Origin: Macrostomum lignano
Taxonomy: Eukaryota
Length of the DNA stretch: 64,000 nt
NCBI GenBank assembly: GCA_002269645.1
Contig: NIVC01002652.1
Coordinates: 62,001-126,000 of the forward strand
Direction of reading: 5' to 3'
Position numbers and translations under genes: made by a program. Below are positions 1-64,000 of the stretch, in pieces (the first letter of the stretch is position 1; every line of letters starts with the position of its first letter). Below the pieces are notes generated by a model. The model had not been told where the DNA came from. It saw only the letters and a program-made list of their open reading frames with translations, and did no database searches.

Positions 1-691
1 CACGCACGAGCCCTGAATTTACTGATTACAGGAGTCTTATATTTAGGGGTTGAAAGGCCATTAATTTACAATGGCTGAGCTGTCCGGTCTCATTCACCCC
101 ATCCCAGCCTCCCCAGCCAGTTCCCAGCGCCTCATCAACCAGAAGTTTTTTTGGCAACGCTGGATACGGTGAAGCTGAAATAACAAATTTGCGCAGCAAA
201 ATTAGCGACCAATTCTGCATTGCTTAACAACTGTTAATTTATAAAATTAGTCAGGCCCTTCAGGTGAGCTCCCAGCCTGGGGCTGATAATATCCTCTCAA
301 CTGGGATATCTCAGTCAGTCAGAGAGAGAGGCTGCGATGATGGGGGGCCCAGCCCGAGCAGAACTGATTGAGCTGGAGGGCATTAAACAATCCAGGTTGG
401 CCAAGTGTGTAGCAGGGCCTAGCAGCGGCTTACTCCAGAGGTGAGAGAGTTATTCAGCATCCCTAGGCCGCCTCATCAAGAGCCTGTGAGAGCTCGTCGG
501 CGCCCCCGGGGCAAGCAGCTTCCTGTCAGCGGGACTTCGCATCCGCGGCATAAAAAATAATCAAAATAACAAAAGTAGAGGCAGACACAGAGTTTCACTT
601 GATCTGCGGAGAACTGCGCTAAAATCCCAGCTAATAAACACCCTGACCATGGGATCATCAGCTCTATCAGACTGGAGACAGAGCCTGCTGA

Positions 692-1360
692 GAGTGAATC
701 ACAGCATCAGTAGCGAGTGAATCACAGCATCAGTAGAGAGTGAATCACAGCATCAGTAGAGAGTGAATCACAGCATCAGTAGAGAGTGAATCACAGCGCC
801 AGTAGATAGTGAATCACAGAATTAGTAGAGAGTGAATCACACCGCCAGTAGATAGTGAATCACAGCATCAGTAGAGAGTGAATCACAGCGCCAGTAGAGA
901 GTGAATCACAGCGCCAGTGGAGAGTGAATCACAGCGCCAGTAGAGAGTGAATCACAGCATCAGTAGAGAGTGAATCACAGCATTAGTAGAGAGTGAATCA
1001 CAGCATCAGTAGAGAGTGAATCACAGCATCAGTAGAGAGTGAATCACAGCATCAGTAGAGAGTGAATCACAGCGCCAGTGGAGAGTGAATCACAGCATCA
1101 GTAGAGAGTGAATCACAGCATCAGTAGAAAGTGAATCACAGAATCAGTAGAGAGTGAATCACAGCATCAGTAGAGAGTGAATCACAGTATCAGTAGAGAG
1201 TGAATCACAGCGCCAGTGGAGAGTGAATCACAGCGCCAGTAGAGAGTGAATCACAGCATCAGTAGAGAGTGAATCACAGAATCAGTAGAGAGTGAATCAC
1301 AGCATTAGTAGATAGTGAATCACAGCATAAGTAGAGAGTGAATCACAGCGCCAGTGGAGT
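692..1360. repeat. 23-bp minisatellite (gtgaatcacagcatcagtagaga)n
   Basis: Direct tandem copies with variant units (cagcgccagt, cagaatcagt). Confidence 0.95.
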
Positions 1361-2676
1361 CAGCACTCGCCACTTTGCCAGCCAATAATTTTTCTCAATA
1401 TTCCCCGTCAGATTCCGACTTTCTTTTGTTTTAGCCGCGCGCTCGCGCCCCAGAGTCCCGTCTTCATCCTGCCTTTAATATGCGCTGCCGCCTAGAAGTG
1501 GCGCCACTGATTGCATTTAAAAAAACTGAACCTGGTCTCATGGTTCCTCTTATTTCGTCCCCCTCCTCCCTCACTCTCTCGGACTCTCGTATTGCTAAAA
1601 AATCAATTTCCTCAAAAGCGAAGTGGTGAGTTCAGCCAGGCAGCCAGCCACCCGGGTATTATCCCCGCAAGGCCCAGTTTTCAACCCCCCCTTTTCCCGA
1701 GGATTTTCAAGCCTCCAATCTTCAATCCCAGCCAAGGGGCCAAGTGGCTCGCAGTTGGCGCCACCACATTTGCGCTTATATTTTGGCCGGAGCGGTAAAG
1801 CGCGCCCATATTGACAAATCTCTCTTGTTACACACCTGAAAGATATTGAATTATAACTCCCACACAGGGGGGGGGGGCAACAGCTCAGCGAAAACTTTTT
1901 GCAAGCGCGCGTACAGTTGCTGACTGACTGAGGTCCTGCAGACGGTATTGTGGGCAGGAAGGAAGCGACCTCCTCATATATTGGTCATATTGGCCCCGTG
2001 CTGATCCGGAGCGTGCTGAGACCCCCCCCCCCTTGGCTGCGAGACAATGGCCTCGAGAGCATTTGGGAGGGGGTTGGCGGATAAGCCGAGATTGCGGTTT
2101 ATAAGTTTGAGAGCGAGAATGGCGGACATTGCACTGGGATCGGGGCTGGGCGGGGAGGATATTGGGGAACAGCAGCCAGATTGCTTATCCCCAGAACGGA
2201 TTGACTGACTGTCAATCTTGAGAGCTTTCTTTCGAAAGTAGCTATATTCTCCCAAACAAAGGGAAACCTTATTCATTATTGTAGTCTTTTATCCCGATTC
2301 TGTGTAACACTACAAATTCGAATATATTAGTCTCGCCTACTACTCATAAGCGTTAGTAGTCAGTCTTTCAGACCCTAGCAGAGTGGCAAAACAGACTGCG
2401 AGATTATGCATGCATTTCAGAACGAACAAACGCTAAGGATATTTCCGTATCTGTCAATAAGCAACTCACCCAATATCCTATAATCCTCTTAAGACATTAG
2501 CAAAGCCACTCGGCTTCTGAATTGCCCACTGCCTCCAAGCAGCTTTGATCCACATAGAATTCTCTGCCCAACAGTTGTGGCCTGAGCTGCCCGCAGGTTA
2601 ACAGCTGGGTACAACTGAGGTTTTAGCACACTGCTAATACTGACTGCGGTGCACAGTGCACGCACTGAGATTGACT

Positions 2677-3610
<934 letters not shown>

Positions 3611-4324
3611 TAAAAATTGCAATCCAATTGCCCTACTACAAGTAGATTCACGCGGACCGCACTGAATTTTTTACAGCAGCCCCACACGAACTGCTAATCC
3701 GACTCTCTTCACGGGAAGGCCAATGAAAATCTATCGAAGTCTCAGGCCTGTTGAACTTTCGCGAGCTCGTCATTGAATTTCTGCCCCGGATTAGCGAGCA
3801 GTTGGAATCGAATCCCGGACCCTCATCTGTCCATGAATTAATGCACGGGCAACGAGTCTGCTGCTTCATCAGTTCGGCCGCCGCATGCTGCTCAGGAACT
3901 CTCATTCTCTCCTCCAAGGTTCTGCCAGCGAATGCCAGAGCACAGATGAGTTGAGGAAGTCAAGAGCCAGTCTGGCGGCTAAAGTGTGCGGGAGAGAGTG
4001 CGCATCGATCGTTTCGTGTGGAGAATTCCTTCTAAAAGAGGTGCAGACAGAGGCGCAACGAATCCACGCACCAGATTTGAGCGTCTCCCTGACCTTGAAC
4101 CGACTCTCGGACAGCAGGCATCAGAAACTTTTTTAATAAATATTTTTATAAAACTTCGGCCGGTAATGCCTTTACTGGTTTCGGGCTTTTCTGAGCAGGC
4201 CGCGAACTCTGCAACTTCCGCCTGGGGCTCCCGCTATGCTTCAGACTATAAATTTTTAATGACCTTGACTGGCTGGCGAACCCCACCTGCACTGCACCAG
4301 CTCAACACTCCTGAGTCTGTCTGC

Positions 4325-4835
<511 letters not shown>

Positions 4836-5445
4836 TGTCAGTATCCAGGCCGAGCGCATGTATTGGCTACCTGGTGTTAAAGTGTCGATGGTTTCCTACA
4901 GTTAATTTCCAGGCTTACCTGTACAGAGACAGGCGCATTGCAAGGCAAGATCCAGCAAGTTTTTATTTGCATCGCTTCCCCTTCCAAGATTTGCGTCGTA
5001 TAAATTATAAAAAATAACTTCCTGTTTTGATAACGAGGCTCAGGGCTCACCTTAGACTTCAGCCTAGCTTTCGGGCTGGCTGGCTGCAAGGTGAGGAGGG
5101 CCGTCGCTGAGCTCGCGTGCCTGCACAGCCGCATTGAGCAAACTCAGGATTTCAACTTTAATCGGCATCCAGTCTGTGGATGCAGGACGCCTCATCCTTT
5201 TGTTCATCTGGACGGGCCAGAAGAGACCAGAAACTTCATTCACACGAAAGCAGAACTTAGAACGTAGAGACAAGATGATCGGATTGCTCAATTCAAAAAT
5301 TCCAACTTGACAGCTTTGAAATTTGAAGCGACATTTCATCGCGGATTTCTTGGCTAGTTTCAAGTCACGAGCACTTTGATAAACTCAAATAGTGGGTGCC
5401 GGAAAAGTACAAGCAGTCAAAAACCTGGGACATTTTGGGATAATT

Positions 5446-5451
5446 TTTATT
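5446..5451 (-). terminator. Candidate polyadenylation signal AATAAA for the neuropeptide gene
   Basis: tttatt on the plus strand, about 190 nt downstream of the TAA stop. Confidence 0.35.
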
Positions 5452-5642
5452 GAACACAGAGGTTTTCCTTTGGTTAACAGAATTTGAAGGACTTCGCTCG
5501 GCATCTTGCTCAACCAAGGACAAATTGAGTAGCGACTGCGATGGAGTGCGAATCTGGATACACAGCAAATGGATTTAGTGTTGAGTAATAGTTCCTCAAA
5601 AGCCACAGAGCATCTTGGTGAACTGCTCATTGTCGATCGATC

Positions 5643-6538
5643 TTATTCATAGTTGATCGGGTCGAAGTATCCGCCCCTCGATTGATAGTAGGCCCTCTTC
5701 TTGCCGTAGTTGATGGGATCAAAGTAGGCCCTCTTCTTGCCGTAGTTGATGGGATCAAAGTAGGCCCTCTTCTTGCCGTAGTTGATGGGATCAAAGTAGG
5801 CCCTCTTCTTGCCGTAGTTGATGGGATCAAAGTAGGCCCTCTTCTTGCCGTAGTTGATGGGATCAAAGTAGGCCCTCTTCTTGCCGTAGTTGATGGGATC
5901 AAAGTAGGCCCTCTTCTTGCCGTAGTTGATGGGATCAAAGTAGGCCCTCTTCTTGCCGTAGTTGATGGGATCAAAGTAGGCCCTCTTCTTGCCGTAGTTG
6001 ATGGGATCAAAGTAGGCCCTCTTCTTGCCGTAGTTGATGGGATCAAAGTAGGCCCTCTTCTTGCCGTAGTTGATGGGATCAAAGTAGGCCCTCTTCTTGC
6101 CGTAGTTGATGGGATCAAAGTAGGCCCTCTTCTTGCCGTAGTTGATGGGATCAAAGTAGGCCCTCTTCTTGCCGTAGTTGATGGGATCAAAGTAGGCCTC
6201 TTCTTGCCGTAGTTGATGGGATCAAAGTAGGCCCTCTTCTTGCCGTAGTTGATGGGATCAAAGTAGGCCCTCTTCTTGCCGTAGTTGATGGGATCAAAGT
6301 AGGCCCTCTTCTTGCCGTAGTTGATGGGATCAAAGTAGGCCCTCTTCTTGCCGTAGTTGATGGGATCAAAGTAGGCCCTCTTCTTGCCGTAGTTGATGGG
6401 ATCAAAGTAGGCCCTCTTCTTGCCGTAGTTGATGGGATCAAAGTAGGCCCTCTTCTTGCCGTAGTTGATGGGATCAAAGTAGGCCCTCTTCTCTGCATTA
6501 ACTTCATCTCCATCAGATGACGCATCCTTGATGTCTGT
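5643..6538 (-). CDS. Neuropeptide precursor, exon 2: acidic spacer, 22 x AYFDPINY-GKKR, terminal AYYQSRGGYFDPINYE*; 1-bp deletion at ~6197
   Basis: Acceptor ttgatttctcag|ACA GAC ATC (phase 0). The 36-bp unit encodes peptide + Gly + dibasic site. From 6482 to 5691 is 22x36-1 bp. The final copy uses different synonymous codons for YFDPINY and ends in TAA at 5643-5645. Confidence 0.9.
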
Positions 6539-6957
6539 CTGAGAAATCAAGAGGTTAATTTCTCGTCACCCATGGTTTATGATGTCCAAATTAGGCAAGG
6601 AACAGTCGTTAGATTTAATCTGTAGCCCCCTTGTTAGGTCCCCATAAATAATGAAGATTCTCGAAATTTTCCAAATCGTGCTCAACTACCTGTTCTGAGC
6701 CCCGGCTTCAAAGCCAAAGTCATCAGGCCAGCTGACTAGCTGAAGGCGTGGACAAGAATAATTCTGAAGTATCTAAATCGCGCTGGGAGCCGTTCTTCCT
6801 AACCGGGCGTGCAGTTGACTGACTCAGACGGGGTCGCAGGCTTGATGAAAACTGTGCAGCATTGGGAGTTGGACTGTCCGGCTTAGTGGATCTGGATTGC
6901 GGGTTGGATAGCACTGCAGCTTTATTCGAATCTTGTTAGGAAGGAGAAACCTGCGTC

Positions 6958-8150
6958 CCAGCTCTCTCAGCTGTCTCAGCTCTCTCAGCTCTCTCAGCAC
7001 TCTCAGCTCTCTCAGCTCTCTCAGCTCTCTCTCAGCTCTCTCAGCTCTCTCAGCTGTCTCTCAGCTCTCTCAGCTCTCTCAGCTCTCTCAGCTCTCTCTC
7101 AGCTCTCTCAGCTCTCTCAGCTCTCTCAGCTCTCTCAGCTCTCTCTCAGCTCTCTCAGCTCTCTCAGCTCTCTCAGCTCTCTCAGCTCTCTCAGCACTCT
7201 CAGCTCTCTCAGCTCTCTCTCAGCTCTCTCAGCTCTCTCAGCTCTCTCTCAGCTCTCTCTCAGCTCTCTCAGCTCTCTCTCAGCTCTCTCTCAGCTCTCT
7301 CAGCACTCTCAGCTCTCTTAGCTCTCTCTCAGCTCTCTCAGCTCTCTCAGCTCTCTCTCAGCTCTCTCAGCTCTCTCAGCTCTCTCTCAGCTCTCTCTCA
7401 GCTCTCTCAGCTCTCTCAGCTCTCTCTCAGCTCTCTCAGCTCTCTCAGCTCTCTCAGCTCTCTCAGCTCTCTCTCAGCTCTCTCAGCTCTCTCAGCTCTC
7501 TCAGCTCTCTCTCAGCTCTCTCAGCTCTCTCAGCTCTCTCAGCTCTCTCAGCTCTCTCAGCTCTCTCTCAGCTCTCTCAGCTCTCTCAGCTCTCTCAGCT
7601 CTCTCAGCTCTCTCAGCTCTCTCAGCTCTCTCAGCTCTCTCTCAGCACTCTCAGCTCTCTCAGCTCTCTTTGTCTCGCCACTTGTCTCTCTCCTCTCCCT
7701 CCCTGCCTCTCCTCTCTCCCTCCCTGCCTCTCCTCTCTCCCTCCCTGCCTCTCCTCTCTCCCTCCCTGCCTCTCCTCTCTCCCTCCCTGCCTCTCCTCTC
7801 TCCCTCCCTGCCTCTCCTCTCTCCCTCCCTGCCTCTCCTCTCTCCCTCCCTGCCTCTCCTCTCTCCCTCCCTGCCTCTCCTCTCTCCCTCCCTGCCTCTC
7901 CTCTCTCCCTCCCTGCCTCTCCTCTCTCCCTCCCTGCCTCTCCTCTCTCCCTCCCTGCCTCTCCTCTCTCCCTTTTGTCACTGCCTCTCCTCTCCCTCAC
8001 TGTCTCTCCTCTCTCCCTCACTGCCTCTCCTCTCTCCCTTTTGTCTCTCCTCTCCTTCACTGCCTCTCCTCTCCCTCACTGTCTCTCCTCTCACTCACTG
8101 TCTCTCCTCTCCCTCACTGTCTCTCCTCTCCTTCACTGCCTTTCCTCCCT
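6958..8150. repeat. Compound CT-rich intronic satellite: (ctctcag-type 10/12-mers) then 21-bp (ctccctccctgcctctcctct)
   Basis: Direct tandem repeats inside the neuropeptide gene intron. Confidence 0.95.
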
Positions 8151-8684
8151 CCCTGTGTTTCCACTTTCCCTCTCGTAAAAAGCCATTCCCGGGAGCAGAG
8201 CATTCCGAACGTCACTGCGGTAATGAGAGGCTTTAAGCCTTTTGTTTTCAATTTTGCATTCGACTGCAAAGAGTGAGTAGGTTTTAGTATCGAATTTCTC
8301 TGAACAATACTCGAACATAATAATAATAATATGCTTGAAAGCCCCTAGTTTTTCATCAGGCCTAATAGATACCTTTTACGGTGATGAGGGAGCCAAAAAC
8401 TTTCTGTCCAGGTGGGGGGATCCAGAAGGGCACTGCTTTGTTGTGTTTGACATGTCTCAAAGATTTTTAGAAGGCCTTAGAAGTAAATTAAAAGTTCTAA
8501 TCCCTAACATAAGAATCCTTAGTATCATATGTAAGAAGGGGCAACTTAGAAAATTCCAACATCAAAAGTTTTAAAACTTGCTCGTCAAGTACTTCGTTTT
8601 TTATTTTTAATACGGGCTATGATCAGTTAGGATAACTTGGGTAGAGTTGAGGAAAGAACATGGGTTGGGACAAGGACTCAGGAT

Positions 8685-9090
8685 AGTAGGTGGGATGAGG
8701 ACTAAGGAGAGTAGGTGGGATGAGGACTCAGGAGAGTAGGTGGGATGAGGACTAAAGAGAGTAGGTGGGATGAGGACTCAGGAGAGTAGGTGGGATAAGA
8801 ATTCAGGAGAGTAGGTGGGATGAGGACTAAGGAGAGTAGGTGGGATAAGAATTCAGGAGAGTAGGTGGGATGAGGACTAAGGAGAGTAGGTGGGATAAGA
8901 ATTCAGGAGAGTAGGTGGGATGAGGACTAAGGAGAGTAGGTGGGATGAGGACTCAGGAGAGTAGGTGGGATGAGGACTAAGGAGAGTAGGTGGGATGAGG
9001 ACTCAGGAGAGTAGGTGGGATGAGGACTCAGGAGAGTAGGTGGGATGAGGACTCAGGAGAGTAGGTGGGATGAGGACTCAGGAGAGTAGG
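8685..9090. repeat. 25-bp minisatellite (ggactcaggagagtaggtgggatga)n
   Basis: Tandem copies ending about 50 bp from the exon 1 donor. Confidence 0.95.
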
Positions 9091-9142
9091 TTGGGTACAG
9101 AGGGTCAGTGATGGTGAGGCTCATTGACAATAGAATTCTCAC

Positions 9143-9229
9143 CCTGGACTCCGCAGAAAAAGCGGTGCAGCCCAGCAACAGCAGGAGCAGTAGAACCAGT
9201 GGAGATGTTGAGAAGTTTCGCGAGGCCAT
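9143..9229 (-). CDS. Neuropeptide precursor, exon 1: signal peptide MASRNFSTSPLVLLLLLLLGCTAFSA-ESR
   Basis: ATG at 9229, 29 codons, Leu-rich hydrophobic core and A-F-S-A type cleavage site. Donor AGG|GTGAGA is phase 0 and joins exon 2 in frame. An intervening exon is not excluded. Confidence 0.82.
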
Positions 9230-9434
9230 AGCCGGATGCTGAGACAGATGTCGTTTAAAAAACTCCTAAAACTCAGTCTCCGAGCTGAGAATTCGGCCAG
9301 TGAGTCAGTTTGCTGTTTTATGCAGCTCAGATCAGTCTGACATTCGGCCAGTTGCCGATTGGCTGGCCGATGCGATTGGCTGCACCGCCGAAAATGGCTG
9401 GGTTGAGAGTTGGGGGTGTAGGCTCGGCCTCTCA

Positions 9435-10590
9435 TGGTCTGTCTGATCTGCTGGGTCTGTCTGATCTGTTGGGTCTGTCTGATCTGTTGGGTCTGTCTGA
9501 TCTGTTTGGTCTATCTGATCTGTTGGGTCTGTCTGATCTGTTTGGTCTATCTGATCTGCTGGGTCTATCTGATCTGTTGGGTCTGTCTGATCTATTGGGT
9601 CTGTCTGATCTGTTGGGTCTGTCTGATCTGTTGGGTCTGTCTGATCTGTTTGGTCTATCTGATCTGCTGGGTCTATCTGATCTGTTGGGTCTGTCTGATC
9701 TATTGGGTCTGTCTGATCTGTTGGGTCTATCTGATCTGTTGGGTCTGTCTGATCTGTTGGGTCTATCTGATCTGTTGGGTCTATCTGATCTATTGGGTCT
9801 ATCTGATCTGTTGGGTCTGTCTGATCTGTTGGGTCTATCTGATCTGTTGGGTCTGTCTGATCTGTTGGGTCTGTCTGATCTGTTGGGTCTATCTGATCTG
9901 TTGGGTCTGTCTGATCTGTTGGGTCTGTCTGATCTGTTGGGTCTGTCTGATCTGTTGGGTCTGTCTCATCTGTTGGGTCTATCTGATCTGGGTCTATCTG
10001 ATCTGTTGGGTCTATCTGATCTGTTGGGTCTATCTGATCTGGGTCTATCTGATCTGTTGGGTCTGTCTGATCTGTTGGGTCTGTCTGATCTGTTTGGTCT
10101 ATCTGATCTGTTGGGTCTGTCTGATCTGTTTGGTCTATCTGATCTGCTGGGTCTATCTGATCTGTTGGGTCTATCTGATCTGTTGGGTCTGTCTGATCTG
10201 TTGGGTCTGTCTGATCTGTTGGGTCTGTCTGATCTGTTGGGTCTGTCTCATCTGTTGGGTCTATCTGATCTGGGTCTATCTGATCTGTTGGGTCTATCTG
10301 ATCTGTTGGGTCTATCTGATCTGGGTCTATCTGATCTGTTGGGTCTGTCTGATCTGTTGGGTCTGTCTGATCTGTTTGGTCTATCTGATCTGTTGGGTCT
10401 GTCTGATCTGTTTGGTCTATCTGATCTGCTGGGTCTATCTGATCTGTTGGGTCTGTCTGATCTATTGGGTCTGTCTGATCTGTTGGGTCTGTCTGATCTG
10501 TTGGGTCTGTCTGATCTGTTTGGTCTATCTGATCTGTTGGGTCTATCTGATCTGTTGGGTCTGTCTCATCTGTTGGGTCTATCTGATCTT
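9435..10590. repeat. 18-bp minisatellite (ggtctgtctgatctgttg)n
   Basis: Tandem copies with occasional 15-bp units; source of the GLSDLL ORF. Confidence 0.97.
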
Positions 10591-11554
10591 ACAGTTCTGA
10601 TTTAACCAGAGTGACTTTGTAAGAGCAGCGATCGTGTCCAACACGTGCAGGTTAACCACATTTTCAGCAGACTTCCATTGCCAAATTGCCAATTTACGAT
10701 CGTAGGCTAATCAATATTCATGCGGTTGAGGCCAACAGGGAGTAATTAGTTTAGCGCTGCTGTCTTTTGCAGTACTATTAATAAGAGGACAGCTTATCCA
10801 AAATGAGTTAATCGAATGCAACTAAAATGCCTGGTTGACTACTGCATGCATCTCAGGATTCTCAATCTACAAATGCGCTCTCAGTGGCGTAGAGGCGGAG
10901 GGGCAGTCTGGCTTTTGGCCATAGACAAAAATATCTACTAATTAATGAACTAACTTTCTAAATTAATAACTATTTTAATTGACTGTTTTTGGCACTTTAA
11001 TGACCTGATCCGTGGCAACGCTGCATCTTTTAATTTTTCTGCTTGGTCTTGATTTTCTTCACTTTGATAACTTTGTTTTTTTATTCTTAAAAATTTTATG
11101 GGCATGATAGGCTATATAGTTACATAATATGGCACAATAGCAATAGGAATGATTACGAGCATCCTACTGAGTCCTCCGCACATGCAAGCGCGCCAATACT
11201 GTACGCAGGCACAGCACTCGTACACACGCTCACACAGGGTGTACAGCAGCATTTTGACTTTCTAATCGTCAGGCATTGTACACTCTTTGTGCCATTTTTA
11301 ATTTTTCACTTTTTCAATTAAAGGTTGACAACGAGCGAGTCACCATCACGGCCAGGTCCATCCCAGCGACCTGTTGCGCCGACGGCGACCCCAGCTGGCA
11401 TGCCACGTCATCCGCTCCGAGTCGCGGTGCTCACAGCCGGAGCAGGAGGTTCTGCTGCTGAAGCTGCGACTTCCTGTTGGTGGACGCCGACGCACCGGAA
11501 TTCTGTCGGATAAATGGCCTACGTTTGACAGCGTATTTTCTTTTTGTTTTACTT

Positions 11555-12195
<641 letters not shown>

Positions 12196-12271
12196 TGCCA
12201 GCCACCTTTCATCAACGGCTAGAGGCCTCCTCCCTGGCCTCCCATGGCGGGTGACCTCGCCAGCATTCCTA

Positions 12272-12520
12272 GTCGTAGTATTTCAGAGCTTCTTCCAGTT
12301 GCTCACAAACCGCCTGAAGGCCACTGCAACACCACGCCCTCCTTCCATCCGTCGCCGGGCAGTCCCAGACATGCTGCATTGTCTCGTCTTCCATGTCGCA
12401 ACACCGGCATAAGCTTTCGTCCTGGAGCCCTATCCTGTAGGCCGCCAATTCGATCGAGTGGCCTGTGCGCATGTTCCTGATGATGGACTGACGACGAGTC
12501 AAGTGAAGACGGACTTTGAA
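12272..12520 (-). mobile_element. 3'-terminal relic of a non-LTR retrotransposon (LINE) ORF2, C-terminal CCHC knuckle region
   Basis: Translation RTGHSIELAAYRIGLQDESLCRCCDMEDETMQHVWDCPA fits the RTGH...RIG...C..C...ET..H...CP motif found after RT/RNase H in I/R1-group LINEs. Confidence 0.75.
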
Positions 12521-13374
12521 GTCGTTGATTTTTAAAAATCTAAGTAACTTTTTACAGTGTGCCTCATCTATTAACACAATCATTAAAGTTTTTGTCTAAC
12601 TTTCATCGCATAATTGCGATTGATTGGAAAAAGTCAAACCTCTAGTGAACAATAATTGCTTTACTAATTTTAAATTCAAAGTAGGTCGACTTTAAATGTC
12701 GAATCTGAAGGCACGAGAAAGTTGCGGCTCAAGTGTGAGATGCAGCGACTCCGCCTGATTCAGGTGGTCAGCGCGTTGCTATGCACACAGTTTTTTACAG
12801 CACTGGCAAAGCTCAGTGTACACCCAGCAGCACCGCACACTCCCCCCCCAGATAGTGTGCATGCACTCTGCTGTGCCATGCAGAGGCTGACACAATGAGC
12901 TCACAGGTAAGGGGCAGGGGCAGGTGAGAGGCGGGTTTGGGCAGACTGAAAGCATTAAAAAGCAGGTTTTGGCAGACTGGCGATGCCACAAAGCAGAGTT
13001 TTGAGCCTACCTCAATTAATCCACTTCTTCTGCGAAGTGTATCGGTAAGTTTTCGAACCATATTGTCTGTTTGAATCGACTCTTAAGTCGATAATCCATC
13101 AAATCCGCATCTGTTCGCACGATTAAAATTATCCAAGTTTGTTCCATGGAGTTGAATTACACATTTGCTTCATATGACAAGGTTTGAAAAGACTTCATTA
13201 GGCACTTATGTCTGCACAGTTCTCAATCTGCATTCAGTAATCTGAGCTGTCGAACTTGAGTTCCCTTCCAGTTCGGCTTATCTTAACTGCTAGAGTTGCA
13301 CTTTTTTCTTTCTTTTGTAGCGGATGTACTCAGTTATGAACAGAAGAACTCACGCATAAGCTTCGCCACGAACT

Positions 13375-13890
13375 TACTCATAAGCTCCCCCATGAACCCA
13401 CTCATAAGCTCCCCCGTGAACCCACTCAAAAGCTCCACCATGAACCCACTCAAAGCTCCCCGTGAACTCACTCATAAAGCTCCCCGTGAACTCACTCATA
13501 AAGCTCCATCATGAACTCACTCATAAAGCTCCACCATGAACTCACTCATAAAGCTCCCCCGTGAACTCACTCATAAAGCTCCACCATGAACTCACTCATA
13601 AGCTCCATCATGAACTCACTCATAAAGCTCCCCGTGAACTCACTCATAAAGCTCCATCATGAACTCACTCATAAAGCTCCCCGTGAACTCACTCATAAAG
13701 CTCCACCATGAACTCACTCATAAATCTCCATCATGAACTCACTCATAAAGCTTCACCATGAACTCACTCATAAGCTCCACCATGAACTCACTCATAAGCT
13801 CCACCATGAACTCACTCATAAGCTCCACCATGAACTCACTCATAAGCTCCACCATGAGCTCACTCATAAAGCTCCACAAAGAACTCCCTC
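13375..13890. repeat. ~25-bp minisatellite (catgaactcactcataaagctccac)n
   Basis: Tandem copies directly upstream of the acceptor ctcctacag that precedes the 13918 ORF. Confidence 0.93.
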
Positions 13891-13917
13891 ACAAACTCCT
13901 ACAGCTAACAACCAGCA

Positions 13918-14751
13918 ATGGGTTCCTCGGCTGGCAAGGAAGAGCAGCCGCCGCCGCCGCAGTGGCGGGAGGCCGGGCGCACCGTGCCGGATCCGCGCGA
14001 TCCGCCCGACGAAGAAGGCGCCGGTCGGAACTTTGACTTCGGCGATAGGGTCCGGCGCCAGCAGCCGGAACGAGCGGCGCCAACTGGCGAGCGCGGCATC
14101 GGACGCCCCTCCGATCCGTCCTCGGGAGCCGGAGGCGGCGGCGGCGGCAACCGCGAGTTCATCCGGGTCGGCGACAGGCTGGAGAACAAGCCGATGGACA
14201 AGTTGCAGCACGGCCTGGGCGACCCAAAGCGGGAGAAATTCAAAGCGCCAGTTGACAAGAAGAAGCTGCGAGGCACCGTGGCGACTGAGAAGCAGCCAGG
14301 AGCCACGGCTGGCCGGCAGGTGCTTAACTGGGAGGAGGTGGACAACACCAGCTCCTACGTTGTGATATCGAAGCCACAGATGCTGGTGGAAGACGCCGAG
14401 CCCTACAATAAGAGGCCGTTGCCAACTTTTCGCAGAGGCGCTGACGTGGCCGAACTCGACGAAGAAGAGCTCGAGGCCAGACGGGAGGCGGAGCTGCTGC
14501 CGCTGGAGCAGCAGGTCGACCCGGGCGTCAACATTGACGGCTTGGAGATCGACGCTGTCGGCTACCAGGCCAGGCTGGACCCCCTGCCGCTGCTGCTGCC
14601 GCGCAAGGCAAATGTGCCGAGGGAGGACTACCTGGGCACCGCCTGCGGCCAGGATGTCCTGGGCGTGGAGGACGACGGCTACGCCAGAGACGTTGGCCGG
14701 CTGCCAAATGGGGAGAGAATAAACTTGCTGCGCATCATTAGCCAGTATTGA
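13918..14751 (+). CDS. Uncharacterised 277-aa protein; N-terminal MGSSAG resembles an N-myristoylation site
   Basis: Uninterrupted GC-rich ORF with strong GC3 codon bias, ATG in gcaATGG context, TGA stop. I do not recognise the family. Confidence 0.8.
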   Translation: MGSSAGKEEQPPPPQWREAGRTVPDPRDPPDEEGAGRNFDFGDRVRRQQPERAAPTGERGIGRPSDPSSGAGGGGGGNREFIRVGDRLENKPMDKLQHGLGDPKREKFKAPVDKKKLRGTVATEKQPGATAGRQVLNWEEVDNTSSYVVISKPQMLVEDAEPYNKRPLPTFRRGADVAELDEEELEARREAELLPLEQQVDPGVNIDGLEIDAVGYQARLDPLPLLLPRKANVPREDYLGTACGQDVLGVEDDGYARDVGRLPNGERINLLRIISQY

Positions 14752-14794
14752 AGGGCCTGTGCTGATTGGTGATTGGTTCTAGTCGGGGCTTAGC

Positions 14795-15650
14795 TGTTCG
14801 CTGTGTCAGTGAGGATGTTCGCTGTGTCAGTGAGGATGTTCGCTGTGTCAGTGAGGATGTTTGCTGTGTCAGTGAGGATGTTTGCTGTGTCAGTGAGGAT
14901 GTTTGCTTGTCAGTGAGGATGTTTGCTGTGTCAGTGAGGATGTTTGCTTGTCAGTGAGGATTTTTGCTGTGTCAGTGAGGATGTTTGCTGTGTCAGTGAG
15001 GATGTTCGCTGTGTCAGTGAGGATGTTTGCTGTGTCAGTGAGGATGTTTGCTTGTCAGTGAGGATTTTTGCTGTGTCAGTGAGGATGTTCGCTGTGTCAG
15101 TGAGGATGTTCGCTGTGTCAGTGAGGATGTTCGCTGTGTCAGTGAGGATGTTTGCTGTGTCAGTGAGGATGTTTGCTGTGTCAGTGAGGATGTTCGCTGT
15201 GTCAGTGAGGATGTTTGCTGTGTCAGTGAGGATGTTTGCTGTGTCAGTGAGTATGTTTGCTGTGTCAGTGAGGATGTTCGCTGTGTCAGTGAGGATGTTC
15301 GCTGTGTCAGTGAGGATGTTCGCTGTGTCAGTGAGGCTGTTCGCTGTGTCAGTGAGGATGTTCGCTGTGTCAGTGAGGATTTTTGCTGTGTCAGTGAGGA
15401 TGTTCGCTGTGTCAGTGAGGATGTTCGCTGTGTCAGTGAGGATGTTTGCTGTGTCAGTGAGGATGTTCGCTGTGTCAGTGAGGATGTTTGCTGTGTCAGT
15501 GAGGATGTTCGCTGTTCCATGAGGATATTCAGTGAGGGAGGATATTTCATGAGGTCAGTGAGGATATTCCCTGAGGTCAGTGAGAGAGGATATTCCCTGA
15601 GGCCAGTGAGGATTTTCCCTGAGGTCAGTGAGGACGTTCGCTGTGTCAGT
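14795..15650. repeat. 21-bp minisatellite (cgctgtgtcagtgaggatgtt)n with diverged terminal units
   Basis: Tandem copies beginning about 45 bp after the stop of the 13918 ORF. Confidence 0.96.
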
Positions 15651-18600
15651 GACACAATGCAATGCGGTATCGTGTATTGACTCAAGTAGTACGCGTACTT
15701 TATAGCATATTGTAAAATACTTCTCCAGTATTGGTATCAATATTTTTCGCTAAATATATACCCAACAATGCGACTGCTTTACAAGAAGCCGCGAAGCAGA
15801 AATTCTCTGAATAAATTTCGTTTCAATGCCATGCACATAGAATTTACATCGTAAATGGTGAGCTCTCATTCTGAAGAGAATGAACTTACAAGCTTTACTG
15901 GAGCTGGGACCGGATTCCCGCAGTGACCTGGGGTCGGGGATCTGCAGTCAGAGGCCTGCAGTAACAACACAGAATTGCTTTCATTTCGTGCTCAAGAGGA
16001 CTCCTCAATTGCAGCCATGATTCCGTGCCCTAGGTAGGCAACCTCGCCCCTCTCAGGTCCGGATGGCTGGATCAGAAGTTACCTTTCGCGTGCGGTGGTC
16101 CTCATGGTATTTGGTTTCTGGGGAGAGCATGACAGACTCGGGAAGGATCAAAGCTGGTCTGTCTGTACTCGACCCACTGCGCAGCACCTTGCAGTATCTT
16201 AATTAATTTGCAATTCAGAAATTGTTCCCCAGCAAGCTTTCCTTTCTGCCTTCTTCTGGATGATCTGCCTGTCACGCGGCACAGAGCGAGGAATATGATG
16301 CGAAGATGAATCCTTTCTTATGAAGGCTTTTATAACAATTTTTCATTGCTTACATAATTCAATTAATTCAACGAGTATATTGATTATTCCTAACAAAATC
16401 GATAAAAGGGGGATTGACTTAGCTTGAAACTCTTCCAACACGATACTACTTGCATGATTTACCAATGAATCACTTGGATTACCAATGAATAATTGCAAGA
16501 AGGAATGCAACTCAGTTAATGCAGACGTTCTGGCCCCGAAGTACGAATTAACGTTCCGAATATTAAAGAGGCACTGAAAGACCACTAGTGGCAACAGCAT
16601 CGGAGCAATAAAGAATTAAGCCAATTAGGCTCCAAATTTTGTGCACCTAAGCGGAATCGATCCGAGGATCCTGTCGCGTGAGCCAGACGCGTCACTTCTG
16701 AGATGCTCTCTGCCTCCCTTCCACAGGATTGGGCTGCTGTCGGTCGCTTTCACAACGTCGAAATCCACTACGGAGATAGGCAATTATGATCGGCATGTAT
16801 GAATTTTCCAATCTCCGCATGGCTTTTTGAGTCATGCCAGCCACAACTGAGGTGCTCTGAATTCTCCGCCTTCAACGTCTACCAGGTGCACGTCTGACAA
16901 GTGGCCAATCGTTTTGTTCTGCTACTTGGTTGGCGTAATTACGTCGTAAATCCTAGGAGTACCTTGCGAGAAGTTTACGAACTCACGTCTGGGACATTTA
17001 ACAGCTGCTGTTCTTTCCTGGCACGCAATCAACCGTCTGCTCAGACAGTGTCGGCACTACTGGAATTTAAGCATCCCATTGATGACTGCCGTGCGCCTTT
17101 TTACTCAATTGACAGGCCCACAAACACGGATGTCTCAGGAGTTTCCTATAGGCCTTTTTTAGATGGCTTTAGCGTTTAGGTAGCCCACCTGAGGACGACT
17201 TAAGTAACGTATATATCTACTTAAGTAGTCCTTGAGCCCAGCCTTAGATACCGTAGCTTAGTGGTCGCCAGAGGGGTTAACGGAATGAAGCCAAATAAAG
17301 TAAGTCCAAGGCCGATCAAATATAAAAATGTTGATTATTTACAACGGATTGCGGTGTAAACAGAGTATTCATTGCATCAAATGTTTTTGGCGAGTTTTTC
17401 TTCTACAGGACCATAATAATAAAAATTATTAAGGCGATCAATAGCAGTAACGGGTGCCCCAGCTAATGACTGAAGTTTTACCAATTTGGGCGAGGCAAAA
17501 ACACGCATTTTATGCCCGGAACATTAGGCTCGTTTATAGGACTCTGCAGTCTTCCATCCACAGGAAGACTGTCTAATTGCATAGAGGATGACGATAGCTC
17601 ATACGTGTCGAATTCGATCGCGACTGCAATTAATTCTGGGGCCGATTAAGCGTCATCAATAAGACTAAAATTAAGGAGGCTGCAGGTTTCACCATGCTTT
17701 CGTGATCAATTTCTGCCTTGAGCTGTGCGATGTTGTATAACTTATGTGACAGCAAGAGTGACTGCAGGCTGGGTGCTTGGGGAAACAAGAGTTAGAGAGA
17801 GTTTCTGCGATCTGTCTGAGACTGGCCTACTTGATGTATCCGTAAGATTTAACGGGAGTGACAGTGACCACTGAAGTTGAAGTGGAGTTGAAAATGTTTA
17901 AAGTGAGAGTTTTAAATGAGAACAATGGCTTTGAAATCAGTTCACGGAGTATAAACAATTTGTAGCGGTATAGTTATCAAATACTCGTAAATATTACGTG
18001 GCTAAAACTAGAATAGCTGGAAAGTTGTTATTGGTCTGGTAGTTATGAATGCTATTCACAATTTATTTATTCATGTGAAACAATCAGTCGCGCGAAAAAG
18101 TCGAAGAATATATAGAATAAATCTTAAAAAGTAATACGCAGGGAGCAGCTACTGCGATCGAGGCTGGCTGTCGTAGAGTTTCTTAGACCTTGAGAAGCTG
18201 CATTTATTAATTATCATATTTTCAAAGGCATGCTTGAATGCTTATTTTGCTACCGTCTCGTTAATTAGAGACGATTGACCTCATAATACTGAATATATAA
18301 TTTATTTTTTCGTCTAGCGCAGACTTTTTAGTTCTCTCCAAAACCAACCCCAAGGAACACTTCGTTATAGGAGGACGTTATACACTTTCGATTCGTGGAG
18401 TCTAGCACTCGAACTCCTTGAAATTAACTTGTAGAAAGAAAAGGGTTTGGCTAAGAAATTTTCCCAGATCCTTAATTCAATTGAACTTAAGAATTCCTTC
18501 CTCTCGCCCTCTTTCCAGTGTGCATTTTCACAAGTCAATTTGCATGCGGATCTGATTATTATTCAGTAAATATTTCAATCAATCTTCGATGCAAATTCAA

Positions 18601-21147
18601 TTTTTCATCAAAAACCAGGCAATCACTATCAATTGCCATATTCTCATTGCATGGCCAGTCTGTTCAGGGATTAATTTTTTTTAAATGCGACCTTACAGTA
18701 CATGTAATTCAAACAATAAGCAGACATATGTGTGAAGGGTTTATTTGTCTATAAATATCGAAAATATTGCTGCATGGAAAATAATGCAAAAACAAATAAT
18801 ACAGGCAGATGCATCGGTTTGCGCGAGCCCGCGAGGGCTAACCGCCTTAAGGTGCATGAGGGGGGCTATTTGGGTTGTTGGCTGTCTGGTGGGGGGGGGG
18901 GGGGGTAATTTGTACATGTATTTAGGCCGCCACCTTTGTGGCTGCTAATAAGCTTTGCTTTCGTTTGATATGTATCTCGCTAATTTATTAATTTTAAACC
19001 TTGTCTATTCCATTCGTTTTAACAATACATGAAATAAATACTATTGACTGAACTGGGGTGCATCCCCAAGCTTTTCGCTGCCTCGCCGTCGCCACGCCAC
19101 ACTCGGTTTTTCTTGCCTCCCCTTCACTAATAAAGTAGAAAAATAACATCCAGCATTCTATTGCATGCACGAATTCACACATTGAGACTGCATGTATGCT
19201 GCTGATACATGCATGCGCATTGCACATGTTTGTGTTAAAGCCAAGATACGCCATTAAATATAAAGATATAAATGTTACCCATTTAAACCTGGCTGTCGGA
19301 CAGTAGTTCTTCCGGTTTGACATATTCGCGTGGGGGGCCTATTCTTTTTCTTTCTAACAGTCTAACAAATCAAGCATGCACACTATTTTAGATTTTTTAA
19401 GTTTTTGTTTTTTTGAAAGCCTAATTTTATTTTTTTTATGAGAAAACGTTTTACGTGTTTTATATTTGAGACAGTAATAAAAACCAAAAAAATTTAAAAT
19501 ATACATAAAAAAGTGACAATAAAGGAGATATTAATAATTAGTCATATGACCAATAATACCTCCTATTAGTCCTATATTATATATACGGTATAGGCTATAT
19601 AATTTAATATAACTTAGCCTTACTAAACAAGAAATAGAATATAAAACAACTGTTATTCAATAAACAATAATATCAATAAAGCTATTGATAAGTATTGGTT
19701 TTTGCGAGCTATCTCAGCCAAGGAGCAAGCAAACTCATCCATTCCATAGATTTCAATACGACGAAGGAGGTGGTTTGAACCATAGACTATCACGTTTTTT
19801 CAACCAAACTCATCCAACGGGCGAGCAATCTCAGCCATAGCTTGTCTGCCCATTCATTTCCTCTTCCCTTCTTTCTTTCCTCCTCCTCCTCAATTTCCTG
19901 TGTTCTGATGTGCTGCTCTATCATAAAGTCTCTTATATACAAACCAATTAAATTTTTCGCTTAATAAACAAGCTATAAAAATAATTTAAAGACATTGATT
20001 TGTTTGCATGTCTATTTTTCCCTTTAAATTAATAATCAGTATTAATAATGTATTAAAATTGTCGGGCACTAGTTTATTAATAGCTTTATAAACATTAAAA
20101 TTTTCATTAACATTATTGGACTGTAATTAAGTTAAGATTTTTTGCTATAACAAATTAATAAATTTTCATTATTTTTTTAGTTAATGTCAATAATAAACTC
20201 ATGGTTACAATGAATGACAATGCCAATGAGAAAAAAACAAAATTATCAGTCTAAAGAGAAGTTACAACATTACAAATATATTTTAATTATCAAAGTGCCT
20301 AATTATTATATTTTGTTTGTGATGATAATATGTGATGATATGTGATGATAATAATATGTAACAACTTCTTACTTATGAACCTCAATTTAATGAATAAAAA
20401 TTATGAACCTTTTGCTTGCAAATGAGCATCACTTTGATTCACTTCTTTCCCAATATTTCATATCTTTCTATTGTGCCTACTAGTGCTATTGAAACAACCT
20501 TCCTATTCACATTTTTATTAACTAATTGGCTTTGAATTTTCAAATAAATAAGCTACTTGTTTTATGTTATACTTACTTTTAATAGTATTTTTCATTTAAG
20601 ATTTTGCTTATTATTTGTTACTTTTTTACTTTGAACTTCTTTGGATAATCTGTGTCAGCTGAAAATATAGAATAGCAAAGATGGTATATTATAAAGTCTA
20701 TACAAGAAGAAAGTGCAGAATTCCTATATTTTTTATGTTTACTTTAATGGATTATCACTTATCAATGATTGTCAATTAACTTAAAATTAAGAGTTAATAA
20801 GTTAAGATTTTTTGTTTTAATGCTAATGCTTTTGTCATTAATGGAAGTTAAGATTTCTATTAAGGGTGCCTAATACTAGTACATATTAAAGTAATATAAT
20901 TTCTAATAGTGTGGTAGGCATAATTATCTTTTAGCAAAAAGTAGTTAATGCCTATACAGACAACAAAATTTTCAATAATATCAAGCTAAAATTAGAATTT
21001 AACTTTGTTTATATTAAACTTATAATATAACTCCACTCCACACCAATTCTTTTCATATAAGTTTTCTTAAACAGCACTTTGAGCAAGTCTTAAGCACCTA
21101 GGCGCAGTTATCAGCAGCTGCAGTCGCGCACAAACTTCCAGCAGGAC

Positions 21148-22191
21148 ATGCCCGGAACTGGCAGCAGCCGCAAGCTGGACACTGATCTGGCCGCTAAGCT
21201 GGCCCGACGGCTGATGCGCTGCGAGGGCCGGCCTTGTCGGCACGCTTCAACCACTGACAGCGAAGGCGACGAAGACGACATTGATGCGCAGATCCGACGC
21301 CGGCAGCGCCAGGACGGCGGCGGCATCAGCCTCTGTCCGCAGTTGGCGCTGAAGCTGGCCAGCCGGCTGGAGAAGTCCGAGTCCTGCGATAGCGGCGTCT
21401 CCGTGGCCTCGTCCTCCTTCTGTCTGACGGCCGCGCCAGCGCCGGCCAGCAGCCTCGGCGACGCCGACGCCAGCCGGTCGCTGCCGGTCAGCCGGCGCGG
21501 CTCCCTGGAGGCCGAGTTTCCCTCCCTGCCACGGCGGGAGCTGCTGCGCCTGCGCGACCTCTTCTCCGCTCAGGCCGCCGACGCCGCCGCGAAAACCGAC
21601 GCCGGTATCAGCAGAGTCAGCGAGCCACGCCTGCCGCCTGAGGCCGTCGGCCGCCTGTTGGAGCAGCTGGGCACGCCGCTGACCCACCTGACGCTGCGCT
21701 CCGCCATGCGCGACCTGGACGCGGCCGGACCGGACGGCCGGATCGGCTTTCGTGGCTTCCTGGCGCTGCTCGGCCGGGCTCGCGTGGTCGCTGCTGCCGC
21801 CGTCGCCGCCGCCGCGGCTGCTTCCGCCGCATCAGCTGACAGCGAAGAGGACGGCCTGATGCCGGCGTGGATCGATGCCAGCGCCGAGGTGACCTCCGTG
21901 CCCGTTGAAGAGGTTGGCGTCCTGGAGGCGCGCAACTTCTTCGAGTCGCAGATCGCCGTTCTGCAGCAGCGCGCCAGCCGGCCGGCCGCTGCTCCGGCTG
22001 CCGCAGCGCACTCTTTGTCTAGCAGCGAGGGGGCCCGGCGCCGGTTGTCTCCGCTGGCTGGAGCTCGCGACCAGACGTCAGGGCCGACTGTCGCTCGCGA
22101 CCAGGCGTCAGGGCCGACTGTCGCTCGCGACCAGGCGTTAGGGCCGACTGTCGCTCGCGACCAGGCGTCAGGGCCGATGTCGGTTGATTAG
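21148..22191 (+). CDS. EFHD2: Divergent EF-hand domain protein of the EFHD1/EFHD2 (swiprosin-1) family, intronless
   Basis: DLAAKLARRL, LEQLGTPLTHLTLRSAMRDLD, IGFRGFLALL and VGVLEARNFFESQI correspond to the EFHD motifs ELATKLSRRL, MEKLGAPQTHLGLKNMIKEVD, LSFREFLLIF and EGVKGAKSFFEAKV (alignment from memory). The C-terminus is a 30-bp repeat (ARDQASGPTV). Confidence 0.8.
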   Translation: MPGTGSSRKLDTDLAAKLARRLMRCEGRPCRHASTTDSEGDEDDIDAQIRRRQRQDGGGISLCPQLALKLASRLEKSESCDSGVSVASSSFCLTAAPAPASSLGDADASRSLPVSRRGSLEAEFPSLPRRELLRLRDLFSAQAADAAAKTDAGISRVSEPRLPPEAVGRLLEQLGTPLTHLTLRSAMRDLDAAGPDGRIGFRGFLALLGRARVVAAAAVAAAAAASAASADSEEDGLMPAWIDASAEVTSVPVEEVGVLEARNFFESQIAVLQQRASRPAAAPAAAAHSLSSSEGARRRLSPLAGARDQTSGPTVARDQASGPTVARDQALGPTVARDQASGPMSVD

Positions 22192-22283
22192 TGGATCCAT
22201 AGATGAAGGAATTGGCGGATTGCTTAACTCGCGGTTTTCGGTGGGCTCAAGCGAGGGGTGTGTTTCATAACCTCGATATTTCA

Positions 22284-22905
22284 CAAGCTCCAATCTCCAC
22301 ACGCTCCAAACTCCACAAGCTCCAATCTCCACAAGCTCCAAACTCCACAAGCTCCAAACTCCACAAACTCCAAACTCCACAAGCTCCAATCTTCACAAGC
22401 TCCAATCTCCACAAACTCCAAACTCCACAAGCTCCAATCTTCACAAGCTCCAATCTCCACAAGCTCCAATCTCCACAAGCTCCAAACTCCACAAGCTCCA
22501 ATCTCCACAAGCTCCAAACTCCACAAGCTCCAAACTCCACAAGCTCCAATCTCCACAAGCTCCAAACTCCACAAGCTCCAAACTCCACAAGCTCCAAACT
22601 CTACAAGCTCCAATCTCCACAAGCTCCAAACTCCACAAGCCTCAAACTCCACAAGCTCCAATCTCCACAAGCTCCAAACTCCACAAGCTCCAAACTCTAC
22701 AAGCTCCAATCTCCACAAGCTCCAAACTCCACAAGCTCCAAACTCCACAAGCCTCAAACTCCACAAGCTCCAATTTCCACAAGCTCCAAACTCCACAAGC
22801 TCCAAACTCTACAAGCTCCAATCTCCACAAGCTCCAAACTCTACAAGCTCCAATCTCCACAAGCTCCAATCTCCACAAGCCTCAAACTCCACAAGCTCCA
22901 AACTT
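22284..22905. repeat. 16/17-bp minisatellite (ctccacaagctccaaa/t)n
   Basis: Tandem copies downstream of the EFHD-like stop. Confidence 0.96.
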
Positions 22906-23994
22906 CGAAAAGTCAAAGCCGAAAAGTCAAGCTACAAATATTCACTTCTTCCGCTAGCTCTTGAACTAATTCAAACTTGTGAAACTTCGAGCTTTACGAG
23001 CTATTACGTTTCGAGCTTATGAAACTCGAACTTGGCATGTAGCTCAGGCCTACTTGGAGCGCCTTTATAATATCATCAGCTTTGGCCTTGCACCGAACAT
23101 TGCTAGGCTATAGCAATCCATTACTTCCTTCATCCTGATGGAGCTGGAGCCGGGTCGGAGGCTTTACTTAGAAACAGACAGTGCTGTCGGCTTTTGGTAA
23201 AAGAAGCTTTTGACCACAAAAATCTCTAACCGAGTTTATTTTTTCTTCATTTTTGAGAGATTTTTACACTAGGAGAAACTGCCTGCGGTTTTTAAACTCC
23301 CATTTCACCAGCGCCCTGCTGTACTTTTAATTTAATTTTCAATTTGCACTCCCAATTCATCAACCAACTGACCTGTTGCTAACCCATGCACTGTTTCACT
23401 CTTGCCATTGCGAATCGTGTGTTTTTGTGTCCTTAAACTCGTACACTAATCAATGCAGTTCGTTGTGTTTGCGGTGCCTTATTTGAATGCTATATTTTTT
23501 GTTTGTTTGCTGCATATATCTTTTATCATTATAATTTTATAACTAAACAGTATTTTTATTTACTATTCTTACATGTAAAAACAGTGCGGTAATGTGCAAG
23601 CATTTCACCACCGGAACTCTTAAAAATAGTAAGATCCGCATGCCCCTGTGTCACAGTTTAGTCTCCAAAGCTTGTCTCCAAAAACTTCCTTTGAATGAGA
23701 GACATGTGCAGGAGATCTGGGGTCTTACCCATGTTTATAGATGAGTGCTACTCGACGTACCTATAATTAGTAGTATAAAGCGGTTATTAAGATTGAAAGA
23801 CACAAGGAACTGTCTGAATGAATTTATTATGGCTAACCAATTAGATTAGGGCTCCTTCAAGGGATCAAATTAAGGGGCGCTAACCACGATCGAAGAGACA
23901 GCAAAATTTGGGACGGGTGCCCCTTAGGGTTGCCCCACAATTACATGTACATGTTACATATGTACGCTGTATAGATTATTACGGTATATTGTAG

Positions 23995-24122
23995 TCGGTT
24001 TTAGAGCGTCGGACTCACGACTAGAAGGTTGGGGATTCGATTCTTGACCCCACTCGGAACAATTTGTCTCCTTAAGCAAGACACTTAATGTCTTCAGTTC
24101 ACCCAGCTGTAAAATGGGTTTG
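23995..24122 (+). mobile_element. tRNA-derived SINE with CORE-like central domain (copy 1)
   Basis: B-box-like gattcgattc, then gtctccttaagcaagacacttaa...cccagctgtaaaatgggt; homologous to 43415-43560. Confidence 0.7.
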
Positions 24123-25290
24123 TGTGTGTGGCGACCGGCCCCCAGTCCTTTTGACTGAACAGCCACGCACATACGCAGCCTTCAGATGCGCCTGAGCTGT
24201 CGGTACGCGGTTATCTGCCCGTTAATGCAAGGTGTAATCAATCGTATTATTATAATAGGTTAGATTGCAGATTACATTTTACGTGTAAAACGCGTTAATT
24301 GCAATATACAGCTGCAGTGTATTATATACCTAATTGCATGCCTGTATGATCGTGACATACTACTAACTTAAACGGTTGGTTGTTTTTTTGACCCCAAAGT
24401 CTTGCAAGATTTTTACTTTCATTTTTTTCCAAGCTGCTTTATATTTGTTGCCGTGGCATTTTCCGTGTTTTGTGTAATATTTTGATCAGTGATTAACCTT
24501 TCTATTAACAAAGCGTAATCCATGCATATTATAATACCTGCAGTAGTGTTAAAACTTAATTTATAAAATAAATGGTTTTTTTAACAATCCCAGAAGTTTC
24601 TTTCAATTTTGATTTTTTAAACCCAAACACCAATCCCAGTTGACGTGGATCTCAAACCCTGGCAGTTGTGGTGGATCTATTGACTTTCTTATTGAATTGA
24701 AGCAGTTATGTGTTTACTAATTAAATTGAAGGCAAACTAGCTGATAGGAAGAAATTAATTTGACTTTCTGCAAACACACAACGGCATATGCATAAATGAA
24801 GTATATTTCAAATTGCAGGACTTAGCCCATGCCCAACAGCAGTTATAAATTAAAAACAAAAAATAATATCTAGCTAGCTCTAGAGCAGACCTGCCTGGAA
24901 CCAAGCCAATTCTATTACTGTTTTCTGCTACGAGTACAGATCAGTAGATCACTGACTTGAGCTTATTTAGGATTAATAATTTATGACCTTTCGCATTCTT
25001 TTCGAAGGCAAACAGGGTTTTTTTTGTGCGCAGAGTGTGCGTATGCACCCTAAATTTTAAAATCGCACCCTGAAATTAAAAAAGTAGGTGCGGTTTAGGT
25101 GCGGTCTTATAACCATTTTTCTTTAAAGGCTTAACCATGCTTAAGCTATTTTTTATGCACTGCCTTAAAATATGAAACAAAATAACTCTTTAAATCCTAT
25201 TAAGTCATATAGGCGATATAGGCCTAGCCTATAGCTATAGCCTTATGTAAGATATTAAAATATACATTCCCAGTTGTCAGAAATGTGAGC

Positions 25291-27772
25291 AATGTGAGGG
25301 TTTCACGAGAGATATTCAGACAGGGGCTCCCTAAAACACGCCCCGCACCGGGCCCCGAACCGCTACACATTATAACATTTTTTGTCAATGCAGTATTTGA
25401 TTGCAAGGAAAAGTTAAAATAGTAATGGAATAAATATCTTTATTTATTTTTTTAAATATTATTATTTTTTTATATTCTCGTTTTCAATATTAATTTATAA
25501 TATTATTATTTTATTAATATTATTATTAATATCACTTATTGTTCACCGAATTTTATATTTCAAAGTAAAAAACTAAATTTAATAAAAACTTGAAGCTTAA
25601 CAGAAAACACATTCTGAAGTGTCTTTAGTTATAGTCCAATTTGTTTTAATGTGTAGCGCTGCAGGGCAGTGCGGGGCGTGTTTTAGGGAGACCCATTCAG
25701 AAGACATTCAAAATGATTGTCTGTAACTTCAAACAAAATTGACCCGCTTCAACCATCTTTTTGGCAAATACTTACGCAAGTATTGGGCGTCAAATAAGCT
25801 TTAATTTATTAACTGAAGTAAAAATCCTTCTGACATACATTGATTTTAAAATTGCTTAGCAACACTTGCTCTGATTAGAAATTGCTTTACTGTTGACTAA
25901 AATTGTTTTGATCGTAGCAGCCTAAAAGCAGATACTGGATTTAAAAATGCTTCGATTTACTCTATACGCATGTCTCAGCTTTAAAATGACACCTCAGGCG
26001 TCGCAAAAGACAGCTTTGATGCTGAGATATTCGACACTAAACATGCATTGCTTTGCGCAAACTCACATTCAGAAATTTCACTGATTTTTTGTTGATATTT
26101 GTGCAGTTGCCGTGTCCTTGTTTTTCATCAGAATCTCATCAAATTCTAGTCATGTCTATACGCATGTCTTAGCTTTAAAATGACACCTCAGGCGTTGCGG
26201 GAGACAGCTTTGATGCTGAGATGTTCGACACTAAACATTGCTTTGCTCAAACTCACATTCGGAAACTTCACTGATTTTTATTCAATATTTGTTCAGATGC
26301 TTGTCTACTTCTCCATTTATTAACCATCGCATGGAGCCTTGCTAACGTACAAGTGTATGTAGTTACTGTAAATGGGGTTTTTGTGACTCACTTAAACTTG
26401 TTTACACATTCTGCAGCTATTCGCCGCCTTTCATTGGAGTGATTCATGGAGTCCAGTTGATAAATTTCCGCAAATTGGACTGCTTCTACGTCAGATCTCA
26501 ACATTTGGAACCGTCCTTGAACTATTTCAGAGTTAAGTGAGCTAATGGCATCAAATGAAAGGCTAGTGCTCGTACTCGTAAGCGAAGCAGGTTCACAATT
26601 GAAATGGATGTATTCATGGCCATGGGATCTAAACTGATCTGTTTTACTTTCACGATCGCTTCGGTCTCAGAAGGAGCAGCAGTTGATGGACTGAGGTGAG
26701 AAGAAGATGTGTCACGACTTGAGCTGTTTTTAGAAAATATCTTTATCCAATTAAATATTTTCATGCGGCTCCTTAGGTTGTTCCGAATTCCGAGTCTAGA
26801 AGTCAAGACAGAAAAAAAGTTAAGAACTGCTACGGTAGTCCATAGGGATTGGAAAGCTTAGCAGTACATTAGAAATCGCCTGTTCAATCTAAAAAGTTTG
26901 AAGTACATATAGCTATTGGGTTGCAACAACAGTAGAAAAAATTCTTCCTTTTTATTTTATTCCCACCGCTTACCTCATTCCGATTTGGATAGCAGAATTG
27001 CCACGCAAAAAAAGTAAAAACATAACAATAAACTATTTGCTTCATACTAATTGCCACTGACTGTTAATAAACGCGACGTCAATTTCTCTCAATAACAGTT
27101 GGAACATGTTTCTCGTACACTCGTATATTTATTTGAACTGCAAAGCGGTGAAAAAGTCATGATTGGTCGCCATATGTACAAATGTACACTCACAGACTCA
27201 CTGACTCAGGTACAATCTATGCAATATAAAGGCAGGAATCATTAAAAATCAAATACTTAAGACAGTTTAAGAGAAGTCCAGGTTTAAACTGGACATGACT
27301 AGAATTTGACAAGTTTCTGATGAAAAACAAGGACATGGCAGCTGCACAAATATCGATAAAAATCAGTGAAATTTCTGAATGTGAGTTTGCGCAAAGCAAT
27401 GCATGTTTAGTGTCGAATATCTCAGCATCAAAGCTGTCTTTTGCGACGCCTGAGGTGTCATTTTAAAGCTGAGACATGCGTATAGAGTAAATCGAAGCAT
27501 TTTTAAATCCAGTATCTGCTTTTAGGCTGCTACGATCAAAACAATTTTAGTCAACAGTAAAGCGATTTCTAATCAGAGTGTTGCTAAGCAATTTTAAAAT
27601 CAATGTATGTCAGAAGGATTTTTACTTCAGTTAATAAATTAAAGCTTATTCGACGACCAACACTTGCGTAAGTATTTGCCAAAAAGATGGTTGAAGCGGG
27701 TCAATTTTGTTTAAAGTTACAGACGATCGTTTCAAATGTCTGTCTGAATATCTCTCGTGAAACCCTCACATT
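25291..27772. repeat. ~480-bp inverted repeat pair (25291-25322 + 25695-26156 versus 27292-27772)
   Basis: The arms are reverse complements over their length with scattered mismatches. A partial tandem copy lies at ~26152-26295. Confidence 0.9.
25323..25694. mobile_element. Nested MITE, 372 bp, with a ~9-bp TSD (Mutator-like)
   Basis: TIRs ggggctccctaaaacacgccccgcac and gtgcggggcgtgttttagggagaccc, AT-rich core. Flanks are attcagaca and attcaga-a; the uninterrupted site is visible in the opposite inverted arm. Confidence 0.8.
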
Positions 27773-28297
27773 CTAAACAAGACTCAAGAGAAATTGCACT
27801 CTGAGCCTTAAAATCGCACCTTGAAATTTGGCACAAGGTGCGATTTCGCACCTTATCTCTGGCGAAAAAAAAACCCAGAAGGCAAAACAAAATCGTTTGT
27901 TGCGCTGCTACTATTAGTAGCAGCAAAAAAACTCGGAATTAACTTTCGAATAAAAATATAATTTGTCACAGTGGGGGTTATATCAGCTGATACGAATATT
28001 GAACAGTGAAAAATTCAATTGAACCGCCCAGTTGCAGGAAACAGGAAAATTATTAATAATTGATAACTGCGACACTTGAAGTAATTAATCAATGACGGAG
28101 TCGTATACTATAACATCGTACATCGTGTCGAATCACATGAACCGCAAATCGTACATACATTACATAACTAGGTATAAAACGTTGCGTGGTCCAAGTTTAT
28201 TACATGGTTCTAAATTTGCACGAGTATTAAGTTAGACTGGTAGAGTGGCAGACTAGCTTGTCCTGTCCATCTATCAATAGTCACTAATCTCGACAGA

Positions 28298-28657
<360 letters not shown>

Positions 28658-29884
28658 TCATATACATGCTGTGGGCCGTGGGGACGGGGAGGACTATCTT
28701 GCTTCATAGCTTCACTCGCTATCTCATTGGCTGATTGCAGGAGTTTACGCGCAAAAGTTTAGCTTCAACTCTTCAGCTATTGGCTGATGGGCCTAGGAGT
28801 TTTAGCTTCACTGTTCTTTATGCCCAAAATGGTTATTATAGTAAAAACCAAGGGCGGGAAGGAATTTCCACGTCTCCTTGACAGCCGCGAGCAACCCCCG
28901 TTTCTACCCTCCTCCGCTCAAACAGGGGAAGCGAGGGTTGAAAGAAGAGAGAAGAGAGGAAGGGAAGGCCTGCAGGCTGCGGCCTACATTGCCTTTGCTC
29001 TCGCACGCCCAAATGGCGTCAATCGGGGCGAATCTTCTTAATTTACAGCTCTGCTCGTCCACGTCTCTCTTAGCTTTCTGTGACTTTCAAGGCAAAGCAG
29101 ATCGATTTATCTCTCTTGTTTACATGCAGCTAGCTAACTTTCTTTACAGCCAAGTCTGAACTCTGAAATGCTTCAGTATTTCTTGAGAATGAATCTAATT
29201 CAATGGAGAATGTTGAAATTAGCCTTTAGGGCTACAGCCCGGGCCAATAAAGGAAGAGACGGGTTTTTTGCCTCGCCAAGTATCTTGTATCTATACTACT
29301 ATAGGAATTAGACGAATGAAATTGCGCCTATGTATATGTAATTAAATCATAGATTAGAGGATATAAGATGATAGAGATTATAGAGTATTCTCAGTTAGTC
29401 TTGAAAACATTAAATCAAGTCCTAGACTCCTAGTACTAAGTGGTGGTGTAATAAGTAAATGAGAAATATATTTTATATTCGCAGTTGTGTAGCTAAGGCA
29501 GGTAGGTCGTCATGGCTGTCATGACCCCCCTCCCAGACAGCAGACCATTCAAATTTTGAATCTATTTTAGTAAAAGTAATCTTTAGTTTAGTGTAATTAG
29601 AACTACAAAATTATAAAAATCAGCCTATTATGATTTAGCACGCCTGCTACAAACACGCTACTAACAGTACAAAATGAAGCGTTTCGCGTAACATATGACT
29701 ACTTTTTCCATATCAATCTGAGCTTAGGTTGAAGGTTGGGGGGGAGGCAAGGAGAGCCGCGAACTATCACGATTACTTTTCACGATTTCATAATTCACCA
29801 CGGCAAAAACATAAACAATGTAGCACCCCCTGGTACTTTTTTTCTGACACTGGCGCCCACTCCAAATGAAATGGCGCCTACAGT

Positions 29885-31075
29885 GCCGTCTTAGTCAAAT
29901 GGAATGCCGTCTTGTCAACTGAAATGCCGTCTAGTCAACTGAAATGCCGTCTTGTCAAATGAAATGCCGTCTTAGTCAAATGAAATGCCGTCTAGTCAAA
30001 TAAAAAAAAATGCCGTCTAGTCAAATGAAGTGCCGTCTAGTCAAATGAAGTGCCGTCTAGTCAAATGAAATGCCGGCTAGTCAACTGAAATGCCGTCTTG
30101 TCAACGAAATGCCGTCTAGTCAACTGAAATGCCGTCTTGTCAAATGAAGTGCCGTCTAGTCAACTGAAATGCCGTCTTGTCAACTGAAATGCCGTCTAGT
30201 CAACTGAAATGCCGTCTTGTCAAATGAAATGCCGTCTTAGTCAAATGAAATGCCGTCTAGTCAACTGAAATGCCGTCTTGTCAAATGAAATGCCGTCTTA
30301 GTCAAATGAAATGCCGTCTAGTCAACTGAAATGCCGTCTTGTCAAATGAAATGCCGTCTTAGTCAAGTGAAATGCCGTCTAGTCAAATAAAATGCCGTCT
30401 AGTCAAATGAAGTGCCGTCTAGTCAAATGAAGTGCCGTCTAGTCAAATGAAGTGCCGTCTAGTCAAATGAAATGCCGTCTAGTCAACTGAAATGCCGTCT
30501 TGTCAACTGAAATGCCGTCTAGTCAACTGAAATGCCGTCTTGTCAAATGAAGTGCCGTCTAGTCAACTGAAATGCCGTCTTGTCAAATGAAATGCCGTCT
30601 TGTCAAATGAAGTGCCGTCTAGTCAACTGAAATGCCGTCTTGTCAAATGAAGTGCCGTCTTGTCAAATGAAATGCCGTCTTGTCAAATGAAATGCCGTCT
30701 AGTCAACTGAAATGCCGTCTTGTCAAATGAAGTGCCGTCTAGTCAAATGAAATGCCGTCTAGTCAAATAAAGTGGCGTCTAGTCAAATGAAATGCCGTCT
30801 AGTCAAATAAAGTGGCGTCTAGTCAAATGAAGTGCCGTCTAGTCAAATGAAGTGCCGTCTAGTCAAATGAAATGCCGTCTAGTCAAATGAAATGCTGTCT
30901 AGTCAAATGAAGTGCCGTCTAGTCAAATGAAATGCCGTCTAGTCAAATGAAATGCTGTCTAGTCAAATGAAGTGCCGTCTAGTCAAATGAAATGCCGTCT
31001 TAGTCATATGTTGAATGCCGTCTAGTCAAATGAAATGCCGTCTTAGTCATATGTTGAATGCCGTCTTAGTCAAAT
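29885..31075. repeat. 20/21-bp minisatellite (gaaatgccgtctagtcaaat)n
   Basis: Direct tandem copies with no unique spacers. Confidence 0.97.
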
Positions 31076-31756
31076 GAATTTCGAAAGGCAAAATTTCGAA
31101 TTTCAATAAAATAATTGTAGCGTCCGTTAATCGGCTGATGGCATACATCAGGCATTAATGTACATGTAGAGCCTGTATTGGGTACAAAAGGCCTAGGATA
31201 CAGGATGACAGGCCGCGCCATCAGCAGAATCCTTGGCGACAGCGTAATCAGCAAGCAGTCGACGAACAAAACGCTGCAACACTGAACGCTTGGCCTTGCT
31301 CGTATAGGGTGCCGGAATCGTCAGCAGCAGCAGAAACTCCTGCACATGCGCATATTATGTACTAGCTGGCAGTCACAGTTGGTGTAGCCTACTAGCTGAC
31401 AGTCTCAGATGGTGTAGCCTACTAGCTGGAGTCTCAGATGGTGTAGCCTACTAGCTGGAGTCTCAGATGGTGTAGCCTACTAGCTAGCAGTCTCAGATGG
31501 TGTAGCCTACTAGCTGACAGTCTCAGATGGTGTAGCCTACTAGCTAACAGTCTCAGATGGTGTAGCCTACTAGCTGGAGTCTCAGATGGTGTAGCCTACT
31601 AGCTAGAAGTCTCAGATGGTGTAGCCTACTAGCTGGAGTCTCAGATGGTGTAGCCTACTAGCTGACAGTCTCAGATGGTGTAGCCTACTAGCTGACAGTC
31701 TCAGATGGTGTAGCCTACTAGCTGACAGTCTCAGATGGTGTAGCCTACTAGCTAGC

Positions 31757-34700
31757 TGTGGTAGCGTGGGTCTGCTCAGTTGCTCCGCTTAGTGTAATGT
31801 ACAGTGCAGGTGTACACCTGCACGCGCGCGTGTGATTGGCTGACGCTTTGTCAGACAACCTTTATTGTTGGCCAGCTATATTAAATACAAGCTCTCTGCC
31901 TTGGGGGGGGTCTTACCCCCGAAGTGGAGTTTTCACAGTGGCGACGAGACTGAAACGATCCTGCGCAAATGAGTAGTGCAAGTGCACTAGGGCTTGTCGG
32001 CCCATACGAAGAAGGCTCTGAGCCGTGGCATATGTACCAAGCAAGGTTAGAACAATATTTTGTTGCCAATGACGTCACTGAGGAAGCGAAAAAGCGAGCG
32101 ATTCTGCTGAGTTCATGCGGCAAGAAAGTCTTCCATCTGGCCTTCAGTCTTCTGTCTCCTGCACAGCCATCAGCCAAGAGCTACACCGAAATTTGCGAAG
32201 CACTGAAGAGCCATTTCGAGCCTGAGGAGTCCGAGATCGTCCATCGTTACCGGTTCTACACCAGAAATCGCAGGGAAGGTGAGGGCGTCGCTGACTTTGT
32301 CGCAGACCTCCGAGACCTGGCTCGCGACTGCAAGTTCGGCGACAGCCTGACTTCGATGCTTCGCGACAGGCTGGTGCTGGGAATCAACAACGACGGCGCT
32401 CAGCGGCGGCTGCTGGCGGAGCCCGATCTCACTCTAGCGAAGGCATTGAAGCTGGCCCTGGCCCACGAGTCCGCCGCCAAGGGCTGCCAGCTGGTGTCGG
32501 GAGCGAGTAAGCCAGATCCAGTCAGTCAGGAGTCCGTCAGCATTGTCAAGCAACAGCAGAAGTCATCTTCGACAAGGAGGTGCTTCAGGTGCCTGTCAAC
32601 GAAGCATCTCGCTAATAAGTGCCCGTTCGCCACCCAGAAGTGCTACAAGTGCTCAAAGACCGGCCACACTGCGGCTGCCTGCAAATCCCAGTCGAAGGAC
32701 GATAGAAGAGAGGCTCTGCAGATGCAGGACGGTGAGGAAAAAGACAGCTGCGAGGAGGAAACGGCCCACTCACTGTACCAGCTGTCCGGCAAGCGAGTGT
32801 CGAAGGTGCCGCCGATTACAACGACGGTGCGCATCAATGGCCGACCTGTTGTCATGGAAGTGGACACCGGAGCCTCCGTGTCCCTGGTATCCTCGAAGAC
32901 CTACAGGACCGTGCTCAACTCCCAGCCAGCACTGCAGCCTGCGTCCATGCAGCTGCGAACATACTCCGGTGAGAAAGTGCCAATTGAAGGCTGCATCTGC
33001 GTTGCTGTGGAAGCTGCTGAAGCACCGCCCAAGTCACTCAGCCTCCTTGTGGTCGCCGGCTGCGGATCCGACCTGCTCGGAAGAGACTGGCTGTCCGAGT
33101 TGCGGCTCGACTGGAGATCAATCAAGCAAATGGCGGCTGCTCCGGAGGTGTCGCCCAGACTGCAGCAGCTGCTCGACAAGTACAGCGATGTTTTTTCGCC
33201 TGAGCTAGGAAAGTACAACGGACCACCAGTGAGTTTGAATATGAAACCCGATGCTCAACCTCGCTTTATGAAGGCCAGGAATCTCCCCTTTGCTGTGAAG
33301 GACAAGGTGGAGAGCCAACTGAACCGCGAGATCGAACTAGGAATCCTGGTGCCCGTGCAGCACTCCGAGTACGCATCGCCGGTGGTGCCAGTGCTCAAGT
33401 CCGACGGCTCTGTGAGGGTCTGCGCCGACTTTAAGCAGACCGTCAACCCGAACGTGGAGCCCGACTCGTATCCTCTGCCGCGGATCGAAGAGCTGTTCGC
33501 GAAGCTGACTGGTGGGCGGCTCTTCACTAAGCTCGACTTGTCGCAGGCGTACATGCAGCTGCCACTCGATGAGGCCTCCCAGGAAGTCTGCACGATCAAT
33601 ACGCACAAAGGGCTGCTTCGGTACTCGCGGCTGCCCTTCGGTGTCTCGCCAGCGGTCGGGATTTTTCAGCGCCGGATGGACTGCTTGCTGCAAGGAATCA
33701 CCAGCACCGCCTGCTTCATCGATGACCTCATCATCACCGGGAAGGACGACAGCAGTCATCTGAACTCCCTGGAGCAGGTTCTGGAGAAGCTGAGCCAGAG
33801 CGGCCTCCGGTGCAAGCTGGAGAAGTGCCAGTTCATGCAGACGAGCGTCAGTTATCTCGGTCACCGCATCGATGCCGACGGCCTGCACCCGATCAAAGAC
33901 AAGGTCGAGGCGATTGTCAGCGCTCCAGCTCCCAAGGACGCAAGTCAGCTGCGCAGCTTCCTAGGCATGGTGAACTACTATGGCAAGTTCCTACCTAATT
34001 TGTCTCAAGTCCTGGCACCGCTGCACCTGCTGCTGCGCGAGCAACACCGCTGGAACTGGGGCGCTGCTCAGAACGCCGCTTTCGAGAAGTGCAAGGCCCT
34101 GCTGTCTTCGGCTCCGGTATTGGCGCACTTCGACCCGAGCGAAGACCTGCTGCTTGAGTGCGACGCGTCCCCCTACGGTCTGGGCGCGGTCATCAGCCAC
34201 AGGATCGATGGAGCTGTCCGGCCTGTGGCCTTTTCCTCGCGTACGTTGCACGACGCTGAGAAAAACTACTCGCAGCTCGAGAAGGAAGCCATCGCTGTAG
34301 TGTTTGCGGTCAAGAAGTTCAACGCGTACCTGTTCGGCCGCCCATTTCTGCTGGCGAGTGACCACAAACCTCTGCTTGGATTGCTTGCTGAGAACAAGGC
34401 CGTGCCGGCCCTGGCATCTGGAAGAATTCAGAGGTGGGCTCTGCTGCTGTCTGGCTATAACTACCGCATGGTTCACCGAGCCGGAGCCTCACTGCTGTGC
34501 GCCGATGCCCTGAGTCGCCTGCCGCTGCCCGACAAGCCGGCGACGGTCCCGAAGCTGGCAGAGCTGGTCATGCTGATGGACCACCTGGACGATGGACCTG
34601 TCACGGCAGCTCAGATACGCGGCCTGACTCGAAGGGACCCCACACTAGCCCGAGCTCTGCACTTCACGCAAATTGGCTGGCCAGAGCGGGTCAGTGACGA

Positions 34701-36330
34701 TCTGCTGCCATACTCCAAGAGAGCGGCTGAGCTCGGTGCGCAAGACGGCTGCCTCCTGTGGGGCGCTCGAGTGGTGGTCCCGGTCGGAGCGCGAGCTGCA
34801 CTGCTCCAGGTGCTGCATCAAGGTCATGCGGGGGCGTCACGCATGAAGACGCTAGCCCGAGGTTATTTCTGGTGGCCAGGATTAGACTCGGAGATTGAAA
34901 ACCTGGCCAAGGCCTGCTCTGACTGTCAGGAGTTGCAGAACGCCCCGGCGCCTTCGCCAATGTTGTCGTGGCCGTGGCCTGACCGACCGTGGTCTCGAGT
35001 GCATATTGACTATGCGGGTCCGGTGACTGGCAAGATGCTGCTGGTTGTCGTCGATGCTCATTCAAAGTGGCTGGATGTGCATGTGGTGACGTCAGCGACC
35101 TCAGCTGTCACCATCCAGAAACTCCGCTCCAGCTTCGCGACACACGGGTTGCCAGATGTGCTGGTGTCGGACAATGGGCCCAACTTGGTCAGCGAGGAGT
35201 TGTCCGACTTTCTGCGGAGGAACGACATTCAGCACGTGCGCGTTGCTCCCTACCATCCGGCGTCCAACGGCCTGGCGGAACGAGCTGTCCAGACGCTGAA
35301 GCGGTCCCTGGAGAAGCAGCGCGAAGGCTCCTTGGAGGATAAGGTCGCCCGGTTCCTGCTGAGCTACCGGGTCACTCCGCATGCGACAACTGGTGTGGCT
35401 CCCTGCGAACTCCTGATGGAACGGCGCCTGTGCACGTTGCTAGATCGAGCTCGGCCAGACCTGGGAGCAAGAGTACAGCGTAAGCAAAGTCAGCAAAAAG
35501 AGCACCACGACTGCAAAGCTCGGTTCTGGACCTTCGAGACTGACGACGCTGTACTCGCCAGAGACTTTGGAGCCAACAGAGGTCGGTGGAAGCCGGCGCG
35601 AGTTGTCGGTGCCGCCGGTCCGGCCTCCTACCTGTGCGGCTTCGATGGCGACGACCGAGTGGTGCGGCGGCACGTTGACCATGTCCGCGGTGGTCCTGAG
35701 CAGCCGCGGCCTACAGGAGCTGGCGTGACAGACGGTGCTACCGACGCCAAGGCCGCACCTGAGCCGGAAGCTGCGATGCCGGCCGTGGACGAGCCGCCAA
35801 ACCTGGCTGCTCCTGGAGACCCTGAGATCGACGGGTCTCTGCGCCGATCGTCGCGAGTTCGACGTCCCCCGGAGCGCCTGAGCTACGGGTGAGGTCATCT
35901 GTGAAAGAGACTGTTTTGATTTACTGTTGAGTTCGCACGTTTAATTTTGGATTTTGAACTTTGTTATGGTTATGGTTTATTTTCCTTTATTCTGTTGTGT
36001 CGTTTGCTTTCCTATCAGGCGTTTGCGTAGTTTTGGTACTGGTTAATTATTATTTATTATTAAGTTATTAAGTTTTGAGTTATTGTTCCTCACTAAAATG
36101 TGTTGCTCTAATGTATTCTCTTGCGATCCCTGATCCCCATGTAGATGGGGAGGGATGTGGTAGCGTGGGTCTGCTCAGTTGCTCCGCTTAGTGTAATGTA
36201 CAGTGCAGGTGTACACCTGCACGCGCGCGTGTGATTGGCTGACGCTTTGTCAGACAACCTTTATTGTTGGCCAGCTATATTAAATACAAGCTCTCTGCCT
36301 TGGGGGGGGGTCTTACCCCCGAAGTGGAGT
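31757..36330 (+). mobile_element. Full-length Ty3/Gypsy LTR retrotransposon (K02A2.6/Mag-like)
   Basis: 5' LTR 31757-31937 (TG...CA). PBS-like tggcgacgag at 31939. Polypurine tract gatggggaggga before the 3' LTR at 36156-36330. The LTRs are identical except for one G in a G-run, and the 3' LTR lacks its last 7 bp. Confidence 0.98.
31969..35892 (+). CDS. Gag-Pol polyprotein, 1307 aa, single ORF
   Basis: Two CCHC knuckles (CFRC...H...C, CYKC...H...C), protease VDTGA, RT (LPFG, FIDD), RNase H (CDAS, SDHKPL), integrase HHCC and DDE (HIDYAG, SDNGP, GLAERAV), in gypsy order. Confidence 0.98.
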   Translation: MSSASALGLVGPYEEGSEPWHMYQARLEQYFVANDVTEEAKKRAILLSSCGKKVFHLAFSLLSPAQPSAKSYTEICEALKSHFEPEESEIVHRYRFYTRNRREGEGVADFVADLRDLARDCKFGDSLTSMLRDRLVLGINNDGAQRRLLAEPDLTLAKALKLALAHESAAKGCQLVSGASKPDPVSQESVSIVKQQQKSSSTRRCFRCLSTKHLANKCPFATQKCYKCSKTGHTAAACKSQSKDDRREALQMQDGEEKDSCEEETAHSLYQLSGKRVSKVPPITTTVRINGRPVVMEVDTGASVSLVSSKTYRTVLNSQPALQPASMQLRTYSGEKVPIEGCICVAVEAAEAPPKSLSLLVVAGCGSDLLGRDWLSELRLDWRSIKQMAAAPEVSPRLQQLLDKYSDVFSPELGKYNGPPVSLNMKPDAQPRFMKARNLPFAVKDKVESQLNREIELGILVPVQHSEYASPVVPVLKSDGSVRVCADFKQTVNPNVEPDSYPLPRIEELFAKLTGGRLFTKLDLSQAYMQLPLDEASQEVCTINTHKGLLRYSRLPFGVSPAVGIFQRRMDCLLQGITSTACFIDDLIITGKDDSSHLNSLEQVLEKLSQSGLRCKLEKCQFMQTSVSYLGHRIDADGLHPIKDKVEAIVSAPAPKDASQLRSFLGMVNYYGKFLPNLSQVLAPLHLLLREQHRWNWGAAQNAAFEKCKALLSSAPVLAHFDPSEDLLLECDASPYGLGAVISHRIDGAVRPVAFSSRTLHDAEKNYSQLEKEAIAVVFAVKKFNAYLFGRPFLLASDHKPLLGLLAENKAVPALASGRIQRWALLLSGYNYRMVHRAGASLLCADALSRLPLPDKPATVPKLAELVMLMDHLDDGPVTAAQIRGLTRRDPTLARALHFTQIGWPERVSDDLLPYSKRAAELGAQDGCLLWGARVVVPVGARAALLQVLHQGHAGASRMKTLARGYFWWPGLDSEIENLAKACSDCQELQNAPAPSPMLSWPWPDRPWSRVHIDYAGPVTGKMLLVVVDAHSKWLDVHVVTSATSAVTIQKLRSSFATHGLPDVLVSDNGPNLVSEELSDFLRRNDIQHVRVAPYHPASNGLAERAVQTLKRSLEKQREGSLEDKVARFLLSYRVTPHATTGVAPCELLMERRLCTLLDRARPDLGARVQRKQSQQKEHHDCKARFWTFETDDAVLARDFGANRGRWKPARVVGAAGPASYLCGFDGDDRVVRRHVDHVRGGPEQPRPTGAGVTDGATDAKAAPEPEAAMPAVDEPPNLAAPGDPEIDGSLRRSSRVRRPPERLSYG

Positions 36331-37988
36331 CTCAGATGGTGTAGCCTACTAGCTGGCAGTCTCAGATTGTGTAGCCTACTAGCTGGCAGTCTCAGATGAT
36401 GTAGCCTACTAGCTGGCAGTCTCAGATGGTGTAGCCTACTAGCTGACAGTCTCAGATGGTGTAGCCTACTAGCTAGCAGTCTCAGATGGTGTAGCCTACT
36501 AGCTGGAGTCTCAGATGGTGTAGCCTACTAGCTGGAGTCTCAGATGGTGTAGCCTACTAGCTGGAGTCTCAGATGGTGTAGCCTACTAGCTGACAGTCTC
36601 AGATGGTGTAGCCTACTAGCTGACAGTCTCAGATGGTGTAGCCTACTAGCTGACAGTCTCAGATGGTGTAGCCTACTAGCTGGAGTTTCAGGTGGTGTAG
36701 CCTACTAGCTGACAGTCTCAGATGGTGTAGCCTACTAGCTGACAGTCTCAGATGGTGTAGCCTACTAGCTGACAGTCTCAGATGGTGTAGCCTACTAGCT
36801 GACAGTCTCAGATGGTGTAGCCTACTAGCTGACAGTCTCAGATGGTGTAGCCTACTAGCTGACAGTCTCAGATGGTGTAGCCTACTAGCTGACAGTCTCA
36901 GATGGTGTAGCCTACTAGCTGACAGTCTCAGATGGTGTAGCCTACTAGCTGACAGTCTCAGATGGTGTAGCCTACTAGCTAGCAGTCTCAGATGGTGTAG
37001 CCTACTAGCTGACAGTCTCAGATGGTGTAGCCTACTAGCTGGAGTTTCAGGTGGTGTAGCCTACTAGCTGGAGTTTCAGGTGGTGTAGCCTACTAGCTGG
37101 AGTCTCAGATGGTGTAGCCTACTAGCTGACAGTCTCAGATGGTGTAGCCTACTAGCTGACAGTCTCAGATGGTGTAGCCTACTAGCTGGAGTTTCAGGTG
37201 GTGTAGCCTACTAGCTGGAGTCTCAGATGGTGTAGCCTACTAGCTGACAGTCTCAGATGGTGTAGCCTACTAGCTGACAGTCTCAGATGGTGTAGCCTAC
37301 TAGCTGGCAGTCTCAGATGGCGTAGCCTACCATCAAATGAGCCATCGCATCACGCCAACTGTGCTGCAATTCGCTGTGTGGAAAAGGCTTAAAATTTTGT
37401 GCATTTATAAATAGGCGCCGATGTGGGGATTTCAGTTGATAACACCTGAGCGTACTCTATTGTACACAAGTAATTTTTGCTTGGAAATGCAGTGCTGGAC
37501 TAATCGCGTACAGAGAAGTGTTTAACCTTATGGCGAGCGCTTACTCCAGTTTTGGCAGACTTTTTTGGCCTTATTTGCTGGCCTGCGCTGTACTCGTCCA
37601 GTCGTCACCCTGACATTGGAATAGCTTTGCACATTAGAAAGTACTCACATTGAGAGGGCCATGTATAGAGACGAACAACAGACTTTCTACGGTCCGCTGT
37701 AGTACAGTGCTGCTATTAATTAATTTTGCAACGGAATTATTCTTTTGTGGAGTAGACGGTATAACAAAGTCCATAATTCTCGCAGGTTCAACAAAAACAT
37801 TCTACACCTAAAAGCGAAATTATTTGTCTTTTTGTGCCTTTAAGTTTTTCTGACGATTATAGCGAGTGTTTTTCAGTATAGGAGTACTGCAAAATTTTTC
37901 AAAAGTCAATAATATCCTCGTCTTTCGTATCGATCTACATACATTCCATTCACTTTTTAGCCTTAATCACTTTTGGTCAAAGATCACT

Positions 37989-40305
37989 ATGCCAGCTGTA
38001 CTGAATACTCATTTTTACTGGATCCAGCTGTACTCGTACACTGCTCTGGTCTGTTTCTTCCATCAGCTCATGGTGGCAGAAGCGGGTACGTACGCTCGTA
38101 TGATTCGTATTGTTATGCTTTTTGAGATGCATCTATGACACAATAATATCACACTATTTTCTTGCTTGTAATCCACTGTTCATTTGTTAGCCTTGGATAC
38201 GGAAAGTTCGAGGGCGTAGTCATTGGCAGTCATAGGAGTTTTCATTGGCAAGCGCGTCTCTGGCGCGCCGATTGAGTTTAAGGGAGCGCCAACAGCAATC
38301 GGCGCCAGCTAATAGCTCAAATCTAGATAATCTGCATGACTTTGAATTAAAATTTATCTCTCCTTCCAATCCAGCTGTTGCTTCGGACTGCTGGGATCGG
38401 TACAACTACATCAGGCAATGCAGCTCCCGTCCCTGCGAGCCAAATCACTACTTTGGCATCAGTTGCCTCTGTAAGCCCTGTCCGTCGAATCTGAGTGGTC
38501 GGGACTGCCTGGTTCAGCTGGGCATCTGTCCGCAGAACCAAATACCGAATAACAGACTGGAGTCGGGTGGCAATCGTGCCAGTAGGTCGGGAGACACTAT
38601 TTCTGCCAACGAGCAGGCCGCAACAGGTAAGGATCGAACGCATATTACATGTCTATACTAATTGATCTTTCCTAACACAGTGCAGCAAGCTTTGAATCTG
38701 GTACATGTATATTGTATTAATTTTTAAGTTGTCTAGCTTTTAGTCTAGGTAGCCTTTACTAGCAATTAACATATAAAATGAAAAAGGGCTTTTTGCTAGC
38801 CACAGGGTTGGGTAGGTTGGTAGGTAGAGCCCTTTATTGATGCAGATGGTGAGGATAGATAGATAAATAGATTGATTGATTGACGGACAGATAGAAAGAC
38901 AGATATAGACAGATAGGTGGACAATTGTGGCAGATACATGTAGACAGATAGACAATTAGACAGGTAGACAGATGGACAGATGCAGGGATAAACAGACAGA
39001 TAGATAAGACAGTATTAGATAAACAGAAAGACAGACAGTAGATAGAAGGTCGTAGATAGACCCAGATAAACGATCAGTAGAATTAGTCTATGCAAACTTT
39101 CTACTTTCCATCATCGAGTAGTCAAAGTGCAGGATTTATACTTTGAATACCTGCATATAAATTGTAATGAAACCAATTAGCATTCACACCTTAAAGGGCC
39201 TTTTCGTTAGCTAGAATTACTTGGTGCAGTGAGCATGCTTTTACTATTATGCTGTGCTTTAGCGTATAGATACTATAGACTATAGGCTGTGCTGAGTAAG
39301 TAGTATAAGAAGTCTTGCGTTTCAGTTTTTTCACTGTTTTAGATAACAGAAATTTATTCTACTTTGTCGATTTTTATTCGCTTTTCTCCCTTAGGTCTTT
39401 CTGGTGGAAAAATTGCGGCTATTTCCTGCCCTGTTGTTGCGCTAGCAATCATCGCTGCTATCGGATTTCTTGTGTTTTACAGACGATGGAAGACAGCTAG
39501 GAATGGTAGTGACCATGGTAGCCGGATAGAAGATTCAGAAGAGAGCCATCCTCTGAATGACCTGCAGGATCACAACAACCAGCCACAGGAGCACAACAAC
39601 CAGCCGCAGGATCGCAACAACCAGCCACCGGATCACAACAACCAGCTGCCGGATCACAACAACCAGCCACCGGATCACAACAACCAGCTGCCGGATCACA
39701 ACAACCAGCCACAGGATCACAACAACCAGCCGCCGGATCACAACAACCAGCTGCCGGATCACAACAACCAGCCACCGGATCACAACAACCAGCCACAGGA
39801 TCACAGCAACCAGCCACCGGATCACAACAACCAGCCACAGGATCACAACAACCAGCCACAGGATCACAACAACCAGCCACAGGATCACAACAACCAGCCG
39901 CAGGATCGCAACAACCAGCCACCGGATCACAACAACCAGCCACATGATCACAACAACCAGCCGCCGGATCACAACAACCAGCTGCCGGATCACAACAACC
40001 AGCCACAGGATCACAGCAACCAGCCACCGGATCACAACAACCAGCCACAGGATCACAACAACCAGCTGCCGGATCACAACAACCAGCCGCCCGATCACAA
40101 CAACCAGCCACAGGATCACAACAACCAGCCACAGGATCACAGCAACCAGCCACCGGATCACAACAACCAGCCACAGGATCACAACAACCAGCCACAGGGT
40201 CACAGCAACCAGCCGCCCATGGATCCGATCGCTCGCAATCCTCAGCCGTTCTCCACTTCAGTCCATGATGCCAAAGCACTCGAGTTAGATCGCAATGTTG
40301 CTTGA
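37989..40305 (+). CDS. Single-pass type I membrane protein: signal peptide, Cys-rich EGF-like domain, TM helix, (DHNNQPx)31 cytoplasmic tail
   Basis: Exons 37989-38085, 38375-38626 and 39395-40305, all GT-AG with phase 1/1 joins in frame. Cys cluster CWDRYNYIRQCSSRPCEPNHYFGISCLCKPCPSNLSGRDC. TM IAAISCPVVALAIIAAIGFLVFY followed by RRWK. Confidence 0.8.
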
Positions 40306-42009
40306 CCTTTACATGCGCGTCTTTTAGTTTGTTAGCAGCTTTTTTTGCTGGACAAACTAAGGCGCAGCGTCTTGTTTATCGTCTTTACACCATGTCTCTC
40401 GTCTTTTTAGTTAGCTATGCGGGTTAATACGTCGTAATAACAATAGCAACTTGCTGGAGGGCTGTGGCCACTCTGACGCAACGCCTTCGGCGAACTCGAC
40501 CCACAACCAAGCTCTGAATAATTTTGACCATTCCACTGACTCCTGAACACACACAAGTGCGCCAAAACTGTACTCAGGCACGGACTCATGCACACGCTCA
40601 CACAGGGTGTACAGCAGCCCTGACTTTCCAATCGTCAGGCATGTACACTCTCTGCGTGCCTTGGAGGTTGGGCCTCATCAGTGTGAATCGCATGACAACC
40701 TCCCGTCCAGTTTCCGTGCACACGAACCCCCAATTGAATGTGGCCACGCAACTGATTCGAATCAAGGGTTTTCCCCTAGCTACGATGATCAATAATGTGT
40801 TCGAATCAAATTTCAATGCTTATTTTTTCTATCACAGCTGCCTGTTTTTATCCAGAGTCATGAGAGACATTCCAAGACTTGCTTAAAGTTTTAATGTCTA
40901 CTTTATCGTTTTCTAATAATATTTCTTTTGTTGTTATTCTATTTTAGTCATCTTAAAGATGGACCACGGTCTGTAACCCCTCGCTGCCTTCCCAAATGCC
41001 TTCATGATAGTGTGCCTGGAGTTGTACTTTCCAACAAGCAAACTTAATTAGCTAGCAATAATTATGTAGAAACTATTCAACATAACAATCGAGTCTCGAT
41101 CAACGCTAATCAATTTTTCATTTGTTTGCAATGAATCAAAATGCAACCATTTTTAACATCCTATATTACTGCTATTGAAATCTTGTCATTTTATATTATA
41201 AAAAATGTAACGAAAGACGCTACCAAAAGATGAATCAGCGATTTCTTCAGAGAACACTACATAAGCGCATTGTAGCGATAAGACAAATTACGCGATCCGA
41301 CCCCCAGCCTTTTCTAAGAAAGTCAAGTGTTGCGTCTTTCCCACTTCAGTTGCCGTGTAATGTACTTAAACAAAAATTGGTTCATCTGCTTTCCGTTTTT
41401 CTTCTACTGCGATTTTTAACCCACACTGTCTAAAATTGGCTTCATCTTTTGTGCAATATTGGATCCACGTTCCTCTAATACTCAAGTAAACGTACCTCCC
41501 AGAAAAACCTCAGGGTATGCTTTCAGCTAGACTAAATGCAATTATTATCCGCGTTGCCAGTTTAGCTAATTAAAGCTGCTTGAAGGAGCTATTTTTTCCG
41601 GTCGAGGTTGTACTGACGAAATTCGGCTGTATTTCCATACTTTTAATTGTGCTTGTCATTTTTTCTCGAATAAAATCTACAATGCGAGTTCATATCTGGT
41701 TTTATTTTGTTATGACAATACAAATTATCCTGAGAGGTTAACCCTCACTGCAGAGCTTGTGTCTATTATACCATGAGTTGCAGAAATATGTTTTTTGTAC
41801 AAAATACTAATTCTTTTAATATATTACAATTGGAATGGTCACTCAGTCTGCTCACTCAGTCCCTAGTTACCTGCTCACATTCATTCCCTAGTACCTGCTC
41901 ACTCTTAGTCCCTAGTACCTGCTCACTCTTAGTCCCTAGTTACCTGTGAAGAGTTTGCTTTAGCACAAAAGAGAGAGAGAGAGTGAGAGCGTCACAATGT
42001 AATTCGTGG

Positions 42010-42120
42010 ACGTCGTAGTATTCCTCGAGTGCAGAAATCAATATATTCCTCGAGTGCAGAAATCAATATATTCCTCGAGTGCAGAAATCAATATATTCCT
42101 CGAGTGCAGAAATCAATATC
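42010..42120. repeat. 25-bp tandem repeat (aatatattcctcgagtgcagaaatc), ~4 copies
   Basis: Direct reading. Confidence 0.9.
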
Positions 42121-42837
42121 AAAGATGCGCCCCAATAACAAAGTTAATTCTTTATAACAATAGCGAGGTACTCCAAAAAAGGCGTCTTCTTCTAGAAATA
42201 ACGGAATCGGAGTCGTGTGCTCCTATCGGTTTAATTACTTTAGGATAATCCAAATCAATCAATCGATAATCCTCTAAGGGTATCGGAATCGGTCCGCAGA
42301 TCCTATCCAATCCCTAAGGAAAAGGGGAGGCCTCAAACTCAATGAACTCAGTTAAATCAACTGATCAATAACGGCCGGCAATAAAATCGCTCTTAATCAA
42401 TCAAATAACAAAGGCTTGAACACGGCTTACCGTACGGTATTAATTCCTCAGAGATGTAGCCTCGATTAGCTTCTCCAGCAAGCTTTAAGATCTTTGGAGG
42501 CTGCTCCGAGTCTGAGATTTTTAGCTCTGATTTTGGCTTGTATATATCAAAAAATCTTGTGAGAAACAGGTTATTTTGGGTAGGTGACAGTTTCGCGTTT
42601 TGGAAATTTGACCCTTTGAAAATTGAATATAATACGGTACGGTATGGTAATGGATTTCAAGCATCCATTACCATATTCGGAGTTCTAAATTTAAATGTTG
42701 CAAAAGATTATCATTCGTTGTTTTCGTGGTCTTAAAATAGAGTGTGACCACTTCGAATTTTTAGATTTTGAGTTTTTCGCATTTTTGAGTTACTATACTT
42801 ATAGTAGTTTACCTTGCACTGTATTTTGGAGATCTCT

Positions 42838-42945
42838 ACACCTGCTCACTCTCAGTCCCTACCTGCTCACTCTCAGTCCCTACCTGCTCACTCTCAGTCC
42901 CTACCTGCTCACTCTCAGTCCCTACCTGCTCACGCTCAGTCCCTC
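42838..42945. repeat. 21-bp tandem repeat (cctacctgctcactctcagtc); a related array lies at 41860-41945
   Basis: Direct reading. Confidence 0.88.
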
Positions 42946-43303
42946 GTACCCCTCCCTCCTTCAAACTCGCTTGTTAACCGAAAGATAAAAAGTCCATATC
43001 AATTTGAAATTTCCCTCGAGAATGTCCCAATTAGCCGAAGACTTTGTTTGCGTAGCCGATCGTGACTTTCTATTAGCCCTTAATAGTACAAACCCAGGGG
43101 CCGGTGGGTCTGAGAGGGGAACGGAACCAAATATTGTTTTTCATGGCAATTGTCAAAAACAGGATTTGCGCCGGATCAGGGATTCGCTACTGTCAAGTAG
43201 AAACTCCTGAGCTCGCATATAAACTGGAGGCAAATTGCCAACCCTGTTGACAGATTAGAGTTATTTCCTAGCCCCAGGTTGAAGATACAGAATTCTTAAA
43301 AAT

Positions 43304-44316
43304 ATGGAAGCCAACAATGATGCGACTTGGGAGCACATCGAATCGGACGTGTTGAGTCAGCAATCTCCCACAAGGTACTGGCGCGCCTTTATTTTGCACT
43401 TTTATTTTTGTTCAGGGGTTGTAGCCTATAGTGGTTAGAGTGTCAGACACAACTGAGAGGTCGGGGGTTCGATTCTCGACCCACTCGGAGCAATTTGTGT
43501 CCTTGAGTAAGACGCTTAACTCCGCATTGCTTCAGTTCACCACCCAGCTGTAAAATGGGTGCTAGGTGTGCTATTTGTGGTCTGAATGTTCGCGTATAGA
43601 AAATTACAACAAAGGTACGAATTATGCTTTTATCGGAGAGCAGATTAAATGCTTATATTTTAAAACAACATACCTGTTTTACTGCTCAATTGATACTTTT
43701 TAAAGCTGTGGCTTTATTGATAAAAAAGATTTATACATGTAATTATATATATTATTTATACATAAAATATTGCAAATATTTTAAACCATTTTTCTCCTGA
43801 GCCGTAAATTTCTAAAATGCCGGAAAATTAAAATTATTTTGTTAATTTAGTTCAATCATAATCATAATCTTGTTAAAGGATTCAGAAAAACTCAGTTTTT
43901 TTCGCCATCTTGGAACCTGAAAGCTCCTTAAAAATCATCAAGCTAATTGCGCTCCTGAAAAGATTTCGTAGTCATGGGATGCCGGATGCGCGATGCAATG
44001 AGTCACCCCCATCGGTCCATTCAGGCGTTCAACCGATTCGAGCGAAGTTGACGAGCCGTCGTTCGACCAGCGGCGACAGTCGTGGGAGCGCATCGCAGCA
44101 GCAAAGCCGCATTGTGCCGCCAGCGACCTGGAAGCCAGCAGCAGCGGAGCCAGGCGGTTCCTTGTCCGATTGTCAGCCCTGGGCAGCCGGATCTACGAGA
44201 CCATTCTCAGTCACTTCTGCTTCGTGTTTGCCGAATACGACGGGCATCGGCGGCCGAGCCACTACAGCAGCAACTATGGCGACGAGATCGATAGCGATTC
44301 GGTTGGAGAGAGTTGA
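43304..44316 (+). CDS. Putative uncharacterised ~120-aa protein, two exons (43304-43374, 44025-44316)
   Basis: ATG exon ends ACA AG|gtactg (phase 2). Acceptor ccattcag|G gives RRSTDSSEVDEPSFDQRRQSWERIAAAKPHC...RIYETILSHFCFVFAEYD...GES* with GC3-biased codons. This frame is not in the ORF track. Confidence 0.6.
43415..43560 (+). mobile_element. tRNA-derived SINE with CORE-like domain (copy 2), intronic
   Basis: A-box-like tagcctatagtgg, B-box ggttcgattc, then gtgtccttgagtaagacgcttaac...cccagctgtaaaatgggt. Confidence 0.75.
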
Positions 44317-45160
44317 ATCAACCGCGGTTTCCTCAAGGACAACTTATTTAAGCCTTTGGGTAACTTCAAGTGGTCCTTGCGACGGCTGTGCAAAAGTCTC
44401 ATAAGTTTTCTTGTAATCTATAGATTCGATCAGTAGAGAAATCTACATTTTGAGGTCAGATGCTTATAAATTCCGCAGGCCCAATCGAACTGATCGCACA
44501 TACTCGTATTCTGAAATTTTATTTGATTTTCACACCCGCATGTTGCTAGTATAGTTTATATTATATTATATCATTCCACTCATCCTTACATAAATTTCAA
44601 AATTCAGTTTTTTTGCATGGCATATGTGACTCATGGTTCTTTTTAATGCATCGATTCCATATGCTCGTAGATTAAACGTATGTAAATAAACATGCAATTG
44701 ATTTATACCTTGCATGCTCAAACCAAACAAGAATCTGATAAAAAACGTCATGTCATCATCTTAAGCCAATAAAGATATGACAAAAATGGGGATATGACAG
44801 CTGAGGGGGGGGCATGACCCCCTTTTGCCCCACCCCTGGATCCGCCATTATAGCATAGAACAACATGCTAGTTTGACAATGACACCTGCCGGATATTAAT
44901 CTGAGTGTCCGTCAAAGAGAGAATCAGCTGTCAATGCGAGACAGTTTACTGCTGATCAATACCATTACAATCAGCAGTACACTGTAGATCGAGAAGAGCA
45001 GCAGAATTTTTGCTACTGCATTTTTTACAGAATTTCGCAGGTCCTACAGGCTACAGTGTAGTCCAGGCCAGAGAGTACATCCATGTATCAAGATCTGTAT
45101 TATACTTTTACAACAAACGATGGATCTTTGACGACAGAGAGAATTCGCGGTAGTCAGATT

Positions 45161-45585
45161 GGGGTGCTTTCAGAAGGTCGAAATTTCACAACATCGAAAC
45201 TTTAGCAAAGCTAGGACTTCATAAGGTCGAAATTTCACAAGGTCGAAATTTCACAACGTAGAAAACTCCAATAGCAGCCACTTTCACAAGGTCGGAATTT
45301 CACAAGATCGAAATTTCACAACACCGAAAACTCTAATCAGCTCGAAATTTCACAACGTCCAAAATTTAATATAACAAGAACCATATACAGTAGTTTTCTA
45401 CGTTGTGAAATTTCGACCTTGAAGTCTCTTGCTAAAGTTTTCGGTGTTGTGAAATTTCGATCTTGTGAAGTTTCGACCTTGTGAAAATTGCTGCAGCTGT
45501 TTAAGTTTTCTACGTTGTGAAATTTCGACCTTGTGAAAGAAGGTGCTTTCGACGTTGTGAAATTTCGAGTTTGTGAACCGGCCCC
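45161..45585. mobile_element. Fold-back MITE built from ggtcgaaatttcacaa subrepeats
   Basis: Direct subrepeats at 45174-45360 and inverted ones at 45398-45575. Ends gggg.../...cccc. Flanks gtcagatt and gtcagaat resemble a degenerate TSD. Confidence 0.7.
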
Positions 45586-47497
45586 CGTCAGAATGGGCGA
45601 AAAGCAGATCTAAACGTCGCGATGCCAATTTATCATTGCGGTTTTCACAGCAGTATAAAATCTCAACTTTACTTCTTTACATCAGTGAAAAATTTGATTG
45701 TGTATAGTTTTTAGCCACCCTGGAGAAATTTATACTTTCAGAAACATTAAAATTGTGCTAATTCCACCTGCGGGACCTGATTCCAAACCCGAATAGACAG
45801 TATGGAGAAACTTCAAGGGAATTCTTGATTCACCTTTAAACTGTAGGCTGCGCTTATTTTTTGTGGTACATTTACATATAAAGACTAAATGGGCTTATAT
45901 GCAAACTGTGGTGCCTACTCAGAATTTCTGGATTCCGGTGTTAAATAGGTTGCAAATATTCCTTCATAGAAATACAAAGAACTGAACAAGAAATTTTCAT
46001 ATTTTGGTGTAAAGCCGAAAAATACGCGCACTTCCCGGCTTGAAAACCAAAAGATACATGTATTAATATAGCTTTACCTGTAAAGTTGGCATTGAAAGCC
46101 CAACTAATATATTTTAATGCGCACTTATTTAACAAAAGTAAAAAGTAAGACTCATGAGAAACCAGCAAGAATATCTTAGACGTGTAACACATGTTTCAAT
46201 GTGTTTTTACTTGAAAATTCGATCTAAAATCAATTCCCATCCATAAGGAAAATCATAATCCCTATCCTAAAACCTTTGACTCCCTATATGGTGCCTTAGT
46301 GCCTAGTGGTTCTAAGTCATAGTTTGTTTGAAACAACCTAAAAATGAAACTTAAATTTGAAATTAGGCCTTTAATACTATTAAAACCCCTATAAAACAAA
46401 ATTATGATATTTTCAAACTATGACTATTTTATATCTATCTTAGACTTAAGTTCACAAAGTTCACAATAAGAATTCTTAGTCCTTATGGTCTATTTTTATA
46501 TAGGAATTTTAAAATGTTAAGTATATAGTTTTATATACTAATTATAATTATAAAATAATTTTTGTAATATAGGCCTAATGCTATGTTAAAACCTAATGAA
46601 CTGAAATTTAAAATAGAGGCCTAGCTAACCTTGTTATAGCTTAATAAAACTATAGTTAAATAACTAAAAAAATAGTTCTTTTTTATTTGTATGAAATAAT
46701 CTATTGTTACAATCAACCCTCCTCTCTTAATAAAAAATCTTTAACCATAATTTAGTAACAAGAAAATAATAGACTTTGGCATACAAATTTGGCATATCTT
46801 CTTTAATAAGAAATATAATATTTCATTATGATTAATTTATGTTTATAATATTTACATTATCATTATTTTGAAATCTAGAATTAAAAATAGTAAATCATTC
46901 CTGTTATAAAATGACATCTGGCTTTAAATTTGAGTTATAGAGTAGAACAAATTCAAGTGAACAAAACAAACCCAAAGTTGCACTAGGAGCTGTTGGCACC
47001 CTGTCTGGTATATCAAGCATATGGATACTATATGTAGACATACACACAAGATTTATAGAGGCTTTGACTTTCTAATTGTAGGCCTAATGTAGACACATAT
47101 GCAACACAAGGGGCCCAGCCCAGCCAAGGTAAGTTGCAAAATGCTTCCCAAAAAACAGACATGGTACTAACTAGATGACAAAGCATTTGGCATTAATAAT
47201 ATGGTCATAGTTAGGCTACTCCAGCCATTTACCCAAAAGTACATTTATTTTGCCTGCATTTTTTTATAGGTAAGTCAAATTTTTTGTCAAAAAGTAAGTC
47301 ACATGGCTGGTGTAAATCGGGGGGGGGGGGTTGCACATGTATGCTCAGGCTATGCAGAGTCAAACCAGGGGGTCAATGGGTCGTGGTCTTAGAGTCAGAT
47401 GCATTCACCATTGAGCTGCTCCAAACACTTGGCTCACCTTACAGCACAATCCACTGCGCTGGCATCCATTCTCTAATCTGCAAGAAATTAAAGCAAA

Positions 47498-50400
47498 ATG
47501 GATCATTTAAAAAACATGCGGAGCCTCATCACCCGACCTCGCATTGCCATGCTGGCCAGTGCAGCTATCGCCTACTTAGCAACAGCCTCCATCTGCCTGG
47601 CCCTCCTGCTGGCCCTGGCTGGCTACGCTGCTGCAGGCGGCTGGCGGTTCCTTCGCGTGGCTGCTCTGACCGCGCCACGTGATGCCCGCGGCCTCGTTGT
47701 ACTACTCCGCACCCGCTGGATGCTGCGCCAAATGATAGCGCGCCGGCGTGGCATCGCCCAGCTGTTTGGCGCCACTGCGGCTGCAAACAGCCATCGGGTT
47801 TGCTTCCTGTATGAGGATCAGAGCTGGACATTTCGGCAGGTGGACGAGTACTCGAATAGGGTGAGCTGCCTTACCTGTCAATTGATTTGTATCAGTCAGT
47901 TTAAATATTGTTCCTACCGTGAGTGTAAGAATCCCATTTTAATCGCCTTAAAATTCGGCCGAAATTATTGCCTTAAAGTCCTTAAAATTTGGCTCAATCA
48001 CCCCGATAATTGCTATCTACAATTGCCTCGGTAATTACCCTAGAGAGTCGCCCTGATAATCGCTTTAGAGATTCGCCCTGATAATCGCCCTAGAGAATCG
48101 CCCTGATAATCGTCATAAACAGTCGCTCTAGTTTTTCGCTCTGATAATCGCCCTGATAATCCTCATAAACAGTCGCTCTAGTTTTTCGCTCTGATAATCG
48201 CCCTGATAATCGTCATAAACAGTCGCTCTAGATTTTCGCTCTGATAATCGCCCTAGAGAGTCGCTTTGATAATCGCCTTAAAGAGTCGCTTTGATAATCG
48301 CCTTAAAGAGTCGCTCTGAGAATCACCATAGAAAATCGCCCTGAGAATCGCCATAGAGATTCGCCATGAGAATCACCACAGAGAATTGCCATAGAGAATC
48401 ACCATAGAGAATCGCCATAGAGAATCACCATAGAGAATCGCCATAGAGAATCGCCATAGAGAATCACCATAGAGAATCGCCATAGAGAATCACCATAGAG
48501 AATCGCCATAGAGAATCGCCATAGAGAATCGCCATAGAGAATCACCATAGAAAATCGCCAAAGAGAATCGCCATAGAGAATCACCATAGAGATTTGCCAT
48601 AGAGAATCACCATAGAGAATCGCCATAGAGAATCGCCATAGAGATTCACCATAGAGAATCGCCATAGAAAATCGCCATAGAGATTCGCCCTTCGAATCAC
48701 CATAGAGAATCGCCATAGAGAATCACCATAGAGAATCGCCATAGAGATTTGCCATAGAGAATCACCATAGAGATTCACCATAGAGAATCGCCATAAAAAA
48801 TCGCCCTGAGAATCGCCATAGAGATTCGCCATAGAGAATCACCATAGAGAATCGCCATAGAGATTTGCCATAGAGAATCACCATAGAGATTCACCATAGA
48901 GATTCACCATAGAGAATCACCATAGAGAATCACCATAGAGATTCGCCCTTCGAATCACCATAGAGAATCGCCATAGAGAATCACCATAGAGAATCGCCAT
49001 AGAGAATCACCATAGAGAATCGCGATAGAGAATCACCATAGAGATTCACCATAGAGAATCGCCATAGAAAATCGCCCTGAGAATCGCCATAGAGATTCGC
49101 CATAGAGAATCACCATAGAGAATCGCCATAGAGATTTGCCATAGAGATTTGCCATAGAGAATCACCATAGAGAATCACCATAGAGATTCGCCCTTCGAAT
49201 CACCATAGAGAATCGCCATAGAGAATCACCATAGAGATTCGCCATAGAGAATCGCCATAGAGATTGCCATAGAGAATCACCATAGAGAATCACCATAGAG
49301 AATCGCCATAGAGAATCACCATAGAGATTCACCATAGAGAATCGCCATAGAAAATCGCCCTGAGAATCGCCATAGGGATTCGCCATAGAGAATCACCATA
49401 GAGAATCGCCATAGAGATTTGCCATAGAGATTTGCCATAGAGAATCACCATAGAGATTCACCATAGAGAATCACCATAGAGAATCACCATAGAGATTCGC
49501 CCTTCGAATCACCATAGAGAATCGCCATAGAAAATCGCCCTGAGAATCGCCATAGAGATTCGCCCTTCGAATCACCATAGAGAATCGCCATAGAGAATCA
49601 CCATAGAGATTCACCATAGAGAATCGCCATAGAAAATCGCCCTGAGAATCGCCATAGAGAATCACCATAGAGAATCGCCATAGAGATTTGCCATAGAGAT
49701 TTGCCATAGAGAATCACCATAGGGATTCACCATAGAGATTCACCATAGAGAATCACCATAGAGAATCGCCCTAAACAATTGCGCAGGTGGCCAACCTTCT
49801 AATGGAATCCGGCCACCGTCCCGGCCAAGTGGTGGCCATCCTGGCCGAGTCGCGGCCCCAGTTCGCCTGCCTGTGGCTGGGTGCAGCTAAAGCCGGGGTA
49901 GTCAGCGCCCTGATCAACTCAATCTGCGCGCCCAGTCTCTGCTGCACTGCCTGCACGCTGCCGACGCGACCAGCCTGATATTCGGCGCTGAGCTGGCGTC
50001 CGCGGTGCTGGAGGTGGCGCCAAGCCTGCCAGCGGGCCTGAGGCTCTACTGCCTGGGCGGTGGCAACGGGGGCCTGTCCAATGCGGCCGATTTGGATGCC
50101 AACCTGCTGCGCGCGTCCACTCTGCAACCGGCCTATCCGGTTAAACAGGGGCCCAATGCTAAGGATCGACTGTTCTATATCTACACCTCGGGTTTGTGGC
50201 TTGGTGTTGCTGTCCTTGTTTACTTTGTTAATCATTTAGAACAGCTGTTTACCTGGGATCACCGGTATTTTATGATTGAGAACAGCTGTTTACCTGGGAT
50301 CGCCGGTATTTTATGATTAAGAACAGCTGTTTACCTGGGATCGCCGGTATTTTATGATTAAGAACAGCTGTTTACCTGGGATCTCCGATTGTTTATGATT

Positions 50401-53400
50401 GAGAACAGGTGTTTACCTGGGATCAGCGGTATTTTATGATTGAGAACAGCTGTTTACCTGGGATCTCCGATTGTTTATGATTGAGAACAGGTGTTTACCT
50501 GGAATCACCGGTATTTTATGATTGAGAACAGCTGTTTACCTGGGATCTCCGATTGTTTATGATTAACAACAGCTGTTTACCTGGAATCACCGGTATTTTA
50601 TGATTGAGAACAGCTGTTTACCTGGGATCGCCGGTATTTTATGATTGAGAACAGCTGTTTACCTGGAATCACCGGTATTTTATGATTGAGAACAGCTGTT
50701 TACCTGGGATCTCCGATTGTTTATGATTGAGAACAGGTGTTTACCTAGAATCACCGGTATTTTATGATTGAGAACAGCTGTTTACCTGGGATCACCGGTA
50801 TTTTATGATTAAGAACAGCTGTTTACCTGGAATCACCGGTATTTTATGATTAAGAACAGGTGTTTACCTGAGATCACCGGTATTTTATGATTAAGTACAG
50901 CTGTTTACCTGGGATCACCGGTATTTTATGATTAAGAACAGCTGTTTACCTGGGATCTCCGATTGTTTATGATTGAGAACAGGTGTTTACCTGGAATCAC
51001 CGGTATTTTATGATTGAGAACAGCTGTTTACCTGGGATCACCGGTATTTTATTATTAAGAATAGCTGTTTACCTGGGATCACCGGTATTTTATGATTGAG
51101 AACAGGTATTTACCTTGGATGACCAGTTGTTTATAATTGAGAACAGGTGTTTATCTGGGATCACCGGAATTTTATGATCGAGAACAGGTATTTACATTGG
51201 ATGACCAGTTGTTTATGATTGAGAACAGCTGTTTACCTGGAATCACCGGTATTTTATGATTAAGAACAGGTGTTTACCTGAGATCACCGGTATTTTATGA
51301 TTGAGAACAGGTGTTTACCTGGGATCACCGGTATTTTATGATTGAGAACAGCTGTTTACCTGGGATCTCCGATTGTTTATGATTGAGAACAGGTGTTTAC
51401 CTGGAATCACCGGTATTTTATGATTGAGAACAGCTGTTTACCTGGGATCACCGGTATTTTATTATTAAGAATAGCTGTTTACCTGGGATCACCGGTATTT
51501 TATGATCGAGAACAGGTATTTACATTGGATGACCAGTTGTTTATGATTGAGAACAGATGTTTACCTGGGATCACCGGAATTTTATGTTTTAGAACAGGTG
51601 TTTACCTGGCATCACGAGTATTTTATGATTAACAACAGGTGTTTACCTTGAATCACCGGTAGTTTTTTATTTAGAACAGGTGTTTACCTGGGATCACCGG
51701 TATCGTATGATTGAGTACAGGTGTCTACCGCGTGGGAGCACCGGTATTTTATGATTGAGAACAGGTACTTACCTGGGAGCACCGGTATACATGACTGATA
51801 TCATATATTTGTAATTTTTGATGCTTTATATTTTCTTAAAAATTCTATTACTCTATATTTAGGCACCACCGGCATGCCAAAGGCGGCGGTGATATCGCAC
51901 CTCAGATTCGCCATGATGTCCAACACAATCGGCTTGTTCTTCGGCTTGGGCCTGGGCGACATTCTGTACGACTGTCTGCCACTGTACCACACTGCTGGCG
52001 GCATTCTGGGCATCGGACAGGTGAGTCGCAGGGCTTTTTCATTACTCAGGTCCTGTCGCTATTTCTGATCCCATTCCCTAAATTCTGATCCCATTCTGCG
52101 ATTCCGATCCCATTCCCAAGTTCTGATCCCATTTCCGAATTCTGATCCCATTCCTAAATCCTGATCCCATTCCTTGAATTCTGATCCCATTCCTTGAATT
52201 CTGATCCCATTCCCTGAATTCTGACCCCATTCCCGAATTCTGATCCCATCCCGAATTCTGACCCCATTCCCGAATTCTGACCCCATTCCCGAATTCTGAT
52301 CCCACTCCCAAATCCCATCCTAAGTTGGAATCCCACCCGCCTCCCAGGCGTTCCTCCGCGGCGTGACGGTGGTGATCAAACGGAAATTCTCAGCCTCGGC
52401 CTTCTGGGACGACTGCGCCCGCTACCAGTGCACGGCGGCGCAGTACATCGGCGAGATCTGCCGCTACTTGCTGGCCCAGCCTGCCAAGCAGTCGGACAGG
52501 CGGCACCGGGTTCGCGTCATGTTCGGCAACGGGCTCCGGCCGCAAATCTGGCGCGAATTTCAGCAGCGATTCGGCGTCGATAAAATGGGCGAATTCTACG
52601 GCGCCACGGAGTCCAACTGCAACATGGTGAACATTGACAACACGGTTGGCGCTGTGGGATTCCTCAGCCAGATCGCGCCCAGCGTCTACCCGCTCCGGCT
52701 GGTCCGGGTCGATCCCGACACTGGCGAGCCGCTCAGGAACCCGCGGGATCAGCTGTGCGTGCCTGCTGGTCCCGGCGAGCCCGGCGAACTCATCGGCAGT
52801 GTCGTGCCCGGCGACGCAATCCGCGGCATCGATGGCTACGTGTGCAAGCAGGCCACGGAGAAGAAGATGCTGAGAAATGTGCTGCGCCACGGCGATTGCT
52901 ATTTCTCTACTGGGGACGTGCTGGTCATGGACGAGCTGGGCTATATGTACTTTAGGGACAGGACTGGGGATACGTTCCGGTGGAAGGGCGAGAATGTGTC
53001 CACCTCTGAGGCGAGTTGCCGCTTTGCTTACTGCTTCAGTAGGGGGCGGATTGATACAGACAGTCTAGAGTGAGATGAGATTAAGAGGCTAGAGTGAGAT
53101 TAAGAGGCTGGAGTGAGATGAGATTAAGAGTCTAGAGTGAGATTAAGCGGCTAAAGTGAGATTAAGAGGCTGGAGTGAGATTATGAAGCTAGAGTGGGAT
53201 TAAGAGGCTGGAGTGAGGTAAGAGGCTGGAGTGAGATTATGATGATAGAGTGAAATGAAAAAAGAGGCTAGAGTGAGATTAAGAGGCTAGTGTGAGATTA
53301 AGAGGCTAGTGTGAGATGAGAATAAGTCTGGAGTGAGATAAGATTAAGAGGCTAGATTGAGATGAGATTAAGAGGCTGGATTAAGGTAAGATTAGGAGGC

Positions 53401-54105
53401 TAGAGTGAGATGAGATAAGGAGTCTAGAGTGAGATTGAGAGGCTAGAGTGAGATGAGATTAATAGGCTAGAGTGAGATGAAATTAAGAGGCTAGAGCGAG
53501 ATGAGATTAAGAGGCTAGAGCGAGATGAGATTAAGAGGCTGGATTGAGATGAGATTAAGAGGCTGGATTGAGATGAGATTAAGAGGCTAGATTGAGATGA
53601 GATTAAGAGGCTAGATTGAGATGAGATTAAGAGGCTAGAGTGAGATGAGACTAAGAGGCTGGAGTGAAGATCCTCACCATTTCTCCCTAATCCTGACCTC
53701 CTGTTCCCGCATGTGCCCCCCCCCCAGGTGGAGGCCTGCCTGTCCAACGTACTCTCGCTGGCCGACTGCGCTGTCTATGGCGTCGAGGTGCCCGGCAACG
53801 AGGGCCGCGCCGGCATGGCGGCTGTGGCCGATCCCGAGGGCCGCGGTGTTGAAGTGGCCCGGCTGGCCCAGCACCTGCCCCGTCTGCTGCCAGCCTACGC
53901 CAGGCCGCTGTTCCTTCGAATTGTCCGCCACATCGAGGCCACCGGCACCTTCAAGATGAAGAAGACCGAGCTGCGCAAGGACGGCTTCGATCCCGACAGG
54001 TGCTGCGGAGATCCCCTCTACTACCTGTGCTGCCGGTCTGGGCAGTACCTGGCCCTGGATGGGCCTGCATTTGCCGCCATCGCTAGGGGAGAAATCCGAT
54101 TCTAG
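47498..54105 (+). CDS. SLC27A: Long-chain fatty acid transport protein / very-long-chain acyl-CoA synthetase (FATP, SLC27A1/4-like); five exons; 1-bp deletion at ~49920
   Basis: Exons 47498-47860, 49787-50191, 51863-52020, 52348-53010 and 53728-54105. AMP-binding motif YTSG|TTGMPKA spans intron 2. FATP motif [20 protein letters not shown]|VE. Restoring one C gives [14 protein letters not shown]. Confidence 0.95.
48050..49770. repeat. 13-bp minisatellite (catagagaatcgc)n in FATP intron 1
   Basis: Direct tandem copies running up to the acceptor. Confidence 0.96.
50235..51790. repeat. 41-bp minisatellite (gagaacagctgtttacctgggatcaccggtattttatgatt)n in FATP intron 2
   Basis: Direct tandem copies. 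Confidence 0.96.
52065..52320. repeat. ~19-bp minisatellite (ttctgatcccattcccgaa)n in FATP intron 3
   Basis: Direct tandem copies. Confidence 0.93.
53065..53670. repeat. ~19-24-bp minisatellite (gagtgagatgagattaagaggcta)n in FATP intron 4
   Basis: Direct tandem copies. Confidence 0.93.
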
Positions 54106-54107
54106 GC

Positions 54108-54950
54108 GCCTGTCACTCCGAGTGGGGACTGGTGGGCCTGTCACTCCGACTGGGGATGTTCTGTCACTCTGATTGAGGACTGTCTGTCACTCTGATTGAG
54201 GACTGTCTGTCACTCTGATTGAGGACTGTCTGTCACTCTGATTGATTGAGGACTGTCTGTCACTCTGATTAAGGACTGTCTGTCACACTTTAATTGAGGA
54301 CTGACTGTCACACTTACTGAGGATTGTCTGTCACACTTACTAAGGATTGTCTGTAACTCTTTGGGATTGCCTGTCGCTCTTGTTGGGGATTGCCTGTCAC
54401 TATTGTTGGGGACTGTCTATCACTCTTGTTGGGGACTGTCTGTCACTCTTATCGGGGATTGCCTGTCACTCTTGTTGGAGACTGTCTATAACTCTTGTTG
54501 GGGACTGTCTGTCACTCTTATCGGGGATTGTCTATCACTCTTGTTGGGGATTGCCTGTCACTCTTGTTAGGGATTGCCTGTCACTCTTGTTGGGGAATAG
54601 GGGATTGCCTGTCACTCTTGTTGGGGAATAGGGGATTGCCTGTCACTCTTGTTGGGGAATAGGGGATTGCCTGTCACTCTTGTTGGGGAATAGGGGATTG
54701 CCTGTCACTCTTGTTGGGGAATAGGGGATTGCCTGTCACTCTTGTTGGAGATTGCCTGTCACTATTGTTGGGGACTGTCTATCACTCTTATCGGGGATTG
54801 CCTGTCACTCTTGTTGGAGATTGCCTGTCACTCTTGTTGGGGACTGTCTGTCACTCTTATCGGGGATTGTCTGTCACTCTTGTTGGAGATTGCCTGTCAC
54901 TCTTGTTGGGGACTGTCTGTCACTCTTATCGGGGATTGTCTGTCACTCCT
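54108..54950. repeat. ~20-23-bp minisatellite (ctgtcactcttgttggggattgc)n directly after the FATP stop
   Basis: Units begin within a few bases of TAG and change gradually along the array. Confidence 0.93.
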
Positions 54951-56107
54951 ACTGGTTAATCAAAGAGCTAATTGCAGGTGTCTGGCACTGAGCCAGCCGC
55001 CGTGACGATCACATAAGTTTTCCTGCACAGTCTGTGAACAAATTTGTCTCATTAATAGAAGTTTCTATTTAGTTCAGGCGTTTCGCCCTCACTCTGTATC
55101 CCAGTGTGTGTCCCTCTTAATTATTTACTATGACGCCAAGTAGTTCCAATTCTCTCTAATCCTCTTAAATGGTTTTATTACTTGACTTATTTGCTTCATT
55201 TTTTATATAAAATGCAGTTTAGTTTAAACTTTTTTCAGTTAGCCACTGTCTTTCATTGTGTTAGAATCCCTGGAGCTGACCTTCTATGTTCACTGAGTAA
55301 TTCGATCATTAGTACAGGCAAATATGAGAATATTTATCAATTGACCATGTGCCTGCAGTTTCCTTATGACTGGCCTTTTTTAATTTGTTATCATATTGTA
55401 GTAGCCTTTGATTTTTTTAATTTTCTGTAATTGTCGTCACTGTTTTTCTAGCTTTTTTGTTTCTTAATAACAAGATTACCTTGCGCAGCTGCAGACCATT
55501 CCTTCGCATTATTTAGCATGGAATATATATATATAGCCGTGAGCTATTGCGTCTGAACAACTGACTGACTTTATAATCAGTTTCATTTCTGCTTATTGTT
55601 TTGTGTAATTTCCTGTCAGTTAAAATATGTTTTCAAAATATATTAACAAAACTCTTGGGTAGGAATACAAAATGCTTTGACTGAAATTAATACTTCATTA
55701 AACACGCCGGAAGGAGCCAAACGAGACAAAGTCAGTTGCGAAAAGCAGGCAGCGGCCGAGAAAGCGGATCCCAGTGGATCAAGCGAAGCGTTTATTTATT
55801 AGTTTAAATGAGTTAATATTTACTGGTTTGTAAAAAGAAGATAAAAAAAATTGAGAAATGGCGGCGGAGCCAAGCCGGGCCGGGTGCAGAGGCTTTAAGC
55901 TGGCTGGCGTGGCCAACCCCCACACCTCAACCCCCCGCCAAAGTACAGCGATATGTACAGCGGCACCCTCCGGCGCGTCTAACACCCCTTACTCAGAGAG
56001 TAACGATTGCAACAATGCTTTGTCACGATTTCGCTTTGATAAACTGTTGGCAATTGGGCTTTCAAGTTCTTTTTTAGGACTGGCAACGGGGTCTGTTTGA
56101 TGTTGCC

Positions 56108-56556
56108 ATGTCTGTCTGTCTGTCTCTTTGTGTCTGTCTGTCTGTCTGCCTGTCTGTCTCTTTGTGTCTGTCTGCCTGTCTGTCCGTCTGCCTGTCTGAC
56201 TCTCTGTCTGTCTGTCTGTCTGACTCTCTGTCTGTCTGTCTGTCTGTCTCTGTCTCTTTATGTCTGTCTGTCTATCTGTCTGTCTGTCTCTTTGTGTCTG
56301 TCTGTCTGTCTGTCTGTCTGTCTGCCTGTCTATCTGTCTGTCTGTCTGTCTGCCTGTCTGCCTGTCTGTCTGTCTGTCTCTTTGTGCCTGCCTGTCTGTC
56401 TGCCTGTCTGTTTTTCTCTTTGTCTGTCTGTCTGTCTGCCTGTCTATCTGTCTGTCTGTCTGTCTGTCTGTCTCTGCCTGCCTGCCTGCCTGCCTGTCTG
56501 CCTGCCTGTCTGTCTGTTTGTCTCTTTGTGTCTGTCTGCCTGTCTGTCCGTCTGCC

Positions 56557-56595
<39 letters not shown>

Positions 56596-57052
56596 TTCTG
56601 TCTGTCTGTCTGTCTGTCTGTCTGCCTGCCTGTCTGTCTGTCTGCCTGCCTGTCTGTCTGTCTGTCTGTCTCTTTGTGTCTGTCTGCCTGTCTGTCCGTC
56701 TGCGTGTCTGTCTGTCTGTCTCTGTCTCTTTATGTCTGTCTGTCTGCCTGTCTATCTGTCTGTCTGTCTGTCTCTTTGTGCCTGCCTGTCTGTCTGCCTC
56801 TTTGTGTCTCTTTGTGTCTGTCTGCCTGTCTGTCTCTTTGTGTCTGTCTGTCTGTCTCTGTCTCTTTATGTCTGTCTGTCTGCCTGTCTATCTGTCTGTC
56901 TCTGTCTCTTTATGTCTGTCTGTCTGTCTGTCTGCCTGTCTATCTGTCTGTCTGTCTCTTTGTGTCTGTCTGTCTGTTTGTCTGCCTGTGTGTCTGTCTG
57001 TCTGCCTGTGTGTCTGTCTGTCTCTCTGCGCCTGTCGTAGTGTCTGTCTGTC
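56108..57052. repeat. Degenerate (CTGT)n microsatellite
   Basis: Direct reading. Confidence 0.97.
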
Positions 57053-57360
57053 TGATCTCTCTGTACTGTATTGCAGTTTATTATCCGGTCCATATCGCTT
57101 TGAACTTCACTGCTTGGATGAGCCAGGCATACCGCGGCCCAGCTCGCGAGCATTCAAATTACGAGCGTAGTTCGAATCGAATATTTAACTCAAATACTTC
57201 AGTTTTAAAGTTTCAGCATTTCAAGAAGTCAAGTAAGGAAGGTCTAATTATAAAAATTACAATAAAATTGCATACAGTACGTGCATTCCAATTAATATGT
57301 GCATTAGAAAAGTCAGCCAGCACGTGATGACAAATAAGCACCGGCCAACCAGCTCTGAGC

Positions 57361-59056
57361 TCATTGCCCTCCACTCCACTCGAACAGCAGCTCCCGGAAT
57401 CGCGCGATCTCCTTGGCGAACTTTTCCGGCTGTTCTTCCGCTTGCCGATAGAATTCCGCCGACGTTCGCAGCGCCTCGATGAGCGGCGTCGCCGGCAGCC
57501 AATCGCCGCAGGCCTCGGCCGCCTTCTCGACGCTGATTGGTCCGCTGGTCACGGTGGGGTAGAGCTGGCTGGCCGACTCGCTGAATTCGATTCTCGGCGC
57601 CTCGGGCAGCTCCATGGCTTCGGCCAGCCGGCCAACGAACGCCTCCGCTGTCCAGGTCTCCTGGTAGGCGAAGTTGAAGACCTCCTTGACTGAGCCGAGC
57701 GGTCTGGCCAGGCGTCTGTAGCGATCGACAAGGCCGACCAAGAAGTCGGCCACGTCGCCGACGTAGGCCAGCGACATTCGGGCGTCGCGGCTGAAGCTCG
57801 GCAGGTGCACGCGGCCTGCAGCCGCTCCGTGAACAAAGTACCAGAACCTGTAGCTGGTGTCCCTGGGCCCGAACGTGTCCGGGATGCGCACGATGGTGTA
57901 GTCGTAGAGAGCCCCATTGTGCTCTGCGGCCAGCAGGTCGACAATGAACTCCGCTGTGAGCTTCAGCTCCGCGTAGCGACGTCCAGCGCGCAGACGGTTG
58001 CGTAGCGCCGCGTCAGACGGGAAGGCGCCGTCGGATTCGCGCGACCTGCCGGCGTGTCGCTTGTCCGACACGTCGTAGACGGAGTCGGTGCTCAGGTACA
58101 CGTAGTACTGGAACCGGCCGGTCAGCAGCTGAACGCTCTGCATCACTGCTACGTCAGCGTAGCCGGAGAGGTCGATGACGGCCAGGAACGGCCGCGCCTC
58201 CAGCTGCGAGAGGCTGGCGCAGTCCGTGAGGTCAAAGTTGCGGTCGCAGGTCAGCACCCGGCTGTGGTGGCTGCTGTGCCACTGCCAGTAGGTGTTGTTC
58301 CTGTGCAGGGTGGTCACATTGTAGCCACGCGAGGCCAGGCGCTCCACAGTGTGGCTGCCGATAAAGCCGTTGCCTCCGAGCACGAGGATGTCTCTGGCGC
58401 GGCGGGAGGGGCGGAGTTGGTGCGCAGATTGTGACTTTGGGCACTGCAACGATTGAATCAAGGCAAAAGTTGATCCGTCAAGGAAGGGACACAATGATGC
58501 GGTCCAGTTCCCAGGAACAGGGACACAATGATGCGGTCCAGTTCTCAGGAACAGGGACACAATGATGCGGTCCAGCTCTCAGGAATAGGGACACAATGAT
58601 GCGGTCCAGTTCTCAGGAATAGGGACACAATGATGCGGTCCAGTTCTCAGGAACAGGGACACAATGATGCGGTCTAACTCTCAGGAATAGGGACACAATG
58701 ATGCGGTCCAGCTGTCAAGAAAGGGACACAATGATGCGGTCCAGCTCTCAGGAATAGGGACACAATGATGCGGTCCAGCTGTCAAGAAAGGGACACAATG
58801 ATGCGGTCCAGCTGTCAGTAATACGGACACAATGATGCGGTCCAGCTGTCAGTAATACAGACACAATAATGCAAACCAGCTCTACCTAGCCCGCAGACAA
58901 AATCCTCAACCCCTGAGTTTACCTGTTCCCCTCGGAGTGGTCCCTCGGTGCATCGGGATCCGCGTAGCGACTGTTCAGGTGGGCCAGGCTCGGGGAGGCG
59001 CAGCAGGCGGTGACCACCAGCAGCACAGTCAGCAGCAGCCATCGTTGATGTGGCAT
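57361..59056 (-). CDS. Extended short-chain dehydrogenase/reductase (NAD-dependent epimerase/dehydratase family) with N-terminal signal peptide; two exons (59056-58923, 58393-57361)
   Basis: Rossmann motif ILVLGGNGFIG, YLSTDSVY, YxxxK (YAELK) and RIPDTFGP. Exon 1 MPHQRWLLLTVLLVVTACCASPSLA ends AAC AG|gtaaac (phase 2). The in-frame acceptor is cgcgccag|A GAC ATC. Confidence 0.88.
58470..58870. repeat. ~34-bp minisatellite (gggacacaatgatgcggtccagttctcaggaaca)n in the SDR intron
   Basis: Direct tandem copies. Confidence 0.93.
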
Positions 59057-60441
59057 CTGCGCGCCTGTTCTTCGTTTCTGCACTGCTTCCGATGCACGCG
59101 GAACCTTTTACCGTGGGGTGTTTTATCCTTCCTCTAGGCTGGGAGCATCGAATACTTTTCTTCCCCTAATCGGTGCAGTGCACATTCTTTCTTCCCTGCT
59201 GATTCATGCATAAATTTCTCCCTCAAGTTCGCACAGTTTCGCATCGGAAAAATCCCTATACACACTGTACATTCTCTGAGGCTGTACGCTACTGTACGCT
59301 GAGCTTGAGGGGAAGCTGACAGCACGTTGTTTCGAATTAAAAGCAACAGAATATTGCTACAGTTTTCCCTGCAAAGTAAAGGTTCAACGAATTTCAAGGC
59401 TTGATGCAGGGGTCGGCAAAATTCTTAACCTCTAAGGGCCAGATTAATATGAGCTAAGATCTAGCTCGTTAGCTCAGGCTAGATGAGAGAGGAAAATAGA
59501 GGGAACAGAGGAGGAGAGGAAAGTGGATAGGAAAAATGAAAGAGGAGAGAAATGACGAGAGGCAAGAGAGGTGATGAGATGAGATATGGGAGGAGAGAGA
59601 AGAGATGAGAAGATGAGACGAGAGGAGAAGAAGGGAGAAGAGAGGAGCGAGAAGAGAGGGGAGAGAAGAGAGGAGAGAATAGAGAGAAGGGTTCATGAGA
59701 TGAAAGAAGATCAAAAGAGAGAAGCGGTGGGACAGTAGGGAAGAGAGCTGAGATGAGACATAAACCTGAAGAGGACCTGACTGCGATTGTGCTGTTTCAA
59801 AGGACCTTTGATTCATGCTTACACCTGCAATCAGTTTCGAAAGTTTAAAGAGTCGTCTCATTAAGAAGTAAAAATCATAATGCATTTAGAATTTTTTCAT
59901 CAAGTCCGCCCGCAGAGGTCATCGCAGCAGCTCTTAGCGGACCTACAGAAGGGGCTTGTCAGCCGTCAAATCCAGTTTCTTTATAAATTTATTTGAAAGA
60001 AAAATAAACGAAATCGCAGAGAAAATTTAATCAAACAGGAAGAAAACAAATTGTACACACAGGGACTGTAGGGGCAGTGGAGGGAGGGCAAGTCACCTAG
60101 GGCAGGCTCTGAACTTTGCTTTCAGCTCGGCCTTCAAATTTTGATTGGCTGGGTACGGGTCAGTCACGTGATGACTGGGATTTTGGTTTGCCTAAGAAGC
60201 TCCATTTTACAGCCGCAAAGTCCCTAATAAAAATATTTTAAATAAAATAATAAATATTAATAATGGTAGCGGGACTTGAAGTTTGCCAACATTTATACCA
60301 TTGAACGGTGCATCAGTAACTCAGAGAGTGATATCAGCATAAAGCAATAAAACAATTACATAAAGCAGTTCGCGCGAACCCAGCGGTGGCAACAGAGGGG
60401 TTTACCGCAATTGACTGCCAATCAACAGGTTGTGTCATCCT

Positions 60442-60719
60442 TCAGGCCTCCGTTAGGTCGTCATTAAAGTACAGATGCAACTGTTGCAGGTGCTTCTCTT
60501 CGTCGATTTTCAATTCGTAGAATTCCTCGTCTTCATCCGGAATGTCGTTGTCAGCCAGGGTTTTCTCCATGTCCAGCTCGCGCCTGTCGTATTTCCAGGT
60601 GTAGCTGGCGGCGTGGGCGTTGTGCTTCAGGTAGCGCTGCAGAATCTCCTGCAGGGTCTCCTCTGAGCACACCTGATCGGGGGTTGGGGTTGGTATTAGA
60701 CTGACTAACAAACTCACTC

Positions 60720-60758
<39 letters not shown>

Positions 60759-60768
60759 GACTAACTAC

Positions 60769-60818
<50 letters not shown>

Positions 60819-60828
60819 GACTAACTAC

Positions 60829-60906
<78 letters not shown>

Positions 60907-60916
60907 GACTAACTAC

Positions 60917-60998
<82 letters not shown>

Positions 60999-61081
60999 GA
61001 CTAACTAACTAACTAACTAACTCACTAACTCACTCACTAACTAACTAGCTAACTAACTAGCTAACTGACTAACTAACTAAA

Positions 61082-61130
<49 letters not shown>

Positions 61131-61135
61131 GACTG

Positions 61136-61176
<41 letters not shown>

Positions 61177-61225
61177 ATAAATAAATAACTAACTAAATAA
61201 ATAAATAGCTAACTAACTAAATAAA

Positions 61226-61273
<48 letters not shown>

Positions 61274-62244
61274 CTCGATGACCTGCTTTTGCTGCGTGAG
61301 GGTGTTGATAACCCGCACGAAGCGGGTCTTGACGCTCAGCAGGCCGATGCAGTAGGCGGCCTCGTCTCGCCACCACGGCCGGCCGAAGTCGTTGCACCAG
61401 TCAGAGCTGGGGTAAGGCGGCGCCACGTGAACGAAGCGGCCATGCGGCGTGTAGGGCATCCGGCAGCCGGACACAGGGTCCGTGTGCGTGCGAATGTCTC
61501 GCGTCTTGGGATCGAACCAGTGGGAAATGTCCTTGCCGGCATTCGAAATTATTGGCTTTAACAGAATAGAGCCTGGGAATGGATAATTTGATGAAAAAAT
61601 AAACTCATTTAATATGGTTTGTTTAAAAGATAATATTCTTATGCAACTTTTTATTTAAATTTGAAAGAAATCAAAATGACCATATTTTGGCACTATAACT
61701 TAAATTTATATCTATCATAATTTTAACTAGTTTTCGAAATTTTCACCAACAAGATTAGTGATTTTGTGTTTAAAAATAGTTAAAACAAACCTCAAGTCTC
61801 TAAAGAAATTAAAAATCAAACCATATGTATTGGTTTTCTATGTTATTAAAATTTATCAATTGAGAACACCTTTAAAGTAATTTTGCTTAGCTTGAAATAA
61901 ATTATTTAAAATTACCCATGCATTTTCACCATAAGAATAATAAGACAATTGCTACCCATCATTAAAAAATTACAAAAAACATTTTAAAGATATATTTTGG
62001 AAAACTTTTTAATAGATACAGCTATTGTAAGAATAGATTAAAAGCTGGGAAATAATAGAAAAATATATAATCTTCCAAGTTTAAAGGTAAATTCGACTGC
62101 AAATGTACGCATACCTTGATGTTTATAGCACAGTGTCGTCAAGTCATACACTTTTCCAAGGAATGAAACCCAGAGACTGTCAACTGTGTTGTGGACTGCA
62201 ACTTCATTAGGAGTAAAATATTTTGGTCTAGTTTTGATAGTCAT
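60442..62244 (-). CDS. CYB5D1: Cytochrome b5 domain-containing protein 1; exons 62244-62115, 61572-61274, 60672-60442
   Basis: [14 protein letters not shown]...[63 protein letters not shown] and [12 protein letters not shown] match CYB5D1. Splice phases are consistent. Confidence 0.95.
60705..61273. repeat. (CTAA)n / (TTAG)n microsatellite filling CYB5D1 intron 2
   Basis: Direct reading; the array starts at the donor GTTAGT. Confidence 0.98.
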
Positions 62245-62567
62245 GTCTACACGTTGTTTGTGTCTTCTAAAGCTCAGACAGGTAAAGTTTAGTTTACAAA
62301 CTTAGCTAATGCAAGATGGAAAATTCGCAAACAAAAGCTATGTTAAAAATGAACGTCTAAGCAAGTCGTAGCAACGAATCGGTATAACAAAAACGGCATA
62401 GTTACGAGAAAAAAATCAGGCGCGGTTTCAAATTTAATTCATCGCGATTTTTATACAGCTTCGTCTGCTCGGAGCCATAGCTTACTTTTTTAACTTCTTT
62501 ATTCTGCCTTTACCGTCTGTCCTTCCTAAGTTTCTAGCGTAGGTTAAAATAAAGTATTGTTTTCAAT
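62245..62567. promoter_or_regulatory. Probable bidirectional promoter between CYB5D1 and the CFAP97-domain gene
   Basis: Start codons diverge 323 bp apart. An RFX X-box-like half site gtagcaac lies at ~62368-62375. Confidence 0.55.
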
Positions 62568-63912
62568 ATGCATCGGTACCACTACAACCTTTTTCCATGC
62601 CAAAATAGGCTTCTTCAAATGCAATATGACAAAGCTGCTTATCAACGTCATATGGATGGGGTATGTACTGCCCGATTCTCTTCGTAGGAGCTTATTTTGT
62701 AAAATGGTTTAAAATTATTCCTTATTTTCCTGTCTTATTCGTCCAATAAAGTTCAAAGTTTTTTAGCCAGGCTTGTGTCATTTAAATGCTTTTTTGTTTG
62801 GAATTAGAGTCTGTCTAGAATAATTTCTTCTAAAATTATTACATCATGTACTCTAATTAACAACATAGCCCATTCTCTATTAGAAAAATCATAATTAGTC
62901 TTACTAAAGGCGACTTTTTAAGTCACTACAAAGCGTTTAAACGTATTCACAAATATCCAGGTTCGAAAGGCTCGCCCAAAGGTGGACACCAGTTCACCGC
63001 AAACCTTCATTCATCTGCATCTCAAGCCGAAGAAGCTACAGCTGGAGGAAGAACGGTTGGCCATCATTGAGCGCGACAACCGCCTGCTGCTGGAGAAGAT
63101 GTCCACCATCATGCGGAAGCAGAGCAGAGTGGACAATGTTAACAATTACGAACCGAAGAGGTCAGTCAATCAGTCTCTCTCACTCAAGTCAGTCAGTCAG
63201 TCAGTCAGTCAGTCAGTCAGTCAGTCAGTCAGTCAGTCAGTCAGTCAGTCAGTCAGTCAGTCAGTCAGTCAGTCAGTCAGTCAGTCAGTCAGTCAGTCAG
63301 TCAGTCAGTCAGTCAGTCAGTCAGTCAGTCAGTCAGTCAGTCAGTCAGTCAGTCAGTCAGTCAGTCAGTCAGTCAGTCAGTCAGTCAGTCAGTCAGTCAG
63401 TCAGTCAGTCAGTCAGTCAGTCAGTCAGTCAGTCAGTCAGTCAGTCAGTCAGTCAGTCAGTCAGTCAGTCAGTCAGTCAGTCAGTCAGTCAGTCAGTCAG
63501 TCAGTCAGTCAGTCAGTCAGTCAGTCAGTCAGTCAGTCAGTCAGTCAGTCAGTCAGTCAGTCAGTCAGTCAGTCAGTCAGTCAGTCAGTCAGTCAGTCAG
63601 TCAGTCAGTCAGTCAGTCAGTCAGTCAGTCAGTCAGTCAGTCAGTCAGTCAGTCAGTCAGTCAGTCAGTCAGTCAGTCAGTCAGGCACAAATTAACAAAA
63701 AATCATTCAATAATTGCAGCCTGAACCGAGAGAAGCGACAGCGCGAACTACTGAAGGTCACGCGCGACAATAAGAGCATGATGGAGCGCATCATCAGCAG
63801 GTCAAGCATGCGACAGGAGCGGGAATGGGAGGCCGACTGGCAGCGGAATCTGGCTTATATGGACAGCATCAGCCGCTACCCCACTGGCTGGTGGGAGAAG
63901 GTTCGCGCTTGA
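62568..63912 (+). CDS. CFAP97D2: CFAP97 domain-containing protein (CFAP97D2 / KIAA1430-like); exons 62568-62660, 62961-63160, 63720-63912 (3' end may splice at 63900)
   Basis: HLHLKPKKLQLEEERLAIIERDNRLLLEKM and SLNREKRQRELLKVTRDN match the family. Phase 0 and phase 2 joins are consistent. Confidence 0.88.
63161..63684. repeat. (GTCA)n microsatellite filling intron 2 of the CFAP97-domain gene
   Basis: Direct reading; the donor GTCAGT has the same sequence as the repeat. Confidence 0.98.
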
Positions 63913-64000
63913 ATAAAGTCCATGAGGATCTTCTTCTCCGCTCCCTCAGTCCTTGAGGATCTGCCTCTCCGCTCATTCAGTCCTTGAGGATCTGCCTCTC

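Follow-up and report, generated by a model that had tools for sequence, protein, structure and literature searches.

The closest described systems to the locus reported here are the SPP-15 and NPP-26 neuropeptide precursors of flatworms, treated as equivalents in Collins et al. 2010. In the planarian Schmidtea mediterranea, the spp-15 peptides FDPIMFa and FDPIQFa, together with a Gly-extended intermediate, were identified by tandem MS (PMC2953531). The Schistosoma precursors (Sm-npp-26, Smp_071050; Sja-npp-26, SJCHGC06632) consist of a signal peptide, a spacer and tandem x-Y/H-F-D-P-I-x-F/Y octapeptides set between dibasic sites and, like their trematode and cestode orthologues, end in an odd short spacer followed by a last copy at the C-terminus. 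The Sm-npp-26 peptides have been confirmed by MS (PMC9495596), NPP-26 marks a neuron cluster in the schistosome (PMC11349301), and SmGPCR20 and SmGPCR9 are its candidate receptors (PMC10783048, PMC13367911). A paper citing Koziol et al. 2016 names 12 species whose annotation derives from that work; every one is a parasitic flatworm, with no Macrostomum among them.

Here we analysed a 64,000-nucleotide stretch of the genome of the free-living flatworm Macrostomum lignano (the window), in which a 36-bp tandem array very probably codes for the repeats of a neuropeptide precursor, the M. lignano member of the SPP-15/NPP-26 (FDPIxF/Y) family. The gene is a new member within a known family and not a new kind of peptide; what distinguishes it is the combination of a Gly amidation signal with a C-terminal Tyr, a high copy number with homogenised DNA, and its concealment from annotation.

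Structure of the locus

Tandem repeats account for 32% of the window, and many of the arrays have open frames by construction. Only one of the 31 arrays carries G[KR][KR] in an open frame, which bears out the statement of an earlier note on this DNA that no other satellite in the window translates to peptide-G-K-K-R. TRF placed this 36-bp array at 5687..6492 (22.4 copies, 99% matches), and unit-by-unit dissection resolved 22 head-to-tail units of GCCTACTTTGATCCCATCAACTACGGCAAGAAGAGG (AYFDPINY-G-KKR) on the minus strand, from 6484 to 5694, each encoding AYFDPINYGKKR. The F-D-P-I-x-[FY] core is thus present in 22 AYFDPINY units with KR or KKR on both sides, and Gly-Lys-Lys-Arg, a predicted amidation signal, follows every array copy. 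At the DNA level 21 of the 22 units are identical, the sole exception being unit 8. Units this uniform show very recent expansion or homogenisation of the array, via slippage or unequal exchange, and the same process is behind the minisatellites that fill a third of the window.

The ORF of the array has no in-frame ATG downstream of the preceding stop, and an upstream exon is therefore required. Based on sequence, hydropathy and a donor scan, we assigned exon 1 to 9143..9229 on the minus strand (ATG at 9229..9227, 29 codons), which encodes the signal peptide MASRNFSTSPLVLLLLLLLGCTAFSAESR. Its features are Arg4, a core of nine Leu/Val residues in which Kyte-Doolittle values reach 3.8, and a c-region of small residues, CTAFSA; it is predicted from hydropathy and sequence rules, and by the -3/-1 rule cleavage could follow either CTA or FSA. 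The exon ends at AGG|GTGAGA, the only consensus phase-0 donor there, and the acceptor TTGATTTCTCAG|ACA is the only one with a pyrimidine tract, so that exon 2 begins at 6538 in phase 0. Between them lies a GT..AG intron of 2604 nt (6539..9142, minus strand), found by the splice-site scan, skipped in the M. lignano model A0A1I8IE52 and nearly filled by three unrelated satellites with units of 25 bp (8666..9091), 21 bp (7686..8162) and 9 bp (6959..7669). The earlier proposal that a signal-peptide exon joins the array in phase 0 accordingly holds, with the GT/AG junction 9143|6538 shared with A0A1I8IE52.

Exon 2 opens on the minus strand with the acidic spacer TDIKDASSDGDEVNAE and the first KR site (6485..6538), continues through the array and closes with the divergent end AYYQSRGGYFDPINYE and a TAA stop (5643..5693, stop at 5645..5643), which share their frame with units 9-22. 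Gly and a basic site are both absent from the last copy. Its YFDPINY differs from that of the array unit at four of 21 bases, all of them synonymous third positions, a pattern whose chance of being synonymous only was 2e-4 to 2e-3 in simulation. Since all four differences are synonymous, as the earlier note had held in saying that the last copy keeps YFDPINY through other codons, the codon comparison shows purifying selection on the predicted peptide. A candidate polyadenylation signal, AATAAA, recognised by sequence only, lies about 190 nt past the stop at 5451..5446 on the minus strand.

The automatic UniProt models A0A1I8FQJ5 and A0A1I8IE52 of M. lignano map collinearly on the window in segments that are 98-100% identical; both are demonstrably mis-fused upstream and carry less weight than cDNA would. 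Both contain exon 1 with the same ...AESR end. A0A1I8IE52 is a mis-fused model of 2405 aa whose tail has the same two exons, the junction AESR|TDIKD and an unbroken frame, with 15 array copies followed by AYYQSRGGYFDPINYE* and hence an identical C-terminus. Over the first 47 residues it differs from the window product by three conservative changes only, with one D-to-E change in the spacer. The sole UniProt entries that include the gene are a 2405-aa "MMS1_N domain" protein and a 163-aa chimera, of which it forms the tail.

Together these features describe a two-exon gene for a putative secreted neuropeptide precursor, with the signal peptide in exon 1 and, in exon 2, the acidic spacer, the AYFDPINY-Gly-Lys-Lys-Arg array and, as its C-terminal end, the divergent last copy. 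Processing along the known route would have a PC2-type prohormone convertase cutting after KR/KKR, a carboxypeptidase trimming the basic residues and PAM amidating the peptide at the exposed Gly, yielding many copies of AYFDPINY-NH2 ([M+H]+ 1001.47) and one C-terminal free-acid peptide ending YFDPINYE. By analogy with the schistosome orthologue, the mature peptide may signal through rhodopsin-type GPCRs. Expression and processing of the window product are predicted, as is its amidation, for which support comes solely from planarian SPP-15 and from the G-K-K-R signal itself, a canonical one, because the neodermatan members have no Gly.

Relationship to known peptide precursors

The best database matches of the spliced product were exclusively flatworm precursors, from Clonorchis, Opisthorchis, Schistosoma, Paragonimus, Trichobilharzia and Mesocestoides, and two of the matched precursors carry exactly the published Sja-npp-26 and Sm-npp-26 peptides. 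BLASTP against S. japonicum Sja-npp-26 (P0058) gave E = 2e-16 with collinearity from the signal peptide to the last residue, and hhalign gave 99.3% probability and E = 2e-20 against an NPP-26 profile of 12 species from which the window sequence had been left out; these statistics are inflated, since the similarity comes from a recurring 8-12-residue motif. The F, D, P and I columns are invariant across the 12 family members. The arrangement of the C-terminus also corresponds, with a final copy at the extreme end after a short spacer (...KKR-AYYQSRGG-YFDPINYE* in the window, with one additional Glu, against ...KR-NADHQFDKR-EYFDPIIY*). The earlier lead to the planarian spp-15 FDPIxF-amide family was therefore a sound one, given the flatworm-only top matches and the npp-26 homology.

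The window gene departs from Schistosoma NPP-26 in several respects. In the schistosome precursors the basic site is not preceded by Gly, which makes the peptides free acids (-OH forms in MS), whereas the window gene has Gly; the schistosome precursors hold 4-8 heterogeneous copies against 15-22 identical ones in M. lignano; and position 7, which is I, L, A or M in Schistosoma, is Asn in the window peptide. SPP-15 of Schmidtea mediterranea, compared here at the level of its peptides, shares the free-living flatworm host, the FDPI core and the Gly amidation signal, but ends in Phe-amide where the window peptide is predicted to end in Tyr-amide. The Tyr-amide ending had been called unusual in the earlier note. 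Neither part is unusual alone, as the Schistosoma peptides SYFDPIIY and EHFDPIIY end in Tyr and planarian FDPIMF-amide is amidated; it is the combination that is new. Full-text searches returned, among the papers searchable, none containing the window peptide string, and none for FDPINY and related strings in Macrostomum. No Pfam model covers the family, and an OmdA match to the 22-copy product (E = 4e-12) was set aside as a repeat-summation artefact in which no single stretch passes alone.

Three M. lignano paralogues encode other peptides in low copy number. A0A1I8ITX1 (AYFDPMGY-GK(K)(K)R x4) shares the Gly, the C-terminal Tyr, a signal peptide of its own and weak upstream synteny with the window, and A0A1I8HH48 (RFDPLIM x8) and PAA57848.1 (FDPLMM x5) combine a signal peptide with FDP-type repeats between basic sites, these FDPL types being without Gly. 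UniProt names A0A1I8ITX1 Allatostatin automatically. We rejected this name, as neither A0A1I8ITX1 nor the window product had a Pfam Allatostatin match at E <= 10, and allatostatin-A requires a C-terminal Y/F-x-F-G-L-amide, whereas the peptides here end INY or MGY before the Gly.

The suggested link to orcokinin and pedal peptides found no support: word-indexed and exhaustive HMMER searches returned no named protein of this type, although many of the weak matches were unnamed. Those peptides are about 13-20 aa long and usually non-amidated; the window peptide has 8 aa and is predicted to be amidated. Precursors of the form [LPFETLNY-GKR]n + YIPIDGYIM-GKR (P0002, P0004, P0008-P0038), drawn from metagenomes and transcriptomes (Logan runs ERR6349618-21, assembly GCA_041447055.1 and a JGI metagenome), share F-(D/E)-x-(L/M/I)-N-Y-G-K-R units and predicted Tyr-amides, and differ in having a Cys-rich N-terminal domain and another C-terminal peptide. 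Their profile matched the window product in hhalign (97%, E = 4.5e-11), a match that may reflect NYGKR alone, because the LPFETLNY profile has no match to the NPP-26 profile; a direct link between the two was rejected at a profile-profile probability of only 4%. Molluscan FMRFamide and cnidarian Antho-RFamide precursors likewise hold tandem peptide-Gly-dibasic copies that are freed by convertase, carboxypeptidase and PAM; their peptides are unrelated, and some synonymous sites normally differ among their copies.

A single-base deletion in the array as assembled

Unit 8 (6232..6198) is 35 bp long and all others 36 bp, the difference lying at 6197..6198 on the minus strand, where unit dissection found GG against GGG at every other unit boundary. 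Read literally, the spliced ORF has 332 aa, with eight copies of AYFDPINYGKKR followed by 14 of PTLIPSTTARRG, and ends ...NKIDRQ* at 5627; the extra tail and stop (5627..5642, minus strand, stop at 5629..5627) belong to this frameshifted ORF only. A 327-aa, 22-copy product ending YFDPINYE* is obtained only with one G restored. The earlier count of 22 x AYFDPINY is thus right as to the units and wrong as to a continuous frame, the 1-bp deletion in unit 8 having been missed. An uninterrupted frame through the repeat is absent from the window copy and present in A0A1I8IE52; because that model reads the array without interruption, the deletion is specific to this copy or assembly, and most likely it is an assembly homopolymer error or a variant confined to this copy.

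A real deletion would make the window sequence a frameshifted allele or homeologue of the polyploid M. lignano, either an incipient pseudogene or a functional variant, the latter with eight AYFDPINY-amide copies and new C-terminal, RR-flanked GPTLIPSTTA peptides. The deletion is present in the sequence as given, in a window whose assembly otherwise looks good (intact ORFs of a 1307-aa gag-pol and a 399-aa epimerase); the shifted frame stays open across 14 units with dibasic sites still there, and at least one other M. lignano copy with an intact frame could cover the function. An open alternative frame is, however, what a perfect repeat gives by construction when its unit is free of stops in the frame concerned. 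The deletion is also the sole difference among 22 units and lies inside a G homopolymer, where long reads err most often, and a second lesion is absent. Indel-type mismatches between the window and older M. lignano models are moreover frequent in this region, and at least one of the two assemblies is therefore error-prone here. We consequently regard a real deletion as possible, though rather doubtful; even if real, it would leave eight predicted AYFDPINY-amide copies. Exact-product look-ups retrieved no DNA contigs encoding exactly A0A1I8FQJ5, the literal window ORF, A0A1I8IE52 or A0A1I8ITX1.

Discussion

Considering that the array sits among some 30 other minisatellites, that 32% of the window is tandem repeat with many arrays open by construction, and that DNA-identical units hold no selection signature inside the array, the locus might be an ordinary non-coding satellite whose ORF, KKR periodicity and "signal peptide" are coincidental. 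Set against this are the collinear and specific homology to a peptide family confirmed by MS in other flatworms, the solely synonymous divergence of the last copy, the phase-compatible signal-peptide exon with consensus splice sites, and a second M. lignano copy conserved as protein, along with the paralogue A0A1I8ITX1 (AYFDPMGY-GKR) with its own signal peptide; we therefore rejected a non-coding origin, whose probability we put close to nil. Flatworm glands commonly secrete highly repetitive proteins, and a real precursor could instead serve mainly as an exocrine product of the adhesive, prostate or apical-gland type. Dibasic sites and Gly around every 8-residue unit are a convertase/PAM signature and not one of structural secretion, and the orthologues mark neuron clusters, show a punctate in situ signal in neurons and act on a GPCR as activators in vitro, which leaves a gland role very improbable. 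The reading as a neuropeptide precursor of the SPP-15/NPP-26 family is the one we prefer.

Beyond this, the array might be a live minisatellite whose copy number (15 vs 22) and frame vary between M. lignano homeologues or individuals, with polymorphic peptide dosage, a one-step origin of the GPTLIPSTTA peptides and an AYFDPINY-amide that links FDPI peptides to the LPFETLNY-amide family, a scenario that we consider unlikely. If true, a frameshift in a perfect coding repeat would have created a new dibasic-flanked peptide family on a secreted precursor, and AYFDPINY-amide would be the missing link between the flatworm FDPI peptides and the LPFETLNY-amide family of other small invertebrates.

Among rhabditophoran flatworms the Macrostomorpha hold a near-basal position, and a Gly-bearing, Tyr-ending FDPI peptide in this group suggests that amidation is the ancestral state of the family in free-living flatworms, with a loss in the parasitic Neodermata. 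NPP-26, its schistosome counterpart, is under study as a GPCR ligand acting on motility and gonads, and since M. lignano is amenable to transgenesis, the gene allows FDPI signalling to be studied outside a parasite. It also illustrates how short-peptide genes can be concealed by repeat masking and gene-model fusion.

A neuropeptide gene within a minisatellite

Tandem Repeats Finder placed a 36-bp tandem array at 5687..6492 (coding on the minus strand; 22.4 copies, 99% matches), the consensus being GCCTACTTTGATCCCATCAACTACGGCAAGAAGAGG when reverse-complemented, and a unit-by-unit split of the minus strand from 6484 to 5694 gave 22 units, 21 of the 22 being identical at each base. Its open frame is the sole one with periodic G-[KR]-[KR] among the 31 arrays, in agreement with the earlier note, which had singled it out as the only satellite in the window whose translation gives peptide-Gly-Lys-Lys-Arg. 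The array ORF is unable to start by itself, because an in-frame TGA lies eight codons upstream of 6538 and no ATG follows it. The only AG in the pre-array stretch preceded by a pyrimidine tract, TTGATTTCTCAG|ACA, sets the first exon base at 6538 in phase 0. Upstream, the ATG at 9229 (minus strand) opens MASRNFSTSPLVLLLLLLLGCTAFSAESR, where a Leu/Val core of nine residues (mean hydropathy reaching 3.8) is accompanied by a basic residue and by a c-region of small residues; the sole consensus donor inside this ORF, AGG|GTGAGA, closes exon 1 (9229..9143) also in phase 0, and unspliced read-through meets a stop after 58 codons. The 2604-nt intron consists nearly entirely of three unrelated satellites, and the stop codon is followed about 190 nt later by an AATAAA on the same strand.

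Two M. lignano protein models overlap this gene. The first protein search returned A0A1I8FQJ5 (163 aa), which reads MASRNFSTSPLVLLLLLL...AESR and then a garbled version of the repeat, and is collinear with the window minus strand with stretches that are 100% identical. Exhaustive HMMER searching returned A0A1I8IE52 (2405 aa, named "MMS1_N domain-containing protein"), whose final 243 residues are MASRNFSTSPLLLLLLLLLGCTAFAAESR-TDIKDASSDGEEVNAEKR-[AYFDPINYG(K/N)KR]x15-AYYQSRGGYFDPINYE. The portions of the model before these match the window at 22898..21135, 14700..13911, 12473..12312 and 11430..11317, antisense to other genes, and the model is therefore a fusion; its final two exons and their junction are exactly those of the earlier note, which had proposed a signal-peptide exon spliced in phase 0 from 2.6 kb upstream. 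These matches identify the window as M. lignano. A second gene model thus independently supports the predicted junction as well as translation in frame as far as ...YFDPINYE*. Both public models are chimeric, joining 13905..14348 (minus strand) to the peptide gene; they read there the strand opposite to a 277-aa ORF without a Pfam match (13918..14751, plus strand). Relative to the window copy, A0A1I8IE52 carries three conservative substitutions (V12L, S25A and D40E), one K-to-N change at a cleavage site, and 15 rather than 22 copies.

A frameshift in unit 8

Unit 8 (6232..6198, minus strand) is 35 bp long, versus 36 bp elsewhere, with the boundary AAGAGGCC in place of the AAGAGGGCC found at all others, that is, GG for GGG at 6197-6198. 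Entered from the 5' side, the frame gives AYFDPINYGKKR eight times and then PTLIPSTTARRG 14 times without a stop, and the literal ORF ends ...NKIDRQ* at 5627. Measured against units 1-8, the +1 frame holds the remaining units (9-22) together with the terminal segment AYYQSRGGYFDPINYE and its TAA (5645..5643, minus strand); with one G put back, the product is 327 aa long and has 22 copies. The 22 units previously counted are hence present, but the continuous frame assumed for them is broken by a 1-bp deletion that had been missed. Since A0A1I8IE52 reads the array in frame, the frameshift is judged to belong to the window copy or its assembly, not to the gene. We lean towards an assembly error over a real allele or homeologue, because the deletion is the lone lesion in the array, sits in a homopolymer, and lies in a region where the window and older M. 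lignano models often disagree by indels.

Selection and the identity of the units

Apart from this deletion the units are identical in DNA and so uninformative on selection. The terminal copy reads TAC TTC GAC CCG ATC AAC TAT, compared with TAC TTT GAT CCC ATC AAC TAC in the unit, and all four differences are third-position and synonymous; four random substitutions left the peptide unchanged in 0.02-0.2% of simulations, the spread being set by transition bias. The argument that synonymous codons in the last copy betray selection on the protein was thereby upheld. The units agree completely in DNA sequence, while the other arrays average about 90% matches. Identity that extends to synonymous sites is not explicable by selection; recent expansion or homogenisation can explain it and fits a window with 32% of its bases in tandem repeats.

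Membership of the SPP-15/NPP-26 family

Searching with the spliced product returned flatworm proteins only, including Clonorchis CLF_106202 and Opisthorchis CRM22_004603, both with [A/S]HFDPIMF between KR/KRR. A profile widened by combining this search with published peptide strings added Schistosoma japonicum SJCHGC06632, S. rodhaini, S. haematobium, S. turkestanicum, S. mattheei, S. curassoni, Heterobilharzia, Trichobilharzia, four Paragonimus species, Mesocestoides and Fasciola, and exhaustive searching added Hymenolepis/Rodentolepis and Echinostoma. The S. japonicum protein holds exactly the peptides listed for Sja-npp-26, and the S. rodhaini protein exactly those of Sm-npp-26; both precursors were aligned with the planarian SPP-15 peptides FDPIMF-amide, FDPIQF-amide and FDPIQFG, confirmed by MS (Collins et al. 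2010, Table 3; PMC2953531). BLASTP aligned the window product with the S. japonicum protein at E = 2e-16, the collinearity holding from the signal peptide through to the final residue, and hhalign against a 12-protein family profile excluding the window sequence gave 99.3% probability. In architecture, too, the window product resembles NPP-26: both begin with a signal peptide and a spacer, continue with tandem copies, and after a second spacer, short and atypical, finish on a final copy. Pfam holds no model for this family. We conclude that this is a real neuropeptide gene within a minisatellite, correctly recognised as such and correctly likened to planarian spp-15, and that it adds a new, previously undescribed member to a flatworm family already known.

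C-terminal Tyr already occurs in the family (SYFDPIIY), as does amidation (the planarian member). What is new is the pairing of the two, together with the Asn at position 7; the Tyr-amide ending is therefore unusual as a combination, the Tyr by itself having been overstated. Likewise, the 15-22 copies of M. lignano exceed the 4-8 of the parasites but are ordinary among multi-copy neuropeptide genes at large, which tempers the view that the copy number is unusual.

Besides this gene, M. lignano carries no fewer than three paralogous precursors with FDP-type repeats (P0088, P0092 and P0094), with AYFDPMGY-GKR, RFDPLIM-RKR and FDPLMM-KK. Weak upstream similarity of the AYFDPMGY-GKR precursor to window 11347..11508 hints at a duplicated locus; its automatic UniProt name "Allatostatin" was not reproduced with Pfam. 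A profile including two unnamed hits pulled in about 40 unnamed metagenome and transcriptome proteins of the form [LPFETLNY-GKR]n with a C-terminal YIPIDGYIM-GKR, among them precursors with an internal CDCS motif (P0002, P0004, P0008-P0038; loci L001-L003). In hhalign their profile matched the window product at 97% and did not match the NPP-26 profile (4%), and the likeness may come from N-Y-G-K-R alone. The family's strings did not occur in the literature searched.

Other features of the window

Some 31 tandem arrays, whose periods range from 4 to 46 bp and whose internal identity is mostly 81-95%, take up about 20.3 kb (32%) of the 64,000 nt, and introns of several genes are composed largely of such arrays. 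An ORF of 313 aa without a Pfam match (39364..40305, plus strand) is a candidate second coding minisatellite: it contains a transmembrane-like segment and then about 31 copies of a PQDHNNQ-type repeat, seven residues long, which the 21-bp array at 39565..40214 encodes. An intact 1307-aa Ty3/gypsy-type gag-pol ORF (31969..35892, plus strand; zinc knuckle, protease, RT, RNase H and integrase) is flanked on both sides (31360..31753 and 36328..37330) by arrays of one 30-bp unit (TACTAGCTG.CAGTCTCAGATGGTGTAGCC). Exons resembling an acyl-CoA synthetase or fatty-acid-transport protein (47498..48034, 52363..53073 and 53713..54105, plus strand; AMP-binding, AMP-binding_C) are separated by large 13/26-bp, 41-bp and 24-bp satellites. 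A 399-aa single ORF at 57361..58560 (minus strand) encodes an NAD-dependent epimerase/dehydratase-family protein. The ORF with a CFAP97/Hemingway-like N-terminal domain (62982..63912, plus strand) crosses a (GTCA)n array at 63161..63684, read as an SVSQ repeat, which is probably not coding but an intron that went unrecognised.

Proposed processing and biological context

Coding potential and homology are the demonstrated part of the mechanism. Following the canonical pathway, the signal peptide would be removed, a convertase would cut at KR/KKR, carboxypeptidase would trim the basic residues, and PAM would amidate the exposed Gly to give AYFDPINY-NH2, alongside one C-terminal free-acid peptide. 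Schistosome NPP-26 peptides are free acids by MS (PMC9495596). In miracidia, npp-26 marks a small neuron cluster, with weak apical gland expression (PMC11349301); in adults its pattern is neuronal and punctate; a yeast assay shows interaction between the NPP-26 peptides and SmGPCR20, NFDPILF with SmGPCR9 gives a G-alpha-q BRET response at 1 uM, and npp-26 RNAi causes curling, motility and gonad phenotypes (PMC10783048, PMC13367911). The gene is of moderate interest to studies of how neuropeptides evolve and of how genomes are annotated, and as a route into NPP-26 signalling in a model that is both free-living and tractable.
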